From a virus (lineage: Duplodnaviria; Caudoviricetes): a stretch of 56,431 nucleotides of DNA. Of this stretch, positions 1 through 56,431 are shown one piece after another. Within the stretch, counting starts at the first letter, position 1. Each line of letters starts with the position of its first letter. The DNA is taken from IMG/VR virus record IMGVR_UViG_3300023214_000125, positions 1 through 56,431 of that record. One strand, written 5' to 3'. The notes beneath the pieces are model-generated. The model did not search any database. It worked only from the letters and a program-made list of their open reading frames with translations, and was not told the origin of the DNA. A program made the position numbers and the translations under genes.

Positions 1-68
1 GCCCGAGCTGGTTCACACAAACGGCAGCGTCAAGGCACACGGATGACGCACCAACATTCCACCGCAAC

Positions 69-100
69 AGCGCCCGGCTTCGGTCGGGCGCTTTGTATTG
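69..100 (+). terminator. Intrinsic terminator
   Basis: AGCGCCCGGC-TTCG-GTCGGGCGCT stem with UUCG loop, followed by TTGTATTG. Confidence 0.7.
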
Positions 101-140
101 GCGAGTTTCTATCAATTTTCCAAATTCGCCAAATTGCCCC

Positions 141-169
141 TTGACATTTGTATTAAAGTGTGATACAAT
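141..169 (+). promoter_or_regulatory. Early sigma70-type promoter
   Basis: TTGACA-17bp-TACAAT with extended -10 TG. Confidence 0.85.
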
Positions 170-214
170 GTATTCAACGACGAGGAACAGTAACTGGATA
201 ACAGGAGATACAAA

Positions 215-541
215 ATGAAGCAGAACAATAGCAATCACAGAGTGGTAGAGTTCACGAATCAGGGACGCATTACACTCTATGCGACTCCAGACGTAAAAAT
301 CGATGGTTTCGAGTACCGAGGCGCAAATGCGTGGTCAGCTCAAGCTACAAGTGCCAGTGAACTTGTAAACCTAGTAAAAAGCGCAATTGAGGCAGGCTGC
401 AGCTTGAGCATACAAGAGAAATTTATTGATCAGTCGATGCAGATGTTTGGGGACGTTCCTCTAACTATTCGCAATCATCCAGGCGATGATACTGAATTCA
501 CTCACTACGACAGCATCAGCGAATACAAAGCGCAACAATAG
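215..541 (+). CDS. Hypothetical early protein
   Basis: 108 aa ORF with strong SD (ACAGGAG) directly downstream of the promoter. Confidence 0.75.
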   Translation: MKQNNSNHRVVEFTNQGRITLYATPDVKIDGFEYRGANAWSAQATSASELVNLVKSAIEAGCSLSIQEKFIDQSMQMFGDVPLTIRNHPGDDTEFTHYDSISEYKAQQ

Positions 542-603
542 CCGAAACGCCCTCCGGGGCGTCTGACCGGGGATAGTCGCCCGGCGCTGAATGAGGCAGA
601 CTG
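541..603 (+). ncRNA. Type II hammerhead ribozyme (variant core)
   Basis: GCC-GAAA-CGCCC(TCCG)GGGCG-TC^ then stem I, then CTGAATGA-GGC; loop-I AGTC (575-578) can pair with 3' GACT (599-602); predicted cleavage after C563. Confidence 0.75.
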
Positions 604-621
604 AATACAGGAGACAATCAA

Positions 622-882
622 ATGACAATTCGCAAGGGTGAAATTATTGAGTACGCACTGACCAACAGTACAGCCATTCCTCCGAAGCGAGGCACGTTGA
701 TCGTAACTGGATTTGAACGTAACGACATTTTCAATACATACAACATGAATTTCGAGTACTTGATTGAGCAGGAGGGAAGCGAGGAACAGGCTGGCGAATC
801 CTCTGTAACTGTTGAGGAAGAAAAGCCGCCCCAGAAAATCACCTGGGGGTGGTACAACGAGGAATGGACGCTAACAGGATGA
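622..882 (+). CDS. Hypothetical early protein
   Basis: 86 aa ORF, SD CAGGAG. Confidence 0.7.
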   Translation: MTIRKGEIIEYALTNSTAIPPKRGTLIVTGFERNDIFNTYNMNFEYLIEQEGSEEQAGESSVTVEEEKPPQKITWGWYNEEWTLTG

Positions 883-1151
883 CTAGCCACCCGCTAACCT
901 TCCGCCCAGACGAGGCCAACGTGCCTCGTCTGGCGGAACTAGAAAAGCGGTACAGAAACCGCACAGCCGCAGTCAACGCAGCTATCGAGCTGCTGCACCA
1001 GCGAGAGTGCACCACGCCGAGCGTGGTGCATCGAATGGCCATCGACACCAGCGTGTGCTGCCTAGCGTGCAGCGCACAAGCCGAGTGGCTGGTGTTTTAC
1101 ACTGACAACAGTTTTAGCTGGCGATGCAGTCAGCACGCCAACGAAGCGTAG
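879..1151 (+). CDS. Small putative DNA-binding protein (RHH-like N-terminus, Cys-rich C-terminus)
   Basis: ATGA overlap with upstream stop; LTFRP...NRTAAVNAAIELL resembles a ribbon-helix-helix; CxxC...CxxH. Confidence 0.55.
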   Translation: MTSHPLTFRPDEANVPRLAELEKRYRNRTAAVNAAIELLHQRECTTPSVVHRMAIDTSVCCLACSAQAEWLVFYTDNSFSWRCSQHANEA

Positions 1152-1191
1152 GCGCATCGAGCGCCACAATGCCCCCACACGGGGCGGAAAG
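1151..1191 (+). repeat. Dispersed two-hairpin CRISPR-repeat-like unit, copy 1
   Basis: GGCGC-ATCGA-GCGCC ACAAT GCCCC-CACAC-GGGGC GGAAAG. Confidence 0.85.
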
Positions 1192-1202
1192 AGGAATGAA
1201 TT

Positions 1203-1454
1203 ATGTTAGTAAAAATTGGCGAAAAAAACATTCTCAATTACTTAAATCGAGATGCGCCTGCGAACGAAATGCAACAGATTGAAGCGGAAGTGGAGCGGCT
1301 TTTGAAGCCGCTCCAAGAAGACTACGGCCCAATCACCGTCCAGATTATCCCAGGACAACATGGCATTGCCGTATGGGATGACGAGGGAAGTTTTTTGTCG
1401 TACTTAGCCCCAAATGTGCGGCGAGTACTATGGCCTGTACTCGACAGGCACTAG
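1203..1454 (+). CDS. Hypothetical early protein
   Basis: 83 aa ORF, SD GAGGA immediately after repeat 1. Confidence 0.7.
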   Translation: MLVKIGEKNILNYLNRDAPANEMQQIEAEVERLLKPLQEDYGPITVQIIPGQHGIAVWDDEGSFLSYLAPNVRRVLWPVLDRH

Positions 1455-1468
1455 CAGGGGGAGGAATT

Positions 1469-2107
1469 ATGGATAAATGGGGGCGCGTGGGGAAATACCC
1501 CATCTACGAAGAAGTCAATGACTTGGCGCACAACGTGCGCCAAGAAACGGGATACCATACCTGGTGGCACAATGGCCAGGTGTTGGCATCCCCGCAACTA
1601 TACTCCTGGCGTGAATATATTGAAGTGCTTCTGTTCCATACTGACTCCCAGTATGGAGCCAGACCGGAGCACATCGCCGTAAATCACAAGGCTCTGCACC
1701 CATGCTGTGCAGAGTATCCCGAGTACCCTCCATTCGAGGGTACTTACGGGAAACAAATTCTGATCGGCGCGAGCGAAGCCAACTACGTAGTAAGTGGTTG
1801 GCGCCCATCGCCATACGGAAACAGCAAGGAGGGGGAGCGATTGTTCGTGATCGCTCTCTTCCCTGGAGGGGGGTCGATGGAAATCGACCTCCCGAGCCTG
1901 AACAAGGCGCAGGTTCGCTGCGCCGATCGGGAGTTGCACGGGTACGGCGACTCGTCGGCCCACGGCCCGGGGGTTGGAGGCGGCTCCACCTGGTCGACCT
2001 CGTTCTCTGTCTGGCTCCCGAAAACATCTATCTCGGGGATCTTGCTCCGTCGTCTCGACCTGGACGACGGAGAGCAGCGACTAATAAATGATATATTTGC
2101 TGATTGA
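1469..2107 (+). CDS. Hypothetical protein
   Basis: Start reset to ATG 1469 behind GGAGG; 212 aa. Confidence 0.7.
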   Translation: MDKWGRVGKYPIYEEVNDLAHNVRQETGYHTWWHNGQVLASPQLYSWREYIEVLLFHTDSQYGARPEHIAVNHKALHPCCAEYPEYPPFEGTYGKQILIGASEANYVVSGWRPSPYGNSKEGERLFVIALFPGGGSMEIDLPSLNKAQVRCADRELHGYGDSSAHGPGVGGGSTWSTSFSVWLPKTSISGILLRRLDLDDGEQRLINDIFAD

Positions 2108-2123
2108 CTTGACGTTGACGCCA

Positions 2124-2165
2124 TGGCGCACCGTGCGCCACAATTGCCCCACACGGGGCGGAAAG
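2124..2165 (+). repeat. Dispersed two-hairpin CRISPR-repeat-like unit, copy 2
   Basis: TGGCGCA-CCG-TGCGCCA CAATT GCCCC-ACAC-GGGGC GGAAAG. Confidence 0.85.
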
Positions 2166-2172
2166 AGAAAAA

Positions 2173-2724
2173 ATGTACGTACTAAACTTTGGGCACTCGA
2201 TGAGCGAAGAGCAGAAGAGAGAATTACAAGAGTCCTGTGGTGCAGAGCACATGGAATATCACGAAATTGCCGTGCAAGTGGACACGTCGAAGCCACTTGC
2301 ACCACAGATACAGCGAATAGTGGCGGAGGCCACAGATGCGCTGGGCGGCAATGTCTACAACGCCGATGTGATCATCCCGCCCGGTTTCAGCATCGTGGCC
2401 GCGCACCTCGTCCACCACTTCCCGACAGCCAACCTGGCTGTCATCGCCCGAGACACAAGCTCGCCGGTCCCGGTGTACCAGGCAACCGGCGAGCTGCTAC
2501 GGCCAGTGCGCCCCAACGGAGGAACCATGTACACACTGTTTGCCCGCTCGTTGGGTGCAGAGGCACGCGCCAACGGGCAATACCATCCTGTACGCGATGA
2601 TCTCGCGGTCGACCTTACACAGGGCGACTGCGAAAGGTGGGTGGATATTCCGCAAGCACTGCGAGAAGAGATTCTCGCAGCGTGGTATGCAGGTTGGCGC
2701 GCCGAAGACCTTATCCAGTCATGA
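2173..2724 (+). CDS. Csx15-like (cOA-binding/ring-nuclease family) domain fused to a small C-terminal domain
   Basis: N-terminal LNFGHxMxxEQ, VQVDxxKPLAPQI and IIPPG motifs recall Csx15 (LNFSHPLTxEQ...QFDxxxPFAPQV...NPP); internal in-frame SD GGAGG plus ATG at 2527. Confidence 0.6.
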   Translation: MYVLNFGHSMSEEQKRELQESCGAEHMEYHEIAVQVDTSKPLAPQIQRIVAEATDALGGNVYNADVIIPPGFSIVAAHLVHHFPTANLAVIARDTSSPVPVYQATGELLRPVRPNGGTMYTLFARSLGAEARANGQYHPVRDDLAVDLTQGDCERWVDIPQALREEILAAWYAGWRAEDLIQS

Positions 2725-2768
2725 GTGACATGAGTGAGCAGAATCGCCTGGACATAACAAATTGCCCC

Positions 2769-2797
2769 TTGACATAGTTGTTATCGTGTGATATAAT
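2769..2797 (+). promoter_or_regulatory. Early sigma70-type promoter
   Basis: TTGACA-17bp-TATAAT with extended TG; shares upstream AAATTGCCCC with the promoter at 141. Confidence 0.9.
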
Positions 2798-2840
2798 ATT
2801 ATCACAGACGACAATAGATAGATAGACAAGGAGACACGAA

Positions 2841-3092
2841 ATGACACAAGGCGAGATGCGCGAGATTGCGCTAGGGGCAGCACGAAGTGAATTGCGTCAG
2901 TTCGGCATCGAGCCGAAGACCGCCGACATTTATACCGCAGAGCAGGCGCTGGACAACATCCTACGCAGCACGCCGAATGCGATAGCTGCCCGCTGGTATG
3001 AAAATGCCAGCGATAATCAGTGGGAGTTGTTTAAGAGAGAGTGGAGACGATACCAAGCTGCGAGCCGTAGAGATTCTTACAATAATGACTAG
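2841..3092 (+). CDS. Hypothetical early protein
   Basis: 83 aa ORF, SD AAGGAG. Confidence 0.75.
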   Translation: MTQGEMREIALGAARSELRQFGIEPKTADIYTAEQALDNILRSTPNAIAARWYENASDNQWELFKREWRRYQAASRRDSYNND

Positions 3093-3300
3093 ACTCGACA
3101 AACTCATCACCGTGCAGCAGGCTGTACAACTCGCAGCCTCCCACGGCGAGGACGTGCCGCCCGTCACCGTGCGATGGGCCGCACGAAAGGGGTGGATACC
3201 CAACGCCCAGAAGCTAGGACGCGACTGGGTATTCACCGACGTAGATTTTGTATCCTGGCTTCGTAATCGACCGAAGCCGGGACCGAAGCCGAGCAAATAA
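3085..3300 (+). CDS. Excisionase/MerR-like (HTH_17-type) DNA-binding protein
   Basis: LITVQQAVQL...TVRWAARKGWIPNAQKLGRDWVF pattern. Confidence 0.75.
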   Translation: MTRLDKLITVQQAVQLAASHGEDVPPVTVRWAARKGWIPNAQKLGRDWVFTDVDFVSWLRNRPKPGPKPSK

Positions 3301-3301
3301 C

Positions 3302-3342
3302 TGGCGCATCGAGCGCCACAGTGCCCCGAACGGGGCGGAAAG
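3302..3342 (+). repeat. Dispersed two-hairpin CRISPR-repeat-like unit, copy 3
   Basis: TGGCGC-ATCGA-GCGCCA CAGT GCCCCG-AA-CGGGGC GGAAAG. Confidence 0.85.
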
Positions 3343-3353
3343 AGAGATGTGTT

Positions 3354-3659
3354 ATGTACACTCTTGAGTTTGGAGAAACCCCGTTGGGGCCTAATATCAT
3401 CTGGAACGAGGACGAGGACCGCTATGGCAGACTGTCAGGTGTGTATACCACACCTGACGGCAAGACATTTCCCGTATATTGCCGCGCCACCAACTGGGGC
3501 GGCAATGAAAGCGAATGGGAATGGCGTGTGGCTGGCATTACGATTCGCAGTTTGGACCGCCATGGGCGGCGGTTCGACGAGACGGAACTACAGGAATTTC
3601 GTACCCGTGTTAGAGAAGAAATTTCAAAAAATGATGTTGACAAGGGTGACGCAGCGTGA
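3354..3659 (+). CDS. Hypothetical early protein
   Basis: ATG 3354 after repeat 3; 101 aa. Confidence 0.65.
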   Translation: MYTLEFGETPLGPNIIWNEDEDRYGRLSGVYTTPDGKTFPVYCRATNWGGNESEWEWRVAGITIRSLDRHGRRFDETELQEFRTRVREEISKNDVDKGDAA

Positions 3660-3704
3660 TGTGTATCTGAGCACACACACATTGCCCCGACACGGGGCGG
3701 AAAG
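3660..3704 (+). repeat. Dispersed CRISPR-repeat-like unit, copy 4 (first hairpin divergent)
   Basis: ...CACATT GCCCCG-ACA-CGGGGC GGAAAG. Confidence 0.8.
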
Positions 3705-3713
3705 AAGGACACC

Positions 3714-3926
3714 ATTAAGCGGGAATTTGATATCGACCAGTTGCGACTGGTCGATGACGAAATCAACGGCTTGTCAATCTGCCGGACCGACACCGGTATG
3801 CGTAGACACATACCAGACGGATATCGGTGGATGCATACCATCCAGCCGTGGATTGGCGTGGTGTCGAATCCACTGGTGCATTTACCATTGCACGAATGCC
3901 TGAGATGGTGGAGGAATTTAGGTTAG
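3714..3926 (+). CDS. Hypothetical protein, possible ATT start
   Basis: In-frame ATT at 3714 lies just after GAAGGA; the ORF track starts at TTG 3741. Confidence 0.45.
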   Translation: MKREFDIDQLRLVDDEINGLSICRTDTGMRRHIPDGYRWMHTIQPWIGVVSNPLVHLPLHECLRWWRNLG

Positions 3927-3953
3927 CGTTCGCTGTGTAGTGGGACTACACAC

Positions 3954-4026
3954 AGCCCGGCCATCACACGATGCGCCGGGCTTTTCTTTTCTCGCGTAGG
4001 AGTCAACTCCTACGCGGTTTTTTGTT
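3954..4026 (+). terminator. Tandem intrinsic terminators at the early/late convergence
   Basis: AGCCCGGC...GCCGGGCT-TTTCTTTT and CGCGTAGGAGT-CA-ACTCCTACGCG-GTTTTTT. Confidence 0.8.
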
Positions 4027-4028
4027 GC

Positions 4029-4934
4029 CTACTGCACGGGCACCCACGGCAGCCACCAGCGCCACACCCTCACCGGCGGCACCGTGGCCGTACCCCCACG
4101 CACCGCGGCCCACGCGTCGATGCGCCCATGCCCAAACTCCACATCATACCCCGGCGCGCCCAAATCCACCGCGCTGCCCACGATAATCCGCGCCACATCC
4201 GCCGCGTCATGACCCTGGCTCAGCAGCAAACCCGCCAGGCCCGCCACGTGCGCAGCTGCGATACTGGAGCCACTTGCAAATGTGTAGCCTGGCCGCGCAT
4301 GGTGCGCGGCCTTGATGGATTCACCGGGCGCGCTGATGTCTACGTGCGCGCCCACATTACTCAACACGTATTGCTCATCCTGCTTGGTGGTTGCGCTCAC
4401 ACCAAGCACGCCAGGGTAGCACGCGGGGCAGATGACGGCATCGGTCCCACTGCTGCCGGCCGCGGCCACCAGAAACACGCCGTGCTCCTGCGCGTAGACG
4501 ATGGTGTCGTGTAAGTTTCCTGACGGCTGACTGTCGCCGAGGGCGTACAAAATTACATCCGCACCATTGCTGGTGGCCCACACTGTTGCATCCGCGATAC
4601 GTTGCCATCCGCCCGCCGTCGGCGTCTCCGCTAGCGCCTTGAGCGGCATGATGGAGCATTCGGGGCATACGCCGACGGTCGCGCCCGCTGCGACGGACGC
4701 CACCCGCGTCCCGTGCCCGTGGTCGTCCGCCGGCTCAGTGTCGTTGTGCACAAAATCGTATCCAGGTACGATGCCGTTCGGGAATTCCTCATGCTCGGCG
4801 TAGATGCCGGAATCAATGATAGCAATCACGACATCCGATGAGCCGCGCGTGATGGTCCACGCTTCCGGTGCGCGGATGAGGTCCAGGTTCCACGGGATGA
4901 CGGCGAATAGAAGCGTTATCAGCAGATGCGTCAT
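4029..4934 (-). CDS. Subtilisin-like S8 serine protease, probably exported
   Basis: IAIIDSG, HGHGT and SGSSIAAAHVAG catalytic-triad motifs; hydrophobic N-terminus. Confidence 0.9.
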   Translation of the reverse strand: MTHLLITLLFAVIPWNLDLIRAPEAWTITRGSSDVVIAIIDSGIYAEHEEFPNGIVPGYDFVHNDTEPADDHGHGTRVASVAAGATVGVCPECSIMPLKALAETPTAGGWQRIADATVWATSNGADVILYALGDSQPSGNLHDTIVYAQEHGVFLVAAAGSSGTDAVICPACYPGVLGVSATTKQDEQYVLSNVGAHVDISAPGESIKAAHHARPGYTFASGSSIAAAHVAGLAGLLLSQGHDAADVARIIVGSAVDLGAPGYDVEFGHGRIDAWAAVRGGTATVPPVRVWRWWLPWVPVQ

Positions 4935-5137
4935 GCGTCCTCGTTGTCTTCCGCGCTACGCACGAATCCCTCGTCCGCCGTGGCGATGTTCCATCCGTCC
5001 GCTGCCGGTGCGTCATGCTCAGCGCGCAGGTAGGCGAGGAATTGCTGCACGGCCTGCGCGGCCATCTGTTGCGCCTGCGCCAGTGCGTCGAGATGCGCCT
5101 GTTGCGCGTCGGTTAGTGGTTTGCGTTCGTCAGACAA
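4931..5137 (-). CDS. Hypothetical protein
   Basis: TTG start behind GGAGG; overlaps both neighbours. Confidence 0.55.
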   Translation of the reverse strand: MSDERKPLTDAQQAHLDALAQAQQMAAQAVQQFLAYLRAEHDAPAADGWNIATADEGFVRSAEDNEDA

Positions 5138-6413
5138 GTTGCGCCTCCAGGTTGTCGAGTCGGTCGAGTATGTGGTTGAGTGCGGCAATCGTGTCGCCGT
5201 GCAACGTGATGATGTTTAGCGATTTCCCCTGCGGATGGTCGTTGTCGCGGTCCATGCCGTAGTGTGGCGCGAGGTCTGTCACGATGCCGTCAAACTGCTC
5301 TCCATTGTAGCGCCCGTTCCGATACACAAAGCGCCGTCTCGCCCGTGCCGCGCCACGCACGCGAGCAATAGCGGCGTGTGTGCTGGGCAGCGCATCATCA
5401 ATGTTTTTCGATGCGGCGAAGCTGGTTTGGTCGCCAACAACTGTCCCCGCCGATTCATCGACAGATGGTGAGCCGGTACTGCCGGTTGGAGAAAATGATG
5501 ATATGCGTAAATCTCCCGTATTATCTACCCACGTACTGTACGTGGAGTTGTTCGCCGTGGTGTATTGCATTACGCCTGGTGCCCCGCCCACTGTGCCATC
5601 CGCCGCGTTTGTGTTACGACCCACCACAAAACGCGGTCCTGACTCGTCGTTGCCTAGGTCTCGGGTGTTTATGGTGAAATTTGAGGACACAGCCGACGCA
5701 AATGCCGAGCAAACATCATCACTGTCCCACGTGCAGGCGAGTAGATTGTTATTAAACGCGTCGCCGCTGCTCGTGGCCGCTACCACAATGCCACCTGCAA
5801 CCGACATTTGAGCGCCGGGCGCAGAGTTCAACACGCCCACGCGTTTATTGTCGCGGTCAATCGTCAAAATGGCCGTGCTGTCCGAGTGGTTGAAGTTGAG
5901 CACGTTTTCCGACACATCGTAGGTTAAATCAATCTCGCCCGCCCAATCGATCGACTGGTCACTTGTCGCGATGAAATTGATATTGCCATTTGTCAGAGTA
6001 ATATTGCCACTGGCGAGAGACAGACTATTCGAGCCGGTGAAGTTCATTGCGTCGCTGACAGTTACCGGTGCCTGAAGGCGAACATCTGTCCCGCCCAATT
6101 GTGCAAGACTTGTCGTTATAATAGCTCCGGTGGTGATGCTGCTCGTTGACGTAATTGCAGAGGTCAAGGATACTGCCGCGTTCAACGTAATTGTGCTGTT
6201 GAATGTGACAGACTGCCCGACCGCAAACGTGTGCGTGCCGGTCCAATTGTAGTCCGCGCTCTCGTCCACAGCGCCGCCGACCGACGCCTCCAGCGTGTCG
6301 AGGCGCGAATCCTGCGATACCAATTCGGCGTCCAACGTGCCGAGCGGCGTATTCACCGTGGACGCATCGTTCGACGCGCCATTGACGATTGGTGTGTGAA
6401 ATGTGGTGGTCAC
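5130..6413 (-). CDS. Tail fibre/spike with C-terminal intramolecular chaperone (peptidase S74-like)
   Basis: Thr/Ser/Asn-rich beta repeats; TSFAASKNI...RFVY...GIV...coiled-coil end; last tail gene. Confidence 0.75.
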   Translation of the reverse strand: MTTTFHTPIVNGASNDASTVNTPLGTLDAELVSQDSRLDTLEASVGGAVDESADYNWTGTHTFAVGQSVTFNSTITLNAAVSLTSAITSTSSITTGAIITTSLAQLGGTDVRLQAPVTVSDAMNFTGSNSLSLASGNITLTNGNINFIATSDQSIDWAGEIDLTYDVSENVLNFNHSDSTAILTIDRDNKRVGVLNSAPGAQMSVAGGIVVAATSSGDAFNNNLLACTWDSDDVCSAFASAVSSNFTINTRDLGNDESGPRFVVGRNTNAADGTVGGAPGVMQYTTANNSTYSTWVDNTGDLRISSFSPTGSTGSPSVDESAGTVVGDQTSFAASKNIDDALPSTHAAIARVRGAARARRRFVYRNGRYNGEQFDGIVTDLAPHYGMDRDNDHPQGKSLNIITLHGDTIAALNHILDRLDNLEAQLV

Positions 6414-6422
6414 TAGTTATTC

Positions 6423-9128
6423 CTATCTAAACGCAATCGATTGTATGAAATTACGTATCTCCAGCGCACCATCAATCATTGCGGTCTTGCCCGTTGCGCC
6501 ACTCGCTTTGCGCCGCACTTCCAGAATGTTTCCTTCTTGCGCCGGGCGGAAATTGCTCGAGGTCAGCACGTCGGTGATGTCGAGCGCATACCAGCCACCG
6601 GCCAGCGAATCGGCGGCGTCCAGGCTGCTCCACGCGCCATTGTTGACGCGGTACTCCAGATCGCCGATAACGAATGTGTCGGCTGCCGACTCTCGATTGA
6701 TGCCAAACTCGGTGGCCAGTGCGGCACCGACATCGATGTCGTGTGTATGGTCCATGCCGTGCGTGTGAGATGAGTCCGACGTGGTGGTTGAGCCTCCACC
6801 GCTATTGTCCGTGTTTATTGTGCGGTCACCTTCGTCCGACGAGTGCTCGTAAAAAAAGCCATTTCCGCTTGATGCTAGCACCACATGGCGAGATACAGAC
6901 GAGCTCCCATACGGCACTGTTAGCACATGCTGATGGTTATTTGTTTCGTGGCTATGTGATGATCCACCGCTAGTGGTCGTAATGGATGACGAGTCGGTAC
7001 TGTCCACCGTGCCACCCACTGTAGTCGCAGGTGCAACCAACTCCGTCAGGTTGAATCGCCACAACACTTGGTCAAGCTGCACCACCTCCGGCCCAAACCA
7101 CCAGCGTATTTCCGCCTTCTCGCTGGTCTGGTCTTCGCCCACGAACACGCGATGATTCTCGCGGTACGAGTTCGCATTCGTCTGCGGATGGGCGCTGAGG
7201 ACAGTGCCTTCCTCAATCTGCTGCGCCTGTATCTCGCCGTCACTGACGGGGTAGTTGTCCGTAGCCGAGATAGTGAGCCGGTGCGTCATTCCTCCATTGG
7301 CCGCGATACGGGTGGCGATTTCCAGTACTGTGAATACGCCCGACACGTTGTATGCGTCGTCTTTCCAAACAACTTGGATGCGGTCGCCGGGCCGCAGGTC
7401 GCGCGACAGCTTGAAAACCTCCAGGCTGTATGTCTTGTTATCGCTGGTGTCGTCTCGCTTGCGCAACCAGGCTTCCGCCGCGTCGAACAGAGCATTGCTC
7501 GCGCTCTCCAGGTCTTGATCTGTGTTCGAGATAGGCCGTAAACTCTTGAACTGTACAAAACGGCTGATGGTCGCGCCCAGGTTATTAACGCTGGCCGTGT
7601 TTTCCAAATAATTCTCGGCCTTGTTCAGCGTCCAACCAGTGGGAGCCGTGCGCGTGGTCGGATTGAGCGTTAATCGGGTTTCGCCGACGCCGCTGCCATG
7701 GGGATACACCCGATTTATCAGCTCATGCGAGTCGGTGACCTCCTCCAGCGAACGAATGAGACAGATATCGTCATTTGTCTCTACCGCGATGGGGTCGCCC
7801 GCGGTCTGAAACGCGCGCAGTGAAATGAGCGGCGCATCGTTCAGCCACGTGATGGAGCGCAGGAACTCGCCGTGTCGGAATTTTTCACCGATATGTTCGG
7901 CGATTTTGATGAGCGCCTGCAGTGCTGATTCACCGGCGAATTTGGTGTATACGTCGGTTGCAGTCGTCAGGTCACTGCGGAACGGGTCTAATACCCATTG
8001 ACTCGGTGTAAACTGGTTGACCACCTGCAGGATGCGCGCCGGTGCATCATTTACCCCGCCGCCGCCTTGTGAAATATTCAGAAATGCCACGGGGATTTCG
8101 GCCAACTCGGCCAGCATGTCCCGGCCCGATACCTCCAGCATGATGTTGTCAGCGTTGTCCACCGTGACGCGTGTCTGTTCGACCAGACCCCATGTCAGGC
8201 GTCGTCCATCCATGCGAATTTTGACGATGCTCGCCTTGGGCGACAGCAACTCATGACGTTCGTCGCGCTTGGGCATCCGAAACGAAAATGACCCGGCCCG
8301 GTTGAGGCGGCGCGTGTACTGGATTTCTGATGCGGTATAAATCGGCCCCGCCCCTTGCAAGATGCCTTGCCGATTAATGACGTCGATGGTGACGGGACCA
8401 TACAGTGTCTCGCCGGGAGGGGCCGAGATGCGTGTCTCTATTGCACCCGGCGAGCTAACAGAGACGCTGTCGCTGGCCGACACACTGTCCGATACGCTGA
8501 CCGCACGTGACTCTGCTGGAGCCACGGCGAACATGTGGCAAATCCACGGGGCGGACGTGCTCAGGTAGCCTGATACGTCGCCTGTTGCCCCAGCGGTGGG
8601 CGTTTCGTAGCTCGCTACGAAGCCGATGCGCGTACCGGTGCCATCGTCGAACCGCTCGGTCATCCAAAATTCTGGTGTCCACGACAGGCTGCTATCTTTG
8701 CCAGTGGCGACAAAGAAGTACCACGCGCCATCAGCTGTGGTCGTGATGCTGCTCGCCGTGGCTGTAGTGCCCGTACCGGTCTGGTCCGCAGCGCCGGATT
8801 GGGCATCAATCGGCGAGGCGGTGTTCACACCGCGCAGCGTCATGACGACACCGGCCACGTCCTTGTTGGTATCGAGTGTCCACGTGTAGTCCGCAGGCTC
8901 CGACGCGCCCGCCGCTTTGTAGTAGCTGCGAATATCGACGCCATTGCCAGTGTCGTCGTTCTCCAGAATGAGCGTCCAGCCGCTCGGCGCGGTGACGCCC
9001 GTCGACGCCATGTGCAGCGTGGCAATCAGCACATCGTCTTCCGCCGTGCCCGTTGGCTTGTCGATGGTGATAGAACTTTGCGTGCTACCGTATGTTTTTG
9101 TGGCGCTAGCCACAAATGTGATAGCCAT
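6423..9128 (-). CDS. Baseplate hub/Tal-like minor tail protein
   Basis: 901 aa directly after Dit; RRLNRAGSFSF, VSGRD, LINRVYPHG and LRPGDRIQV patterns. Confidence 0.7.
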   Translation of the reverse strand: MAITFVASATKTYGSTQSSITIDKPTGTAEDDVLIATLHMASTGVTAPSGWTLILENDDTGNGVDIRSYYKAAGASEPADYTWTLDTNKDVAGVVMTLRGVNTASPIDAQSGAADQTGTGTTATASSITTTADGAWYFFVATGKDSSLSWTPEFWMTERFDDGTGTRIGFVASYETPTAGATGDVSGYLSTSAPWICHMFAVAPAESRAVSVSDSVSASDSVSVSSPGAIETRISAPPGETLYGPVTIDVINRQGILQGAGPIYTASEIQYTRRLNRAGSFSFRMPKRDERHELLSPKASIVKIRMDGRRLTWGLVEQTRVTVDNADNIMLEVSGRDMLAELAEIPVAFLNISQGGGGVNDAPARILQVVNQFTPSQWVLDPFRSDLTTATDVYTKFAGESALQALIKIAEHIGEKFRHGEFLRSITWLNDAPLISLRAFQTAGDPIAVETNDDICLIRSLEEVTDSHELINRVYPHGSGVGETRLTLNPTTRTAPTGWTLNKAENYLENTASVNNLGATISRFVQFKSLRPISNTDQDLESASNALFDAAEAWLRKRDDTSDNKTYSLEVFKLSRDLRPGDRIQVVWKDDAYNVSGVFTVLEIATRIAANGGMTHRLTISATDNYPVSDGEIQAQQIEEGTVLSAHPQTNANSYRENHRVFVGEDQTSEKAEIRWWFGPEVVQLDQVLWRFNLTELVAPATTVGGTVDSTDSSSITTTSGGSSHSHETNNHQHVLTVPYGSSSVSRHVVLASSGNGFFYEHSSDEGDRTINTDNSGGGSTTTSDSSHTHGMDHTHDIDVGAALATEFGINRESAADTFVIGDLEYRVNNGAWSSLDAADSLAGGWYALDITDVLTSSNFRPAQEGNILEVRRKASGATGKTAMIDGALEIRNFIQSIAFR

Positions 9129-9989
9129 CTACGCCCACGCGTCTTTCCATCGAAAGTCAATGATGTCGCCATTGAGCGAATCAGCCGCCACATACTGCAC
9201 GGTGATGGTGTTCGTTCCTGGCGCGAGTGGCATCCACGGAATTTGGTTGTTGGCGAAGCCAGAAAACGCATTATCTCCGCCGTTGGTGATGCTCATCGCA
9301 CCCACATTGATGATTAGCTCTGTCCCGGCTGTAATGGTGTCGGAGAACGTCATGGATGCACCGTTGGCACTATTGCTGATGGTTAGCGAAGAAACCGCCT
9401 CATTTGGCCGCAGCGAAATGACTAGGTCAGTCGCGTCCACATTGCCGCCGTTCGACAAGCTGAAACTATCCGGGTTGGCATCAAAGGTGAACTCCTCGAA
9501 CTCCTCGCCGAATGTAGCCGTACCGTCGCCAAATGTCCACGAGCCATCACCCCATGTCCACCCCTGCACCGGGTGTGCTGTGCCGAACCATTTTTGGTCC
9601 GCCGTCATCCACGTAAAATTGACGACCAACCAATTGCCCTTGTCGCTGCCCCGCCGTGGCGTGCTTACGTCCGTTAGTCGAGCATACTGCCAGCGCTCAG
9701 TACTGTCGTCATACTGCACCGTCAACTTGCCGCGTACGCCGATTTTGGCGCGCCAATTGTCTAGCGTATCTCTGGTGTCTGCCGCAGTGTCGCCCCAGAT
9801 GAATCCGGTTTTCGTAATGGACTGGATGGCGCGCGGTGACACGCTGCTGCCATAGTTGTCAAAAAAACCGCCCCCCGCAAGCTGCGTGAAATTCGTCAGC
9901 GCTGAGCCGGTACCGATGTTCTGTTGGTCGCCATCCTGCAAATAGGTCGGGATGGTTAGACTGTCGAAGCTGAGTAAAATATATGCCAT
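9129..9989 (-). CDS. Distal tail protein (Dit)
   Basis: Follows the tape measure gene; NGGNVDA and WMPLAPGTNTI motifs. Confidence 0.75.
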   Translation of the reverse strand: MAYILLSFDSLTIPTYLQDGDQQNIGTGSALTNFTQLAGGGFFDNYGSSVSPRAIQSITKTGFIWGDTAADTRDTLDNWRAKIGVRGKLTVQYDDSTERWQYARLTDVSTPRRGSDKGNWLVVNFTWMTADQKWFGTAHPVQGWTWGDGSWTFGDGTATFGEEFEEFTFDANPDSFSLSNGGNVDATDLVISLRPNEAVSSLTISNSANGASMTFSDTITAGTELIINVGAMSITNGGDNAFSGFANNQIPWMPLAPGTNTITVQYVAADSLNGDIIDFRWKDAWA

Positions 9990-9991
9990 CC

Positions 9992-12900
9992 CTATCCTCC
10001 CCGCGCACGCATGGCATCTGTCACGCCCTGTTGCACACCGGCGCGTACCGCGTCCACATCCGTGCCCGGCGTAGCATTGACCACAATGTTAAAAGTCGTG
10101 CTGTTGTTGGTCGTTGCGCCCGCTGCCGCCGCTTGTGCTGTTGCGCCCAGCACGTCGACATTGAGGCTCGCGGCCTCGATGCCCTGCTGGATATTGCCGA
10201 TGATGGCGGCTCCGGCGTCAGATAGCCCACGCAAAGGCGATGACGCATCTTTGGGCTCGGAGCCGGGCAGTTGGTCTTTGAACCATTTGATGCGTTCCCG
10301 GAACCAGGTTTCTACCGGCTCCCACGCCCCCTTCATGCCGTCGAACAAATTGCCGATGAGATCCTTGCCGCTCTGGAGCATATCGGTTACTAGGCCGCCG
10401 ATAATATCGCCCACGTCCTCGACAAAGCCGCGGAACTCCTCCGCAGTATCAAATAGGCCAGTTGCAAACCTCTTAACAAAATCAGGAATGGCCTCGCCCA
10501 GCCGCTCAAAAATACTCCCCCAGAATGCATTAAATGCCTCTTTGAGATTTTCCCAAGCCACTTCCCAATCGCCGCGCAGCAAGGATAGAATGCTTGTAAA
10601 TAGATTCAGAAGTGCATTCAGGTTTTCACCCAGGAATGTGCCAATACGCTGCCAGGCGGTGCGGGTGATTTCCTCATTCTCCGTGGCGCTATTGCCAAAT
10701 AATTCGTTGAGCTGGTCGAGGATGCGGCCAACTTCCTCGACCAGCTCGCGCAGGTCGGTCAGATTGGTCTCATCTCCGAATGCAGAAAATAACTCGCCCA
10801 CTTTGACGGTCAGGTTTCCGGCAAGCTTAATGGCCTCCTCAAACGCAGTTCGCAAAGAGGGCCATATTTCTCCGGTGAATGTGCGTCCATCCTCGATAAG
10901 GGTGTCAAAAGCCTCTTTAATGGCCCGGACAAATTGCGGTGGCTCTCCGGCCTCACCATCTGCCAGCCCCTCCTTGATACCCGCTATGGCTTCGTTGACT
11001 CCATCTATCGCCGTCTGTAACTCGGGCGAAACTAAATCTTCTGTCTCAAACAATTCGGGCGGCAGAATATCCGGCAAGGGCAGCCCTGCACCCGCACCTC
11101 CCTGCGCTCTCTCTTGCGCCAACCGTTGCTCCAGCTGCGCAATTTGCACGAGAATATTGAAGTATTCAACGCTGCCCTTTTCGGCTTTCGCTAGCTCTTC
11201 GCGCATGATGGCGATTTTGCCCGGCGTGTCGGCCAATTGCAACTCGTATCGTAGCTGTGCGGCGGCGAGTTGTTCCTGCTCCCGCGCCGCCGCCTTGGCG
11301 GCCTGCTCAGCCTCCTGCAAAGCTTTTGCCGCTTCACGTTGCGCCTCGCCCGCTGCCGCATCTGCTGCCCGTTGCGCCGCTTGCTCTAGGCGTTCGTACA
11401 ATCGCACCTGTTCGCCAAGCAGTTCATTCGTCCGCACCTGCTGGTCAAGCGCGGACTCCTGTACCGACAGATTTTCAGCGGCAGCTTTTTCTGCTTCCTG
11501 CGCCTGTTCTAGTTTCGCCTCTGCCTCGGTGACCGCCTCGTCCCGCTCTCGGTTGGCATCGGTGATTTGATTTTGCAACTCCAGTTGGGCTATCTGGAGT
11601 TGCGCAAGTTCGCGTTCCCGGCCCGTGGATAGTGGATCGCGCACTGTTTCCTGCAATCGCTCGATGCGCTGCTGATTGCGCAGCAATTTCTCTCGCTCGC
11701 GCAGTGCGCCAAGTTCGTCTTGCAGCGGGTCGATAATATCGGCGAATCGCTCATTTACTGCGTTGAGGTCTGACTGCGCCTGCTCAGTTGCACGGGTGGC
11801 GCTCTCCAGTTCAAAAAATGCCTCAACTACGCCACGCACGCTATCTCCGGCAGGCCCGGCGCGCAGTGCAATGGTGCTCAGTGTCTCCTGTGAGACTCGC
11901 CCCACCTCGCGGAACTCACCGATTGCGCGGGTGATAGCCTCACGCGTGCCGAGCACCCGACCAACCACGTCAATTTCGTCGATTTGGCCCACGTCCACAA
12001 ACGAGCGAATAGCCCGCTCAATGCCACTGCCGAGCCGGTCGAGCGCGTCGAAATTCGCTTGTGACCATCCCGACAAATATTCCTGCGCCGCCGATTGCCC
12101 CCAGCGCACCAGCTCGGGCAACAGCCGCGGCGGACTGCCCGGCTGCAACCAAAACACGAAGATGTCGCGCATAGTTTGGAGCACTGGCGTGATGAAGCGC
12201 AGACCAGCGGCCAGACCGTTGGCAATTTGCGCAGCGATATTTTCAGCGAACGGCGCCACTCGGTTTGCGAGGTCAGCCAACGTATTAGCGACGATTGAGG
12301 CCAATGGCTCAAAAGCCGAGCCGATAGTCGCACGCAGATTGTCAAAGCCCGCAGACGCGCGCCGCAACGCATTCGGTAGGCTTTCCGCAGTGCGCGCAAA
12401 ATCGCCCTGAGCCGTTGCGGTTTGGTCAAGTATCAGATTGTACCGAGCAATCACTTTTTGTTGTTCGGTCAGTTCGTCGCCCGCCGAGGCAATGCCAAGC
12501 TCAAACGCTTTTGCCTCCACCGTGGCCGCGTTGATGTTGACGCCCAATGTACGAAGTGGCTCGGTCTCGCCCACGAGACCGGCGCGCAATTTTTCCAACG
12601 CCTCGGTCGGGTCGATGTTGTTGAAACTGGCGAGGTCTGACGCCAGCTCGACCAGCGTTTGCGAAAATTCCGCAGCCTCTCCACGCCCGAATCCGAGCAA
12701 CACAAATAGATTGCCGAACGTGGCCGCGGCCTCTACCGCTTGTTGCTGCGATTGCCCTAGTGCATTGGCTGTGGTCTGCGACCAGTCGAGAATTTCTTGC
12801 GCGGACTGTCCGAATACAGCCGATGTTTTGTTGATGGACTCGCCGAGGCCGGACGCTGCGTTGATGGTACGCCCTATTCCGTTAACAGCACGATTGAAAC

Positions 12901-13063
12901 CGGTCACTAGCCCGTCGAACAACCGTTGACCGATTCCCCGAAAAACGCCTTGCAGCACGTTGCCGAGCGCGGTGGTTTCCCGACGCAGTCGCGCCGAGTC
13001 GCGCTCGTATTGGTCTGTATCAATTCTGGCGCCGACAAAAACATCGGCGATCTTGATAGCCAT
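9992..13063 (-). CDS. Tape measure protein
   Basis: 1023 aa helical/coiled-coil protein; LASDLASFNN and GETEPLRTLG motifs. Confidence 0.92.
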   Translation of the reverse strand: MAIKIADVFVGARIDTDQYERDSARLRRETTALGNVLQGVFRGIGQRLFDGLVTGFNRAVNGIGRTINAASGLGESINKTSAVFGQSAQEILDWSQTTANALGQSQQQAVEAAATFGNLFVLLGFGRGEAAEFSQTLVELASDLASFNNIDPTEALEKLRAGLVGETEPLRTLGVNINAATVEAKAFELGIASAGDELTEQQKVIARYNLILDQTATAQGDFARTAESLPNALRRASAGFDNLRATIGSAFEPLASIVANTLADLANRVAPFAENIAAQIANGLAAGLRFITPVLQTMRDIFVFWLQPGSPPRLLPELVRWGQSAAQEYLSGWSQANFDALDRLGSGIERAIRSFVDVGQIDEIDVVGRVLGTREAITRAIGEFREVGRVSQETLSTIALRAGPAGDSVRGVVEAFFELESATRATEQAQSDLNAVNERFADIIDPLQDELGALREREKLLRNQQRIERLQETVRDPLSTGRERELAQLQIAQLELQNQITDANRERDEAVTEAEAKLEQAQEAEKAAAENLSVQESALDQQVRTNELLGEQVRLYERLEQAAQRAADAAAGEAQREAAKALQEAEQAAKAAAREQEQLAAAQLRYELQLADTPGKIAIMREELAKAEKGSVEYFNILVQIAQLEQRLAQERAQGGAGAGLPLPDILPPELFETEDLVSPELQTAIDGVNEAIAGIKEGLADGEAGEPPQFVRAIKEAFDTLIEDGRTFTGEIWPSLRTAFEEAIKLAGNLTVKVGELFSAFGDETNLTDLRELVEEVGRILDQLNELFGNSATENEEITRTAWQRIGTFLGENLNALLNLFTSILSLLRGDWEVAWENLKEAFNAFWGSIFERLGEAIPDFVKRFATGLFDTAEEFRGFVEDVGDIIGGLVTDMLQSGKDLIGNLFDGMKGAWEPVETWFRERIKWFKDQLPGSEPKDASSPLRGLSDAGAAIIGNIQQGIEAASLNVDVLGATAQAAAAGATTNNSTTFNIVVNATPGTDVDAVRAGVQQGVTDAMRARGG

Positions 13064-13435
13064 CTAGTGCTTTTTGCCCTTCGGTGGCGGGATTTTCTTG
13101 CCCACGCCCAATTGCTCCACGAGGTCAAATAGTCCCGGCACGCCGGCGGCGCGCTGCTCCTGTGCGGCGCGCACTGCGTCGGATACACCTCCTGAATGCG
13201 GCAAGGACGATTTGCCCGCATTTATCGCCTCGCCGTACGCGTTGACGACAGACACCGCCTGCTGCCGATACTCCCAGCGCTTGCGGCGCATCCACGAATC
13301 TAAGAGGAGGTCTTGGACTTCTTCGGGCGTCCCGATTTCGTTTGGCCATTGACCCCACTCGGCGAGGGCGAGTTCGGTGATGTCGTGGTCTGAGAGCGGC
13401 CAATCCCTATCACGCTCGCCAGTCGTCCTAAAGGG
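13064..13435 (-). CDS. Tail assembly chaperone -1 frameshift extension (gpT-like)
   Basis: -1 frame is open from slippery CCCTTTA (13435-13429) through ORF 13064..13291. Confidence 0.75.
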   Translation of the reverse strand, partial: PFRTTGERDRDWPLSDHDITELALAEWGQWPNEIGTPEEVQDLLLDSWMRRKRWEYRQQAVSVVNAYGEAINAGKSSLPHSGGVSDAVRAAQEQRAAGVPGLFDLVEQLGVGKKIPPPKGKKH

Positions 13436-13773
13436 TACGCCAGGCCCAGAATTTGCCCGAACGCCTCCACCATTTCGTCGTCATAGGCTTCCGACTCGAT
13501 GCGCGCTCGGTCCTTAGCCAGCACCGGGGCATAGTCGAACACTAGCTCCGCAATGATGTCGATAGCACCGAGTGCCACGTCAGAGACTAACTGAATGATG
13601 CTCACGTAGTCGCCAACCGTGGCAAGCTCTAATTCCTGATTGCCTTCGAGTAAAGTCGTTATGCGCGAAAAAGGCGCGGCAAGGTTGTCTCGCCACGCTT
13701 TATTAGCACGCATCGGTAGTTGCGACACAGTATATGACTCGCCGCCCAACTTGATTTCAATTTCTCGTGCCAT
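13300..13773 (-). CDS. Tail assembly chaperone (gpG-like)
   Basis: Between tail tube and tape measure genes; contains the slippery heptamer. Confidence 0.8.
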   Translation of the reverse strand: MAREIEIKLGGESYTVSQLPMRANKAWRDNLAAPFSRITTLLEGNQELELATVGDYVSIIQLVSDVALGAIDIIAELVFDYAPVLAKDRARIESEAYDDEMVEAFGQILGLAYPLGRLASVIGIGRSQTTTSPNSPSPSGVNGQTKSGRPKKSKTSS

Positions 13774-13789
13774 AGCTGAAGTTCTCCGT

Positions 13790-14410
13790 CTAGCTCGTGG
13801 CCGGAGCGGTCACGATTTGGATTTGCACCAATTGTTCGCCCGTGGCCTTCGACGAATCCGCCAATCCCTCGATGATGACTGGCATGCCGGTCGCACCAGC
13901 TTTGTCAAATGGAATGTCGCCATCCTGTCGGATGGTGCCGCGATGAATAAATACACGTACCGGCTGTTCATTGTTATTTGTATCCAGTCGGTACCCCTCG
14001 ATGGCGAACAGATATTCGGCGAGCGCTGTACTACCACCCGCCTTGATTTCGCTAAATCCCTTTTGTGATGCCCCGGCGGCAGTGTCGGTATTTGTGCCAC
14101 CGAGAATTAGAGCTAACAGGTCACCATCAAACTGCGCCAAAGTCGTTGCGGCCGTAATTCTTTCGGTGTTCTTGCTGCGCTTGATGGGACTGGCGCTTTG
14201 TTGCACATCCACCTCAAATGTCTCATAGGTGTAATTAATGACCGTTGGCACAAGCGTGTAGCCCATCATTGTGAAATCGGTCCAATTCGTATACGCTCCC
14301 GTGCTGTCATTCCAATCGACCGTTGTCTCGTCGGGTAGTGCAGTGCCGGTTGCGGCCCACAAAACGCGAGCGTCGGCCACCAGCACATCAGATGCAGAAA
14401 AAGAAGCCAT
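13790..14410 (-). CDS. Major tail tube protein
   Basis: 206 aa; position; MGYT...INY and F-to-M-PV C-terminal pattern. Confidence 0.8.
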   Translation of the reverse strand: MASFSASDVLVADARVLWAATGTALPDETTVDWNDSTGAYTNWTDFTMMGYTLVPTVINYTYETFEVDVQQSASPIKRSKNTERITAATTLAQFDGDLLALILGGTNTDTAAGASQKGFSEIKAGGSTALAEYLFAIEGYRLDTNNNEQPVRVFIHRGTIRQDGDIPFDKAGATGMPVIIEGLADSSKATGEQLVQIQIVTAPATS

Positions 14411-14422
14411 TTTGTATCACTC

Positions 14423-14824
14423 CTATGCGGCCACTGCGGACAGCAGCCATATATCAAAAAAGACCAGCACGTAGGGCCAGCCCGTATCTTGTTCTTCGAG
14501 CGTCTGGCCCGGCACATCGAGTAGCGCCTGCCGAATACCATCGCCGCGCTTGTCGTCCAGCACATCTACTAGCGTGCGGTACAGTGTATTAGCATCGTAC
14601 TTGTTGGCGGCGTAGCATTTCATCTGCATGGAGAGTCGGAGCACCTGCCGGGAAAAATCCAGCCCCGGTCCGCCGCGCGAGCGAAACGCGATACCTGCAC
14701 CGTCCCCCGGATCGTAATCTTCTGGCGGAAACGTGCGGCCCGGCCACAAACGGGTGGAGGTCAGCGCAGTAAGCGCTGACTGATTACTGAGATAGGTTCT
14801 CAGTGTCGTATTTGCATCTATCAC
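14423..14824 (-). CDS. Tail terminator/completion protein
   Basis: 133 aa upstream of tube; RLWP...MQMKCYA pattern. Confidence 0.7.
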   Translation of the reverse strand: MIDANTTLRTYLSNQSALTALTSTRLWPGRTFPPEDYDPGDGAGIAFRSRGGPGLDFSRQVLRLSMQMKCYAANKYDANTLYRTLVDVLDDKRGDGIRQALLDVPGQTLEEQDTGWPYVLVFFDIWLLSAVAA

Positions 14825-15222
14825 CGCAGCTTCGCCTCAATTGCACCCTCGACGCGCGGGTTGTTCTGCACTTGGTTAAGTGCCTTGAACAGATAGCTAT
14901 CACGCAGCTCAGGGTAAATGGCGTACACTGCCGCCACACCCACCGTTGCGCCGCTCGACGGTCGATCCGGCTGCACAGCCTCGCGCCGCACCTGTCCACT
15001 ACCTTTGAGCGACGTATATGTGCCGGATGGCGGGATGGGCGTAATTTGCTTGGGTGTCGCCACATAGACCGAGTTGCGCAAAAAGCGCGTGTCTACCTGG
15101 CCGTTTTCGTCGATGTTTTGCCGTGCTTCTTCGCGCACAGCAAACGCAATGTCCTCTAGCGCAATCTGCGCACGGTTCTCGACGAGTTGCCGTACCCGGT
15201 CGCCGAACCATCTAACCGGCAT
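14821..15222 (-). CDS. HK97 gp10-like neck/tail completion protein
   Basis: VDTRFLRNS, YAIYPE and YLFKAL motifs. Confidence 0.75.
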   Translation of the reverse strand: MPVRWFGDRVRQLVENRAQIALEDIAFAVREEARQNIDENGQVDTRFLRNSVYVATPKQITPIPPSGTYTSLKGSGQVRREAVQPDRPSSGATVGVAAVYAIYPELRDSYLFKALNQVQNNPRVEGAIEAKLR

Positions 15223-15445
15223 CCTTTGACTCCCGTATATTCACCAGCGCGGGCATGTTGGCATCCACCGAGGCAACGCACTTGATTGTCACGACAGGCA
15301 AGACCCCGGCCACCGTCTCGAAACTGACGCCGGTTGTCGAATGCAATCTCATGCCATTGATTTCGACCGTGCCATTACCCCATTCGTCCATACGAATAAT
15401 CACGCGGTCATATTGCTGCGTGTCCTGCATTCGCTTGTCTATCAT
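15212..15445 (-). CDS. Hypothetical protein
   Basis: ATGA-coupled start at 15445. Confidence 0.55.
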   Translation of the reverse strand: MIDKRMQDTQQYDRVIIRMDEWGNGTVEINGMRLHSTTGVSFETVAGVLPVVTIKCVASVDANMPALVNIRESKDAG

Positions 15446-15831
15446 GACTCGCTCCCATCCATCACCTTGGCGCACAGGCACTCTACCCCCACGTGGGTCG
15501 TGTCTGGCCCAGCCACAATCTCGTAGGTGATGGGACTATTCAGTGTGTCGCCGTGCAGTTTTGTCACCCTGAGTCGGTCCCGATAGTCTAGCGTTGTGCC
15601 GCGGGCGAAATGGATGCGCACATCTACGCGCTGCACCTGGTCCTGCACCTCCATCGTCTGCGGCTCAAACTCAGACACTAGACACGAGAATGTTGCCCCG
15701 GCGCTGTACGATTGCCCGTAGCCGTAGCCCTCATCACTGCTGCTGTAGACCATGCGTACACATGTGTCCATAAGCGCATCTGTGTGGATGCTGCGCAAGT
15801 TAGTCAGTGTCACGTCGTTGATTAGAGGCAT
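15442..15831 (-). CDS. Head closure/stopper protein
   Basis: Position; DRLRV...YEIV pattern; start reset to MPLIND. Confidence 0.65.
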   Translation of the reverse strand: MPLINDVTLTNLRSIHTDALMDTCVRMVYSSSDEGYGYGQSYSAGATFSCLVSEFEPQTMEVQDQVQRVDVRIHFARGTTLDYRDRLRVTKLHGDTLNSPITYEIVAGPDTTHVGVECLCAKVMDGSES

Positions 15832-16210
15832 TGCGATTTGTGTGCAATTCCACGGTAAATGCAGGCTCCACGCGGTCGCTGTCGGTTTCGTAAGTCTGCT
15901 TGTCGGACCGACTGATTCCGCCCGCGTATGGCGTGGCCCCGATGTTGCGCGCCGCCTGCATGGATAATGTCTTGGCGAGCGCCACATAGTGCTCGTATTT
16001 TTGCGAGTTGCTGGCCCGCACATCGTCTACTGTTGCATCTACCTCGCGTGCGAATTTGGCAGCCAGTGCATTGCACGCCGCCGCCGCCGTCGCATAGACA
16101 CCACCGTACAGTGACTCCAGCGATGTGATTTGCGCATCGCTGAATAGCTCGTCGCTCGTATCGATGTCGCCTATCAGGAGGCGAATTTGGTGGATGCTTT
16201 CAGCGCTCAT
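15800..16210 (-). CDS. Head-tail connector/adaptor
   Basis: IRLLIGD...FSDAQI motif typical of gp15-like adaptors. Confidence 0.75.
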   Translation of the reverse strand: MSAESIHQIRLLIGDIDTSDELFSDAQITSLESLYGGVYATAAAACNALAAKFAREVDATVDDVRASNSQKYEHYVALAKTLSMQAARNIGATPYAGGISRSDKQTYETDSDRVEPAFTVELHTNRNASNQRRDTD

Positions 16211-16764
16211 TAGCTTACCGTGGCGCTAAATGGTGTGGCCTCCGTGCCGGTCGCATCACTGATGACGCGTACCCACCACTCATTGGCAGCCATGTCAACG
16301 CACTCAACTGTCGCGCCTTTGATACCGCCGGTCGTCGTACCATTCAGCGTGATGGTGTCATCACCCGCGGTTGCCTCAAACCCTACAACCGTTTCGGCGC
16401 TGTCCTGGTTAAGCAACGCCATACCGAACATTGTGTCATTGGCGTTGGCAACCTTGACAGTTGTCGAATTGCTGGTAATGGTTGTGCCAATAATGAAGCG
16501 ATATTTTGCACCGCCACCCGTTGCAGCAGGCAACGTGACCGCAATCCCGGCCGCCCGATTTAGCGTAACGATTCTTCCCTCGTGTGTCGCTTCGGTGACG
16601 GACAGCGTCGAGCTCGTCGCATCCACGATGCGGCCCGATATATCCGCCGCCCGGTTGAGCTCCGCGGCCGAGGCCGTCACCGCTGTGCTATTGATATAAA
16701 GCTGGTCAGTTGGCACATCGACCGCGCCAACCAGCGCCTTGCCTTTTGTGAGTCTATTTGCCAT
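16210..16764 (-). CDS. Putative head-associated structural protein
   Basis: In the head module; VTLPAA and beta-rich composition. Confidence 0.55.
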   Translation of the reverse strand: MANRLTKGKALVGAVDVPTDQLYINSTAVTASAAELNRAADISGRIVDATSSTLSVTEATHEGRIVTLNRAAGIAVTLPAATGGGAKYRFIIGTTITSNSTTVKVANANDTMFGMALLNQDSAETVVGFEATAGDDTITLNGTTTGGIKGATVECVDMAANEWWVRVISDATGTEATPFSATVS

Positions 16765-17065
16765 CGTTCACCTCCTGTAGGCGCGACCGGTAAATAGCCT
16801 GCGCCGTGCTGCGCTCATCCTGCGCCATCGCCGCGCGCAATGTTTCCGCATCGGTCACGCTTGGCGTAAGCTTGCGCAGTTGATAGATGGTGGCATCCAG
16901 CAGGATGGCGACAGTTAGCTCATTGCTATCCTCCTCTGCTACTACACGCACGTACCGTTGGCGCACCATGCGGTCCAGACGTCGCGCGTCCACGAAGTCA
17001 GCGCGTGTGAGCAGCGTCCCTACCGGCATTCCAGCGGCCTCTTTAACTACCTCGTAGGTCGCCAT
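16754..17065 (-). CDS. Hypothetical protein after major capsid
   Basis: 103 aa, tightly coupled to neighbours. Confidence 0.6.
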   Translation of the reverse strand: MATYEVVKEAAGMPVGTLLTRADFVDARRLDRMVRQRYVRVVAEEDSNELTVAILLDATIYQLRKLTPSVTDAETLRAAMAQDERSTAQAIYRSRLQEVNDGK

Positions 17066-17066
17066 C

Positions 17067-18026
17067 TTAGCTCACCGCACCACTGAAGAAGTAGCCGAGA
17101 TCGCTCGCCACAATTTTGTTATCGAACGCGATTTCACCCTCGATGCGTTCGGCCTTGAGGTGGGCCATCTCGAACCGGCTGAGGCCGACCTGTGCGCCTA
17201 GGCCCCCGCTCACGCCTTCCCACTCGAAAATGTATCCCGCGGATGGAGCCAGCAGGCCAGGCGTCGGGTTGACATAACCGAGCCATGCGTGTTTTCCATG
17301 TGTAAACGAATAGGCCGCCGTCTCGCCTTCGGTGTTGGTGGCCTTGATGGCTTTGGCGACGTACACATTTTCGAGGTCGAAAAAAGCAGCCATCATCTGT
17401 TCCGTGATGTTCTCGGGACTCGTATATTTGAACCGGTCCACCAGGTCGGGGTGGTACTTCAATTTGCGAAATGTCTGGTAGCCAAGCACTAACGTATTGG
17501 GCAGAAACCCGGTGGTCGATAGCACCGTCTCCTTGCCGGTTTCAATGTTGTCGATTGGGTCGCTGGTAGCGTAGGTGCTCCAATAGGTGAAATCCGTGTC
17601 GCCCACCACGTCGGTACCCCACACCCCAGTGGTAAATGCATCACTCACCCACTGAACTTCCTGTCGCAGCAACATGCGTTGTGTGACAAATTGCGTTGCC
17701 TCGTTGTCAAGGTTCAGTGGATTGTCCGCATTGGCGCGAGTTTGATAACCGATGTCCTTGTGAAATGCCCACACGTCGCAACTGTACGACGCGGTGCTTA
17801 GTCCATAGCCACTGCCGGCCGACTCAGTAGCATCTGGGCGGCGTTGCGCTTCATCACGAAACCAGTCGTTTTTGGTATATGTGAAATATTTGTCAGATTG
17901 TTTCACCACCGGCACGTTCGGAAAAACGCGGTTGGCGATAAAGTGGTCCTGCATCTGGATATAGGCGACACTAATGTTGGTCAAAATCGAATCAACATGC
18001 ACGTCGCTCCGTGTTGGCTGTGCCAT
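17067..18026 (-). CDS. Major capsid protein (lambda gpE-like HK97 fold)
   Basis: VDSILTNISVAY, FIANRVFPNVPV, PNTLVLG and GYFFSGAV motifs. Confidence 0.9.
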   Translation of the reverse strand: MAQPTRSDVHVDSILTNISVAYIQMQDHFIANRVFPNVPVVKQSDKYFTYTKNDWFRDEAQRRPDATESAGSGYGLSTASYSCDVWAFHKDIGYQTRANADNPLNLDNEATQFVTQRMLLRQEVQWVSDAFTTGVWGTDVVGDTDFTYWSTYATSDPIDNIETGKETVLSTTGFLPNTLVLGYQTFRKLKYHPDLVDRFKYTSPENITEQMMAAFFDLENVYVAKAIKATNTEGETAAYSFTHGKHAWLGYVNPTPGLLAPSAGYIFEWEGVSGGLGAQVGLSRFEMAHLKAERIEGEIAFDNKIVASDLGYFFSGAVS

Positions 18027-18041
18027 CGTCTAATCTCCTAT

Positions 18042-18437
18042 CTACGCCGCGCGCGCCGGGGCGGCGCAGTTGACAACCGCCGTAGCAATCCCGCCGGCAG
18101 CCCCGTTGCCATTAAGCACCTGACCGGCAATATAGACCGTTGTTTCAGTGCCCACCGTCACAGCTTGGGCCTGCCCATCGGCACTCGTACCAATGATATT
18201 ACCGTAATCCAAATCCTCGTCGCCGCTGACCTTGGTTACTCCGATGCAAACAATCTCGGCCTCCTCACCGGATTCCGGCTTGTTCTGCAATACGCCCACC
18301 GGCACGTCTGTGACAGCAGCACAAAAAGTAACTGTTTTTTCGCCGCTCATTTTCACGAAGTAATACTGTTTCGCGCTCAAGTCAGCCGAAGCAGTCAGAC
18401 CGGTCAACTTTAAGCAACATGGTCCTTCCCATGCCAT
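18042..18437 (-). CDS. Capsid decoration/cement protein
   Basis: 131 aa upstream of the capsid gene; GVLQNKP motif. Confidence 0.75.
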   Translation of the reverse strand: MAWEGPCCLKLTGLTASADLSAKQYYFVKMSGEKTVTFCAAVTDVPVGVLQNKPESGEEAEIVCIGVTKVSGDEDLDYGNIIGTSADGQAQAVTVGTETTVYIAGQVLNGNGAAGGIATAVVNCAAPARAA

Positions 18438-18439
18438 GA

Positions 18440-19852
18440 TTATTTACCCTCCCGATGCGCAGCGTACAGCTCAGGATAAATCTGCGCGGCGCGCATAATG
18501 GCCTGTTCCTTGCTCAGGCTCGCGTCATTTTCCATTAGTTCGCGCGCTTTGCGCTCTAATTGCTGTGTAGCTGTCTCGTCGACTGGCTCGCGGTCACTGC
18601 CCACCTCAGCGAACAGTTGACCAGTACTGAGCTGCTCGGCCAGCGCATTCTGCGTTTCCACGTAGGCAGCAAATGCGTCGCCATCCTCCTCCAATGCGGA
18701 TAGAATGGCAACATGCTTGGCAGGCTCACCTGGCCAGCTTTCGCACAGCTCGGCGAACCGCTTGCGCTGCGCCTCCTCTTCCAGCTTCGCCACGCGCTCG
18801 TTGGATGAATCCAGCGCATCTTGGAATTTTTGTGCGCGCTGCTCGGCCTCCTTGCGTGCCTCCGCCTCTTCTGCAAGCTGTGCCTTAAGTCCGGTAAGTT
18901 CGTCGTCGACATCCGACATGTCCACCGTAATCTCGGTCACGTCCTGCCTTGGCTCTTGGTCTTTAGCCATTGCAAATTCTCCTAAATCCACCTCACGAGC
19001 GCTGAAGTATTTCAGCGCAAAATCAAATGCCTTCTCCGGCGAGATTCCGTACTCTTGTAGTAGCCGGTCCAGGTCGCCAAACACCTGCTCCGAAAGCTGA
19101 TTAGTTGCCCACAGCGACGCAGAGAACATGCCGTCACGGTTGGCTGCTGGCTCGTCCACTACGTCGCACGCTACGAAATCCTTGATGCGCGCTACCGGGT
19201 AGCGGGTGGTGGCGTTGTCCGGGCGCTTACGTCGATTGCCATCCCCGTCTATCATGCCTACCTCGGAACCATCCTCCAGCGTCCACACGCGTTCGGTGTC
19301 GATCACCACCGACATACCAAACATGTCGGGCTCCTGTTCGGCCAGGTCCATCACGTACTCGGCCAGGTTGCCGCCGGGCGCTTTCGCTGCCGTCTTTGAC
19401 AGATGCAGGTCCGCTTTTGCCTTGTCGCCATCCACCCGGAAGTTACGCAGCCGGCCCAGGTATTTGCCTAGCCCGTCGGACGATAAGCCCGGATGCGTAA
19501 ACCGGCTTTTGATGCCGCGCCTTGCCGAGTTTCCGTGTTCAACAATTTGCTCGATGGTTGTTTCGTCAAGCTGCGTGTTGTGGCCCAGTGCCTCAACTGC
19601 CTGCGCACACGATACGCCACGCAGTACGCGAGCATCACGGTCTATTTGTTCCACGCCGCGAATGGGCAGCGTGCGGAATCGCTGAATACTCATGGCGCTC
19701 TGTTCGTCCTCATCCGCCTCGATGGCTGCTATTTGGCGCTGTGCCGCCGCCTCCGACTCATGACAGCCCATCACCTCGCCATCATTGTCTTTGATGACTG
19801 CATGTGGTCGAGAAGCAGGGCATTCGTCGCTTGTGCCGACGCTGTAGGGCAT
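18440..19852 (-). CDS. Prohead protease-scaffold fusion
   Basis: SRFTH, GMSVV and DVVDEPAA protease-like motifs plus coiled-coil tail; internal SD plus ATG at 18970. Confidence 0.8.
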   Translation of the reverse strand: MPYSVGTSDECPASRPHAVIKDNDGEVMGCHESEAAAQRQIAAIEADEDEQSAMSIQRFRTLPIRGVEQIDRDARVLRGVSCAQAVEALGHNTQLDETTIEQIVEHGNSARRGIKSRFTHPGLSSDGLGKYLGRLRNFRVDGDKAKADLHLSKTAAKAPGGNLAEYVMDLAEQEPDMFGMSVVIDTERVWTLEDGSEVGMIDGDGNRRKRPDNATTRYPVARIKDFVACDVVDEPAANRDGMFSASLWATNQLSEQVFGDLDRLLQEYGISPEKAFDFALKYFSAREVDLGEFAMAKDQEPRQDVTEITVDMSDVDDELTGLKAQLAEEAEARKEAEQRAQKFQDALDSSNERVAKLEEEAQRKRFAELCESWPGEPAKHVAILSALEEDGDAFAAYVETQNALAEQLSTGQLFAEVGSDREPVDETATQQLERKARELMENDASLSKEQAIMRAAQIYPELYAAHREGK

Positions 19853-19878
19853 AGCTCACTTGCTCTGACTCAAGGTAA

Positions 19879-19925
19879 TAAAAAACGGGGCGATACGTAG
19901 ACCAAGTATCTACGTATCGCCCCGT
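19879..19925 (-). terminator. 17-bp perfect hairpin with U-tract
   Basis: ACGGGGCGATACGTAGA / TCTACGTATCGCCCCGT followed by TTTTT on the minus strand. Confidence 0.75.
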
Positions 19926-19946
19926 GGTTGCCCTCTGGACGTGTAT

Positions 19947-20153
19947 TTATTCTGCGAGTTTGCGGCGTTGTTTGCCAGTCATCAGCGGCGGGTAGCCGAG
20001 CAACCTGCGCAATTGGTGTAGTCGCTCAATCAGGTTGCTGTGCTCTTGCTCCAGGTCTTCCCGCTGCACAATGATGCAATCTCGCTCAGTTTCTTGTATT
20101 GTAGCACGTTTGCTAGCTCTGTTCAACCTACGTTGCATACCGAATTTATCCAT
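19947..20153 (-). CDS. Hypothetical protein
   Basis: 68 aa ORF within the operon. Confidence 0.55.
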   Translation of the reverse strand: MDKFGMQRRLNRASKRATIQETERDCIIVQREDLEQEHSNLIERLHQLRRLLGYPPLMTGKQRRKLAE

Positions 20154-20156
20154 TGC

Positions 20157-20483
20157 CTACGCCTCTATCGCCTCTTGCACTTCGCGCCATTCGTGCCGTC
20201 GTTGCTCACTGCGCGCGTAAATCTCCGCTGGCACAACCACGCCGAACACAAACACATGGCTACATTCGACGCATTTCACCGCCACGTCGCAGCGAAATGG
20301 ATTGCTCTTACCTGGTCGCCGGTGGAAATGGTGATGGCGCAACTGTATTTCGTCACTGCCGCAAACGGGACATACGAGCGTCCACGCGGGCATGGGATAG
20401 ATGCCGCCAAGAATCTGCCAGCGCCGATTGATGTGTTCGGCCACTTCGTCGGGACTAAGCGACGGAAATAGATTTTGGCTCAT
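20157..20483 (-). CDS. Zn-ribbon protein
   Basis: CPVC...KCVEC; ATGA-coupled start. Confidence 0.6.
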   Translation of the reverse strand: MSQNLFPSLSPDEVAEHINRRWQILGGIYPMPAWTLVCPVCGSDEIQLRHHHFHRRPGKSNPFRCDVAVKCVECSHVFVFGVVVPAEIYARSEQRRHEWREVQEAIEA

Positions 20484-21151
20484 GTCCTGCGTTTCGTTCC
20501 TATCCATTCGCCCATGACGCTTGACAGTACCTCAGTGCGCTCGAACCGGCACTTACAATTCGTCAAGCACACGGACTGTCGTCCGGGTGGCGGAAGTTGG
20601 CCGAGCCGCTGCCACCCCTGGTCGTAGAAATCTATGCAGTCCTCGCAGTGTTCTGCTATACCCAACATCCTACGCTCTAGCGCCACATTACCCGCCCCCG
20701 GCGCCGGTACGCGTTCGCGCTCCGTCTCCCAAAACTCGACGCGGGCGTTGCCGATGTACAAATTCGTGCGATTGAGCGCTTGCCCAATAGTCAGGGTGCC
20801 ATCTTGGATGTCCCGCGCAAATGATTCGAGGCGCTGGTAGTCGGCCCGCAAGTTGCCACCCACGCGCCCAAACTCGCGCGGCCCTAATCGGTCCCATCCA
20901 CCGGCTCCCAATGCCGCATTTTGCAAATGCAGACGCCGCAACTGCGTGCGCATCTGCTCCACCCACACAGAGCCAGACAACCGCCCCTCGTGGTACGCCG
21001 TGGTCAGTTCGCCGAGCCGTTGCTCTGCGCCGATCACCTGGTCGTCGAGCAGGCCCAGTATGCGCGATCGGGCGACAAAGCGCCCCGTTCGATTATCCAC
21101 GTAGCGCGCGGCGCGTTGGTTCCAGCGATAGCCCGGCAGTATGTCGGCCAC
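20480..21151 (-). CDS. Minor head protein (Mu gpF/SPP1 gp7-like)
   Basis: HCEDC...PPPG...CLTNCKC C-terminus; after portal. Confidence 0.75.
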   Translation of the reverse strand: MADILPGYRWNQRAARYVDNRTGRFVARSRILGLLDDQVIGAEQRLGELTTAYHEGRLSGSVWVEQMRTQLRRLHLQNAALGAGGWDRLGPREFGRVGGNLRADYQRLESFARDIQDGTLTIGQALNRTNLYIGNARVEFWETERERVPAPGAGNVALERRMLGIAEHCEDCIDFYDQGWQRLGQLPPPGRQSVCLTNCKCRFERTEVLSSVMGEWIGTKRRT

Positions 21152-21432
21152 TACACATTATCCTCATCAAGTTGCGCGTCCAGCAAACGCTTGAAACGTG
21201 CCGGTATGCGGTCACTTGCGTACCAATCCACGCGCGCATCCTGTACGTCTACGGTGTCCAGCTGTGTGACAAGCTGCCACCAACTAGGCACCCACTCCGC
21301 CGGGTCTGCACCGGGCGGCAAGTGAGCCAACACCCAATCTGTGCTACGCTGCGCCTCGCTTGGCTCAATACCAGCGTCAATGAGTATGGTAATTTGCTCC
21401 TCTTGCCAACGTTGATGTGGATTGGGAGCCAT
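21151..21432 (-). CDS. Hypothetical protein
   Basis: 93 aa coupled ORF. Confidence 0.55.
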   Translation of the reverse strand: MAPNPHQRWQEEQITILIDAGIEPSEAQRSTDWVLAHLPPGADPAEWVPSWWQLVTQLDTVDVQDARVDWYASDRIPARFKRLLDAQLDEDNV

Positions 21433-22812
21433 CTATCCACGCTCCAGCACACGCTGCGCCGCTTGCAACAGGGCAGCCATCTCCGCATCGGTCATATCGT
21501 CGTCGGACGGCTGTGGTTGTGCCGGCTCCATGCTGCGCGGTGCCATTTCATCCGAACGCAGTGGCAGGTCCGCTTGCTGGCGTATGTGCTGCTCCAGATC
21601 GTTATCCGGCACAATGACGCTCGACCCGCTCATCTTGCTCACGAACTCGCCGAGCGTACCTAAATTGATTTTGCCAATCTTCCCGTGGGTCAACATGGGC
21701 ATTTCCTCTACCGACACGCCGTTGAGACGCAGTAGCCGCGGGATGGCGTGCCGATTGATGATATCTGCTATCGAGTCCATCCATGCTGTGAGCGCAGTTG
21801 TGAATAGGTCACTCTTGTCCTGACTCAGTGAGTAGCTGCCCACCTGTTCATGGCCTAGCAGAATAAAATCCGCCATGATAGTCATGGCAATACGCTGGTC
21901 GTAGCGCCCGATAATGCCATCGGTGTCGAATTGCCGAGCACCGCCCGTGGACAGCAGTTTCAGGTCATACAGCATATTGCCGTTCTCATCGTAGGCGAGT
22001 GGCCACACGACACCTTCCTGTTCGTCGCGGCGAATGTTGGTGACAATTTCCTGAATGGCGGTCAGCATAGTTGACTGCCCGCTCGTAGCGTCGCTGCTCA
22101 ATAATTCGGGCGGCACGAATGCCACCGGCAATCCGGCCAGGTCGCGCTCGATGCCGATACCCTCGATATTTTCGATGTTTGCTTTGAAATACCAAGGCCG
22201 GTATGCGCTGCGCAGCACGCTGCGTCCTTCTGGATTGCCCTTGCGCGCGGTGGTGCGAAACAGAAGTGCCTTCTCGATAGGAATAGTTGCCCGGTTGTAA
22301 TTCGGCGGGGCATTCTGCACCATCGCCTGTACGCCGCCATCCTCATCGAATATCCAGCGGTCAAGCGTATCCTGCGCTCGAATACTCCATTTGCGCCACC
22401 CAATACGCCCGTCTGAAAAAAAGCTGCGTTGCGTCGGATCGTCGCTTTCCGGTCCGCCGCGCCGCTTATAGACTAGCTCCAGATACGCCCATCCGTATGG
22501 TAGCATGGTCAGGATTTCGGACAGTGTATCCGCCCAGGTCAGCGACATGTCATGTAGCGCGCCCTCCACGAACTTGGCCGCTTCCACGTCGTCGGGTGCG
22601 TCGGTCGGTGCCTCTACCTGCCACGACACTTGGCGCATGAGCATCTCAACTGCGAAAAGGATGGCACCAACAACCGGGTCCTGGCTGGACATCTCGCGCA
22701 CGACGCGATGCCAGCGCGGACCGCGCAGCTCGCGCAAAAACTCCTCATCTACGCGGCCAGAGTAGCGACGCAATCCGGTGGAACCAAGTTCGCGCATTAT
22801 CGGTGATGCCAT
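21433..22812 (-). CDS. Portal protein (DUF935/Mu gp29-like)
   Basis: After TerL; YGWAYLELV, NPEGRSVLR and GSYSLS motifs. Confidence 0.9.
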   Translation of the reverse strand: MASPIMRELGSTGLRRYSGRVDEEFLRELRGPRWHRVVREMSSQDPVVGAILFAVEMLMRQVSWQVEAPTDAPDDVEAAKFVEGALHDMSLTWADTLSEILTMLPYGWAYLELVYKRRGGPESDDPTQRSFFSDGRIGWRKWSIRAQDTLDRWIFDEDGGVQAMVQNAPPNYNRATIPIEKALLFRTTARKGNPEGRSVLRSAYRPWYFKANIENIEGIGIERDLAGLPVAFVPPELLSSDATSGQSTMLTAIQEIVTNIRRDEQEGVVWPLAYDENGNMLYDLKLLSTGGARQFDTDGIIGRYDQRIAMTIMADFILLGHEQVGSYSLSQDKSDLFTTALTAWMDSIADIINRHAIPRLLRLNGVSVEEMPMLTHGKIGKINLGTLGEFVSKMSGSSVIVPDNDLEQHIRQQADLPLRSDEMAPRSMEPAQPQPSDDDMTDAEMAALLQAAQRVLERG

Positions 22813-22851
22813 GCTTACGTGTCCCGTCGGTAATATCGAAATGGCGCCATA

Positions 22852-24093
22852 TCACATCCTCCACGTTGATTGTTTTGTCATACCGCCGAGGTCGAGGTCG
22901 GTAGGTACGCGACGCATCGATAGCCCATGCCACGCTAGCGCCAGCGACATCACGCAGTCATCATGCATCCCGGCCGGCGCATTGTAGCGAATCATGCCAG
23001 ACGGCAGACGCTCCAGCTCGTACGCCTGCAGCTCACCTATCAGTACATCATCCGGCATGATGGTGATGTCGCCCTGCTCGAACGCCAGGGCCAATGACTC
23101 GACAGCCTCAGCCTTCGTGGCGTTTGTCGTCTGAAATCCCCGTACCGGGAGCCCTCTGCGTTGTAACTGCTCCAACAAGGGCTCACCCATGCTATTTCGT
23201 TCGGCGATGATGGCCTGTGGCTGAAACCTTTCATACAGTCCGTGGAGGCGTTCAAGTTGCACCTGATAATCAATCTGATTAAAGCGATCCATGCACACCA
23301 GTGCTCTCGCCTGCACATCGACAACGGTGATGACGGTCCAATCGGCGGACTTCGCCCAATCCACGCCGAAAATATACTGCCGCCCACTCTGCGCCCGCTC
23401 CACGGTTTCTCCGCTTGCGGCGTCCATCACGCGACGAAATACCAAGCCCGCATCTTCGATAAATTCAGCAAGAAACTCTTGCCGAAACACGCTTTCCGGC
23501 AACTGTGTCTTGGCTGCGTCAATCTCGGCGTCGTCTACATAGGGATTGTCATAGCTCGTGAAATGCCATGCCTGCCACTCGTTGCCGTCGTTCTGAGCGC
23601 GCTGGTGCAATTTGTGAAACCAGTTGCGGCCCTTCGGCGTGCTGATGAAATAGGAACGTCCCTGCCGGTCGGACAACGCCGGGCGCAATGCTTCAGTCCA
23701 GGCATCTTCTTTGATAAATGCACACTCATCCATCACGATAAAATCCAGCCCCTCGCCGCGTAATGAGTCGGGCTTGTCTGCACTGCGCACTTGCACCCAT
23801 CCGCCCCCGGGAAACTCAATCTGCTTATTGACCTCGCTCTTATCCGTGCCGGGCACCTGCTGCCCCAGGTGCTTAAGCATTCGCCAACCGACTGCGGCCA
23901 TTGGGTACGACGGAGCCACCCACCACGCCCGACCACCGCGCAATGCCTCGACGATGCAGCGTAGCGAACCCATGCGCGATTTGCCCCACCGACGCCCGCA
24001 AGCCAATACGTGAAAGCGAGCGCCGTGCTGCCACACCTCTCGCTGTCCTGGGTGCAGGGTCGGTAGACTAATCGTCATCGTCGGCATGGTCAC
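22852..24093 (-). CDS. terL: Terminase large subunit
   Basis: GRRWGKS Walker A, FIVMDE Walker B, STPKG, GVDWA, HDDCVMSLA. Confidence 0.95.
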   Translation of the reverse strand: MTMPTMTISLPTLHPGQREVWQHGARFHVLACGRRWGKSRMGSLRCIVEALRGGRAWWVAPSYPMAAVGWRMLKHLGQQVPGTDKSEVNKQIEFPGGGWVQVRSADKPDSLRGEGLDFIVMDECAFIKEDAWTEALRPALSDRQGRSYFISTPKGRNWFHKLHQRAQNDGNEWQAWHFTSYDNPYVDDAEIDAAKTQLPESVFRQEFLAEFIEDAGLVFRRVMDAASGETVERAQSGRQYIFGVDWAKSADWTVITVVDVQARALVCMDRFNQIDYQVQLERLHGLYERFQPQAIIAERNSMGEPLLEQLQRRGLPVRGFQTTNATKAEAVESLALAFEQGDITIMPDDVLIGELQAYELERLPSGMIRYNAPAGMHDDCVMSLALAWHGLSMRRVPTDLDLGGMTKQSTWRM

Positions 24094-24436
24094 CCCATGT
24101 GAGTTTGACAGCTATGTCATCACCATCTTTTCCTGTCACTTCGCTGCGCTCCACGTAGCCGCGTTCCTTGCCCTTGGTCGATAGCGTGTACTTGATGGCC
24201 CACGCCTGCCCGTCGTACACAGCGTCACGCAATTTCAGCTCTGCTGTGTCGAGAAACCCTTCTTCCCAATGTTCTCGCGCCACATCCAGGGCATTTTGCA
24301 CGGTGGCGTATCGCTCGGCGTAGTAGTAGACTGTGCGCACCGCCACGCCTAAATCCCGCGCCACTAGGCTGACTTTCCCGCGCGCTTTCCATATGGAGTT
24401 GATTAATTGCTCGCGGTCTAATACTTCAGTAGCCAT
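24068..24436 (-). CDS. terS: Terminase small subunit
   Basis: N-terminal HTH; AIKYTLSTKGKERGY and EVTGKDG motifs; upstream of terL. Confidence 0.8.
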   Translation of the reverse strand: MATEVLDREQLINSIWKARGKVSLVARDLGVAVRTVYYYAERYATVQNALDVAREHWEEGFLDTAELKLRDAVYDGQAWAIKYTLSTKGKERGYVERSEVTGKDGDDIAVKLTWGDHADDDD

Positions 24437-24455
24437 AATATTTGTGCAAAAAGGG

Positions 24456-25673
24456 TCAGTCCATCCGCTCCGGCTGCGTGCCGGTTGCGTCTGTGAAGCG
24501 CTGGAGGACAACTGCCACGTACGCGGCGCTTATCTCAATCGCGCGACATTGCCGGTTGAGTTGCTCGCAGGCCAACAGTGTAGACCCAGAGCCAAGAAAG
24601 AAGTCGGCCACAGTATCACCCTCGTCGGTATAATCAGATAGTACCTTCACAAATAACCCGATGGGCTTCTGTGTGGGGTGAAACCTCTCCTTCTCCTTGC
24701 CTATCAACCCGTTATACTCAAATTCGTACTTCTTGATAGACTTTCTATCGATATTGGTCCAGGCTAACTCGCAATCACCATAAGTAGGCATAGTATTGCA
24801 CTTATCCCACACAAGCCAATGGGACGATGCGGGCAACTTGTCCGCAAAGTTGTTTCCACCCCACAAAATCACCTGAACAGAGTTTTCAAGAATCATTGAG
24901 AAATCTTCCGGCGGCTCATTATCCCAATCATCGCTATACTGTCGCCGCGGGATAGGCTTCCCCTTTCCGGCAAAGGCGGCTTTGCCGGAAAAGCCTTTGT
25001 CCATCTTCACACCGTAAGGAGGGTCGTGCAACCCGACATCCGCCCGCTCCCCACCCATCACTCGCGCCACCACATCCGCATCGGTGCAGTCGCCGCAAAT
25101 GAGCCGGTGTGGTTGCCCCTTGCCGCTATCGAGTAGCCACAGTTGACCCGTATCGACGCCCCACTGCTCACGCAATTCCTCGGCCCGGTCCACCTGTGGC
25201 TCGGCGTCCACCGGCTCGCCCGCGTCGGGATACAGCCCAGCATCCTCCGCCATATCCGCCAACATCTGCTGCAAATGTTCGTCACCGGTGTTCACGTCGT
25301 GTAATAGTTCATCGAGTATCTCGACGTCATGCGTCGCCATGGCCGTAATCGGGTCAAACGTGGCGAGGGCCAGATGCTCTTCGTTTTCGCTCAGGTCCAC
25401 ATACTTGACCGGCACGGATGGTTCACCATTGCGCAAGGCCAGAGTCACGCGCAGATGACCGTCAATAATGTTTCCGCTTTGCTGATTAACGATCACGTCA
25501 TCAATCCAACCAATTTCGTCAAGTGCTCCAGATAGTGCATCCTGTTGAAATTTTGGATGGACCCTAAAGTTTCGTGGGTTGGCAAGCAATTGTTCCGGGT
25601 CTACATTATCGTAGCCACTGATGCGGTTGCGCCACGCGCCTTGGTTGCCGAGCTTATAACTGTCCGCCATCAT
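24456..25673 (-). CDS. ParB-like domain fused to N6-A/N4-C DNA methyltransferase
   Basis: NPRNFRVH and IIDGHLR (ParB-like); DPPY, HPTQKP and DFFLGSGS (MTase). Confidence 0.9.
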   Translation of the reverse strand: MMADSYKLGNQGAWRNRISGYDNVDPEQLLANPRNFRVHPKFQQDALSGALDEIGWIDDVIVNQQSGNIIDGHLRVTLALRNGEPSVPVKYVDLSENEEHLALATFDPITAMATHDVEILDELLHDVNTGDEHLQQMLADMAEDAGLYPDAGEPVDAEPQVDRAEELREQWGVDTGQLWLLDSGKGQPHRLICGDCTDADVVARVMGGERADVGLHDPPYGVKMDKGFSGKAAFAGKGKPIPRRQYSDDWDNEPPEDFSMILENSVQVILWGGNNFADKLPASSHWLVWDKCNTMPTYGDCELAWTNIDRKSIKKYEFEYNGLIGKEKERFHPTQKPIGLFVKVLSDYTDEGDTVADFFLGSGSTLLACEQLNRQCRAIEISAAYVAVVLQRFTDATGTQPERMD

Positions 25674-26002
25674 GCACCTGAACTCGGCGGTAGCGGACGC
25701 GGTGTCGGCGTTGGCTTGTAATGCTCCCGGTCGTACATCTTCGCTCGCGCCCGTGCGTTCACGTCCTTGGCCATGTCGCTGCACTTTTCTGCAATGGAAT
25801 AGCGCGCCTGCTCGCTAATACCACCCGCTAATTCGCGCTGAATAGCCATCGATGCATTAATACAAGCATCATGCACGCCGCGCGTGTAGCCATGCAGCCA
25901 CACCTCATTGGCTGGCACAAGTGGGTGCCTCTCATTGCCGGTCGCCAACAGGGGTGTGCAGGCGGCGCAGAATACGACCAGAAAAATAATCACATATCGC
26001 AT
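25670..26002 (-). CDS. Putative lipoprotein
   Basis: Hydrophobic leader ending CAAC; Pro-rich C-terminus. Confidence 0.55.
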   Translation of the reverse strand: MRYVIIFLVVFCAACTPLLATGNERHPLVPANEVWLHGYTRGVHDACINASMAIQRELAGGISEQARYSIAEKCSDMAKDVNARARAKMYDREHYKPTPTPRPLPPSSGA

Positions 26003-26028
26003 ACAAAATCATCCAATCGAGCGCACAA

Positions 26029-26367
26029 TCACCGGTCGCTTACATACCAATACACTTTGCGGTCAAAGACGCGCCCGGCGGACGTGGGCGCATTGACCTC
26101 GACATACAGCAGCCCAGACGCGGTCGCAGCGGGATTGACCCAAAACGTGATGGACGTGTTCGTGTCAGTGCGACTGTCGTTGTCCACCACGAGCCCGGTC
26201 TGCGCAGTCAGCGTGTACGAGGCAGTCAACGTCTCGCCGTTGGCCAACGCGTCATCCTGCGTCGTATCGCTGCCATTGGTGGTCGCCGCGAAATCGGCCT
26301 TGTAGTCGAAATACTCGTCCGGGTCAATCGGAAATGGGTTCTCCCGCGTGCCATCTGGGTCTGCCAT
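26029..26367 (-). CDS. Putative fibre adaptor protein
   Basis: DPDExxDYxxDF motif seen in phage fibre-adaptor proteins. Confidence 0.55.
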   Translation of the reverse strand: MADPDGTRENPFPIDPDEYFDYKADFAATTNGSDTTQDDALANGETLTASYTLTAQTGLVVDNDSRTDTNTSITFWVNPAATASGLLYVEVNAPTSAGRVFDRKVYWYVSDR

Positions 26368-26368
26368 G

Positions 26369-26584
26369 TCAGCCCCCTATGCGTTCCTCGCAATCAATGC
26401 CCTCGGCTACAGTCACGCCCAATGCGGGCGGAGTCGTCTGCGGCAAGGGCGTTGATTGCAAGCGGTGCACAAGATGTAGAGTAGCACAATCACCTTCTAC
26501 GCGTTTGACCACAAGCACATCGCCGATTGCCACGCCACTGTTCGTCTGCGGCCAAATCACCGTAATTGCATCGTCTATATTCAT
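26369..26584 (-). CDS. Hypothetical protein
   Basis: 71 aa coupled ORF. Confidence 0.5.
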   Translation of the reverse strand: MNIDDAITVIWPQTNSGVAIGDVLVVKRVEGDCATLHLVHRLQSTPLPQTTPPALGVTVAEGIDCEERIGG

Positions 26585-27363
26585 GGATACTGTGTCCCAT
26601 CCATATCAATATGCCGACAAAATATATTCGTATCTACCAGAAATGGATACTGCATTCCCTGGTAATCCGCCCACCCGGCCTTCTCGAAAAATTCATCTTG
26701 CATGATGCGAGTGCACCAGGCCAGGTCACTGGTCCCCTGCGTGACGTTAAATTGCGTCTGCTCCGGATTCATCCATATGTCGCGCGGTGTATTAAACACG
26801 CGCCGGGTCGTCGTGCCGTATACACTGTATGGCTCCGACTCCCCCCACATTGCACGTAGAATACTGCCGTGGATGAGCAGAATACCGGTCGGCACCCCGT
26901 CGCACCACACCAGGTCACCCAACTCGAAACCATCGAAAAACGATGTGCCGCGGCCACGATAAACCAACGGCTCCGATGGCCGCGAGCGGGTGTAGTAAAG
27001 ACCCGACACCACGGGGATATCTGCCTTGCGAATGTACTGATTAATGCGAATGAATGCATCTGGTGGCAACAGTACATCATGCTCGATAAGTAGAAGCCAC
27101 TCAAAATCCTGTTCCACCACCTGCTGCACAATGAGATTCTGTGCGTCGTCCACCTGATAGCGCAGTGGGATGAAGCTGTCTACAAACTGACACATTTGCA
27201 CCATCGACCAGTTTGTAGGGATGATTTGCCCGTAGCGCGCCTGCACCCATTCCATGCGTACAAGTCCGGTAGCCGGTGTGGCCACGAGCAGCCGGTTGAC
27301 ATAGCCAGGGTCGCCACTGTCTCTGATGATGGTGCGATAATCTCGCACGGGGGAATCAATCAT
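26581..27363 (-). CDS. GT-A fold (GT2-like) glycosyltransferase
   Basis: LLVATP, LLLIEHDV (DxD-like), VVSGLY, TSDLAWC and VDTNIFCRH motifs. Confidence 0.75.
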   Translation of the reverse strand: MIDSPVRDYRTIIRDSGDPGYVNRLLVATPATGLVRMEWVQARYGQIIPTNWSMVQMCQFVDSFIPLRYQVDDAQNLIVQQVVEQDFEWLLLIEHDVLLPPDAFIRINQYIRKADIPVVSGLYYTRSRPSEPLVYRGRGTSFFDGFELGDLVWCDGVPTGILLIHGSILRAMWGESEPYSVYGTTTRRVFNTPRDIWMNPEQTQFNVTQGTSDLAWCTRIMQDEFFEKAGWADYQGMQYPFLVDTNIFCRHIDMDGTQYP

Positions 27364-27886
27364 CGTCCACCCCCCGCTTGATGAGCACGGCTTCGATATT
27401 CGCCGCCGGAGACCAGGTCAGAAATTTTATCTTCCACGGCTTCGGCTTATAGATATTGTACAACATACCTCCCGTACGCGGCTCCTCCGGATCGAAGTAG
27501 GCGAAACGCGTCTCATTCAATGCATTACAATGCGTCGGATCTTGCAGGAATCCTTGACTACTCCCATGCGGACAGGCGATGGCGAACTCGCCGCCCGGCT
27601 TCAATATGCGCCACACCTCATCCATAAACTCGATGAATAGAAAGCGGGTGCCGTGCTCCGGCGTCCAAATCACGGGCGGAATGTGTTCGACCAGATGCGA
27701 GCACATGGCAACCAGTACCGACTCGTCCGGTAACGGCCACGGCTTACGGTGGATGTCATGCACGATGTCCACATCGTGCAGGTCGCGCACATCCATACCC
27801 ACGAAGCCTCTTTGCTTGTTCGCCCCACATCCAATGTCGAGGCGGATGCCGGAAGCATCATCGATTATCTGCTGTATATCTTGCAC
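27356..27886 (-). CDS. Class I SAM-dependent methyltransferase
   Basis: LDIGCG, SHLVEH and EVWRILKPGG motifs; GTG start after AAGGA. Confidence 0.85.
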   Translation of the reverse strand: MQDIQQIIDDASGIRLDIGCGANKQRGFVGMDVRDLHDVDIVHDIHRKPWPLPDESVLVAMCSHLVEHIPPVIWTPEHGTRFLFIEFMDEVWRILKPGGEFAIACPHGSSQGFLQDPTHCNALNETRFAYFDPEEPRTGGMLYNIYKPKPWKIKFLTWSPAANIEAVLIKRGVDDD

Positions 27887-27894
27887 TGGTATCC

Positions 27895-28359
27895 TTACGA
27901 GAAAGTAATATCGTACGTGCAATTAACCTGCTGGTTGGTGGCAACCGAGCTAGATGCATAGGTATTGCCCGCGAAAATCGTGCCACCGGATGACGTATTG
28001 AACAGTCCGATGTTGGATATATTGCGCGTATCCGTCACGAAACTATCCGAACTAGCAAATGTGGCCGTCAGGCGCAGTGTTTTGCTATTACTCGATGTGG
28101 CCGCCGTGACGGCCACGCGCACATCTTCGGCGAGTTCGCCATTGAGTGAAGTATCAGTCAACCCCGGCTCCGTGCCGGTTCCCAGTGCCATGTGTGAAAT
28201 CTGCTTGCTACCTGAAACAGCACCCAACCCTGATACTAGATACTGATTGAATCCCAGGTTGACAATGGCGTTTTCCTGCCAACCTGTATCACCCACTATC
28301 TTGTCATTTTCTGTGATATGTACCCGAAAAAATCCGCGCGGTTTAATTACATCTTCCAT
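27895..28359 (-). CDS. Fibre N-terminal/anchor-like virion protein
   Basis: HMALGTG...DTSL and ISNIGLF motifs typical of fibre collar/anchor domains. Confidence 0.65.
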   Translation of the reverse strand: MEDVIKPRGFFRVHITENDKIVGDTGWQENAIVNLGFNQYLVSGLGAVSGSKQISHMALGTGTEPGLTDTSLNGELAEDVRVAVTAATSSNSKTLRLTATFASSDSFVTDTRNISNIGLFNTSSGGTIFAGNTYASSSVATNQQVNCTYDITFS

Positions 28360-28369
28360 TGTTCTTCTC

Positions 28370-31117
28370 CTAAGAAACCACGAATGTTCTATTTTCGTTC
28401 GGTATGATAAACGTCCGGCCTTCACCTGCAATGGTGTGTGTCCGACTCGCCGGTACGACTACCGCCGCGACCATCACGACCACGACATCGGAGAGACTGA
28501 TGCTATCGGACACGGTGACCAACTTGGTGTCACCTCCGACGGTTGGCGCATCAGCAACGTGGGTCGAGTCATTGACCGACAACGGCAGTAGCGGATTGGC
28601 AACTGTGGGGTCATCCAGCAGTCCCACCGCATCGGTAATACTGATATTCAAGGCGCCTACCACGCCCGGAACTACAGTCGCACTGTCGGCAACGTCAACT
28701 GCATCGGCGACAGTGACCGCCGGCGCACTGATGGCGACAGTACGCAGTTCTGCAACAGCGACACCATCTGACACAGATACCGCCAGCGCGCCAATAGCAA
28801 CGATCGGCGTATCATTTAATCCGGCGGTGTCGCTGACGCTAACCGCTACCAGTAGGCGGACGGTCGGGCTATCGGTAATACTCGTCGCATCGGATACGCT
28901 GATGCCCAATGCGCTAGTCGCAAGTGTCAGCGTATCAGCCACCACTGCCGCGTCAGATACGCTGATTGTGGCCGTGTCACCGGCCACAGCGTTGACCGTC
29001 GGCGTGTCCGTGAGGCTCGCGCTGTCGGTAACACTCACCTGCGGGACGCTGACTGTTTGCACTGGTGTGTCCGCCAGGCTTGCCGTATCCGTCGCTGCGA
29101 TGTAACTGAGTAGCCGCACTGAGGGCGTATCACTCACCCCGACTGCATCCGACACGTTGACGCTGACAGCGTCAAACACCTCGACGCTGACCGTAGGCGT
29201 ATCGGATACACTTGCGGCGTCCGATGCGTCAATCTGCAGCGCAGATGTTGTCAGTGTCGGCGCGTCAGCAATCGACGCCGCGTCCGAAACGTCCGCATGA
29301 CTCAACAAGCGCTGCGTTAGCGTGTCATTCAGCCCGGCCGCGTCGCTGACGATAATACTCAGTACTGCATCTACCGTGGGCGTGTCAGTGATGCCGGCTG
29401 AATCATTGACCGATATGCCGATGGTTAGGTTAGTGGTCGGCGTATCTGCAACCGCGACCGAGTCGGACACAACAGCCTGCGGGTCGCTCGCTGTAACTAC
29501 TGGCGTGTCGCTCAGGCTCGTTGTATCTGACACCCAAATCGAGTTAACCAGTTGCGCCGTCGGCGTGTCGGCTATCGAGGACGTATCGCTAGCGCTCGCC
29601 TGCGGTGCGCTGGTCGTGAGCGTAGGCGTATCACTGGCGCTTGCGCTGTCGCTTACGTTTGGCGCCGGGTCGCCGCCGCCCGCCTCGGTGTACTCGATGT
29701 GCAGTTTGGCGGCCTGCGCGGGATCAAAATTATAGGTGCGAACTTCGCCTTTGACCGTATCGACATTGGCCTCGGAGATAAATAGCATCCCATTACCGCT
29801 AGCCCAGCCGGCGCGGTCCACAACTTCTTGCACAGGAGAAACCAGTGATGGCGTATCGTGATAGCCGCCCGCACCAGTCTCGGTGTCCCACAGGGCCGAT
29901 GCGGTGGTGCGCGGGCGGCTATCGATATCGAGCGTTCCGGAAAAAGAATTAAAATCTTTGGCATCGTCTGCGTCTTCGCAGAAAAAATCAGCATCAAAAG
30001 TATCGTTGTTGGTGTTGCGCACGTACAACGACAGATACGCTACATCAATTGTCGCACCCTGTGGCACCGTGGGCGAAAAGTGCCAGCCGCCATAATAGAA
30101 TGCCGAGTTGTTGTTTATACGCAGCGACACGGGATTCGCGTTGAACGCGCCGTCTGCCTCCTCCGCCTCCAGATCCAACGCGCCGATGGTCTGGTCGATG
30201 GTCGGGTCAAACACGAGCAAGCCATCGGGCAACGCGGCCATGTGGTCGGCGCGCATCCCCACGAGCAAATAGGTTGCGCCTCCGGTCGTGTAGATGCGCT
30301 TGCGTAGCCGTTGGCGGGCGATTTCGTCGCCTTCGGCATCAAGCACAATGGCGTCATCGACGGGCAAAAATGCCAGAAGGCGCTCGGCGGTATCCTGCAA
30401 TTCGATTGTACCGCTATCATCATCGAAATCGCCTGACACATCCTGCGTTAGTCCATTTTTCACCCAACGCGGGATGCCCGAATGGTCAAGCTCGAATACC
30501 CAGGTGAAATAGGTTTCCTCCAGGGGCGTGCTCGGCGGCGCATTGTTGGCGATCCACGTGCGGCCCGCCTGATTGAGCGTAATGTCCTCTTTGAGTCCGT
30601 CGCCATTGACGCGCCATCGCACCGACACATCCCCGCCGCCCGGCGTGGACCACAGCCCACCCCACGTAGCGACAGACTCGACCGGGATACTCTCGCCAGT
30701 CGTGTCGAGCGTGATACTGTTTATTTGGTTGTTAAGGTTCTGGCGATTGTACGTCGCCGTGCCGCCGATTTGCGTGAAATCGCGCTCCGGCCAGTGCAAC
30801 CAGCCGAACTGCTCCAGCCGAAACAGCAGCCAATGTGCACCCTGCCGCCCGCCGAAGCCAACCCATCCGTCTGTGGCCTTGTCGCCCGGCTGACCGAGTG
30901 CGTAGTGCCAATCGTTGTCTGTAATGCGCCAGCCATCAAGCTGCTCATTTTGTACCCGCTGCGGCGTGGCGTCGACAGGCGTGTCGTACTCGCCCGAATC
31001 GAGCGCGGATTCATAGTGCAGAGCAGTGCGCGCCATGTCGATGGCGCGCTTGTCCGGTTGCGTATCGTTCTGGTATTCGACTGAACGCTGAGCGCGTCGT
31101 ACAACCTGCCAGGCCAT
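28370..31117 (-). CDS. Large virion fibre/adhesin-like protein with Ser/Thr/Asp/Val repeats
   Basis: 915 aa; many ~19-aa SVSDxAxxxDTPT units in the C-terminal half. Confidence 0.7.
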   Translation of the reverse strand: MAWQVVRRAQRSVEYQNDTQPDKRAIDMARTALHYESALDSGEYDTPVDATPQRVQNEQLDGWRITDNDWHYALGQPGDKATDGWVGFGGRQGAHWLLFRLEQFGWLHWPERDFTQIGGTATYNRQNLNNQINSITLDTTGESIPVESVATWGGLWSTPGGGDVSVRWRVNGDGLKEDITLNQAGRTWIANNAPPSTPLEETYFTWVFELDHSGIPRWVKNGLTQDVSGDFDDDSGTIELQDTAERLLAFLPVDDAIVLDAEGDEIARQRLRKRIYTTGGATYLLVGMRADHMAALPDGLLVFDPTIDQTIGALDLEAEEADGAFNANPVSLRINNNSAFYYGGWHFSPTVPQGATIDVAYLSLYVRNTNNDTFDADFFCEDADDAKDFNSFSGTLDIDSRPRTTASALWDTETGAGGYHDTPSLVSPVQEVVDRAGWASGNGMLFISEANVDTVKGEVRTYNFDPAQAAKLHIEYTEAGGGDPAPNVSDSASASDTPTLTTSAPQASASDTSSIADTPTAQLVNSIWVSDTTSLSDTPVVTASDPQAVVSDSVAVADTPTTNLTIGISVNDSAGITDTPTVDAVLSIIVSDAAGLNDTLTQRLLSHADVSDAASIADAPTLTTSALQIDASDAASVSDTPTVSVEVFDAVSVNVSDAVGVSDTPSVRLLSYIAATDTASLADTPVQTVSVPQVSVTDSASLTDTPTVNAVAGDTATISVSDAAVVADTLTLATSALGISVSDATSITDSPTVRLLVAVSVSDTAGLNDTPIVAIGALAVSVSDGVAVAELRTVAISAPAVTVADAVDVADSATVVPGVVGALNISITDAVGLLDDPTVANPLLPLSVNDSTHVADAPTVGGDTKLVTVSDSISLSDVVVVMVAAVVVPASRTHTIAGEGRTFIIPNENRTFVVS

Positions 31118-32436
31118 TAGTTTGGATACTCAATCCAGCCGCTCGATTCGCCATTGAAATAGACGTCGTAATCCAGGTCTGCGGCAGTGTAGCCATTCTG
31201 ATCATCCACGTACTCATACAATGCTGTGTACGGGTCATCCGCCGGAACATGCAGGTTGACTATCGAAAGCGGTACGCAATCTAAACCAACCTCGGTGCAG
31301 CCCTCGACAATCTGTCCGTACCGGTCCGTGTAGCCCTCGAAGTTGACAACGTTGTCGCCGCCGCCGTCTAGACGTCGGTCCCCAAAAAAGGAAAACTGGT
31401 GCAGCTCCATCGTGCTACCGTTGTACTCGGTCGGATTGCCGAGATACACGCCCCCAGGATCGAACGAGTCAATGTTGTGCCACACGTCAACGCTGTTCAG
31501 CGCCACCTTGTTGACCATCGCTGTCCCGCGGTTGTGACCGTACCAGTTTGAGGATGCGCGCGTTCCCGGCGTAAATGGAGACCAACCATGTTGACGCTTT
31601 GGCCCGGTTGGATGATTGACGTTGGCGTAATTGATGCCGTCGCCCAGGTCAATCACACACGGAAACTCCTGCGCGTCTGGATTCGGGTGCGATTTCGTGG
31701 GCGTGCATGGGTAGGGTTTCGACGTGCCCGGTGCAATCTCAGTAGAGAGATATCCGTAATCGAGCCAACCGCCATTGCGCACGATTCCGCAATTGTTCGT
31801 ACCCGTCATGCAAACGCGCGCTTCGTACCAATACGAATGGTACCGGGTGACCGCGCCGGTTCCGGCGAAAATGGCGTGGTACTGTACGCGCAAATCAGTC
31901 ATGCAGCCTTGTCCCTTGCCGACGCAATCCAGGTCCCGCCGCACCAACCAGCCGTATCCCTCGTGTTTGTTGGTGTTTTCGTTGGGCGTCTGCCAGGGAT
32001 ACGAAATTTCTCCACCCGCCATATCGTAATAATCCGTACCGAAAATATCGTCAACAGCGTGCGGATTGTCCTTGTGTTCGTGGTCGTAGTGGCAACCATG
32101 CTCGTAATTCCAAAGGCCATGCCACGCGCGCGGATCGTGCAATTCGTCTGCGCATTTCGGGGCATCGGCGTAGGGTTCCACGTTGCCGACCGGCTCAGGC
32201 GTAGGCGTGGGCGGTTCCGGCGTGGGGGTAGGCGTTGGTTCTGTCGTGGCAGTTGGATCGGGCGTGGGCGCAACTTCTTCGTAACACCGGATCACTATTT
32301 TGTTGTCTATTATTCTCTGCCAAACTATATGGTTTAACTCGCACGTCATTTCACTAATCAACTCAACCTGTTGCGCTGTTACTGACGCAGGTATCAGAAA
32401 AATCAGAAATGCCGCAACAAATAAAAAGCGTTTCAT
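31117..32436 (-). CDS. Secreted protein with Pro-Thr linker
   Basis: MKRFLFVAAFLIFLIPASVTA signal peptide; PTPTP linker; His/Cys-rich domain; SD GGAGG. Confidence 0.75.
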   Translation of the reverse strand: MKRFLFVAAFLIFLIPASVTAQQVELISEMTCELNHIVWQRIIDNKIVIRCYEEVAPTPDPTATTEPTPTPTPEPPTPTPEPVGNVEPYADAPKCADELHDPRAWHGLWNYEHGCHYDHEHKDNPHAVDDIFGTDYYDMAGGEISYPWQTPNENTNKHEGYGWLVRRDLDCVGKGQGCMTDLRVQYHAIFAGTGAVTRYHSYWYEARVCMTGTNNCGIVRNGGWLDYGYLSTEIAPGTSKPYPCTPTKSHPNPDAQEFPCVIDLGDGINYANVNHPTGPKRQHGWSPFTPGTRASSNWYGHNRGTAMVNKVALNSVDVWHNIDSFDPGGVYLGNPTEYNGSTMELHQFSFFGDRRLDGGGDNVVNFEGYTDRYGQIVEGCTEVGLDCVPLSIVNLHVPADDPYTALYEYVDDQNGYTAADLDYDVYFNGESSGWIEYPN

Positions 32437-32452
32437 GGTGCCTCCGTTTTGA

Positions 32453-32505
32453 AAACCCAACCGCTTTAGCCTAAACCCAACCGCTTTAGCCTTGGGAACA
32501 GTCAT
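32453..32505 (+). repeat. IS200/IS605 right-end remnant with 20-bp tandem duplication
   Basis: AAACCCAACCGCTTTAGCCT x2 then TGGGAACAGTCAT; resembles the tnpB element right end. Confidence 0.6.
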
Positions 32506-32696
32506 TCTTGAGTAGTTGACTCTGTCCGTGTCGAATTCGGCATAATGTACATGAGCACGGCCATAATCAAAGTCGAAATGTATACAGCCACGTCGGGCGG
32601 AATTTGCACCGCATACAATTCACCAGCCAGCCACACCGTAAGGCCAGTCAACGCACCAGCCACCGTTCCGACAGTCACTTTTCGATCAGGTTGCAT
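32502..32696 (-). CDS. Putative holin
   Basis: 64 aa with two hydrophobic segments and a polar tail. Confidence 0.7.
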   Translation of the reverse strand: MQPDRKVTVGTVAGALTGLTVWLAGELYAVQIPPDVAVYISTLIMAVLMYIMPNSTRTESTTQE

Positions 32697-32703
32697 AATC
32701 CCC

Positions 32704-33975
32704 TCATCCGTAAATCACGCGGCCCGACTCGTCGCGGGGCCCAGCCCAACCGCGCCCGCGCGGCACGCCTGCGCCGGACGATTTTCCGCACAGCACATCG
32801 TGCAAATAATCTTTGAGAATGTCTTGCAATTGCGGGCGAATCTCCGCGATGACCTTGTCAACGATATCCGCATCATTCACCGCCGACATGGCTATCGAGT
32901 AAATCTCCGCAACTTGTTCTTCCGTGAACACGGCGGAATCGCCGGGACCATCCGGCTCATCAGGGCCGCCCGGATCGTCGGGCCCACCCGGATCAACTAC
33001 GGGGAATCCGCTATCCAGATAATCCCGAATCTCATCGAAAACGGAATCGTCTTCATTCGTAATCATGGCGGCGCCACCGCTCAGAACATGATCCGTGCTA
33101 TGCCATGCATTGCGCGCGGTCGCCGCCCAACCCCCCTCGCGCATCCGAATGGGTGGAATCATATGATTGCGGAAAATATAAATTTCTTCGGGCGCACGGT
33201 CGATATCCACCCGATCTATTTTCAATCCCTGCGGCGTATCACCAATGTGACACGCATACAGCCAGACATCGCGCGCGTCCGGCAGTTTGATGTCGTTCGC
33301 ATTATCACGCAGAATGCATCCAGCAATATCGCCAATCGCCGCGTGCGAATCCAGACCATATCCACCCGATCCGGACACCACGCAGCTATACACCAAGAAG
33401 CTTTTGCTCTGCCGGTCGTTCCCCGTGTTCGCGCTAATACCGTGAAAGCGTCCCGTGTTCCGCACGGTGGCAAATGCCACCGTGGCGCGATCGCTGTAAT
33501 CGTACTTAATCGCATTGCGCCCGATATTTTCCACGGTGACGTTGCACGCTGCGACGTTGTCACAGCCACGAAACAGGATGCCGTACTCGTTGTCGCGGTT
33601 GCCGGTGCCAACGATACGCACATTACAAATCGCCACATTGCTGCACTGGTCGATATCGAAAATCATGGACCCGTGTCGGGACCGCACCGTATATCCATCT
33701 CCGAATATCAAGAGCGGTTCCGTTTCGCGCGTCCAGTCAATTCGCTCATCCATTTCGATGTCATCCGTAAGGTGGATGATGCCGCCGTTTCCGCTCAGCG
33801 CGCGCACAGCCTGCACCAAAGCATCGCCGGACCCCACATCGATCATGTTGTCCATCGACAACAAACGCATGAATTCATCTGTGTTGAATCCCAAGGCCGG
33901 CCGCGCTAGCCGATGCCATGCGCCAGTGGTCAAATCCTGAAAATTCCCGTCTGGCAGTATGCTGTTGTAGTCCAT
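32704..33975 (-). CDS. Right-handed parallel beta-helix (pectate-lyase-like) protein
   Basis: CSNVAICNVRI / CDNVAACNVTV / YGILF-type repeats. Confidence 0.75.
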   Translation of the reverse strand: MDYNSILPDGNFQDLTTGAWHRLARPALGFNTDEFMRLLSMDNMIDVGSGDALVQAVRALSGNGGIIHLTDDIEMDERIDWTRETEPLLIFGDGYTVRSRHGSMIFDIDQCSNVAICNVRIVGTGNRDNEYGILFRGCDNVAACNVTVENIGRNAIKYDYSDRATVAFATVRNTGRFHGISANTGNDRQSKSFLVYSCVVSGSGGYGLDSHAAIGDIAGCILRDNANDIKLPDARDVWLYACHIGDTPQGLKIDRVDIDRAPEEIYIFRNHMIPPIRMREGGWAATARNAWHSTDHVLSGGAAMITNEDDSVFDEIRDYLDSGFPVVDPGGPDDPGGPDEPDGPGDSAVFTEEQVAEIYSIAMSAVNDADIVDKVIAEIRPQLQDILKDYLHDVLCGKSSGAGVPRGRGWAGPRDESGRVIYG

Positions 33976-34004
33976 CTGTCCTCCCTACAAGAAATAGCGC
34001 AGAT

Positions 34005-34035
34005 AGCCAACGGCTTTAGTCGTGGGAGCAGTCAC
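34005..34035 (+). repeat. IS200/IS605 right-end remnant
   Basis: AGCCAACGGCTTTAGTCGTGGGAGCAGTCAC. Confidence 0.65.
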
Positions 34036-34796
34036 CCTCCGAAGAATATGTGCCAGGCGATGATTGCCAGCAGCAGCGTATTAAATGCCGTGCCGATGCT
34101 GCCCCAACGGAACCAGCGTAGCAAGCCGATTTGCAGCGAGTCATCATCGCCGAAAATGGCGTTCCACAGGCGGTCGACCAATCGCTCCAGGCGCACCAAC
34201 ATTTCTTGTCGCGCCGCGCTGGTTCGCTCTATTTGCTCCATGCGCGCCTCTAGCCGCGACAACCGCGCTTTCAGTTGAGAATCACTCACGTCGGTTACAC
34301 CCATCCCAGTCGGCCGATTTTCCCAAAATCTATACACATTTGCGCCGTCCGGCGCGGCACGAGCGAGTGCCTTCCGCACATTGCCCGTCGAGGCCAGCGC
34401 CAACGCAAACAGCCGCGCCGTGCGCCAGGCCGTGACGTCCGGTACACGCGAACTGGTGGCAATCACGTCAGCGCGCGTCGCGGCACGAATCGTGTCCACC
34501 AATGCCATAGACTCACACGAGTTAAGGAATATCCAGCTTGCGCCGGCGGCGGCAATGTACTGCGTCAGCGCGTGGGCGTCCAGGCGCTCGCCGTTGCTGA
34601 GCCAGACACCGGAGGCATCACCGTGCGTCGCAAACCAAATGCCGTCGTAGGGCCCATCGTTGATGGCTGCGATGATGTCCTTCTCCGTGACAGTACCTTG
34701 TACCAGGCGTCCATCGATGGCATTGCGCAGCCCCGCGGCCTCATCCGGAATATTCGGTAGGTCTGGGTGGAACGGTGCGACAATCAGAATATTCAT
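34032..34796 (-). CDS. CHAT (caspase-like) domain protein with coiled coil and C-terminal TM
   Basis: WFATHG and IFLNSCES carry the His/Cys dyad motifs; hydrophobic C-terminus. Confidence 0.75.
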   Translation of the reverse strand: MNILIVAPFHPDLPNIPDEAAGLRNAIDGRLVQGTVTEKDIIAAINDGPYDGIWFATHGDASGVWLSNGERLDAHALTQYIAAAGASWIFLNSCESMALVDTIRAATRADVIATSSRVPDVTAWRTARLFALALASTGNVRKALARAAPDGANVYRFWENRPTGMGVTDVSDSQLKARLSRLEARMEQIERTSAARQEMLVRLERLVDRLWNAIFGDDDSLQIGLLRWFRWGSIGTAFNTLLLAIIAWHIFFGG

Positions 34797-34808
34797 GCGC
34801 CACCAATG

Positions 34809-34929
34809 AAAAACGCCTCGATTCTCCCAGGAGTTGGGTGTCTCCCTTTGGGTGTCGAGGCGGGTGGTCAGGAATTAAATGCACAAATCGCGAGACGGGC
34901 AATCAATCCTGACCACCCGCCTCGCGATT
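34809..34929 (-). promoter_or_regulatory. Late-operon leader with alternative terminator/antiterminator stems
   Basis: 34929-34916 pairs with 34899-34886; 34924-34907 pairs with 34873-34856 (18 bp); 34862-34855 pairs with 34821-34814, followed by TTTTT. Confidence 0.65.
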
Positions 34930-34937
34930 CTGAGTCG

Positions 34938-34967
34938 ATTGTAGCACACGAGTGCACGTGTGCGCAA
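34938..34967 (-). promoter_or_regulatory. Putative late promoter
   Basis: TTGCGC-18bp-TACAAT with extended TG; palindrome GCACACG...CGTGTGC overlapping the spacer. Confidence 0.55.
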
Positions 34968-34987
34968 CCTACGCCACCAGAATATGA

Positions 34988-36136
34988 CTACTCCCCACGC
35001 CTAAAGGCGGGGGCTTCTATAGCTTCATCCGGCGAACCGGCGCTAATGCTCGCTAGCCCGCGAGCAAGAATATTCAAAGCGGCGTTGTGGTCTCGATTGA
35101 GACGCAACCCGCAGCGAGGACAATCATGGACGCGGACGCGTATATCTTTCGGGACAACTTGACCACAACCGGAGCATTCCTGCGTTGTACCTCTGGGGTT
35201 AACGTGTGCCACGCCCCTACCAGCATCTTCCGCTTTGTAGGTGGTGAACTGCACGAATTGACCCCAAGCCACATCCGCAATGCCGCGGCTGATCACTTTG
35301 TTGCCGTTAGACTGCATGTCCTGAATGTCGAGTTTTTCAAAGGCAATGAACTGGTATTCATTCACCAGCTTGCGAGACTCTTGATGCGCAAAATTCTTGC
35401 GTCGGTTCGCTACGCGCTGGTAGGCGTGATTGAGCGCCCGAATCACCTTGCGCCGCTCTGGGCTACCCTTCGCAAAGCGCTCTTTCTTGCGTTGCAGACG
35501 TGCGATGTCTTTGGCGTCTCTATCCATCCAGCGTTTGCGCTCGATCTTGTCACCGTTGCTGAAGTAGGCAAAGGTGGTCAACCCCAAGTCGATGCCGACA
35601 ACCTTGTCGGTGGGCGGCAGCGGATTGGATTCGCATTCGCAGGAGAAACAGGCATACCAGTTGCCGACCGCATCACGCTGGATGGTCAGTGTTTTAATAT
35701 CGGCACAGATAGGCCGGTGCAGCTTAATGCGCACGTCGCCCACCTTGGATATCGTCAGATTGTCGCCAACCAGCTTAAACCCGGACTGCTTGAAGGTGAA
35801 AGAGTCGTACCGACCGTGCCCCTTAAAACGTGGGTATCCGGGCTTTTCACCAGACTTGACACGACGAAAGAACGCTTTGAACGCCAGATCAACACGTTCC
35901 TGTACGTTCTGCAAAACCTGAGAGTGAACCTGCGTCAGGTTCGGATCCTCAGCTTTCCACTGCGTCAGGAGTTTATTGCTGTCGTACAGACTGACAGATC
36001 GCCCGTCTTGCTCATACGCATCTTTGCGATAGCCAAGCGTGCTATTGTAGACGCGACGGCATATCTCAAGCGTGCTATTGAGCAGGGTTCGCTGCGATTT
36101 GGTTGGAAATAGGCGGTACTTGTATGTCAGTCTCAT
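34988..36136 (-). CDS. tnpB: TnpB RNA-guided endonuclease
   Basis: YKYRLFPT, VVGIDLG, IAFEKL, CSGCG...CPRCG and RDHNAALNI; RuvC D-E-D intact. Confidence 0.95.
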   Translation of the reverse strand: MRLTYKYRLFPTKSQRTLLNSTLEICRRVYNSTLGYRKDAYEQDGRSVSLYDSNKLLTQWKAEDPNLTQVHSQVLQNVQERVDLAFKAFFRRVKSGEKPGYPRFKGHGRYDSFTFKQSGFKLVGDNLTISKVGDVRIKLHRPICADIKTLTIQRDAVGNWYACFSCECESNPLPPTDKVVGIDLGLTTFAYFSNGDKIERKRWMDRDAKDIARLQRKKERFAKGSPERRKVIRALNHAYQRVANRRKNFAHQESRKLVNEYQFIAFEKLDIQDMQSNGNKVISRGIADVAWGQFVQFTTYKAEDAGRGVAHVNPRGTTQECSGCGQVVPKDIRVRVHDCPRCGLRLNRDHNAALNILARGLASISAGSPDEAIEAPAFRRGE

Positions 36137-36143
36137 ACCGCAT

Positions 36144-36172
36144 AGTATACAGCGTTTTACGTAGATTGTCAA
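36144..36172 (-). promoter_or_regulatory. tnpB promoter (probably leaderless mRNA)
   Basis: TTGACA-17bp-TATACT ending 8 nt before the ATG. Confidence 0.7.
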
Positions 36173-36336
36173 TTACGTAAAAGAACATTCATTCTAATTG
36201 AGGGTTTATCCTGCTTCGCAGATGAGAGGGGGAAATTCATCCCCATAGATGAATCAAGGGGCTTTCTTTCCCCCTCTCAAACTCTCCCTATTTATGTAAT
36301 GCCTGAGAATTCTATCGGTATACACCGCCTGTTTGT

Positions 36337-36570
36337 TCATGATTCCCCTCTTCTCGAGATGATCTCGATTTGCACGCCAACGCAATCTCGAACGTCCGCG
36401 CCGCTTTTTAGCGTAGCGACGCATTCCGGCGTGTCGAGACAAATGCAATCGCCAGTATCCTCGACTTCAATCTCTGCAGTTCCGCTGCGGCCATGCAGCA
36501 CTATGATTTGCTTGTACTGGCCTATAGGAATAATCTCAATTTCCACTCTGTCCACGCTTCTCTCCTTCAT
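36337..36570 (-). CDS. Hypothetical protein, paralog A
   Basis: Nearly identical core to 37846..38055. Confidence 0.65.
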   Translation of the reverse strand: MKERSVDRVEIEIIPIGQYKQIIVLHGRSGTAEIEVEDTGDCICLDTPECVATLKSGADVRDCVGVQIEIISRRGES

Positions 36571-36572
36571 GA

Positions 36573-36893
36573 TTATCGCTCCAGCTCTGCATTAACGATG
36601 CGGGCAACAGCTTTTTTCACTGAGTCTTCAACGGCATCTGCATCAAAGCGCTTTGTTCCTAGTTCTGTGCGATACGCCGGTATCATAAGTGCGTGTTGTG
36701 CTATAGTGCACAACGCATCTAGGTGACTGTCCCGGGCGATCTCGGCTTGCTCAAGCCGAGCATCTGCCACGTGCGCAGCGACGTAGCAGATGTCGCTATC
36801 TTCTATTCTGTCACTGCACCACGTGACGCTCGTCTCGTGGTCGGCGTCGCTCACCTGCAAGTAAATTACTTCTGGTTCTTTCCATTTCGACAT
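36573..36893 (-). CDS. Hypothetical protein
   Basis: 106 aa, SD AAGGAG. Confidence 0.65.
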   Translation of the reverse strand: MSKWKEPEVIYLQVSDADHETSVTWCSDRIEDSDICYVAAHVADARLEQAEIARDSHLDALCTIAQHALMIPAYRTELGTKRFDADAVEDSVKKAVARIVNAELER

Positions 36894-36917
36894 GATTATC
36901 TCCTTTTTATCTACTGA

Positions 36918-37098
36918 TTATTTATCAAAATCCGAAGTCAACCACTGGTACATCAAGCGCAAGCGGTGGATGTACTCCCCCACCTTCGTGGGGTCTTTGC
37001 CTACCACCCAGCTCAAGATAGGTGCAGCGTCGACAAATCGCCCATCCTTGTACACCGCACCGGCGCAAAAGTGCGGCGCGAACAAGATTTAGGTCCAT
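36918..37098 (-). pseudogene. Small phage gene (APHFCAG...AAPIL) with apparent 1-nt frameshift near the start
   Basis: ATG 37098 behind a G-rich SD is one nucleotide out of frame with LFAPHFCAGAVYKDGRFVDAAPILSW...; alternative TTG start at 37085. Confidence 0.4.
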
Positions 37099-37107
37099 AT
37101 ACCCCCC

Positions 37108-37461
37108 CTACTGAAACGGATCCCAGCGGCCCAGGATCTCAAAAATCACGTCGACGTGGCACGGATCGTCATCCCCGCACCAGCACGCCAGGTTGCACCC
37201 CCGGAGTGGCTGGAGCCACTCCGGATCGTCGCTCAGTTCTTGCCATGCATACGCGCGATACAGATCGCACGCAACAGTCGCGGCTTCACCCTTTGTCTCC
37301 TGGAACGGGGCCACCAGCACGCCATTGCGGAAGACGCCCCAGCAGTTGCCATGGCGCTCTATCACATACGGGTTCCCCCATTGCGTCCCCCTGCCGACGT
37401 ACTTGGTGTTCACCGGCATCCGCCAACCGCGCTTTTGCTTTCGTTGCACTCGCTCGGTCAT
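37108..37461 (-). CDS. DUF4326-like protein
   Basis: YVGRGTQWGNPY and LRGCNLACWC...PCH motifs. Confidence 0.8.
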   Translation of the reverse strand: MTERVQRKQKRGWRMPVNTKYVGRGTQWGNPYVIERHGNCWGVFRNGVLVAPFQETKGEAATVACDLYRAYAWQELSDDPEWLQPLRGCNLACWCGDDDPCHVDVIFEILGRWDPFQ

Positions 37462-37856
37462 GTTATCTCTCCAACATTGACGATGCGGTACAATTGCGTC
37501 CGCACTCGCGCAAATCTGCGCGCCCGGGTACATCTACTCTGGTACAACTCCCAATACTCAGCATATACCCGGTCTGCTTCCTTTTGGGCGCGGTACACTA
37601 AATCATCGCGCCCAATACGACGTGCGTTGGACGCCGCATCGGAAAGGGATTCATACGCATTTTTTAGCGCGTCCTCCGCTATTATCTCCTGGCGCACTGC
37701 CTCCTGCTCGGTCGTAAGAGATTCCAACAGAGCATCATAGGCATCTGCTTCTACCCATACGGCATCACAAGGCTTTCCCGAGTCATTCTCCCCTTGCCGC
37801 ATACCTACCACTTCGAGTGTATTCGGATCTACTGCTACCCAACTATTATTGTCCAT
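37458..37856 (-). CDS. Hypothetical protein
   Basis: Start reset to MDNNSW behind GAGGA. Confidence 0.6.
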   Translation of the reverse strand: MDNNSWVAVDPNTLEVVGMRQGENDSGKPCDAVWVEADAYDALLESLTTEQEAVRQEIIAEDALKNAYESLSDAASNARRIGRDDLVYRAQKEADRVYAEYWELYQSRCTRARRFARVRTQLYRIVNVGEIT

Positions 37857-38055
37857 GATTCCTCGAGATGATCTCGATCTGCACACCAACGCAATCTCGA
37901 ACGTCCGCGCCGCTAGCGAGCGTAGCGATGCAGTCCGGCGTATCGAGACAAATGCAATCGCCAGTATCCTCGACTTCAATCTTCACAGTTCCGCTGCGGC
38001 CATGCAGCACTATGATTTGCTTGTCATCTCTGATAGGTATCACTTCAATCTTCAT
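37846..38055 (-). CDS. Hypothetical protein, paralog B
   Basis: Paralog of 36337..36570. Confidence 0.65.
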   Translation of the reverse strand: MKIEVIPIRDDKQIIVLHGRSGTVKIEVEDTGDCICLDTPDCIATLASGADVRDCVGVQIEIISRNHGQ

Positions 38056-38106
38056 GGTTATTTCCTGTACGTGGTTATCGCGCATCATCATCCTCTGAAT
38101 TTTGCG

Positions 38107-38481
38107 TCACTTTCTTCGAATGCTTACCGATGGCTTGCCGATTTTCCGGAATTGCTCGATTTCCGGATGAGCTGCTGCATATCCGTCGAGCTCTTTTGTA
38201 TTCCAGCTCACACGGGGTCTGTTGTACACGGCGATGTACGCCCCTTTTACGGTTTCCCCAAGGCTCAGCGTGAGTTGCTTCACGTCGTCCTCTACGGATG
38301 CAATGATTGCGTCGAGACCCTGGGCTATTGGGTCGAATTCTGCATCAATTTCTCGCAACTTTTCCTTAATCTCATCGGTCAGGACGCCGTCAATGGCAGC
38401 CTGCTTGTCGCGCTCGACCGACTGCTTCTGCGCGTCAAAATCCTGCAATTCGTCCAATTTTTCCAAAATTTGCTCACTCAT
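38107..38481 (-). CDS. Gam/Gp157-like coiled-coil protein
   Basis: Helical N-terminus, VSW...PSVSIR C-terminus, adjacent to ERF. Confidence 0.5.
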   Translation of the reverse strand: MSEQILEKLDELQDFDAQKQSVERDKQAAIDGVLTDEIKEKLREIDAEFDPIAQGLDAIIASVEDDVKQLTLSLGETVKGAYIAVYNRPRVSWNTKELDGYAAAHPEIEQFRKIGKPSVSIRRK

Positions 38482-38555
38482 GATTCTCTCCTATTGAACT
38501 GTGAATTGATTGTGTACGAAAGCCCGCCCAGGTCGCCCCAGGCGGGCACGGTCCC

Positions 38556-39227
38556 TCACGCAGCGACGGTTTGCGGCGTTTTGAAGGCATTGCGGTGTTT
38601 CTCCATGCCTTCTATGAGCACAGTCATCTGGTCCACCGTCAGGTCGGCGCTGCTCGTCGTCGCGCCCTTCGTCACCGCGTTCACAAGCGCGTGACGCTTG
38701 GCGTCCCAGCCGTCACCGTACAATTCGGTGCCGAGCGCGTGAAACCGCTTGCGCAGCCGCTCGGCTTCCTCACCGGGCTGGCGTTGCGGCGGTGTGCCAT
38801 TGCTGCGCCGCTGCGTTGCCTGCGGTGCGCGCCCGCTCGCCGCGTTGCCGTCGTCGTCTTCCGGCGCGAGTCCGGCCATCGTCATCAGCAGGTAGCGCCG
38901 CCCATAGGTGATGGCGCTGCCGATGTCCTGCGGAGTTTCTTTGACGGGACGCAGTGCCAGCTCTTCCACGAAGCTCTCACCGCTCTCCGCGTGGTAAAGT
39001 TCCGTGCGCACCACCACGCGAAGGCCGCGCTCACCGTCCTCTGTGCGCGCCGACTGAAACACAGCGACACCATTTTCAGCCAGCGGGCGCAAGCACGTCG
39101 CATTGACTGCGGCCAGCGTTGCATACTTGCTGCGAAAATGCGGATTCGTCCCGTCCACGTACAGCCCGTCCATGGACTGCTGCGCCTTGATTAGCGCAGC
39201 AGCCAGTGCTTTTTTGTCGCTCATCAC
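38556..39227 (-). CDS. erf: ERF-family ssDNA annealing protein
   Basis: NPHFRSKYATL and GSAITYGRRY...EDDDG motifs. Confidence 0.92.
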   Translation of the reverse strand: MMSDKKALAAALIKAQQSMDGLYVDGTNPHFRSKYATLAAVNATCLRPLAENGVAVFQSARTEDGERGLRVVVRTELYHAESGESFVEELALRPVKETPQDIGSAITYGRRYLLMTMAGLAPEDDDGNAASGRAPQATQRRSNGTPPQRQPGEEAERLRKRFHALGTELYGDGWDAKRHALVNAVTKGATTSSADLTVDQMTVLIEGMEKHRNAFKTPQTVAA

Positions 39228-39243
39228 TCACCTCGTCTATGTG

Positions 39244-39552
39244 CTACCCGTAGCGCTCGGCGTATCCCACCGGCTCGGCCTCGTCGTTCTCCGTGCCCGC
39301 CACGAGCGGCGTCAACGTGCCCGCTCGGAGTTCGGCCAAAATATCGTCCAGCCCGGCGGCGATGTCGTCTGCGGTTTGCGCTGGCATCTCGTCCTGGGGC
39401 AGATGGGCGAACCAACTCGCCACCGTGTCCTCGTCTGGGCGGGGTAGCTGCCAACCCAGCTCTGCATCGTCGTCTACCATCGCCCGCTCCTGCGCACGCT
39501 CGCACCGCTGCGCTTCGCGCTCCTGCCAAACTGTGTTCATGTCCACAATCAT
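39244..39552 (-). CDS. Acidic hypothetical protein
   Basis: First gene after the leftward promoter, SD AAGGA. Confidence 0.6.
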   Translation of the reverse strand: MIVDMNTVWQEREAQRCERAQERAMVDDDAELGWQLPRPDEDTVASWFAHLPQDEMPAQTADDIAAGLDDILAELRAGTLTPLVAGTENDEAEPVGYAERYG

Positions 39553-39650
39553 GGTAAAATTCCTTTCGTCTCTTGTTTTGACACGCCCGTCCCGGTGGTC
39601 GTGCACCGGGCGGGCTTTTTTTCGTTCCTCGGTCCTGCCCTATGTGGTCC

Positions 39651-39679
39651 AGTATATCACAATTACTCTACATTGTCAA
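39651..39679 (-). promoter_or_regulatory. Leftward promoter of divergent pair
   Basis: TTGACA-17bp-TATACT with extended TG. Confidence 0.85.
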
Positions 39680-39711
39680 GCAGCAATCTACATTCTTCCC
39701 GAAATTGCTTA

Positions 39712-39740
39712 TTGACAAATGCAAATCCATGGTGTACCAT
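39712..39740 (+). promoter_or_regulatory. Rightward promoter of divergent pair
   Basis: TTGACA-17bp-TACCAT. Confidence 0.7.
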
Positions 39741-39777
39741 GTAAAGGAATATATGAAATATAAAAAAGGAAGCTGAC

Positions 39778-40014
39778 ATGATAATCAACCGGCGAAAAGT
39801 TCGCATCCTCATGGCGGAGCATGACATCGCTAGCCAATCGGGATTGGCGGAGAGAATCGGGGTAACACGCGGAGCGGTGAGCAACTGGATGAATGGCGGC
39901 AATATTAGCGGAGACAATGCGCTTATATTGGCCAACATTCTGCAATGTAGCCTGGATGACATTGTTGAATGCTACTCTGACCACCCGGAGGCCGTCGCCC
40001 TGGTCGCCGCGTAG
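39778..40014 (+). CDS. XRE/Cro-like HTH regulator
   Basis: SQSGLAERIGVTRGAVSNWMNG...LANILQCSLDDI. Confidence 0.9.
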   Translation: MIINRRKVRILMAEHDIASQSGLAERIGVTRGAVSNWMNGGNISGDNALILANILQCSLDDIVECYSDHPEAVALVAA

Positions 40015-40023
40015 CAGGCCATT

Positions 40024-40061
40024 TCTGCGCTGCGCCCAATGCGCATTGGGCGCAGCGCAGA
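40024..40061. repeat. Perfect 38-bp palindrome
   Basis: TCTGCGCTGCGCCCAATGC|GCATTGGGCGCAGCGCAGA with no spacer. Confidence 0.9.
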
Positions 40062-40541
40062 GCCAGCGACATCAACCCTATTCGGGGGTGCGCGCAGCTT
40101 GACACCCTGCCTAGTCGCTGGCTTTAGGTGCATCGCCTGTCCTACACTGTCTCGGTCGTTCGCCATGACCAAAATGGCGCTTCTGCGTCGCGGCGACCAG
40201 GATGCGTGACGCCGGGCGATGCACCGCTCGCCGAAATGTACCCAGCCTGTCTCCCTAATCTGTAGCATCCCCCGTTCACAGATTTTTATCAATTTAGCCA
40301 AAAAGAGGAGTAAGCCACGGGGAGAGGCGGCTTTGATATCCCCGCTAGCCTGGTTCCGCCCATACAGGCCGGTAGCACCGACGCACGCATGGGCGCGTCG
40401 TGCTGTGGACTCCTCTGGTTTTGCAGTGTGTGGACCCGGGGTGCGTCTGCTCCTGTGGCGCACCCCTCCCGGCATCATCAACGATGTTTGGTGGTGCTGG
40501 GCGGGTAGTCAGCTCTGCGGCGTCCCCCAACGCCACTGACT

Positions 40542-40667
40542 AGTGGCAAAATTGTTCGTAAGGACTTGAGTATTCGTATTCATGAGTGCCCTTATGCCTT
40601 GGGAGATATGAGACTCGTTGGAGACTCAGCCCAGGAAGCCCAACAGCTTTAGCGTTGGGTAGCTCAC
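40542..40667 (+). pseudogene. Truncated tnpB 3' end with IS200/IS605 right end
   Basis: Translates SGKIVRKDLSIRIHECPY...QEAQQL*, then ends AAGCCCAACAGCTTTAGCGTTGGGTAGCTCAC. Confidence 0.7.
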
Positions 40668-40789
40668 TCGATGGCTGCGACTCCGGATACTGCTGGACGT
40701 AGCCCCATCCACACGAACGCATTGCATTACGGTGCGCTTGTGTGGGCAGTCAGCACTAGCCTGTTGGCTGTTCCGGGTGAATTGGAAGA

Positions 40790-40822
40790 TGGGGCGCGTG
40801 GAGACATGCGCCCCGATTTTTG
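40790..40822 (+). terminator. Hairpin/terminator before the VRR-NUC gene
   Basis: GGGGCGCGTG-GAGA-CATGCGCCCC then GATTTTTG. Confidence 0.5.
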
Positions 40823-40832
40823 AGGTGACATC

Positions 40833-41315
40833 ATGCCAAAACTGTTTGGAATGAACGTTTCAGACCACGTGTACCAACTCAACAAAGGGCGCATCCAGTC
40901 CCCGCGCCGCCGCAACTCCGCTGCAACGCCAGCGCAACGCTCAGAACATGACGAGCAAGCCAAACTATTTGAATGGGCCGAGCGCAACATGCAGCGATAC
41001 CCCGACCTGTGGCTATTGCACGCCATCCCCAACGGCGGGCATCGTCACCCGGCGGTCGCGGCCAAACTCAAGGCGGAAGGCGTCAAGAGCGGCGTGCCGG
41101 ACGTGTGCCTACCGGTGCCGCGTGGATCGTACTGTGGCCTGTACATCGAGATGAAGGTCGGTCGAAACAAGCCAACCGACAGCCAGGCCGAATGGCTAAA
41201 ACGTCTTGCGGACCAAGGCTACATGACGGCAGTGTGCTACGGATGGGTGGAAGCAAGTGAAGTGATAGAGAGGTATCTGCTATGCCGAAAACAGACAGGA
41301 AAAAGGGTGTCATAA
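40833..41315 (+). CDS. VRR-NUC domain nuclease
   Basis: EHDEQ, AIPNGG, GVPD, YIEMK and QAEWL motifs. Confidence 0.9.
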   Translation: MPKLFGMNVSDHVYQLNKGRIQSPRRRNSAATPAQRSEHDEQAKLFEWAERNMQRYPDLWLLHAIPNGGHRHPAVAAKLKAEGVKSGVPDVCLPVPRGSYCGLYIEMKVGRNKPTDSQAEWLKRLADQGYMTAVCYGWVEASEVIERYLLCRKQTGKRVS

Positions 41316-42049
41316 ACAAGACACCCAATACATGCAAACAGTGCGGAACAATATTTCACACATTCCCATCACGGAAAAGAGCATTCTGCAATCGCGAATG
41401 CTACGAGAAATCACGTGGCGGAAAATCACAGTTCACCTGCACCCAATGCAGACAGCCATTCAAAGTTTACACATCTGATATCGAAAGCAATCGGCGCGAA
41501 ATAGATTATTGCTCTCGGGAATGTCTTGACGCCAGTGGTCGCGTCGAACAACAGTGTCCTCACTGCAAAAAACTCTTCAGCACACACAAGAGCCGTCGTG
41601 CCTCCGGCAAGGATAAATACTGCTCAATGGAATGCAGAATGGCCGACAACCCCGCTATGGGCGGCAGCGTTGAGCGAACATGCAAAACATGTAACACCCC
41701 GTTCCGTGTTCACCCATATACGGTTGAAAGAGGCGGCGGGGTCTTTTGTAGTAAGACATGCTCAAAAACAGCAGATAACAACCCTCAATGGATAGCTGGG
41801 CACACAATCGAGTATCCCACTGAGTGGAATAGAAAACTGCGGAGAAAAATCAGAAAACGCGACCAACACGCATGCCAACTGTGCGGCGAACGCGGAAAAG
41901 ACGTACATCACATCGACTACGACAAGCAGAATTGCTCACCGCAAAATCTAATTACGCTATGTCACCCATGCCACAGCAAGACAAACACAAATCGCGACGA
42001 ATGGATGAAAAAGTTTCAGGAGGCTATGTCATGCAGGGATATCGGATGA
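41282..42049 (+). CDS. HNH endonuclease with Zn-finger repeats
   Basis: Repeated CxxC...YCSxEC units; RDQHACQLCG...VHHID...NLITLCHPCH. Confidence 0.9.
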   Translation: MPKTDRKKGVINKTPNTCKQCGTIFHTFPSRKRAFCNRECYEKSRGGKSQFTCTQCRQPFKVYTSDIESNRREIDYCSRECLDASGRVEQQCPHCKKLFSTHKSRRASGKDKYCSMECRMADNPAMGGSVERTCKTCNTPFRVHPYTVERGGGVFCSKTCSKTADNNPQWIAGHTIEYPTEWNRKLRRKIRKRDQHACQLCGERGKDVHHIDYDKQNCSPQNLITLCHPCHSKTNTNRDEWMKKFQEAMSCRDIG

Positions 42050-42116
42050 TCCGACTGACGAGCGAACAGCTACAGCCTGCCTACCTGGACAGAATTATCG
42101 AATGGATGAGGAAATT

Positions 42117-42311
42117 ATGACCGCTGCAAAAATCGTCATGGCATGGTACGAACGACACCGCAGCAATGAGGACTACCCATTCACTATCCCGAATAAATCG
42201 TTGGTCGCGCTGACCACCATGATACGCACCGAACTGGAGCGCCTCCAGGCCCAGATTGACGAGCGCGACGCGGAGCAGTTAGCGCCGCCGACAGACGAGG
42301 AGGAATCGTAA
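42117..42311 (+). CDS. Hypothetical protein
   Basis: SD GAGGA, 64 aa. Confidence 0.55.
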   Translation: MTAAKIVMAWYERHRSNEDYPFTIPNKSLVALTTMIRTELERLQAQIDERDAEQLAPPTDEEES

Positions 42312-43112
42312 ATGCATATCAATGCTATTTCGTGTGGTCAAGGCGCGCCGTCTTTGTTTCTCATCGTAGCCGCCGCCGAACTACGCCTGTTTGACGCGAC
42401 GATAGTCATCGTCGCAGACACAGGATGGGAAAATGACATGCTGTGGGATGATGGCCAACGCACAGATGCCCGTGCGTTTTTCGAGGAAGTGACGCAGCCG
42501 CTTGCGGAAGAGTACGGAATGCAGGCCGTATTTGTGCGGTCACTCGACAAGCACGGCAGGGCGTATCCTGATTTGCAAGATGCGCAGTTCTTGCAAAACA
42601 AGCGCGGCAAAGTATCTATTGATGTGCCTATGTTCGGTAGTCGTGGCGGCCGACTGAATCAGTCCTGCACTAGCAAATGGAAAGTGCAGGCAATTCGGCA
42701 GGAACTACGCAGACGCGGGGCGAAAACAGCCACGTCTCATCTGGGAATCACTCTGGAAGAAATACACAGAATGAAACCCAGTGATGTGCAGTGGAATGAC
42801 AACAAATATCCACTCGTGATGAACGAAAAAAATATACGCTTTCATCGCGCATCGTGCATTAAGCATTTAGAGGATCGCAATATCCCGTATCTCGTCACCA
42901 CCGAATGCGATGGCTGTCCACACAAAGACCCGGCCCGGTGGCGTCGCACCTCCAAAGACACTCTCAAAGAAGTCGCGGAATGGGAAGAGCAATTCGGCGA
43001 TGAATATTTTCTCACTCGCTCCTGCATCCCGCTTCTAGAAGCAGTGCAGGGGATGGAAGACGCCGAATCAATGGCATTCGATAGCTGTGACAGTGGATAC
43101 TGTTTTGTCTAG
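42312..43112 (+). CDS. PAPS-reductase-like (PP-loop) protein
   Basis: SCGQGAPS, ADTGWE, CTSKWK, YPL, CDGCP and terminal CDSGYCF motifs. Confidence 0.7.
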   Translation: MHINAISCGQGAPSLFLIVAAAELRLFDATIVIVADTGWENDMLWDDGQRTDARAFFEEVTQPLAEEYGMQAVFVRSLDKHGRAYPDLQDAQFLQNKRGKVSIDVPMFGSRGGRLNQSCTSKWKVQAIRQELRRRGAKTATSHLGITLEEIHRMKPSDVQWNDNKYPLVMNEKNIRFHRASCIKHLEDRNIPYLVTTECDGCPHKDPARWRRTSKDTLKEVAEWEEQFGDEYFLTRSCIPLLEAVQGMEDAESMAFDSCDSGYCFV

Positions 43113-43121
43113 GAGGGACGA

Positions 43122-43478
43122 ATGAAAATCGGGACCATTTTACGCATTGACCACGCTGCATACGGTCGCTACGCCATCGTCGTGTGCGCCAACAAGAGCC
43201 GCATCGTCGTAGTGAGTGAAAGCGATATGGAATTGAAGTACGACCCGAACGACGCGGCGGAATTCGAGGTCGTAGGGCAGCTGGTGGTGGGCGCGCAGTA
43301 CAGCCACGGTGGACCACGCAAGTTCCGCCGCGTCGTGCTGCAAGATTTGCGGCAGGAGCGGCAAAAAATCAAAAAGCAAATCGACGTACGCGTGGACAAT
43401 ACAGACGGCTCAACAGAAACAAGCATTCCAATCATTCGTCTGCGCGCTTTTTATTTGTGGTGCGAGGTGCAGCCGTGA
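43122..43478 (+). CDS. Hypothetical protein
   Basis: 118 aa, SD GGAGG. Confidence 0.6.
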   Translation: MKIGTILRIDHAAYGRYAIVVCANKSRIVVVSESDMELKYDPNDAAEFEVVGQLVVGAQYSHGGPRKFRRVVLQDLRQERQKIKKQIDVRVDNTDGSTETSIPIIRLRAFYLWCEVQP

Positions 43479-43900
43479 GCGACAAAAACCTGATAGCGCC
43501 CGAACGCTGGCTCTACTGCGACGCCAGCCAGTTCGTCCAGTGGCTGAACGCAGGAATGCTCAAACCGATTGACCCGCTGGCCAACACCAGCAACAAGGGG
43601 CACCTGCGTTGGCGACATCCACGGCAGCGAGTCGTGCAGTACATGGAACAACGCGACGCGCCCGCCACGCTGCGCGACATGGCGACCAGTTTTCGCGTAT
43701 CAAAAATCGCCGTCAACCGCACAGTGAACTGCGCTGTGAAGGACCGCAAGAAGCGCGCGGCTATATCTGAGATGATTTTGCGAGGCCACTACCATGATGA
43801 TATCTGCCGTGCCGTGCCGTGCAGCAAACATTTGGTAGCGAAAGTCGTGGACGAGATGGGCCTGGGCGGTCAGCGATTTACTAGCTACGCCTGTCCGTAG
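43475..43900 (+). CDS. Putative HTH-containing protein
   Basis: GTGA-coupled start; TLRDMATSFRVSKIAV resembles an HTH. Confidence 0.5.
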   Translation: MSDKNLIAPERWLYCDASQFVQWLNAGMLKPIDPLANTSNKGHLRWRHPRQRVVQYMEQRDAPATLRDMATSFRVSKIAVNRTVNCAVKDRKKRAAISEMILRGHYHDDICRAVPCSKHLVAKVVDEMGLGGQRFTSYACP

Positions 43901-43993
43901 CCAGTAGCCCCCACCACGCGGGCGCATCCAGCCGGGTGCGTCTGCGTGGGCGACTACATGGGTAGTCGTGTAGGAGAGTAAGGACAGTAGCAA

Positions 43994-44848
43994 ATGAGTA
44001 CGTACAAAATCGCCATCAACACCATGTCAACCGGCAAACTGCCGCAGGGTGACCCACGCTGGGCGCAATTTAACGACTCATTCGAGAACATGGACCTGGA
44101 CGTGATGGACATCGCCAACTACATCTACCTGGGCCATGCCTACGCCTGTTGGTGCAGTGGCCGCCGCAATCTCGACAATTTCATGTGCGGTCAGCACATC
44201 GCCGTCGATTTGGACCAGGGCGACGAACGCAGCGACATCGAAACCCTGCGCCACGATGAATTCGTGCGCGCCTATGGCGGACTCATCCACACCACACCGT
44301 CGCACACCGACGCCGCGCCCCGCTGCCGCATTGTGTTTTTCCTCGACCGGCCCATTGCGCACCCCGCAGCCTACACCACGGCCACGACATTCTTGATAAA
44401 CCATTTCGGCAGTGACCAGAGTTGCAAGGATGCCAGTCGGTTTTTCTATGGCTCGCGCGACTGCGCAATCGCACTGCTCATGAACGAATTACCCGTGTCG
44501 CACCTGCGCACCTACTACCAGCGATGGCGAAAGACGCAGCCGAAAGCGCGCCCGATATCTACACGGAGCGAGCCATACCGAGCGCCACAGGATGCCGACC
44601 CCGCCGACGAGATGACGAAAGTTCAGCGGGCGCTCGACCGCATCGACCCGTGGGCCATCGACTACGACCAATGGGTGGCCGTGCTGGCAGCATTGCAGCA
44701 CGACCTCGGCGACGCGGCGCTACCCGTGGCCGAACAATGGGCGCAAGGGAAGCCGGGCGAGGTGGCCCGGAAGTGGAAGACGTTCGACGGGTACGCAGGG
44801 AATCGGGCGGGGCTGGGCAAGATATTTCATTTGGCAGGAAAAGAGTGA
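43994..44848 (+). CDS. AEP-type primase with PriCT-2-like domain
   Basis: IAVDLD, HTTPSH...PRCRIVF, D...KDASRFFY and YDQWVAVLAAL motifs. Confidence 0.8.
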   Translation: MSTYKIAINTMSTGKLPQGDPRWAQFNDSFENMDLDVMDIANYIYLGHAYACWCSGRRNLDNFMCGQHIAVDLDQGDERSDIETLRHDEFVRAYGGLIHTTPSHTDAAPRCRIVFFLDRPIAHPAAYTTATTFLINHFGSDQSCKDASRFFYGSRDCAIALLMNELPVSHLRTYYQRWRKTQPKARPISTRSEPYRAPQDADPADEMTKVQRALDRIDPWAIDYDQWVAVLAALQHDLGDAALPVAEQWAQGKPGEVARKWKTFDGYAGNRAGLGKIFHLAGKE

Positions 44849-44849
44849 C

Positions 44850-45743
44850 ATGATATTCCGCACCGTCAAAGACAAAAACAATCCATACACTCGGCTTGGC
44901 CATGCTACCATCAACGATGAACGCCTTAGCTACAAAGCTATCGGGATACACACCTACCTGATGAGCAAGCCAGACGACTGGCAGGCAAACGAGGCCGACA
45001 TCACAGCGCGCCACAGCGAAGGCAAATCGGCGGTGCGGAGCGGCGTACAAGAACTTATACAGTACGGATACATGGCGCGTGTCCAGTTGCGCAAGGATAA
45101 GAAAATTGTCGGGTGGAGACTCGACGTGTACGAATCGCCAGAAGTAAACCCGCATTACGATCTAGAATCGCCAGTTGATTACGTGGTCATTGACCTAGAT
45201 TCCGATAACAAGAATGTAGCTGACCTAGATTCCGATAAGCAAGATGTAGATAACCTAAATCTAGATAACCGGAATGTAGGTGCGCAGCCAGAGGATGAGC
45301 AGTCGAGTACAGACCTAGATTCCGATTACCTAGATTTAGATAAGCAAGATGTAGGAAATCGGAACCATAGTAAAGATCCAATAGAAGTAACAAATAACAA
45401 CAACAAAGAGGGTGGTGGTGGTCGTCGCGCAGCCGATGCCGCATATGGTACCCTGTGCAAAGCAGTTGAGAACGAAATAGGGTTACTATCCCCGATGGCT
45501 GCTGAAAAGCTGGGGGCGTTGGCGGACGAACACCCGCACGATTGGATACTTGATGCGCTGCGCATTGCGGTCAATCAAAACAAAAGAAGTTTGGCATACG
45601 TTGAAGGCATCTTGACCCGATGGAAGGCTGAAGGTCGGGACAGCCCGAAACCACAACGACGAGCCGGGCCGGTCGATTCCGTTGCCGATGCCAGTTGGGA
45701 CAAGCTATTCGCAAATTCACCACATTTACAGGACAGGAGCTAA
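44850..45743 (+). CDS. Replication initiator (N-terminal HTH, C-terminal DnaD-like domain)
   Basis: LSYKAIG...YLMSKPDDW N-terminus; SLAYVEGILTRW C-terminus; internal iterons. Confidence 0.85.
   Translation: MIFRTVKDKNNPYTRLGHATINDERLSYKAIGIHTYLMSKPDDWQANEADITARHSEGKSAVRSGVQELIQYGYMARVQLRKDKKIVGWRLDVYESPEVNPHYDLESPVDYVVIDLDSDNKNVADLDSDKQDVDNLNLDNRNVGAQPEDEQSSTDLDSDYLDLDKQDVGNRNHSKDPIEVTNNNNKEGGGGRRAADAAYGTLCKAVENEIGLLSPMAAEKLGALADEHPHDWILDALRIAVNQNKRSLAYVEGILTRWKAEGRDSPKPQRRAGPVDSVADASWDKLFANSPHLQDRS
45191..45410 (+). repeat. Iteron-like repeats; probable replication origin
   Basis: GACCTAGATTCCGAT at 45192, 45222 and 45312 plus AAGATGTAG variants on a 15-bp period, then an A-rich tract. Confidence 0.7.
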
Positions 45744-45746
45744 ACC

Positions 45747-46667
45747 ATGCTGGACATTTTCGAGAGTGACCTGCGCCCCATGCAGGTATGGCACACCAAA
45801 GCACTCGACAAGTTGGAACAGTGGGCGCAGGGCAAGCCGGAGGGATATAGTACCGGCTTCCGGTCGCTTGACTGGTACTGCCGCCCGATGGCGGGTGACC
45901 TGATTCTACTCGCCGCCCGCCCATCCCAGGGCAAGACGGCTATCGCCATGCAGATGTGCGAGAACATTGCCGCGCAGTTGATGCGAGAAGGTGACGATGG
46001 CTGCGTAGCCATATTCTCCGCCGAGATGCCGGGTTGGTCGCTGTACCTGCGCATGGCCAGCGCGGCCAGCGGCGTAAACCTGCATGAGTTGCGCCAGGGC
46101 CAGGGAACGAACGCCGATATGCACGCCATGCGGGATGCAATGGACCGGCTGAAGTCTCTACCCATCTGGATTGATGACAACAGCGGACCGACCACAGCGC
46201 AGATGCTGGAACAGTTGAGCGCGCTGCATGAAACGACGCCGGTGCGTGCCATGATGTTCGATTTCGTAGAGCTCGGCGGCGACCGGCGGCAGAATGAGGA
46301 GCAGCGTATATCGGCCATTGCGCAGAACCTCAAAGCCATCGCCAAGACGCTCAACATTCCGGTGATTGCACTCAGCCAACTGAGCCGCAAGGTGGAGGAA
46401 CGCGCGAACAAGATGCCCGCGTTGTCCGACTTACGTTACTCTGGAATGCTGGAGCAAGTTGCAGACGTGGTGATGTTCCTGATGCGCCCGGAATACTACG
46501 TTAAACGGCAGATGAGCATATCGGTGCCGGATGAAGACTTGCACGGTGTCGCCTACGTGCAAGTTGCCAAAAACCGCAATGGCCCGGTCGGCGGCGTGCG
46601 CATGGCGTTTATCGAGGAGCGGGCGAAATTTGCGGACCTGGAACGTTTTGAGTTGGCTGTTGAATGA
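45747..46667 (+). CDS. dnaB: DnaB-like replicative helicase (C-terminal ATPase domain only)
   Basis: AARPSQGKT, FSAEM, ALSQLSR, SDLRYSG and KNRNGP motifs. Confidence 0.92.
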   Translation: MLDIFESDLRPMQVWHTKALDKLEQWAQGKPEGYSTGFRSLDWYCRPMAGDLILLAARPSQGKTAIAMQMCENIAAQLMREGDDGCVAIFSAEMPGWSLYLRMASAASGVNLHELRQGQGTNADMHAMRDAMDRLKSLPIWIDDNSGPTTAQMLEQLSALHETTPVRAMMFDFVELGGDRRQNEEQRISAIAQNLKAIAKTLNIPVIALSQLSRKVEERANKMPALSDLRYSGMLEQVADVVMFLMRPEYYVKRQMSISVPDEDLHGVAYVQVAKNRNGPVGGVRMAFIEERAKFADLERFELAVE

Positions 46668-46680
46668 CTTCGCATAGAAA

Positions 46681-46926
46681 ATGACCGCGATTCCGAGGAG
46701 GGATGTGATGAGCAATGACGGATTGAGGCACGCACGAGACACGGCGCAATGCCCGCGTTGTCAACGCACGCTCGCTGCGTCGGTGGTGGCGGATTGTGGT
46801 AGACGATGCCCGCACGCGCGACTGAACCGGCAATTACAGCACATGGTGCTGATTGCGAAAGCGATGGAGTACACGGACGCCTCACAATGGATTGAGGCAC
46901 GAATCAACAAAAAGGAGACAGACTGA
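46681..46926 (+). CDS. Small Cys-rich hypothetical protein
   Basis: CPRC...CGRRC; start uncertain. Confidence 0.45.
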   Translation: MTAIPRRDVMSNDGLRHARDTAQCPRCQRTLAASVVADCGRRCPHARLNRQLQHMVLIAKAMEYTDASQWIEARINKKETD

Positions 46927-46927
46927 C

Positions 46928-47332
46928 ATGTACCAGCAGACAACGATTATAGGCAATCTTGGCAATGACCCGGACATGCGCTACACGCCCAGCGGCGTGC
47001 CGGTGTGCAGTTTCTCTCTGGCGGTCAATCGTTCGTGGACCGACAACGACGGCAACCGACAGGAGAAAGTGACGTGGTTTCGCGTCACGGCGTGGCGCAA
47101 GCTGGCTGAGGTATGCACGCAGTATTTGAGCAAAGGCCGGCAAGTGATGGTGGTCGGCGATGACCTGGAGGCGCGCGCATTCACCGACCGCGCTGGCGAG
47201 AACCGGGCATCTCTGGAACTGACGGCCCGCGAGGTGAAGTTCCTGGGCGGGCGCGACAACGGCAGCAACGGGAACAGCGCCGACCCGATGCAGGGCGAGA
47301 CGATGGAAAGCACGGAAGAAATTCCGTTCTAG
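46928..47332 (+). CDS. ssb: Single-stranded DNA-binding protein
   Basis: IGNLGNDPDMRYTPSG...WFRVTAW...acidic EEIPF tail. Confidence 0.95.
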   Translation: MYQQTTIIGNLGNDPDMRYTPSGVPVCSFSLAVNRSWTDNDGNRQEKVTWFRVTAWRKLAEVCTQYLSKGRQVMVVGDDLEARAFTDRAGENRASLELTAREVKFLGGRDNGSNGNSADPMQGETMESTEEIPF

Positions 47333-47455
47333 GGGGATTCTATGCACATTTTTGAGTGTATGCCCTGGGCCGTGTCCGTCCTGCTGGCGCTCGGCTGGTG
47401 GGCGGAGCGCCGGGCACTGTCCGAACATGAGCAATGAAAGGCAATAGCAAGACGA

Positions 47456-48307
47456 ATGATTCCTGTTACACACGCACTCTACAGAGCCGCCGGACGCCCA
47501 CCTATTGACGGCGACAATCCCGGCATGTGCCGTGTCTGCGGACACGAAGGCCAGCAGGGGCAGCCATTCGACAGGTGGGTGAAACCAACATTTACCGACC
47601 ACGACAAGCTATATCCAGGCACCATTGTTTGCCAGGCGTGCCTATTTTCGTTTGAGGAGCGCAGTGAGCAGCTAGCGCAAATTGTTGGTAAGGGGAAGCC
47701 GCAGCGAATGCGCAACTATTCGCATTTTGTAGCGGATGGCGTTTGGTTGCCACTATCCAAAGGCGACAAGCCTGCTATGTTGGATGCGCTACGCAAGCAC
47801 CCCGATGTGGCCGTTATCGCCACGTCGGGACAGAAGCATGTCATTTTTCGTGCCCAGCCCGGCATGTGGCAATTGGAGGAAAGCGCCATTGCGCCTGATA
47901 TGGTAATGCTAGAGAAGCTGTTGGGGTACGTCGAGGAACTGTATTTTATATTCAGCAAGGAGGAAATTTATACAGGACGATACCGCCAAAATCGCATTCG
48001 AGATTTTGGCGTTGTCGAATTTTTAACAATTGAGAATCAGCTAAAAACGCATCGTGGTTCAGCCATGTTTGAGCTAGCGATATTTCTGAGCCAGAAAGGC
48101 GATAAAGATGAACGACTATCCAGAGGAGTATCATCAAGCATTAAAGATGCTGATTCCGCTGTGGCGCGGAATCAGCGGGGACTACAAGCAAAAGTACGTC
48201 CGCAATATCTGGGACCAGTTCGAAAACCAGATACGGGCGGCGGCGTACACAAGCAGTGTGAGCAAGTTTATCAGCAGTCTTTGTTCCCGCCTGCAGATAC
48301 AGATTAG
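47456..48307 (+). CDS. csf1: Type IV CRISPR large subunit Csf1 (Cas8-like)
   Basis: CRVCG...FTDHD...CQAC Zn finger, SGQKHV motif; first gene of the csf cluster. Confidence 0.75.
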   Translation: MIPVTHALYRAAGRPPIDGDNPGMCRVCGHEGQQGQPFDRWVKPTFTDHDKLYPGTIVCQACLFSFEERSEQLAQIVGKGKPQRMRNYSHFVADGVWLPLSKGDKPAMLDALRKHPDVAVIATSGQKHVIFRAQPGMWQLEESAIAPDMVMLEKLLGYVEELYFIFSKEEIYTGRYRQNRIRDFGVVEFLTIENQLKTHRGSAMFELAIFLSQKGDKDERLSRGVSSSIKDADSAVARNQRGLQAKVRPQYLGPVRKPDTGGGVHKQCEQVYQQSLFPPADTD

Positions 48308-48509
48308 TTCAGACGATGTGTCCGACACGTTATCTGCACTCAACGCGTCCGACGAGCGTAAGCTACTGCGACAGTTGCGTGACGAAGCGCCCACGCTTGT
48401 TCTCATAGTCCGCCTCGAGAACGACAAGCGGAAGGCAGCGTGGGAGAAAAAACAGGAACTGGCGGGCACCATGTTCGATTCAAACGACAATCCATTCCAG
48501 GAGAAATGA
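48108..48509 (+). CDS. cas11: Small subunit Cas11-like
   Basis: 133 aa all-helical protein between csf1 and csf2, as in type IV-B. Confidence 0.65.
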   Translation: MNDYPEEYHQALKMLIPLWRGISGDYKQKYVRNIWDQFENQIRAAAYTSSVSKFISSLCSRLQIQISSDDVSDTLSALNASDERKLLRQLRDEAPTLVLIVRLENDKRKAAWEKKQELAGTMFDSNDNPFQEK

Positions 48510-48512
48510 ACA

Positions 48513-49490
48513 ATGCGAACAGTTGAATTTACCGGCCTCGTCACGGCGCTATCGTCCATTTTTCACGGTGGCGGCCAGTCGTTTGGGGTGAGCAGCAAGT
48601 TGCGCCGGGAGAAGTTCGTGCAGCCCGATGGCAGCGTGGAGGAGGTGCCCGTCATTTCGGGCAATGGCATTCGCGGCTTGTTGCGCGACCGGGGCATGGC
48701 GCACATGTGTCGCACCCTGGGTTATGGCGAACCGGGCGAAGACGGAAAGCCGCAGGGGTTATCGCTGCCGGCTTTTCATTTTTTGTTCAGCGGTGGCGCA
48801 CTGACAAAAACGTCGGGACGCGGACTGGACATTGATCGGGCACGAGAATTGCGGGAACTCATCCCGCTCGTGGGCGTGTTCGGCGGGGCCATGGGCAATC
48901 AGATTATGCCCGGCAAACTCAAGGTGGATAAGATGATGCCCGTCTGCGCCGAGACTGCGCATTTGCTGCCCGAATCGTGCGTGAATGGCTACCAGCCCGA
49001 CTCGATTTGGGAATATCTCCAAGAGGAGATGTACACGCGCAAGGACGATGAAAAGGACGAACACAAACGCACACTGATTGACAGCGATGTGCGCAAATTG
49101 CTGGAAGCTGAGGCTCGCAGTAAGCGCGACGCAACGTCGCAACCCGTCGTGCAGGATAACACCGGGCAGAACCAGCAGATGATGTACTACGTGGAGACGC
49201 TGGCCGCTGGCACTCGATTTTACTGGAGTATTATTCTGGAGGATGTCAGCGACATTGAGTTCGATGCGTTCGCCACATGTCTAGTCGAGTTTTCCCGATT
49301 TCCCTATGTGGGCGCCAAGTCAAATGTAGGCTTGGGCAAGATTAGTATCAAATTCGACAACTGGCACACCATCGACAGCCGCGTTAGCGCCGGCGGCGCA
49401 GCCGTGGATATGCCGGTGGGGCGCAGTTACCAAAGCCACCTCAACGAGCGTGCGGATGAGATTCGGGAGCTACTGGGAGGCATCCAATGA
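48513..49490 (+). CDS. csf2: Type IV Cas7-like backbone Csf2
   Basis: ALSSIFHG, VPVISGNGIRGLLRD, LFSGG, QMMYYVETLAAGT and VGAKSNVGLG RAMP motifs. Confidence 0.88.
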   Translation: MRTVEFTGLVTALSSIFHGGGQSFGVSSKLRREKFVQPDGSVEEVPVISGNGIRGLLRDRGMAHMCRTLGYGEPGEDGKPQGLSLPAFHFLFSGGALTKTSGRGLDIDRARELRELIPLVGVFGGAMGNQIMPGKLKVDKMMPVCAETAHLLPESCVNGYQPDSIWEYLQEEMYTRKDDEKDEHKRTLIDSDVRKLLEAEARSKRDATSQPVVQDNTGQNQQMMYYVETLAAGTRFYWSIILEDVSDIEFDAFATCLVEFSRFPYVGAKSNVGLGKISIKFDNWHTIDSRVSAGGAAVDMPVGRSYQSHLNERADEIRELLGGIQ

Positions 49491-50134
49491 TGGCGTTGAC
49501 TGCCTTGCCTTGGGTGCATAAGGACAAGGCGAAGACCAGCTACGAAGGCGGACTGTACGCCGCTATGGACGTGATTTCGTCTGGTAATGCCGCGCTGGCC
49601 CAGCAGATCCACGATAGCAAGCGACCGTCCCCGTTTAGCGCAGTGCTGTCGAATGGCACATTGCGCGTTGGTACGCTTGATACTGATATTTTTTTGGCCA
49701 TTGCAAATAGCTCGTTTGCGCACAAGGCCGAGCGTTTATCTGCTGACTCATTTGAATCGCTGATAGACGATGCGCCCGATACGCAGCGCATCAAATTGAC
49801 GTTCGAGACGCCGCTAGCGCTCGGGTCGTTTGGTGTCGACACAGCCTTCCCTGATGCACGTTGGTTGTTTGGCAGCCTGTTGCATCGCTGGCAGTCGGCA
49901 GGTGGCCCGCTCATCCCCGATCTGCAATACGGGGATGTGTGTTGCTACTGCGCAAGGCTACGCATGACGAAAGTGATTATGAGTAAATACGCGCAACGTG
50001 CGTGGAAGGGATATATGGGCATCATTGTGCCGCAGGACATGGCGAAATGGTATCATGTCCTTCTGCGATTTGCGCGGTACAGTGGCGTGGGACGCAAGAC
50101 AACGCATGGACTGGGACAGGTGCGCTATGAATGA
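49487..50134 (+). CDS. cas6: Cas6-family endoribonuclease
   Basis: IHD...PFS, LTFETP, LFGSLLHRW and C-terminal G-loop YSGVGRKTTHGLGQ. Confidence 0.85.
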   Translation: MMALTALPWVHKDKAKTSYEGGLYAAMDVISSGNAALAQQIHDSKRPSPFSAVLSNGTLRVGTLDTDIFLAIANSSFAHKAERLSADSFESLIDDAPDTQRIKLTFETPLALGSFGVDTAFPDARWLFGSLLHRWQSAGGPLIPDLQYGDVCCYCARLRMTKVIMSKYAQRAWKGYMGIIVPQDMAKWYHVLLRFARYSGVGRKTTHGLGQVRYE

Positions 50135-50879
50135 AACCGAGCATCTCAATGCGACACTGCATGCTCGCACCGGTCGGTTCAAGCGCAAAGTCGCAGAATC
50201 ACTGCGTATTGTGGAAGATGCTTTGTCTACTATGAATGCACCCTACATTGCGCTGAGTGGTGGCAAGGACAGCACGTGCGTGCTGCACTTGGTGCGCCTC
50301 TGTTCCCCGGATGTGCCCGGCGTGTGGAGTGATGACGAGTGGAATCTGCCTGAAACGATTGACTATATTGACCAGGTAGACAATGTACACCGTATCGCCG
50401 CCCGTGTCGAGCATTCCGAATGGTTCACCAGTTGGGACACCAAGTATCCTGAATTGCCCGAGGGGACCGCTTGGCTCGACACGCCCAACAACGACGGGCT
50501 GCAGGCATTTGCGCGCCGGCAGCAGTATGACGGCGTATTTATCGGATTGCGAGCGAAGGAGAATTCTCTCCGACATATTCACTTGCGCAAATTCGGAACA
50601 CTCTATTTTGCACAGAAGCATGGCGTCTGGCAATGCAACCCAATTGCCTGGTGGTCGGTGCAGGACGTGTGGGCGTACATCGTGTCAAACGATGTGCCCT
50701 ACAACGCTGCATATGACAGACTGTCTGAAATTGGTGTGGCGCTAGAGTATCAGCGTATTGGGCCCTTGTCGCAGGCTCGTGCGTTGGGGTATGGGCAATT
50801 GCAGATTCTAAAACGTGGCTGGCCCGAACTATTTAATCAGTTCGCCAATAAATACCCGGAGGCGCGCAGCTATGTATGA
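50127..50879 (+). CDS. cysH: CysH-like PAPS reductase family protein
   Basis: ALSGGKDS PP-loop, GLRAKE and PIAWWSVQDVW...YNAAYD motifs. Confidence 0.88.
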   Translation: MNETEHLNATLHARTGRFKRKVAESLRIVEDALSTMNAPYIALSGGKDSTCVLHLVRLCSPDVPGVWSDDEWNLPETIDYIDQVDNVHRIAARVEHSEWFTSWDTKYPELPEGTAWLDTPNNDGLQAFARRQQYDGVFIGLRAKENSLRHIHLRKFGTLYFAQKHGVWQCNPIAWWSVQDVWAYIVSNDVPYNAAYDRLSEIGVALEYQRIGPLSQARALGYGQLQILKRGWPELFNQFANKYPEARSYV

Positions 50880-51510
50880 GCCTCTCAAAATCACCGCCTA
50901 TCCCCGCTGCGGTATTATTGCTGACGCCTATTTGCCCATCGACGGCATCCTCTTTTACGCCGCCATGCGTCAATTGCATGGCCCGCAAATGCTGTCCACG
51001 CCTGGACACGTGCCTGACATTGAGTACCCCACATTGCCGCTGGGGATACGTGAAGAGCATGGCGAGTGGTTTTACGCAGCTTCATTTGCCCAGTGGGATG
51101 CCTATGCGGACGGACAGGAGCACTGGAACAAACGGTTTGACATGGCGCAATCGGATCTGATTGATTTTGCCGGTCGACGCGGGCGCGTTATTGTTGAGCA
51201 GGCGCGCTATAAAAGTTACCACATGCCTATGTTCTATCGTCATGCACTGAGTGTGTCCTGGTACGTGGTCGGTGATCGGGCAGGGGTTAGCGACCTGTTA
51301 TCTACCATGACGCACATCGGCAAAAAGGCTGCCCAAGGATGGGGGCGCATCAACGAATGGGAGGTGAATCAAGTTGGTAAGGACTGGTCAACGTATGATG
51401 ATGACGGTAATTTGATGCGTAGTATACCCGCTGCGCAGGGTATTGTGTATGGCATTCGGCCTAGCTACTGGTTGCGCGAGAACCAAGTCACATGTCAAAT
51501 GCCAGACTGA
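50872..51510 (+). CDS. csf3: Type IV Cas5-like Csf3
   Basis: PLKITA, IDGIL, LPL, YKSY, HIGKKAAQGWG and RPSYW motifs. Confidence 0.85.
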   Translation: MYEPLKITAYPRCGIIADAYLPIDGILFYAAMRQLHGPQMLSTPGHVPDIEYPTLPLGIREEHGEWFYAASFAQWDAYADGQEHWNKRFDMAQSDLIDFAGRRGRVIVEQARYKSYHMPMFYRHALSVSWYVVGDRAGVSDLLSTMTHIGKKAAQGWGRINEWEVNQVGKDWSTYDDDGNLMRSIPAAQGIVYGIRPSYWLRENQVTCQMPD

Positions 51511-51539
51511 CATTCTCAGAAAAATTACGGAGGCGATGG

Positions 51540-51686
51540 ATGGGGAACATATTTGACGATGAATTGTGCGATTGTGGTCAACCTGTTGCGCATGTCGAAA
51601 AGATACAGGTAAAGGAACGCACAACAGAGAAGTTGCCATTGTGCGAAAGTTGTTACCAGTTGTTTTTGGAAATTGAGAATCGTTAA
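51540..51686 (+). CDS. Small Zn-finger protein
   Basis: CDCG...LCESC. Confidence 0.45.
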   Translation: MGNIFDDELCDCGQPVAHVEKIQVKERTTEKLPLCESCYQLFLEIENR

Positions 51687-51700
51687 CAAAAGGATCTAAG

Positions 51701-54700
51701 ATGAAATTTGAGATGCCGAAGTTATTTGTAGATGAGTATCGAATGCAGCCTGTTTCCTTTGGGTTTGGCGATATGGGCAAGGTCACATTCCTGCGCACGT
51801 ACAGCCGACAAGATAATCCAAATGTGGACGGTCAGGAGGGCTGGGCGGATGTGTGCGAGCGTGCAATCAATGGGATGTATTCATTTCAGCAGCAATGGTG
51901 CGAAGAAAATGGCGTAAACTGGAATTACGAGAAGGCTGTACGCAGTGCAAAAGATGCGTACGACATGATGTTTCAGATGAAGTGGACCCCACCTGGGCGT
52001 GGATTGTCCATGATGGGTGTGCCGTTCGTGATGGAACGCGGCGAGGTCGAGAGTCTTCAAAACTGTGCGTTCATTAGCAGCAAATATATTGATCGTGAGA
52101 GAGGTGATTTCTTCGCTTGGCTGATGGAGCGGTCCATGTTGGGTGTGGGTGTGGGGTTTGATACCCGAGGATCTGGCAAGCTACGGATACACGCCAAGCC
52201 CGGACAGGAGGGTCGTACGTTTATGGTGCCCGATAACCGACAGGGCTGGGCGGAATCTGTGCGCATGTTAATTGATTCTTATCTCAATCCCACGATGCCA
52301 CACTGGCAATTTGACTATAGCCTAGTGCGCCCGCGGGGTAGTTTGATCCGTGGCTTTGGTGGCGTGGCGTCTGGGCCTGAACCGCTAATTGACCTGCACA
52401 GATCCATCCGCAAGATTCTGGATACGCAGGATGGCCAGCTTCTGAACAGCCGCACCATCGTTGATTTGTGCAATCTGATAGGCAAATGCGTTGTGTCAGG
52501 GAATGTGCGGAGATGTCTCCCAAAGGGAACGCTCATACATACAAGGGATGGCCTTGTGCCTATTGAGAATATTTGCCCAGGGATGGCGGCTAAAACATCG
52601 GATGGGTATGCGGAAATTAGCGAATTAATCGAGCAGGGTACGCAAGCAACAATTCTTATTCAGACTCAGCTCGGTGATTTTGAGTGTACCAAGTCTCATC
52701 GGGTGGCTGTGATGACTTCGCCAGGAGAGTACACATGGAAACTTGCATCTGAGCTATTGCAAGGCGAACGACTAGTTTTTGTTGAGGGTATGATTAATGG
52801 TGTAAACACTCATTTGCCTGATTGGTCGTATGATAAGCCGTTGCATTCGACTACATGCGTTGATATAGATATCCCCACCTTAGATGCAGATATGGCTTGG
52901 TTCATTGGAATGTTTCATGGCGATGGTTATGTTTACCCTAATTTTGAGAATGGTGGATTCAATGCTTACGTGATGGTTGCCTGTGACACCAAACATTCCG
53001 AAATTATCAATCGGGTGGAACAGCAGATAGAGCGATTCGGGGTAAACATAAATCGAGTTGAGCCTTCCGAGTCCGATAAATCCGTAAAGGTACGGAGTCA
53101 GTCAAAGCAACTTGCTTGGTATTTATCTCAGATTAAGGTCGCTAACGAGCCGATCAGTGTGCCAGATTTCATCTTAAAGGGCACCCATAGAGTGCGAGCA
53201 GCTTATGTAGCTGGACTCTTTGATGCTGATGGCAGCTCGGCTACTAGGCCTGTTCTGGTTGCGTCCTCAGTGTATCCGACTTACTTGAAAGAAGTGCAGT
53301 CGCTTTGCGCATCTTTGGGGATTCCAACGAGAATGCGATTGCATAGAAAAGCAAGAGGGCAATGGAGGTCACTGTATCATCTCTCCGTAGTTGGCGCTCG
53401 TGCGGTAGGCAGATTTCAAGGTATTGTGACCCCTTATAGTTCGAAGTACGAAGATACACGCAAGACACAGAGAAGCCAACATGGATATGGGTATGAGTTG
53501 CTAGGCGGGGATTGCAAGGGGCTAATACCCATCAAGGTGAATGGGATTCAGCCGGGGCGAACGGTTGAAACTTTCGATATAAGCGTTCCTGGCGCACATG
53601 AGTTTGTAGCTGCCGAGGGTTTACTTGTTCACAATTCTGCCGAGATTGCACTTGGCGATCCAAGCGATAGCGAATTCATTAACTTGAAAAACTACGATTT
53701 GTATCCCGAGCGTGCTGAGTATGGTTGGGTGTCTAACAATTCCGTATTTGCCGAAGTCGGCATGGATTACAGCAGCGTAGCCGAACGCACGTGGGCGAAT
53801 GGAGAGCCAGGCTACTACTGGCTGGAAAATGCGCGCCAGTACGGGCGCATGAATGGGGTGCGCAAACCCGATGTGGGGGTGATGGGCGCCAACCCATGCA
53901 ACGAACAGAATTTGCACCATCGTGAGGAATGCACGTTGGTGGAAATCTTTTTGCCACGGTGCAAAAACAAGCAGGAGTTTGAGCGAGCTATCAAGTATGC
54001 TTACCTGTATGGGAAAAGTGTTACCTTGGCCAATGAACGCATTCGTGATCCGCAGGCGCGCGATGTAATGTGCCAAAACCGGCGGATCGGATTGTCGGTT
54101 ACAGGCATTACTCAATTTGTTGGACAACGCGGCATGGGCACATTGCGGGATTGGCTGGATCACGGCTATTACATTAGCGGTTACTATGACCAGCTATATT
54201 CGCAATGGCTAAACGTCAATGAATCCATCCGCCGCACCAGCGTCAAGCCCAGCGGAACCGTCTCTATCGTAGCCGGTGTAACGCCTGGCGTTCATTTTGC
54301 GCCCGCTGGTCGCCATCATATCCGCCGTATTGTGCTGGCAGATGATAGCCCGCTTGTGGAGCCATTGCAGGCCGCAGGGTATCCTATCGAGCCGTCCGCT
54401 TATACACCGGGTAGCGTGGCGGTGTCGTTCCCTGTTGACGCTGGACCGGGCGTGCGTAGCGAAAGTGACGTAAGTATGGACGAACAATTGCAGCTTGTAT
54501 CACTGGTGCAACGCCATTGGGCCGACAACGCCGTGAGCGCCACGGTGAAGTTTGATCGAGAGGCAGTTGGGCCAGATGACATTAAACAGGCGCTTGAACA
54601 TTATCAACATCGACTCAAGGGAATTAGTTTCTTGCCAAGTGAGGGCCACGGCTACGAACAAGCGCCATATGAGAGTATTGATAAAGAGACGTACCGTGAC

Positions 54701-54802
54701 TTGATGGCAAACATTGCGCCATTTCGGGCAAGCGGTATTGGGGAGCAGGACAAGCAGATGGATCTTTACTGTGATGGCGACGCTTGTGTAGTCGCCGTGT
54801 AA
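51701..54802 (+). CDS. nrdJ: Class II (B12-dependent) ribonucleotide reductase with intein
   Basis: RTYSR, PPGRGL, NCAF, GANPCNEQ, TSVKPSGT and C-terminal CDGDAC. Confidence 0.92.
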   Translation: MKFEMPKLFVDEYRMQPVSFGFGDMGKVTFLRTYSRQDNPNVDGQEGWADVCERAINGMYSFQQQWCEENGVNWNYEKAVRSAKDAYDMMFQMKWTPPGRGLSMMGVPFVMERGEVESLQNCAFISSKYIDRERGDFFAWLMERSMLGVGVGFDTRGSGKLRIHAKPGQEGRTFMVPDNRQGWAESVRMLIDSYLNPTMPHWQFDYSLVRPRGSLIRGFGGVASGPEPLIDLHRSIRKILDTQDGQLLNSRTIVDLCNLIGKCVVSGNVRRCLPKGTLIHTRDGLVPIENICPGMAAKTSDGYAEISELIEQGTQATILIQTQLGDFECTKSHRVAVMTSPGEYTWKLASELLQGERLVFVEGMINGVNTHLPDWSYDKPLHSTTCVDIDIPTLDADMAWFIGMFHGDGYVYPNFENGGFNAYVMVACDTKHSEIINRVEQQIERFGVNINRVEPSESDKSVKVRSQSKQLAWYLSQIKVANEPISVPDFILKGTHRVRAAYVAGLFDADGSSATRPVLVASSVYPTYLKEVQSLCASLGIPTRMRLHRKARGQWRSLYHLSVVGARAVGRFQGIVTPYSSKYEDTRKTQRSQHGYGYELLGGDCKGLIPIKVNGIQPGRTVETFDISVPGAHEFVAAEGLLVHNSAEIALGDPSDSEFINLKNYDLYPERAEYGWVSNNSVFAEVGMDYSSVAERTWANGEPGYYWLENARQYGRMNGVRKPDVGVMGANPCNEQNLHHREECTLVEIFLPRCKNKQEFERAIKYAYLYGKSVTLANERIRDPQARDVMCQNRRIGLSVTGITQFVGQRGMGTLRDWLDHGYYISGYYDQLYSQWLNVNESIRRTSVKPSGTVSIVAGVTPGVHFAPAGRHHIRRIVLADDSPLVEPLQAAGYPIEPSAYTPGSVAVSFPVDAGPGVRSESDVSMDEQLQLVSLVQRHWADNAVSATVKFDREAVGPDDIKQALEHYQHRLKGISFLPSEGHGYEQAPYESIDKETYRDLMANIAPFRASGIGEQDKQMDLYCDGDACVVAV
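52514..53635 (+). mobile_element. Intein with LAGLIDADG homing endonuclease
   Basis: GNVRR|CLPKGT...IGMFHGDG...AGLFDADG...LLVHN|SAEI; 374 aa. Confidence 0.93.
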
Positions 54803-54940
54803 CGTAATGCTGTGCAGGGGCGAAGGATCGCCTACTCTCTCCCCTGCACAAACTCATCTGGTACATCCAGGCCTATTTGCAAACAAAACGCCGCTACGGG
54901 CTTCTGTAGCGTTCTGAGGCAATCAACAGAAAGGAAAATT

Positions 54941-55525
54941 ATGACTGAGCAGCGAGCAATTTATAATCACAATACGCCGGAGCCACAACCGACGAACGGT
55001 CAGCAAAAAGTGACGGAGTTAGTAATTGAGGACCTGAAGCAGCGCAGCGAAACAGGTCGCCAAAAATATGGCACATATCTGCAAACGCACAACGGGCGGA
55101 ATGCGCTGGCAGATTTGTATCAGGAGTTGCTAGACGCTGTGCAGTATGCGAAGCAGCATCTGCTAGAGGCCGATTCCCTGCACAGCCAGCGTCAACATTG
55201 CATCAAATCATGGATTATCGATGCGTTGGCCAGAGAAATTCATAGCAATGCAGTAGACAAGGGCTTCTATGATGAGCCGCGCAGCATAGGTGAAGCCATC
55301 GCACTAATCCACAGCGAGGCGAGCGAAGCACTCGAAGCTGCACGACATGACAACCCACCCGATGACAAAATCCCAGAATTTGATGGCGTGACGGTGGAGC
55401 TTGCAGATTGTATCATTCGCTGTTTGGATACAGCAGCCTACTACAGTTTGCCTATTGGTAATGCAATTATAGCGAAGATGGCATATAACGAAGGGAGAGA
55501 ACGCAAGCACAGCAAAGCATTCTAG
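54941..55525 (+). CDS. MazG-like nucleotide pyrophosphohydrolase (two-domain)
   Basis: GRQKYG...QELLDAVQY and ALIHSEASEALE...ELADCIIR...KMAYN motifs. Confidence 0.8.
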   Translation: MTEQRAIYNHNTPEPQPTNGQQKVTELVIEDLKQRSETGRQKYGTYLQTHNGRNALADLYQELLDAVQYAKQHLLEADSLHSQRQHCIKSWIIDALAREIHSNAVDKGFYDEPRSIGEAIALIHSEASEALEAARHDNPPDDKIPEFDGVTVELADCIIRCLDTAAYYSLPIGNAIIAKMAYNEGRERKHSKAF

Positions 55526-55554
55526 AATGCGCTAGTTTGAATAAGTATCGAGAG

Positions 55555-55585
55555 AGCGCCGGCACAAGTCGGCGCTTTTTTGTTT
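55555..55585 (+). terminator. Intrinsic terminator
   Basis: AGCGCCGGC-ACAA-GTCGGCGCT then TTTTTGTTT. Confidence 0.85.
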
Positions 55586-55639
55586 GGGAGTTGAAACCTA
55601 CGTTTACCCTACGCCCGCCCTACGGTAGGTAGTACCCTA

Positions 55640-55668
55640 TTGACAAAGGTAGCTATCTATGATATACT
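55640..55668 (+). promoter_or_regulatory. Early sigma70-type promoter
   Basis: TTGACA-17bp-TATACT with extended TG. Confidence 0.85.
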
Positions 55669-55716
55669 ATAGATACAGAGGCGAAACAGTAAATAGACAA
55701 AACAGGAGATACAAAA

Positions 55717-55884
55717 ATGAAACACCACATTAATTTTTACCTTAGCGAAGAGTTGTCTTGTGATGATGAGGGCAGTATTGTAATGCTGTGTGATGAATGT
55801 GTGGGGGACTACACCAGGGAAGAAGTACCATTTTGGGGGAGCGGGGACGAGGAATGCACATGCGAAATCTGCGGTAAAAAGTAG
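55717..55884 (+). CDS. 55-aa acidic Zn-binding protein (not in ORF track)
   Basis: SD ACAGGAG; MKHHINFY...CDEC...CEICGKK*. Confidence 0.7.
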   Translation: MKHHINFYLSEELSCDDEGSIVMLCDECVGDYTREEVPFWGSGDEECTCEICGKK

Positions 55885-55889
55885 ATAGA

Positions 55890-55917
55890 CGACCTGGGCA
55901 AGTCGCTAAAAGGCCCA
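55890..55917 (+). ncRNA. H-type pseudoknot motif, copy 1
   Basis: CGAC-CTGGGCAA-GTCG-CTAAAAG-GCCCA. Confidence 0.55.
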
Positions 55918-55988
55918 TATCTAGAGCACAGCCGAACGGCTGGCCCGACGGTGACGGATTCACCGCTAGCCTTCAGGAGGCTTTCCTC

Positions 55989-56309
55989 ATGACCCATCTC
56001 GAACTTCTTCGCCGACAGTGGCCCGACCACAACACTTCGCCTGCCCAGGCGCTTGATTTTGTTGTCGGCAGCGACAACGACGGCTGGCCGGTCTACCTGT
56101 CGCTGCGTGTTGGCGACATCGTGACTACCGCAGCGGGCAGCATGTACCGTGTGGCGGGATTCACCCGCAACAACACGGTGTTGTGTCGACCGCACGGCTT
56201 GGGGCACGACCCGGCGGTTATTGGCACCGAGTTTCGTCCGTCGTCGCTGAGTGTACCCCACAACGATGCATCAGTAACGCATTGTTGTGGCTTGGTGGTT
56301 TTTTCTTAA
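55989..56309 (+). CDS. Hypothetical early protein
   Basis: 106 aa, SD CAGGAGG. Confidence 0.65.
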   Translation: MTHLELLRRQWPDHNTSPAQALDFVVGSDNDGWPVYLSLRVGDIVTTAAGSMYRVAGFTRNNTVLCRPHGLGHDPAVIGTEFRPSSLSVPHNDASVTHCCGLVVFS

Positions 56310-56315
56310 ATTGAG

Positions 56316-56344
56316 TCGACCTGGGCAAGTCGAAAAACTGCCCA
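56316..56344 (+). ncRNA. H-type pseudoknot motif, copy 2
   Basis: TCGAC-CTGGGCAA-GTCGA-AAAACT-GCCCA. Confidence 0.55.
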
Positions 56345-56387
56345 ATATGGCGAATCAAAGTAGAAACCAACTAACAGGAGATACAAA

Positions 56388-56431
56388 ATGAACAACTGGA
56401 AGCGTGAATCACTGAAACTCACGACCGACGA
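56388..56431 (+). CDS. Early gene running off the window end
   Basis: SD ACAGGAG plus ATG; if joined to position 1 it stays open to TGA at 44-46 (29 aa). Confidence 0.5.
   Translation, partial: MNNWKRESLKLTTD

Follow-up and report, generated by a model that had tools for sequence, protein, structure and literature searches.

A type II hammerhead ribozyme, with a pseudoknot between loop I and the 3' tail and with one extra nucleotide in its catalytic core, was located at positions 540-605 of a tailed-phage record, between two co-directional early genes. This assignment is strongly supported. It is likely that the element is a genuine hammerhead of the early operon, which folds, cuts after C563 and makes the gene 1 message independent of the remaining operon, the insertion after A6 being tolerated.

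The window (the whole stretch of DNA analysed) is an IMG/VR virus record that is 56,431 bases long; it is classed as linear, and its completeness is estimated at 78%. Its genes for a portal, a large terminase, a tape-measure protein and a ribonucleotide reductase identify it as a tailed phage. No named phage is close: the portals of Arthrobacter phages have about 54% identity to that of the record, and a megablast search of window positions 1-6000 against named phages gave no match. The left 4 kb consist of a plus-strand block of small genes behind a near-consensus sigma-70 promoter (Table 1). The proteins encoded by early genes 1 and 2, on either side of the hammerhead, could be associated with no PHROG, Pfam or PADLOC family and have no relative among the viral contigs. 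A homologue of gene 1, about 90% identical, is present in sequencing run X3, where it is followed by a hammerhead.

Several other features of the record were noted along with the early operon. A 21-nt segment with the SD and start of gene 1 (199-219) recurs exactly at 56372-56392 and, 670 nt earlier, with 81% identity at 55700-55720; a terminator-like hairpin (about 55553-55585) and a promoter-like site (about 55640-55670) precede the latter copy. The early region seemingly crosses the ends of the record, and the record may therefore be a permuted or incomplete genome. A 31-nt intergenic repeat occurs in two copies (55887-55917 and 56314-56344) that are 84% alike and have no Rfam match; by eye, its short hairpin has a UGGGC loop that could pair with a GCCCA a few bases downstream, so that a small pseudoknot is possible. 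The ribonucleotide reductase ORF (51701-54802, plus strand, 1033 aa) includes an HNH-endonuclease-like stretch at residues 396-456, which may be an intein or a homing-endonuclease insertion. Further, 15-nt tandem units at 45192-45379, within ORF 44850-45743, would encode a repeated five-residue motif.

Table 1. Coordinates of the early operon features and of the parts of the hammerhead, in window numbering.
Feature	Position	Strand	Details
Terminator-like hairpin	69-92		Upstream of the early promoter; consensus match only
Sigma-70-type early promoter	141-169	+	TTGACA, 17-nt spacer, TACAAT, TG before the -10; 11 of 12 hexamer matches; consensus match only
Early gene 1	215-541	+	108 aa, orphan; UAG stop (539-541) overlaps the first base of stem II (G541)
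Type II hammerhead, whole match	540-605	+	RF02276, model positions 1-66 of 66; 45.7 bits
Stem II, 5' strand (GCC)	541-543	+	Pairs with 595-597; C543-G595 is the 11.1-10.1 pair
Conserved GAAA (G12 A13 A14 A15.1)	544-547	+	Invariant in the 13-sequence extra-A alignment
Stem III hairpin, 6 bp	547-562	+	547-552 with 557-562 (A547-U562 to C552-G557); UCCG tetraloop 553-556
Predicted scissile bond	563-564	+	After C563 (H17 of GUC 561-563); placed by the Rfam alignment
Stem I hairpin	564-586	+	564-571 with 580-586: U564-G586, G565-C585, A566 bulged, C567-G571 with C580-G584; loop 572-579
Catalytic core strand (CUGA-A-UGA)	587-594	+	C3 U4 G5 A6, inserted A591, U592 = N7, G8 A9
Stem II, 3' strand (GGC)	595-597	+	Pairs with 541-543
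3' tail (GACU and G603)	599-603	+	Pseudoknot with loop I A575-C578 (AGUC)
Early gene 2	SD 609-613; 622-882	+	SD AGGAG; ATG at 622; 86 aa, orphan
Intergenic repeat	1151-1196, 2125-2170, 3303-3348, 3664-3709		Pair of short hairpins followed by GGAAAGAG and a start codon
Second promoter	2769-2797		12 of 12 hexamer matches; consensus match only
Terminator-like hairpin	3992-4017		Downstream end of the early operon; consensus match only

An earlier, sequence-only reading had listed the elements of a hammerhead in type II order, and every one of them was found in place when the sequence was read. The Rfam search that it had suggested returned Hammerhead_II (RF02276) with a score of 45.7 bits, the curated cut-off being 37 bits, and with an E value of 3.2e-6 when the whole window was compared with 4227 families and of 7.7e-10 in a single-family search. 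The single-family search gave no match in 14 control genomes. In the rest of the window no further Rfam match was obtained, even at E<=5, and a relaxed descriptor scan of both window strands revealed no second hammerhead. The conserved core bases are all present in order (C587, U588, G589 and A590; G593 and A594; G544, A545 and A546; and C563, an H17 that is not G), as are the conserved pairs A547-U562 (A15.1-U16.1) and G595-C543 (G10.1-C11.1). Between loop I and the 3' tail, bases 575-578 and 599-602 form four Watson-Crick pairs, which a U574-G603 wobble could extend. The element had also been said to start at a stop codon, and the UAG of ORF 215-541 does overlap G541.

The core from C587 to A594 reads CUGAAUGA. 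The claim of an extra core nucleotide was borne out by the Rfam alignment, in which A591 is inserted; the strand is 8 nt long and not the uninterrupted 7-nt CUGANGA of the consensus. Natural hammerheads with an insertion after A6 are reported to cleave weakly (PMC3088659), and exact core spacing is therefore regarded as typical of the family and not as defining it. The minimum-energy fold recovered the three stems, of which I and III are capped by loops while II is left open. Its energy is ordinary (z -0.70), 47 of 200 shuffled sequences folding as well, and support for the ribozyme thus comes from motif and covariation, not from stability.

Relatives were sampled with two sequence patterns. 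In the first, the common stem III was fixed and two core bases were left free, which gave 16 viral loci. By inspection, five of these are hammerheads with an 8-nt core (AU in L035, L036, L042 and L044; AA in L043) and three are canonical hammerheads matched by accident; only the three canonical ones pass the Rfam cut-off among the 16 loci, and none of the five reaches it, which speaks against easy recognition of the variants. A control pattern with the canonical core gave at least 120 matches. The second pattern ends at CUGA, so that the bases that follow are unbiased, and it yielded metagenome contigs (among the matches listed) and 20 viral loci. Requiring GAAAC upstream and removing duplicates left a sample of 78 sequences among the matches listed, including the window. 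The core in this sample (again among the matches listed) is CUGANGA in 66 sequences, CUGA-A-N-GA in nine (eight AU and one AC) and of another kind in three, namely one G8A form and two non-hammerheads. In L169 the core is CUGAUAA, with G8 changed to A and C3 unchanged, and this RNA may be inactive. An extra U between A9 and stem II (CUGAUGA-U-GGC) is present in 28 of the 66 canonical relatives and in none of the extra-A members among the matches listed. Several contigs, for example L108, L291 and L056, carry two to five hammerheads flanking successive genes.

The same second pattern gave at least 120 matches in reference genomes. Six of them, among the matches listed, have GAAAC upstream and comprise five canonical hammerheads and one non-hammerhead; no extra-A hammerhead was found in reference genomes among the matches listed. 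A further viral pattern, made of the end of stem I, a core with NN and stem II, had a single match, a non-hammerhead within coding sequence. Phages related through the portal were also searched: 24 records (25 loci found), mostly short fragments, contained no Hammerhead_II match over the cut-off, and all but two of the records are at most 64% identical in the portal. Matches of 13 bits in two of the portal-related records were regarded as noise.

Covariation was assessed in an alignment of 13 extra-A sequences, consisting of the nine of the second sample, with the window among them, and L035, L036, L043 and L044. A few rows are mis-registered by MAFFT in stem I and in the pseudoknot, and the figures for pairing and covariation are therefore conservative: 88.5% of the cells are paired, against 34-40% when partners were slid by 1-3 columns, and compensatory changes occur at nine of 21 pairs, against 4.5 +/- 1.3 in shuffles, one of 500 of which reached that number. 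By stem, 100% of the cells are paired in stem II, 98.7% in stem III and 87.3% in stem I; the covarying pairs include two of the three in stem II and four of the five in the pseudoknot. A pseudoknot of at least four Watson-Crick pairs can be formed by 60 of 75 relatives among the matches listed, compared with a mean of 6.6 and a maximum of 13 for shuffled tails (200 shuffles), and by seven of the nine extra-A members among those listed. The pseudoknots of the variant members differ from one another yet stay complementary (AGUC/GACU, GGCC/GGCC, UGACC/GGUCA, GGUC/GACC and others).

The genes around these hammerheads were compared through 131 flanking proteins, covering the nine extra-A loci of the second sample, with L035, L036, L043 and L044 outside the comparison. 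The flanking proteins of the nine loci show no mutual similarity at E<=1e-5, and none of the 40 similar pairs found among the 131 proteins involves these loci. Since the flanking proteins are unrelated, the shared fold has not been carried along with a conserved gene neighbourhood.

The inserted A591 is genuine. It is covered without gaps by contigs from two DNA runs of one study (record 1 of run X1, spanning 166-915, and record 10 of run X2, spanning 257-626), a support that is only partly independent because X1 or X2 may be the source sample of the record. Among RNA runs, none was found to contain sequence from window positions 100-4100. The relative in run X3, from the same study, has a canonical core at the same place, without A591 and without the bulged A566, and its hammerhead has a stem III that is seven bases longer. 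Since so close a relative has a canonical core, the extra A may have arisen recently, and it is possibly mildly harmful.

The insertion is not confined to the window. Twelve other hammerheads have a base inserted after A6, and this base is A in all of them (among the matches listed). An extra-A core is found in eight of the 74 non-window hammerheads among the matches listed, or about one in ten of the subfamily. For six of the nine extra-A members, the nearest hammerhead sequence among the matches listed is canonical. A clade of extra-A hammerheads was considered and set aside, as the neighbours are mixed, and counting origins would take longer sequences that are less restricted by the search pattern. 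A bulged A in stem I is present in eight of nine extra-A hammerheads and in 20 of 66 canonical ones (among the matches listed), an association with a Fisher p of 0.0012, or 0.0029 without the window, for sequences that are phylogenetically non-independent; the bulge that accompanies the extra A is a lead, not a result. Overall, the insertion after A6 is a tolerated natural variant that probably slows catalysis without abolishing it.

A more far-reaching proposal is that the insertion is non-accidental and defines a selected subclass of phage type II hammerheads, in which the added base is always A and usually goes with an A bulged out after the second pair of stem I. The share of the gene 1 message that stays joined to the operon would then be set by cleavage that is slower or condition-dependent, and the ribozyme would also be a seam for swapping cassettes. 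We consider this proposal doubtful and offer it tentatively.

It is improbable that A591 has instead crippled the hammerhead, effectively stopping catalysis and leaving a remnant that acts as intercistronic hairpins or has no role. Dead relics should accumulate damage in stems and core, whereas the stems and the pseudoknot are maintained and covary, and the other core bases of the window are all intact. The low activity reported for an A6a insertion (PMC3088659), the canonical core of the X3 relative and the scores of the variant-core relatives, which fall below the Rfam cut-off, would all fit a loss of function; however, the same insertion, always an A, recurs in the 12 other hammerheads among the matches listed, and the eight of these with compared flanks sit between unrelated genes.

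The relatives are packed tightly between cistrons. For 71 of 75 among the matches listed, an ORF 40 or more codons long has its stop codon no further than 40 nt upstream; the median distance from this codon to stem II is 0, and in 50 of these 71 (among the matches listed) it is between -1 and +1. An SD and a start codon are found downstream in 62 of the 75, at a median of 22 nt after stem II, again among the matches listed. The corresponding gaps in the window, -1 from stop codon to stem II and 24 nt from stem II to start codon, are thus typical for the family.

Two contig observations concern the ends of this region. One X1 contig joins position 195 to 909, and so is without gene 1, the hammerhead and gene 2. 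The X3 relative, which keeps gene 1 and the hammerhead, loses its similarity to the window just past the pseudoknot tail (from 604) and regains it at about 909. As judged from these comparisons, the hammerhead lies at a mosaic boundary of the early region.

Such a boundary could mean that about 60 nt, near-identical across many phages, serve for cassette exchange by recombination, with cleavage being secondary. We regard this as very improbable, even though similarity in X3 stops just past the hammerhead tail, the X1 contig skips from 195 to 909 and hammerheads more than 85% alike are found between unrelated genes (among the matches listed). That catalytic bases are strictly kept, and that pseudoknot changes are compensatory, points to selection on an RNA fold and not on mere DNA identity, the two contig observations come from a single study, and exchange at this site is in any case compatible with cleavage. 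That a GC-rich region of intergenic hairpins resembles the motif by chance has a negligible probability: the fold energy is indeed the same as that of shuffles, but the E values (3.2e-6 for all families, 7.7e-10 for the single family), the end-to-end model match that includes the pseudoknot tail, and the gene context as found in 71 and 62 of 75 relatives (among the matches listed) argue against it.

The hammerhead occupies a position that is filled by another element elsewhere in the operon. The sequence-only reading had drawn this parallel, and four other operon junctions do carry a repeat between stop codon and SD (Table 1). Its description of these repeats as CRISPR-like did not hold, since the four copies are 361-1178 nt apart, irregularly spaced and separated by genes, whereas a CRISPR array has regular direct repeats with short unique spacers. 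The four junction repeats gave no Rfam match (E<=5). The second hairpin together with the SD recurs in seven other viral loci (L304-L310), at nine sites that include several duplicates, and each of the nine lies 7-11 nt before an ATG. These hairpin-plus-SD repeats may act in processing, as a stabiliser or as a translational operator.

For the hammerhead itself, self-cleavage of the early mRNA after C563 is the best reading of the analysis. Such self-processing, which the sequence-only reading had put forward, agrees with the known or proposed behaviour of the family. The operon transcript, bounded by the promoter (141-169) and the terminator (3992-4017), would fold into a three-way junction during its synthesis, and the pseudoknot between loop I and the 3' tail would dock stems I and II. 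The RNA would then be cut after C563 by internal transesterification. The gene 1 mRNA would end one base past the 6-bp, UCCG-capped stem III hairpin, with a 2',3'-cyclic phosphate. On the downstream mRNA the first nucleotide, carrying a 5'-OH, would lie at the foot of the stem I hairpin, with the gene 2 SD 45 nt further on. Separate folds, such as that of 500-563, support these terminal hairpins. The products are expected to come apart, since stem II is just three pairs long. Hairpin ends with non-standard chemistry should be poor substrates for exonucleases and for the 5'-monophosphate-stimulated RNases of bacterial mRNA decay. The likely effect would be to uncouple the stability and expression of gene 1 from those of the following genes, both products probably being stabilised. 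The analysis shows the family membership, the fold, the covariation, the gene context and the reality of the inserted base; cleavage in vivo, its rate and its effect on the fate of the mRNA we infer.

Comparable processing is known from other systems. RNase III cuts the early polycistronic mRNA of phage T7, and RiboJ is a synthetic ribozyme insulator. As proposed for the window, both involve an intercistronic cut, hairpin-ended mRNAs and uncoupled expression; the window RNA differs from the T7 case in that it would cut itself without a host enzyme, leaving 5'-OH and cyclic-phosphate ends. An insertion in the core strand is also known from a viroid, the CChMVd hammerhead having an extra A between A9 and G10.1. 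One-base insertions between A9 and G10.1 are likewise tolerated, at a site that differs from that in the window.

Phage type II hammerheads with a pseudoknot, as well as a rare insertion after A6, are already known (PMC3088659). According to this source, type II hammerheads with a loop I/3'-tail pseudoknot often occur around single genes in phages and prophages; they cleave polycistronic fragments during transcription, and it was proposed that they convert long phage transcripts into gene-length mRNAs (PMC3088659). The RF02276 hammerheads described there share with the window their topology, core bases, pseudoknot, place between co-directional phage genes and proposed role (PMC3088659), and the window differs from them by its extra A after A6. 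The window record has a single copy, whereas several related contigs have two to five copies flanking successive genes. Further, in D. vulgaris, three type II hammerheads adjoining phage-like genes cleave in vivo (PMC8782182), and a natural A6C core variant prefers Mn2+ (PMC7151607).

The closest precedent for A591 is the 'A6a' variant, in which the insertion likewise directly follows A6 of CUGANGA (PMC3088659). Its in vitro activity is low, which was ascribed to a disturbed or lost backbone contact to U4 (PMC3088659). As described there, A6a is a single low-activity case (PMC3088659), whereas here the insertion is present in eight of 74 non-window members of one subfamily, among the matches listed. 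A full-text literature search for 'A6a' together with 'hammerhead' gave no relevant report beyond PMC3088659. In the genome of phage PaP3, one of the variant sources named in PMC3088659 and thus a candidate for A6a, no Rfam hammerhead match was found at E<=1.

The HHphage ribozyme of haloviruses HF1 and HF2 is similar in having a core insertion and in lying in an early viral region just before a start codon (PMC3088659). For this ribozyme, a transcript 5' end has been mapped within 3 nt of the cleavage site (PMC3088659). Unlike that of the window, its insertion adjoins C3 and stem I; further differences are its host, a halophilic archaeon, and its need for very high Mg2+ (PMC3088659). A literature search returned no paper that settles the biological role of such hammerheads.

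The present results leave unchanged what is known of the nature of hammerheads and of where they occur. They add that the insertion after A6 recurs, is always an A and tends to accompany a bulge in stem I, and that the ribozyme here sits at a mosaic boundary of the early region. The pairing of insertion and bulge gives a simple double-mutant system for studying how the core tolerates an extra base. The window provides one more phage with an RNA of the self-cleaving type fitted precisely into the gap that separates a stop codon from the following ribosome-binding site, which supports the view that such ribozymes are standard punctuation of phage operons.

What the first reader, a model, noticed from the sequence alone, without database searches (positions are those of the whole stretch)
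1151..3704. Four solitary CRISPR-repeat-like units punctuating early genes: candidate substrates for the phage's array-less Cas6/type IV-B complex
Seen: at 1151, 2124, 3302 and 3660 a unit (hairpin)-CAxT(T)-GCCCC-loop-GGGGC-GGAAAG sits just after a stop codon and just before the next RBS. Loops vary while stems are kept, which points to RNA-level selection. Established: Cas6 cuts at the 3' base of repeat hairpins; many type I/III repeats end CCCC..GGGG-NNGGAAAC/G; type IV Csf5 leaves a 7-nt tag; phage solitary repeats can act as RNA anti-CRISPRs (Racrs). Inference: cutting after GGGG leaves a 7-nt CGGAAAG tag on each downstream mRNA. The phage Cas6/Csf complex could thus process or silence its own early mRNAs, or the units could decoy host Cas proteins. 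Either would give a concrete RNA ligand for an enigmatic type IV-B system.
Basis: partly seen in the sequence, partly recalled or inferred. Interest (0 to 1): 0.9.

Follow-up and report, generated by a model that had tools for sequence, protein, structure and literature searches.

The report
Repeated two-hairpin spacers between phage early genes
Four copies of a small two-hairpin RNA element sit between the early genes of a phage, next to a self-cutting ribozyme doing the same job in another gap; they most likely cut and insulate the early messages, and the phage's own Cas6 enzyme is a plausible but unproven cutter.

Summary
Four units (1151-1191, 2125-2165, 3303-3342, 3656-3704, + strand) share one design: hairpin 1, ACAAU-like linker, GCCCC-loop-GGGGC, GGAAAG, then a start codon 7-12 nt on. 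The core pattern occurs 4 times against 0.00 expected.

New context:
- A hammerhead type II ribozyme (540-605) fills the first gap of the same operon.
- Variant genomes in four metagenome runs diverge exactly at the units.
- The phage does encode csf1-cas11-csf2-cas6-cysH-csf3.

For the Cas6 reading: one relative with the same operon (L279) carries a real CRISPR array of hairpin+GGAUUG repeats. The closest solved Cas6 enzymes bind a stem of four C-G pairs (PMC3902920).

Against it:
- A model of the L279 repeat does not find the units, and no Rfam family does.
- A complete Cas6-bearing relative, G017, has neither array nor units.
- Hairpin-GGAAAG-start-codon cassettes occur in six virus records without Cas6.

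Verdict: cis-acting intercistronic RNA processing/insulator cassettes that also act as recombination linkers (0.6). Cas6 as the cutter is about 0.3 overall, and an RNA anti-CRISPR decoy about 0.07.

The parts
1151..1191 (+). Unit U1: hairpin 1 (1151-1165), linker ACAAT (1166-1170), hairpin 2 GCCCC-CACAC-GGGGC (1171-1185), tail GGAAAG (1186-1191). The next gene starts at ATG 1203.
2125..2165 (+). Unit U2: hairpin 1 (2125-2139), linker ACAATT (2140-2145), hairpin 2 GCCCC-ACAC-GGGGC (2146-2159), tail GGAAAG (2160-2165). The next gene starts at ATG 2173.
   Evidence: a variant contig diverges at 2170
3303..3342 (+). Unit U3: hairpin 1 (3303-3317), linker ACAGT (3318-3322), hairpin 2 GCCCC-GAAC-GGGGC (3323-3336), tail GGAAAG (3337-3342). 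The next gene starts at ATG 3354.
   Evidence: variant contigs diverge at 3323 and 3330
3656..3704 (+). Unit U4: hairpin 1 with a different, compensating stem (3656-3678), linker (3679-3683), hairpin 2 GCCCC-GACAC-GGGGC (3684-3698), tail GGAAAG (3699-3704). The next gene probably starts at ATT 3717.
   Evidence: variant contigs diverge at 3660 and 3680. The ATT start is my inference.
540..605 (+). Hammerhead type II ribozyme in the first intercistronic gap of the same operon, between stop 541 and ATG 622. It holds the same position as the units.
   Evidence: Rfam RF02276, 45.7 bits against a gathering score of 37, E 3e-6; a variant contig diverges just past it (place 590)
130..169 (+). Early promoter P1: TTGACA, 17 nt, TACAAT with TG. 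It is preceded by AAATTGCCCC.
2758..2797 (+). Early promoter P2: TTGACA, 17 nt, TATAAT with TG. It is preceded by the same AAATTGCCCC.
3992..4027 (+). Terminator-like hairpin with a T run that closes the early operon.
47456..48307 (+). csf1 (Cas8-like)
   Evidence: TIGR03114, E 8e-7, below the curated cut-off; 43% identical to the L279 copy
48108..48509 (+). cas11-like small subunit; the start is uncertain and the frame overlaps csf1
   Evidence: 63% identical to the L279 copy and conserved in 13 of 13 type IV-B viral loci. The name rests on its position in the operon, which is my inference.
48513..49490 (+). csf2 (Cas7)
   Evidence: TIGR03115 E 4e-19, PF03787
49487..50134 (+). cas6, the candidate cutter of the units
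   Evidence: PF10040, 51.8 bits against a cut-off of 25; a family of about 20 close relatives with invariant His42 and a glycine-rich loop; closest solved structures are T. thermophilus Cas6A/B
50055..50879 (+). cysH-like gene (PAPS reductase fold), the hallmark of type IV-B
   Evidence: PF01507 E 1e-19
50872..51510 (+). csf3 (Cas5)
   Evidence: TIGR03116 E 4e-14

Best explanation
The units are cis-acting RNA cassettes that divide the phage's two early polycistronic messages into separate working parts.

- Hairpin 1 sits on or just after the stop codon and caps the 3' end of the upstream cistron.
- Hairpin 2 with its fixed GGAAAG tail forms a defined, structured 5' edge right at the ribosome site of the downstream cistron.
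- The transcript is cut within or beside the unit. Each cistron then gets its own stability, and its ribosome site is shielded from upstream sequence.

The hammerhead ribozyme in the first gap does the same job by cutting itself. It too leaves a hairpin on each side of the cut, just before a ribosome site.

Because the same about 45 nt recurs between unrelated small genes, the units also serve as homology linkers. Early genes are swapped at them between related phages.

**Shown:** the anatomy, its position, the compensating change in hairpin 1, the ribozyme, and divergence of variants at the units.

**Inferred:** that cutting happens, and by what. Given this role, I put the cutter at roughly 45% the phage's own Cas6 (cut at the 3' base of hairpin 2, leaving (C)GGAAAG on the downstream message). 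I put roughly 45% on a host single-strand endonuclease of the RNase E kind cutting the ACAAU(U) linker, and about 10% on no cut at all.
For: **Real and non-random.** There are 4 units against 0.00 expected. All lie in stop-to-start gaps of one 3.9 kb early region driven by two near-consensus sigma-70 promoters and closed by a terminator.

**RNA-level constraint.** Hairpin 1 is GGCGC/GCGCC in U1-U3 but a GU/AC-rich stem in U4 that still pairs.

**Equivalent position to a ribozyme.** A hammerhead II (45.7 bits) lies in the one early gap that is long enough but has no unit.

**The tail belongs to the unit.** It is not the phage's general ribosome site: 4 of 22 GGAAAG copies are hairpin-linked and precede start codons, and these are the units.

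**The cassette type occurs elsewhere.** Hairpin directly followed by GGAAAG, then 8-11 nt, then a start codon, recurs in clusters of 3-5 same-strand copies with differing stems in G001, G002/G016, G013, G014 and G015. With a strict 4-GC-pair rule the counts are window 4 against 0.07, G001 3 against 0.23 and G002 5 against 0.27 in shuffles.

**Linker role.** Of 14 loose contig ends listed over 4100 nt, 7 fall in or at the edge of the four units (1191, 1197, 2170, 3323, 3330, 3660, 3680) and 1 at the ribozyme (590). The same foreign gene follows U2 in run X1 and U1 in run X3. The same foreign upstream sequence precedes hairpin 2 of U3 (X1) and of U4 (X2). One joint puts a unit after the last early gene.

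**Cargo.** The early genes themselves are orphans: 0 of 10 have a Pfam hit above cut-off, and none of the 12 early proteins searched (one of them mis-translated in the script) has a relative in any held locus. This fits swappable cargo.
Against: - No transcript ends could be seen: no RNA run holds this sequence, so cutting is pure inference.
- The fold z-scores are modest, -1.0 to -2.3.
- Hairpin 2's stem never varies among the four units. A plain stability hairpin has no need of that, and it points rather to a sequence-reading protein such as Cas6, or simply to gene conversion between copies.
- The other phages with hairpin-GGAAAG cassettes were found because I searched for that pattern. Their number says little about how special the tail is.
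- No hammerhead was found in the five of those records I scanned.
- The contigs come from one study and are assembled. A break at a repeat can be an assembly effect, although no two units in the window share 31 identical bases.
Confidence: 0.6

Rival explanations
1. This is the first reader's main idea, and it can nest inside the best explanation as the identity of the cutter. The units are single CRISPR-type repeats cognate to the phage's own Cas6. Cas6 cuts at the 3' base of hairpin 2, stays on the upstream fragment, and leaves a 6-7 nt (C)GGAAAG handle on each downstream message. The Csf1/Cas11/Csf2/Csf3 complex can then assemble on that handle over the ribosome site. The result would be timed silencing of early genes, or simply the natural RNA ligand of this type IV-B variant.
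For: - Cas6 sits inside the csf operon, with an invariant His42 and glycine-rich loop across 20 family members.
- No array is in the 56.4 kb held.
- L279 has the same operon (Csf2 76%, Csf3 60%, Cas6 44% identical). About 4.3 kb downstream on the same strand it carries an array of five well-conserved 29-nt repeats flanked by a degenerate copy at each end.
- L279 also has one further upstream hairpin. The stems differ (CACCC/GGGUG, GCCCC/GGGGC, CCCGUG/CACGGG) but the 6-nt tail GGAUUG is kept. That is the same architecture as the units, whose tail is GGAAAG.
- The first L279 repeat matches GCCCC..GGGGCGGA outright. The pattern is expected 0.04 times in that locus, and 8 of 200 shuffles had a match.
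- The closest solved enzymes, T. thermophilus Cas6A/B (E 1.6e-23), bind a stem-loop of four C-G pairs directly 5' of the cut and read the lower C-G pairs by sequence (PMC3902920, passages). Hairpin 2 holds four C-G pairs and is invariant in sequence.
- 0 of 10 capsid relatives have the motif above chance, Cas6 or Csf2, so relatives show no dissociation.
Against: - The covariance model of the L279 repeat gave 23 hits at E<=10 in the window, none at a unit.
- No Rfam CRISPR repeat family matched at E<=10.
- G017 is complete at 60.4 kb and has csf1-cas11-csf2-cysH-cas6-csf3, but no array and no dispersed intergenic repeat.
- Cassettes of the same form exist in 6 virus records with no PF10040 Cas6, three of them 100% complete. 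No Csf2 was found in the 2 of those tested.
- Hairpin 1 has no role under this reading.
- The missing 22% of the genome may hold a normal array.
Confidence: 0.3
2. The units are RNA anti-CRISPR decoys (solitary repeat units, Racr). They mimic the CRISPR repeat of a host system and soak up host Cas6/Cas7 early in infection.
For: - Solitary repeat units in phage intergenic regions are known, and one is proven to block type I-F (PMC10651486, abstract and passages).
- The units are made early and in four copies.
- The neighbouring gene 3085-3300 is a small helix-turn-helix protein (HTH_17, E 6e-4, below cut-off), as is often seen beside anti-CRISPR genes. That association is recalled.
- In G001 the same kind of unit lies about 100 nt from a type I-F-like solitary repeat that Rfam calls CRISPR-DR4.
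Against: - No match to any described CRISPR repeat family.
- The host and its repeats are unknown.
- The bacterial arrays that contain GGGGCGGAAAG are mostly unrelated. The best one, Polyangium L241, is probably read on the other strand, because its uniform repeats lie on the right and its decayed ones on the left.
- A decoy does not need to sit at a fixed 7-12 nt from a start codon in every copy, nor to follow a stop codon.
Confidence: 0.07
3. The units act only as DNA: recombination linkers or protein-binding sites, with no RNA function. The hairpins would then be incidental or form as DNA cruciforms.
For: - Variant genomes diverge at the units.
- ATTGCCCC of the linker/hairpin 2 junction also lies directly upstream of the -35 box of both early promoters. 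5 of the 7 window matches to AWTGCCCC lie in the early 3.7 kb, all on the + strand.
Against: - All four units have one orientation, the sense strand.
- Their distance to the start codon is fixed and hairpin 1 has a compensating change. All three point to RNA.
- AWTGCCCC as such is not enriched: 7 against 4.48 expected, and 17 of 100 shuffles reach 7.
Confidence: 0.05
4. The units are a new small self-cleaving ribozyme, a sister solution to the hammerhead in gap 1.
For: - They hold the same position as a true ribozyme.
- The unpaired stretches ACAAU and GGAAAG are conserved.
Against: - No Rfam ribozyme family matched at E<=10.
- The loops vary freely, so no loop-based tertiary contact is conserved.
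- Only about 11 unpaired conserved bases remain, which is very little for a catalytic core.
Confidence: 0.03

Closest known systems
CRISPR repeats cut by Cas6 (T. thermophilus Cas6A/B type; type IV-A Cas6/Csf5)
   Same: - A short G-C stem-loop is followed directly by a short conserved single-stranded tail.
- A Cas6 gene of the Cas6A/B-like family is in the same genome.
- The solved relatives bind a stem-loop of four C-G pairs just 5' of the cut (PMC3902920, passages).
   Different: - The units are not in an array. They are 361-1178 nt apart, and the 'spacers' are protein-coding genes.
- An extra upstream hairpin is present.
- The tail is 6-7 nt and abuts a ribosome site.
- No match to Rfam repeat families or to the repeat model of the nearest relative.
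Solitary repeat units / RNA anti-CRISPRs (Racr)
   Same: Single repeat-like hairpins in phage intergenic DNA that are transcribed early (PMC10651486, PMC11656645, passages).
   Different: - Here the phage itself carries cas genes.
- The units sit inside an operon at fixed distance from start codons rather than as small RNAs behind their own promoter.
- No likeness to a known host repeat could be shown.
PeSL mobile regulatory cassettes of T4-type phages
   Same: A repeated intergenic motif containing a stem-loop flanks small variable early genes and marks the borders of insertions and replacements between close relatives (PMC2839356 and PMC4122927, titles and abstracts as listed; compare).
   Different: - PeSLs are promoter-plus-terminator composites.
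- The units hold no promoter match worth noting and no U tract. They end in a ribosome-site-linked tail.
RNase III sites between T7 early genes, and T4 RegB cutting GGAG in early ribosome sites
   Same: Phage early polycistronic messages are cut at repeated intercistronic signals. RegB is a phage-encoded nuclease that inactivates early messages at their ribosome sites (PMC1702504, abstract). The T7 case is recalled.
   Different: - RNase III needs roughly two turns of duplex, while these stems are 5-8 pairs.
- RegB has no hairpin requirement and is unrelated to Cas6.
Synthetic insulators: a Csy4 (Cas6f) hairpin or the RiboJ hammerhead placed before a ribosome site (recalled, no call)
   Same: The layout is the same: gene, then a cleavable hairpin or ribozyme, then the ribosome site and the next gene. 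This operon holds natural look-alikes of both devices.
   Different: Those are engineered parts. Whether the natural units are cut at all is untested.

Membership tests
CRISPR repeat / Cas6 substrate | Short stem-loop directly 5' of the cut, followed by a conserved tail that becomes the 5' handle | tested here: met
   GCCCC-loop-GGGGC plus an invariant GGAAAG in 4 of 4 units. The feature is defined from PMC3902920 and PMC5965381 passages.
CRISPR repeat / Cas6 substrate | Repeats in a regular array with short spacers of a few tens of nt | tested here: not met
   Spacing is 974, 1178 and 361 nt, with genes in between. No array was found in the window by TRF or the repeat finder.
CRISPR repeat / Cas6 substrate | Match to a described CRISPR repeat family | tested here: not met
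   cmscan of 1-4100 at E<=10 gave 5 hits, none at a unit. The same library does recognise a repeat in G001.
CRISPR repeat / Cas6 substrate | Match to the repeats used by the closest homologous Cas6/Csf system | tested here: not met
   Model R1 of the L279 repeats, with filters off, gave 23 hits at E<=10, none at a unit. Only the architecture and the first L279 repeat are alike.
CRISPR repeat / Cas6 substrate | A cognate Cas6 with catalytic residues in the same genome | tested here: met
   PF10040 at 51.8 bits; invariant His42 and glycine-rich loop; Cas6A/B are the closest solved structures.
CRISPR repeat / Cas6 substrate | Binding and cutting by that Cas6 | not testable with these tools
   No RNA-protein tool is on hand, and no RNA run holds the sequence.
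Solitary repeat unit / Racr | Likeness in sequence and fold to the host's CRISPR repeat | tested here: inconclusive
   The host is unknown and no Rfam repeat family matched. Arrays containing GGGGCGGAAAG exist in diverse bacteria, but the best one is probably read on the other strand.
Solitary repeat unit / Racr | Stand-alone small RNA behind its own promoter, not linked to cas genes | tested here: not met
   The units lie inside operons, about 500-1000 nt or more from P1/P2, and the phage has cas genes.
PeSL-type mobile regulatory cassette | Repeated intergenic motif at the borders of gene replacements between close relatives | tested here: met
   7 of 14 listed loose contig ends lie at the units, and the same foreign gene follows two different units. 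All runs belong to one study and are assembled contigs.
PeSL-type mobile regulatory cassette | Composite of an early promoter and a terminator stem-loop | tested here: not met
   The only promoter-like hit at a unit scores 9 of 12 (2115-2144), and no + strand terminator-like site lies at a unit.
Known self-cleaving ribozymes | Match to a ribozyme covariance model | tested here: not met
   Only the hammerhead at 540-605 matched. Nothing matched at the units at E<=10.
Type IV-B CRISPR-Cas (the gene cluster beside the finding) | csf1, cas11, csf2, csf3 plus cysH-like; no Cas6 and no array (PMC8175902, PMC11656645, PMC12669027 passages) | tested here: not met
   The core genes and cysH are present, but a Cas6 is inserted. 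The relative L279 has an array. 13 of 13 other viral loci with a related Csf2 lack Cas6. This is a Cas6-bearing variant of IV-B.

The most novel reading that the evidence does not exclude
A phage type IV-B system that has captured a Cas6 uses its own early operon as the 'array'. Single repeats are embedded between early genes, so the early polycistronic message is the pre-crRNA. Cas6 cutting tags every downstream message with a (C)GGAAAG handle, and the Csf filament then assembles over the ribosome site. That would shut early genes off on schedule, and it would give the long-sought natural RNA ligand of type IV-B. The same repeats would double as linkers for shuffling early genes, in effect a CRISPR array whose spacers are genes.
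Probability: 0.25. Interest if true: 0.85.

Novelty: new variant of a known kind. Interest (0 to 1): 0.6.

Why it matters
Reviews say that type IV-B systems lack both an array and a processing enzyme. They also say the source of their RNA component is the key open question (PMC8175902, PMC11656645, passages).

This window, with L279 and G017, shows a Cas6-bearing variant of type IV-B in phages. One member has a true array. This one has four repeat-like units in a highly transcribed early operon. That gives a concrete RNA and a concrete enzyme to put together at the bench.

Apart from CRISPR, the operon is a natural counterpart of engineered 'insulator' designs. A self-cutting hammerhead sits in one gap and hairpin cassettes in four others, each just before a ribosome site.

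The metagenome variants also suggest that such cassettes are where phages exchange early genes.

If the units prove to be ordinary stability hairpins cut by a host RNase, the finding is a tidy example of a known theme and no more.

Tried and rejected
**Rejected readings**
- Known RNA families: none matched at the units.
- Intrinsic terminators: no U tract.
- RNase III sites: the stems are too short.
- Lambda-type nut/boxB sites: the loops vary, and four copies per 3.7 kb do not fit. This is my reasoning from recalled knowledge.
- N4-type promoter hairpins: no giant polymerase is in the window, and loop size and sequence vary. This too rests on recalled knowledge.
- GGAAAG as the phage's general ribosome site: rejected for this phage. 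It is complementary, with one G-U pair, to the 3'-terminal CUUUCU of many 16S rRNAs. That is recalled and untested, and it remains a possible reason why the tail recurs in other phages.

**Searches for relatives and context**
- Relatives by capsid (49 loci; the 10 longest records searched): no motif above chance, no Cas6, no Csf2. This is uninformative beyond showing no dissociation.
- Cas6 relatives in IMG/VR with single proteins: none. With an alignment: one, L293. In JGI metagenomes: one, L279.
- Polyangium-type arrays as a precedent for a GGAAAG tail: rejected on the likely orientation.
- The shared 5' flank CACAATTG between the window and G001: only 3 stretches in IMG/VR, two of them terminator-like singles. 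It is not a wider motif.
- L279 spacers: no informative match in phage records or held loci.
- Early proteins: no relatives in held loci.

**Other notes**
- RNA evidence: no RNA holder listed.
- I did not run structure prediction, complex prediction, the protein atlas or the count of structure pairs. The MAFFT alignment A5 misaligns hairpin 2 of U2 and hairpin 1 of U4, so pair counts on it would mislead.
- Supplementary files of the Racr and VIPR papers were not seen. The candidate lists there might already include units of this kind.

Full report
**What is there**

The window is a linear IMG/VR virus record of 56,431 bases, estimated 78% complete. Its first 4 kb is an early region on the + strand.
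- Two near-consensus sigma-70 promoters lie at 141-169 and 2769-2797. Both have an extended -10 and the same AAATTGCCCC just upstream.
- Ten small genes follow, then a terminator at 3992-4017.

Each unit reads: hairpin 1, a 5-6 nt linker (ACAAU, ACAAUU, ACAGU, ACAUU), hairpin 2 (GCCCC, a 4-5 nt loop, GGGGC), GGAAAG, a purine-rich stretch, and a start codon 7-12 nt after the tail.

The core pattern occurs 4 times against 0.00 expected. The repeat finder recovers the four as one family.

Hairpin 2 and the tail are identical in all four units and the loops differ. Hairpin 1 is GGCGC/GCGCC in three units and a GU/AC-rich stem in the fourth that still pairs.

*A ribozyme in the same operon.* Rfam finds a hammerhead type II ribozyme at 540-605 (45.7 bits, gathering score 37). 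It lies exactly in the first gap, after stop 541 and before the ribosome site of the gene at 622. After self-cutting it would leave a hairpin at the 3' end of the upstream piece and a hairpin at the 5' end of the downstream piece, just before the ribosome site. The units have the same hairpin-gap-hairpin-ribosome-site layout. This is the main reason I read them as processing and insulating elements.

*The tail is not this phage's usual ribosome site.* Of 22 GGAAAG copies on both strands, only the four units combine a directly abutting G-C hairpin with a following start codon. The other early genes I read use AGGAGA-type ribosome sites.

*Variants diverge at the units.* Four DNA metagenome runs of one study hold this phage or close variants as assembled contigs.
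- Of 14 listed places where a contig runs on into unlike sequence, 7 lie in or at the edge of the four units and 1 just past the ribozyme.
- The same foreign gene start follows U2 in one run and U1 in another.
- The same foreign upstream sequence precedes hairpin 2 of U3 in one run and of U4 in another.
- One joint places a unit after the last early gene.

The units cover about 5% of the stretch, so this is far from even. Related phages thus carry different early genes between the same units. All runs are one study, and contigs can break at repeats, although no two units here share 31 identical bases.

*The early proteins are orphans*.

**The cas genes**

Reviews describe type IV-B as lacking Cas6 and an array (PMC8175902, PMC11656645, PMC12669027, passages).

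Among viral contigs with a related Csf2, 13 of 13 have the standard cluster without Cas6. A full HMMER search finds about 20 close relatives of this small Cas6, with an invariant histidine and the glycine-rich loop.

I could reach the surroundings of only two:
- **L279**, a 14.5 kb metagenome contig, has the same operon and a CRISPR array about 4.3 kb downstream on the same strand. The array holds five well-conserved 29-nt repeats flanked by a degenerate copy at each end, with a period of 61-63 nt and spacers more AT-rich than the contig. One further upstream hairpin is also present. The stems differ among these copies but the tail GGAUUG is kept.
- **G017**, a complete 60.4 kb phage, has the operon with cysH and cas6 in swapped order. 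It has no array and no dispersed intergenic repeat.

The variant is therefore not array-less by nature, and the window's missing 22% could hold an array.

**Are the units the Cas6 substrate?**

*For:*
- The design, a stem-loop then a 6-nt tail beginning GGA and ending G, is that of the L279 repeats.
- The first L279 repeat even matches GCCCC..GGGGCGGA (expected 0.04 per locus).
- The closest solved enzymes, T. thermophilus Cas6A and Cas6B, bind a stem-loop of four C-G pairs right before the cut and read the lower pairs by sequence (PMC3902920, passages). Hairpin 2 holds four C-G pairs and never varies.

*Against:*
- A covariance model built from the L279 repeats does not find the units (23 hits at E<=10, none at a unit).
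- Rfam's CRISPR repeat families do not match, though the library does pick up a type I-F-like repeat in another phage.
- G017 shows that a phage can keep this Cas6 with no substrate of its own.
- Hairpin 1 has no part in a Cas6 model.
- The same cassette form occurs in clusters in six other virus records with no Cas6: G001, G002, G013, G014, G015 and G016. Three of these are rated 100% complete. In several of them the stems vary freely.

One caution on that last point: I found those phages by searching for the pattern, so they show that the cassette works without a phage Cas6, not how common it is.

**Weighing**

I hold with 0.6 that the units are cis-acting RNA cassettes that cut up and insulate the early messages and double as recombination linkers. 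Within that, the cutter is open, with the phage Cas6 and a host single-strand nuclease acting on the linker about equally likely. The other readings are:
- Decoy (Racr): about 0.07. It is weakened by the fixed distance to start codons and by the lack of any repeat match.
- DNA-only role: about 0.05.
- New ribozyme: about 0.03.

**Comparison with known systems**

The units work like the RNase III sites of T7 early RNA (recalled) and like engineered Csy4 or RiboJ insulators (recalled). They behave in populations like the PeSL cassettes of T4-type phages (PMC2839356, PMC4122927, abstracts). They look like single Cas6-type repeats. They fail defining tests for each of these families (see Membership tests), so I file them as a new variant of a known kind.

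**Limits**

- No transcript data exist for this phage, and the host is unknown.
- Only two relatives of the Cas6 operon could be inspected.
- Supplementary tables of the cited papers were not seen.

Noticed in passing
window 540-605 (+): A hammerhead type II ribozyme lies between the first two early genes (45.7 bits). The core reads CUGAAUGAG, with one extra base relative to the model. A variant contig keeps it while the downstream gene differs.
   Followed up: partly
window 47456-51510 (+); L279 300-5020 and 9137-9700; L293 7283-11259: A Cas6-bearing variant of the type IV-B cluster occurs in phages. One relative (L279) has a true CRISPR array with 29-nt repeats and AT-richer spacers. Reviews describe IV-B as lacking both Cas6 and an array.
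   Followed up: partly
G017 (record of L293), reverse strand coordinates 16789-17005 and 18153-18227; ORF 17026-17634: Tracts of 4-15 five-base GGY+NN repeats lie behind a strong promoter, flanking a 202-aa ORF with a RAMP-like glycine-rich C-terminus. All of this sits directly upstream of csf1. It looks like the VIPR system of bioRxiv 10.64898/2026.04.26.720920 (abstract and passages read), here next to type IV-B. L280 has a weak homolog (27% identity). The window has none.
   Followed up: partly
L042 5830-5900 (= L125 8216-8240, record G001): Two type I-F-like solitary CRISPR repeats lie about 15-20 nt apart in the early region of a complete 75.5 kb phage with no cas genes found. Rfam calls one of them CRISPR-DR4 (36 bits). 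They are candidate RNA anti-CRISPRs, about 100 nt from a GGAAAG unit.
   Followed up: partly
L281 936-1195: A four-repeat mini-array (37-nt repeat, period 73-74 nt) lies just before a gene start in a 72.6 kb phage contig. That contig carries a standard Cas6-less type IV-B cluster 9 kb away.
   Followed up: no
window 130-147 and 2758-2775: Both early promoters share 18 identical bases, CAAATTGCCCCTTGACAT. The ATTGCCCC part recurs at the linker/hairpin 2 junction of three of the four units. This is unexplained.
   Followed up: partly
window 55600-56431: A third early-type promoter and further small genes lie at the right end. The ribosome site plus start TAACAGGAGATACAAAATGAA is identical at 199-219 and 56372-56392. 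A different intergenic hairpin pair lies at 55887-55917 and 56314-56344. The early region clearly continues into the missing part.
   Followed up: no
window 51701-54802 (+): A class II (B12-dependent) ribonucleotide reductase is interrupted by an intein with a LAGLIDADG homing endonuclease.
   Followed up: no
window 45192-45380: 15-nt-period repeats (GACCTAGATTCCGATAA-like, 6 or more copies) lie inside the DnaD-domain gene next to the DnaB helicase. They look like origin iterons.
   Followed up: no
window 36353-36545 and 37862-38054: A 193-nt direct repeat at 88% identity, with copies 1.5 kb apart.
   Followed up: no
L124 15754-16187 (record G001): The phage carries a tmRNA gene (95 bits) with a tRNA next to it.
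   Followed up: no

Follow-up and report, generated by a model that had tools for sequence, protein, structure and literature searches.

A divergent Csx15 fused to a small phage domain, a likely counter-measure against bacterial cyclic-nucleotide immune signalling

Csx15 and described viral counter-measures

Viruses silence cyclic-nucleotide immunity by means of ring nucleases and sponges. The viral ring nuclease AcrIII-1 is a fast enzyme. The Csx15-like phage protein analysed here has the same proposed role as AcrIII-1, the viral removal of cA4 against type III CRISPR, but it is of a different family. The window was the whole viral record of 56,431 bases, and a search of its full length with PF08960 (STIV_B116-like), which we take to be DUF1874/AcrIII-1, gave 0 matches. 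The first-pass annotation, made from the DNA letters, had regarded the protein as distinct from AcrIII-1, and this was supported. AcrIII-2, a viral SAVED ring nuclease (PDB 9r8s), is a duplicated SAVED monomer, whereas the phage protein has one Csx15-like domain and is a predicted dimer. Cash (Schlafen-Csx15, PDB 9ylu) was the best match of the family profile among solved sequences, and both proteins join Csx15 to another domain. The partner in Cash is described as an N-terminal tRNA nuclease of a host defence system, whereas the partner in the phage protein is C-terminal and tiny.

According to the Csx15 papers, Csx15 dimers stack head-to-tail around cA4, with the site formed by the head His of one dimer and the tail Arg of the next. 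Some members cleave cA4 and others only sequester it; canonical Csx15 can also cleave CBASS trinucleotides. The head catalytic His is H8 in HaCsx15 and CsCsx15, H13 in CliCsx15, and H11 in PfCsx15. HaCsx15 loses cleavage with H8A, binding with R118A, and catalysis with R125A. CliCsx15 has its central His at H90, and the H90A mutant no longer oligomerises; the corresponding residue of PfCsx15 is H82. Both Csx15 papers consider slow turnover or sponging poorly suited to viruses.

Chi et al. state that Csx15 was seen in no phage genome, and Hoikkala et al. ran ring-nuclease HMMs on 28,114 phage genomes. Klimavicius et al. (preprint, 28 Oct 2026, bioRxiv 10.64898/2026.10.26.761840) report a single viral homologue in NCBI, name Lokiarchaeota virus Skoll as a carrier, and count more than 20 further sequences from metagenomic viral sets. 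The viral hits were mostly in prophage regions, and the name AcrIII-3 was proposed without an assay. Full-text literature searches for AcrIII-3, vCsx15, and viral Csx15 returned only this preprint. The concept there is the same as here: a Csx15 homologue of viral genomes, known from metagenomes only, as a putative anti-CRISPR ring nuclease. This kind of protein is therefore already known, and the idea of a viral Csx15 is no longer new. The comparison with vCsx15 is one of descriptions only, and the phage protein may be among the IMG/VR hits of that preprint. By those descriptions, vCsx15 lies mostly in prophage regions, whereas the phage protein is encoded on a viral contig of 56 kb that also carries structural genes; the fusions described are N-terminal to Csx15 only, whereas the extra domain of the phage protein is C-terminal. 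What is new here is the C-terminal fusion, the clade without half of the composite site, and the clear phage-genome context; the preprint supplements may list the protein.

Gene block and start-associated repeat

The viral record is linear, with a CheckV completeness of 78%. Matches to portal, large terminase, tape measure, DNA methyltransferase, and ribonucleotide reductase were found on it. The portal, large terminase, and tape-measure matches showed that the Csx15-like protein is phage-encoded, as had been annotated. The portal was 54% identical to that of Arthrobacter phages and 49% identical to the best match in 391 Chloroflexota genomes. No Cas-like product was found among the ORFs scanned on the record, and no tRNA gene was found on it. 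Megablast of positions 1–6000 of the window against 50,697 GenBank phage records gave no match. The features around the ORF are listed in Table 1.

Table 1. Features of the Csx15-like ORF and its gene block (positions in the 56,431-base window)
Feature	Position	Strand	Remarks
Near-consensus sigma-70 promoter	141–169	+	11/12 matches; inside repeat D2; would drive 215–2724, including the Csx15-like ORF
Consensus sigma-70 promoter	2769–2797	+	12/12 matches, extended TG; directly downstream of ORF 2173–2724; opens the next gene block
Promoter repeat D2, two 54-nt copies with flanks	130–183, 2758–2811	+	78% identity
46-nt repeat D1, four copies	1151–1196, 2125–2170, 3303–3348, 3664–3709	+	63–100% identity
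Repeat D1, copy 2	2125–2170	+	Ends 2 nt before ATG 2173
ORF P0001, 183 aa, Csx15-like domain and small helical phage domain	2173–2724	+	ATG 2173, stop 2722–2724
Csx15-like domain, residues 1–113	2173–2511	+	Five strands, three helices; H8, Y102, and PPG kept
Linker, residues 114–118	2512–2526	+	Carries GGAGG 2518–2522, 4 nt before in-frame ATG 2527
C-terminal three-helix domain, residues 119–183	2527–2721	+	Family of stand-alone 63–74 aa proteins
Terminator-like hairpin	3992–4017		Closes the small-gene block

The ORF lies in a block of small genes on the + strand (215–3900), and the portal, terminase, and tape-measure genes are on the − strand. The first-pass annotation had placed the ORF in the early region. 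The ORF does lie in a promoter-driven small-gene block; the word "early" is itself a reading of the two sigma-70 promoters, the terminator-like site, and the orientation opposite to the structural genes. On these grounds, it is fair to infer that the block is early and transcribed by the host polymerase. A 21-nt palindrome across the −10 region overlaps the second promoter copy (2758–2811) and could be an operator. A type II hammerhead ribozyme was found between the first two genes of the block at 540–605 on the + strand; the match to Rfam RF02276 spans the full model with 45.7 bits (gathering score, 37; E 3.2e-6), and the ribozyme would cleave the early transcript.

The ORF starts directly behind copy 2 of the 46-nt repeat, in agreement with the annotation. 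In each copy of this repeat, two short hairpins precede a purine-rich stretch that resembles a Shine-Dalgarno sequence, and in three of the four copies a start codon follows within a few bases. Folded as a consensus, the four copies give 11 pairs, with 1 compensatory change. We take the repeat to resemble the start-associated sequences of some mycobacteriophages.

Several other genes of the record were observed. At the end of the − strand (structural) arm, 4029–4934 (−) encodes a subtilase-family Peptidase_S8 (E 1.7e-38), and the adjoining 427-aa Ser/Thr/Asn-rich ORF could be a tail fibre. A ParB-like N-terminal domain is fused to a DNA methyltransferase at 24456–25784 (−). The ribonucleotide reductase at 51701–54802 (+) has 1033 aa, of which the PHROG match spans residues 644–1031 only; a weak HNH-endonuclease match at residues 396–456 may point to the insertion of an intein or a homing element.

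Homology to Csx15 and the residues retained

The first-pass annotation had drawn the Csx15-like gene at 2173–2526. The Csx15-like part does end there, but the reading frame continues to 2724 through a second domain. Every motif quoted in that annotation (LNFxH, QVDxxxPLAPQI, and PPG) was found in the ORF, as LNFGH at residues 4–8, QVDTSKPLAPQI at residues 35–46, and PPG at residues 69–71.

Profile searches supported the assignment. NCBIfam CAS_Csx15 (NF040560) matched the ORF with 35.8 bits (E 8.2e-9), which is barely above the cut-off of 35 and spans only positions 1–79 of the 125 in the profile. A reference set of 16 Cas10-linked Csx15 was taken from genomes of Chloroflexota, the phylum of a Ktedonobacteraceae MAG. 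By hhalign, the single phage protein matched this set at 98.3% (E 1.2e-14, residues 1–103), and its subgroup matched at 99.4%. HMMER against 1.84 billion representatives (E ≤ 0.001) returned 45 proteins: 1 full-length, 98%-identical copy, 37 that matched the N-terminal part only, and 7 that matched residues ~120–179 only. Nine of ten N-terminal relatives scanned matched the Csx15 model, six of them above its cut-off. The profile of 38 N-terminal sequences, run against solved chains, matched residues 168–285 of the CbCash Csx15 domain (9ylu, E 6.7e-9) as well as 9tet and 9teu, two PDB entries named Csx15. The single phage protein found no Csx15 by phmmer against PDB sequences, and these were matched only with the family profile. 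Pfam and PHROGs gave nothing on the whole 183-aa protein, and PADLOC gave only weak Csx15/Csx20 rows.

The AF2 model had a pLDDT of 87–98 over residues 1–110, with the five-stranded, Rossmann-like fold related to CARF and SAVED. The ESM Atlas's own model gave a TM of 0.81 over 115–116 residues to clusters named Csx15, which were commonest in Chloroflexota. No PDB entry reached E ≤ 0.001 in Foldseek; the top hit was the CARF domain of Thermus Csm6 (E 9e-3). The solved Csx15 chains were absent from the results of both fold libraries, which may not contain them. The homodimer prediction scored 0.64 (best control, 0.00); 20 of 30 solved homo-pairs reach this mark, as does 1 of 23 single chains. 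At least 78% of the contacts agreed between runs, and the partner pLDDT was at least 78. The predicted interface comprises residues 38–46, 67–84, 88–95, and 105–114, with the central helix and strands used as in Csx15; the prediction may reflect a memory of solved Csx15 dimers. Profiles (NCBIfam and hhalign) and the predicted fold agreed that the N-terminal part is Csx15-like, as annotated, and residues 1–113 are a Csx15 homologue; with E values of 8.2e-9 and 1.2e-14, the likeness far exceeds chance.

The phage protein is homologous to canonical Csx15 (HaCsx15, CsCsx15, CliCsx15, and PfCsx15) over about 105 residues. Both share a Rossmann-like fold of five strands, a dimer (predicted for the phage protein), the N-terminal head motif that carries the catalytic H8, the conserved Q-x-D / P-L-x-P-Q segment, PPG, and an aromatic before the last strand. 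Only canonical Csx15 has the central-His loop of seven residues and a C-terminal helix with three invariant Arg; only the phage protein has a C-terminal extra domain of 65 residues, and it is virus-encoded and not beside cas10.

All 16 canonical Chloroflexota Csx15 were invariant at H8, H84, R118, R122, and R125, among other positions. H8 of the phage protein aligned with the invariant head catalytic His, the preceding Ser being replaced by Gly, and Y102 is the retained base-stacking aromatic. A 7-residue deletion removes the central-His loop (L-H-G-R, with H84 in the canonical set). The gap is flanked by H81 and H82, and H82 aligned with a second His just before the F-P motif. The alignments between phage and canonical proteins ended at about residues 103–110, and the helix of R118/R122/R125 had no counterpart. 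After the last strand, the phage protein has only R110 and R113, at the end of the Csx15-like domain. Judged from these alignments, the phage protein keeps only the head His of the three residue sets experimentally needed in Csx15. Because the tail half-site (central-His loop and Arg helix) is missing, a sponge or a weak enzyme would be expected rather than a fast ring nuclease.

Short-tail relatives and the link to type III CRISPR

The nearest relatives of the phage protein are short-tail Csx15, most of which lack the central-His loop and the Arg helix as it does. The head motif with the catalytic His was present in all 57 short-tail relatives examined. By a rough regex count over the 12 residues that follow the last strand, at least two Arg were present in 25 of the 57 and none in 19. 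The phage protein shares 28–37% identity with the Cas10-linked clade. A 79-row tree grouped the loop-bearing, Cas10-linked Csx15 in one clade (support 99/92) and placed the phage protein outside it, paired with P0003 (99/93) in a poorly resolved group. Not included in this tree were P0002, the fragment P0004, the seven proteins with the C-domain alone, and P0068–P0149 except for five proteins named Csx15.

The occurrence of the family was investigated in 401 Chloroflexota genomes. The 38-sequence profile gave 87 matches in 73 genomes, and a Cmr2-type Cas10 model matched in 98 genomes of the same set. Cas10 was matched in 63 of the 73 Csx15-positive genomes and in 35 of the 328 negative ones; since the 401 genomes are related, a Fisher p-value for this association is not a true probability. 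At least 36 of the 87 Csx15 matches, in 33 genomes, had a listed Cas10 match no more than 15 kb away; this is a lower bound, since many contigs are short. The Csx15 family is tied to type III CRISPR, and the link is strong in the cellular relatives. The profile of the phage protein's own subgroup found canonical loci only in these genomes, with at most 61 bits, and did not find the short-tail form. The first-pass annotation had proposed a captured host protein. This was not borne out, as the tree puts the phage protein outside the Cas10-linked clade and no member of its subgroup was found in the 401 genomes.

Viral loci were sought in IMG/VR with six N-domain queries (P0001, A6, P0007, A9, P0047, and P0011), and the scans returned viral loci with P0047 only. 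P0047 is a short-tail protein whose gene belongs to a series of small genes on a 73.7-kb contig with a large terminase; the viral nature of this contig rests on its IMG/VR class and on that terminase match, which contains stops. For the 10 ORFs that surround the P0047 gene, PHROGs returned a single match, a weak one to a DNA-binding protein. The terminase match (25681–27135) has four in-frame stops (1 TGA, 1 TAG, and 2 TAA), possibly because the gene is split or contains an intron, or because of errors in the assembly. Scans of genome contigs and of metagenome contigs gave one locus each, the same Ktedonobacteraceae Csx15. No cas gene was recognised by eye on its 7.5-kb contig. The canonical csx15 of the Ktedonobacteraceae MAG covers profile positions 2–103 on one contig and 94–125 at the end of another; either the assembly has split the gene or it carries a frameshift.

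These results bear on a different reading of the protein, in which the Csx15-derived fold has lost its cyclic-oligoadenylate chemistry and the head surface binds another ligand or partner, with a role unrelated to cA4 quenching. The absence of the central-His loop and the Arg helix is in line with such a loss. So are the Arg residues after the last strand, which are not conserved in the short-tail group, and the genomic pattern, with no short-tail member found beside Cas10 and only canonical loci found by the subgroup profile in the 401 genomes. The orphan PfCsx15 is already without enzyme activity. Against this, the catalytic-His head motif is kept in 57 of 57 sequences, which points to selection on the ligand-facing surface, and the base-stacking aromatic is retained along with the fold and the predicted dimer. 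This loss of chemistry is considered unlikely.

Fused C-terminal domain and proposed function

The C-terminal domain (residues 119–183), folded alone by AF2, had a pLDDT of 84. Its seven homologues are stand-alone or C-terminal and of 63–131 aa, and the alignment of 8 sequences has 11 invariant columns. Pfam, PHROGs, NCBIfam, a PDB profile search, and the VIA-wide and BFVD searches gave nothing decisive for this domain, and a word-index search for shorter C-domain proteins found nothing. An RMF- or CrpP-related identity was rejected (hhalign 2.75%). Homologues were found on three IMG/VR contigs, and the Atlas neighbours were mostly viral. On these three contigs, the neighbour of the C-domain homologue is homologous, at 48% identity (E 2e-14), to the gene that follows the fusion in the window, 2841–3092 (+). 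Since the three contigs carry both genes side by side, the pair appears to travel together. The homologue of 2841–3092 is at 3796–4038 on the three contigs, and its order relative to the C-domain gene is reversed.

The fusion is known in this lineage only, in P0001 and P0002. P0002, from the protein collection, also has 183 aa and is 98% identical to P0001, with 3 substitutions; all 3 differences change the amino acid and leave the frame intact. In P0003 and P0047, the closest unfused relatives, the chain stops where the phage protein has R113. Because of these ends and because of the internal GGAGG and in-frame ATG 2527, two adjacent early genes would have been joined by the loss of a stop codon. 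The GGAGG would probably be the fossil ribosome-binding site of the once separate downstream gene, and the downstream part of 65 residues may still be translated alone from ATG 2527. A frameshift or an assembly artefact behind the fusion was considered and rejected. An artefact is unlikely because neither of the other frames has a stop near the junction and because the second 183-aa sequence, P0002, carries three substitutions.

An inert passenger might also be pictured: a Csx15-like gene acquired by the phage lineage, accidentally fused, and now without function. The confinement of the fusion to the lineage of P0001 and P0002 would fit such decay, as would the lost tail half-site and the rarity of viral Csx15. 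By tblastn, P0001 and P0007 had no match in 50,697 GenBank phage records, and P0001 had none in 72,556 plasmids. A decaying gene is, however, hard to reconcile with 183 codons of intact frame, a start directly behind the start-associated repeat with its ribosome-binding site, a high-confidence predicted fold, and P0002 differences that are amino-acid changes within an intact frame. We regard this as very improbable.

The architecture of a sensor with an extra domain admits another view, in which the Csx15 part senses host cA4 and switches on or concentrates the C-terminal domain, so that the phage reacts to the alarm signal. A precedent is Cash, in which Csx15 is described as the cA4 sensor of the Schlafen nuclease; the C-terminal domain is also a conserved family, as its invariant columns indicate. 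However, the junction resembles a recent stop-codon loss with the internal GGAGG and ATG kept, the closest relatives are unfused, and the domain has only 65 residues and matches no catalytic or binding family known. In the Csx15 fusions described to date, the other domain is N-terminal to Csx15. A sensor-effector role is therefore held to be quite improbable.

The preferred reading is a cyclic-oligoadenylate sponge or slow ring nuclease that acts against type III CRISPR and perhaps CBASS, and it is held at about even confidence. Residues 1–113 of this putative early phage protein are a divergent and, by prediction, dimeric member of the Csx15 family, which binds and cuts cyclic oligoadenylates. 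The protein would soak up, and perhaps slowly cleave, cA4-type messengers made by Cas10 of host type III CRISPR, with CBASS trinucleotides as a possible further target, and cA-activated effectors would stay silent during infection. It would then be a viral Csx15 of the kind named AcrIII-3. From the homology, the fold, the predicted dimer, the retained head His, and the location in the phage early block, we infer ligand binding, cleavage, and the anti-defence role. Several points weigh against this reading: two of the three residue sets needed in Csx15 are missing, the NCBIfam score is marginal and spans part of the profile only, Pfam and PHROGs gave no match, Arg residues after the last strand are not conserved in the short-tail group, and both Csx15 papers regard slow turnover or sponging as ill-suited to viruses. 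The fused C-terminal domain, placed on the surface that forms head-to-tail filaments in canonical Csx15, could also block filaments.

A more specific version would make the protein part of a virus-linked short-tail branch with only the head half of the cA4 site, whose dimer caps stacking assemblies of the host or serves as a non-filamenting sponge. Such a head-only dimer would form no head-to-tail filament of its own and could cap cA4-bound assemblies of Csx15, SAVED, or CARF effectors, with the fused C-terminal domain replacing or shielding the missing tail. This version is thought improbable. If true, it would mean filament poisoning of cyclic-nucleotide immune effectors, a mode of counter-defence not yet described.

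The predicted properties suggest that the divergent Csx15 fused to a small phage domain is likely a counter-measure against bacterial cyclic-nucleotide immune signalling. The record provides a concrete test case, a 56-kb tailed-phage contig with an early promoter-driven block and a start-associated repeat. The protein is a natural "mutant" in which the head His is retained and the central-His loop and the Arg helix are lost. It bears on whether one half of the composite site is enough for a sponge, on whether viral Csx15 acts as an anti-CRISPR, and on whether such proteins act on CBASS signals.
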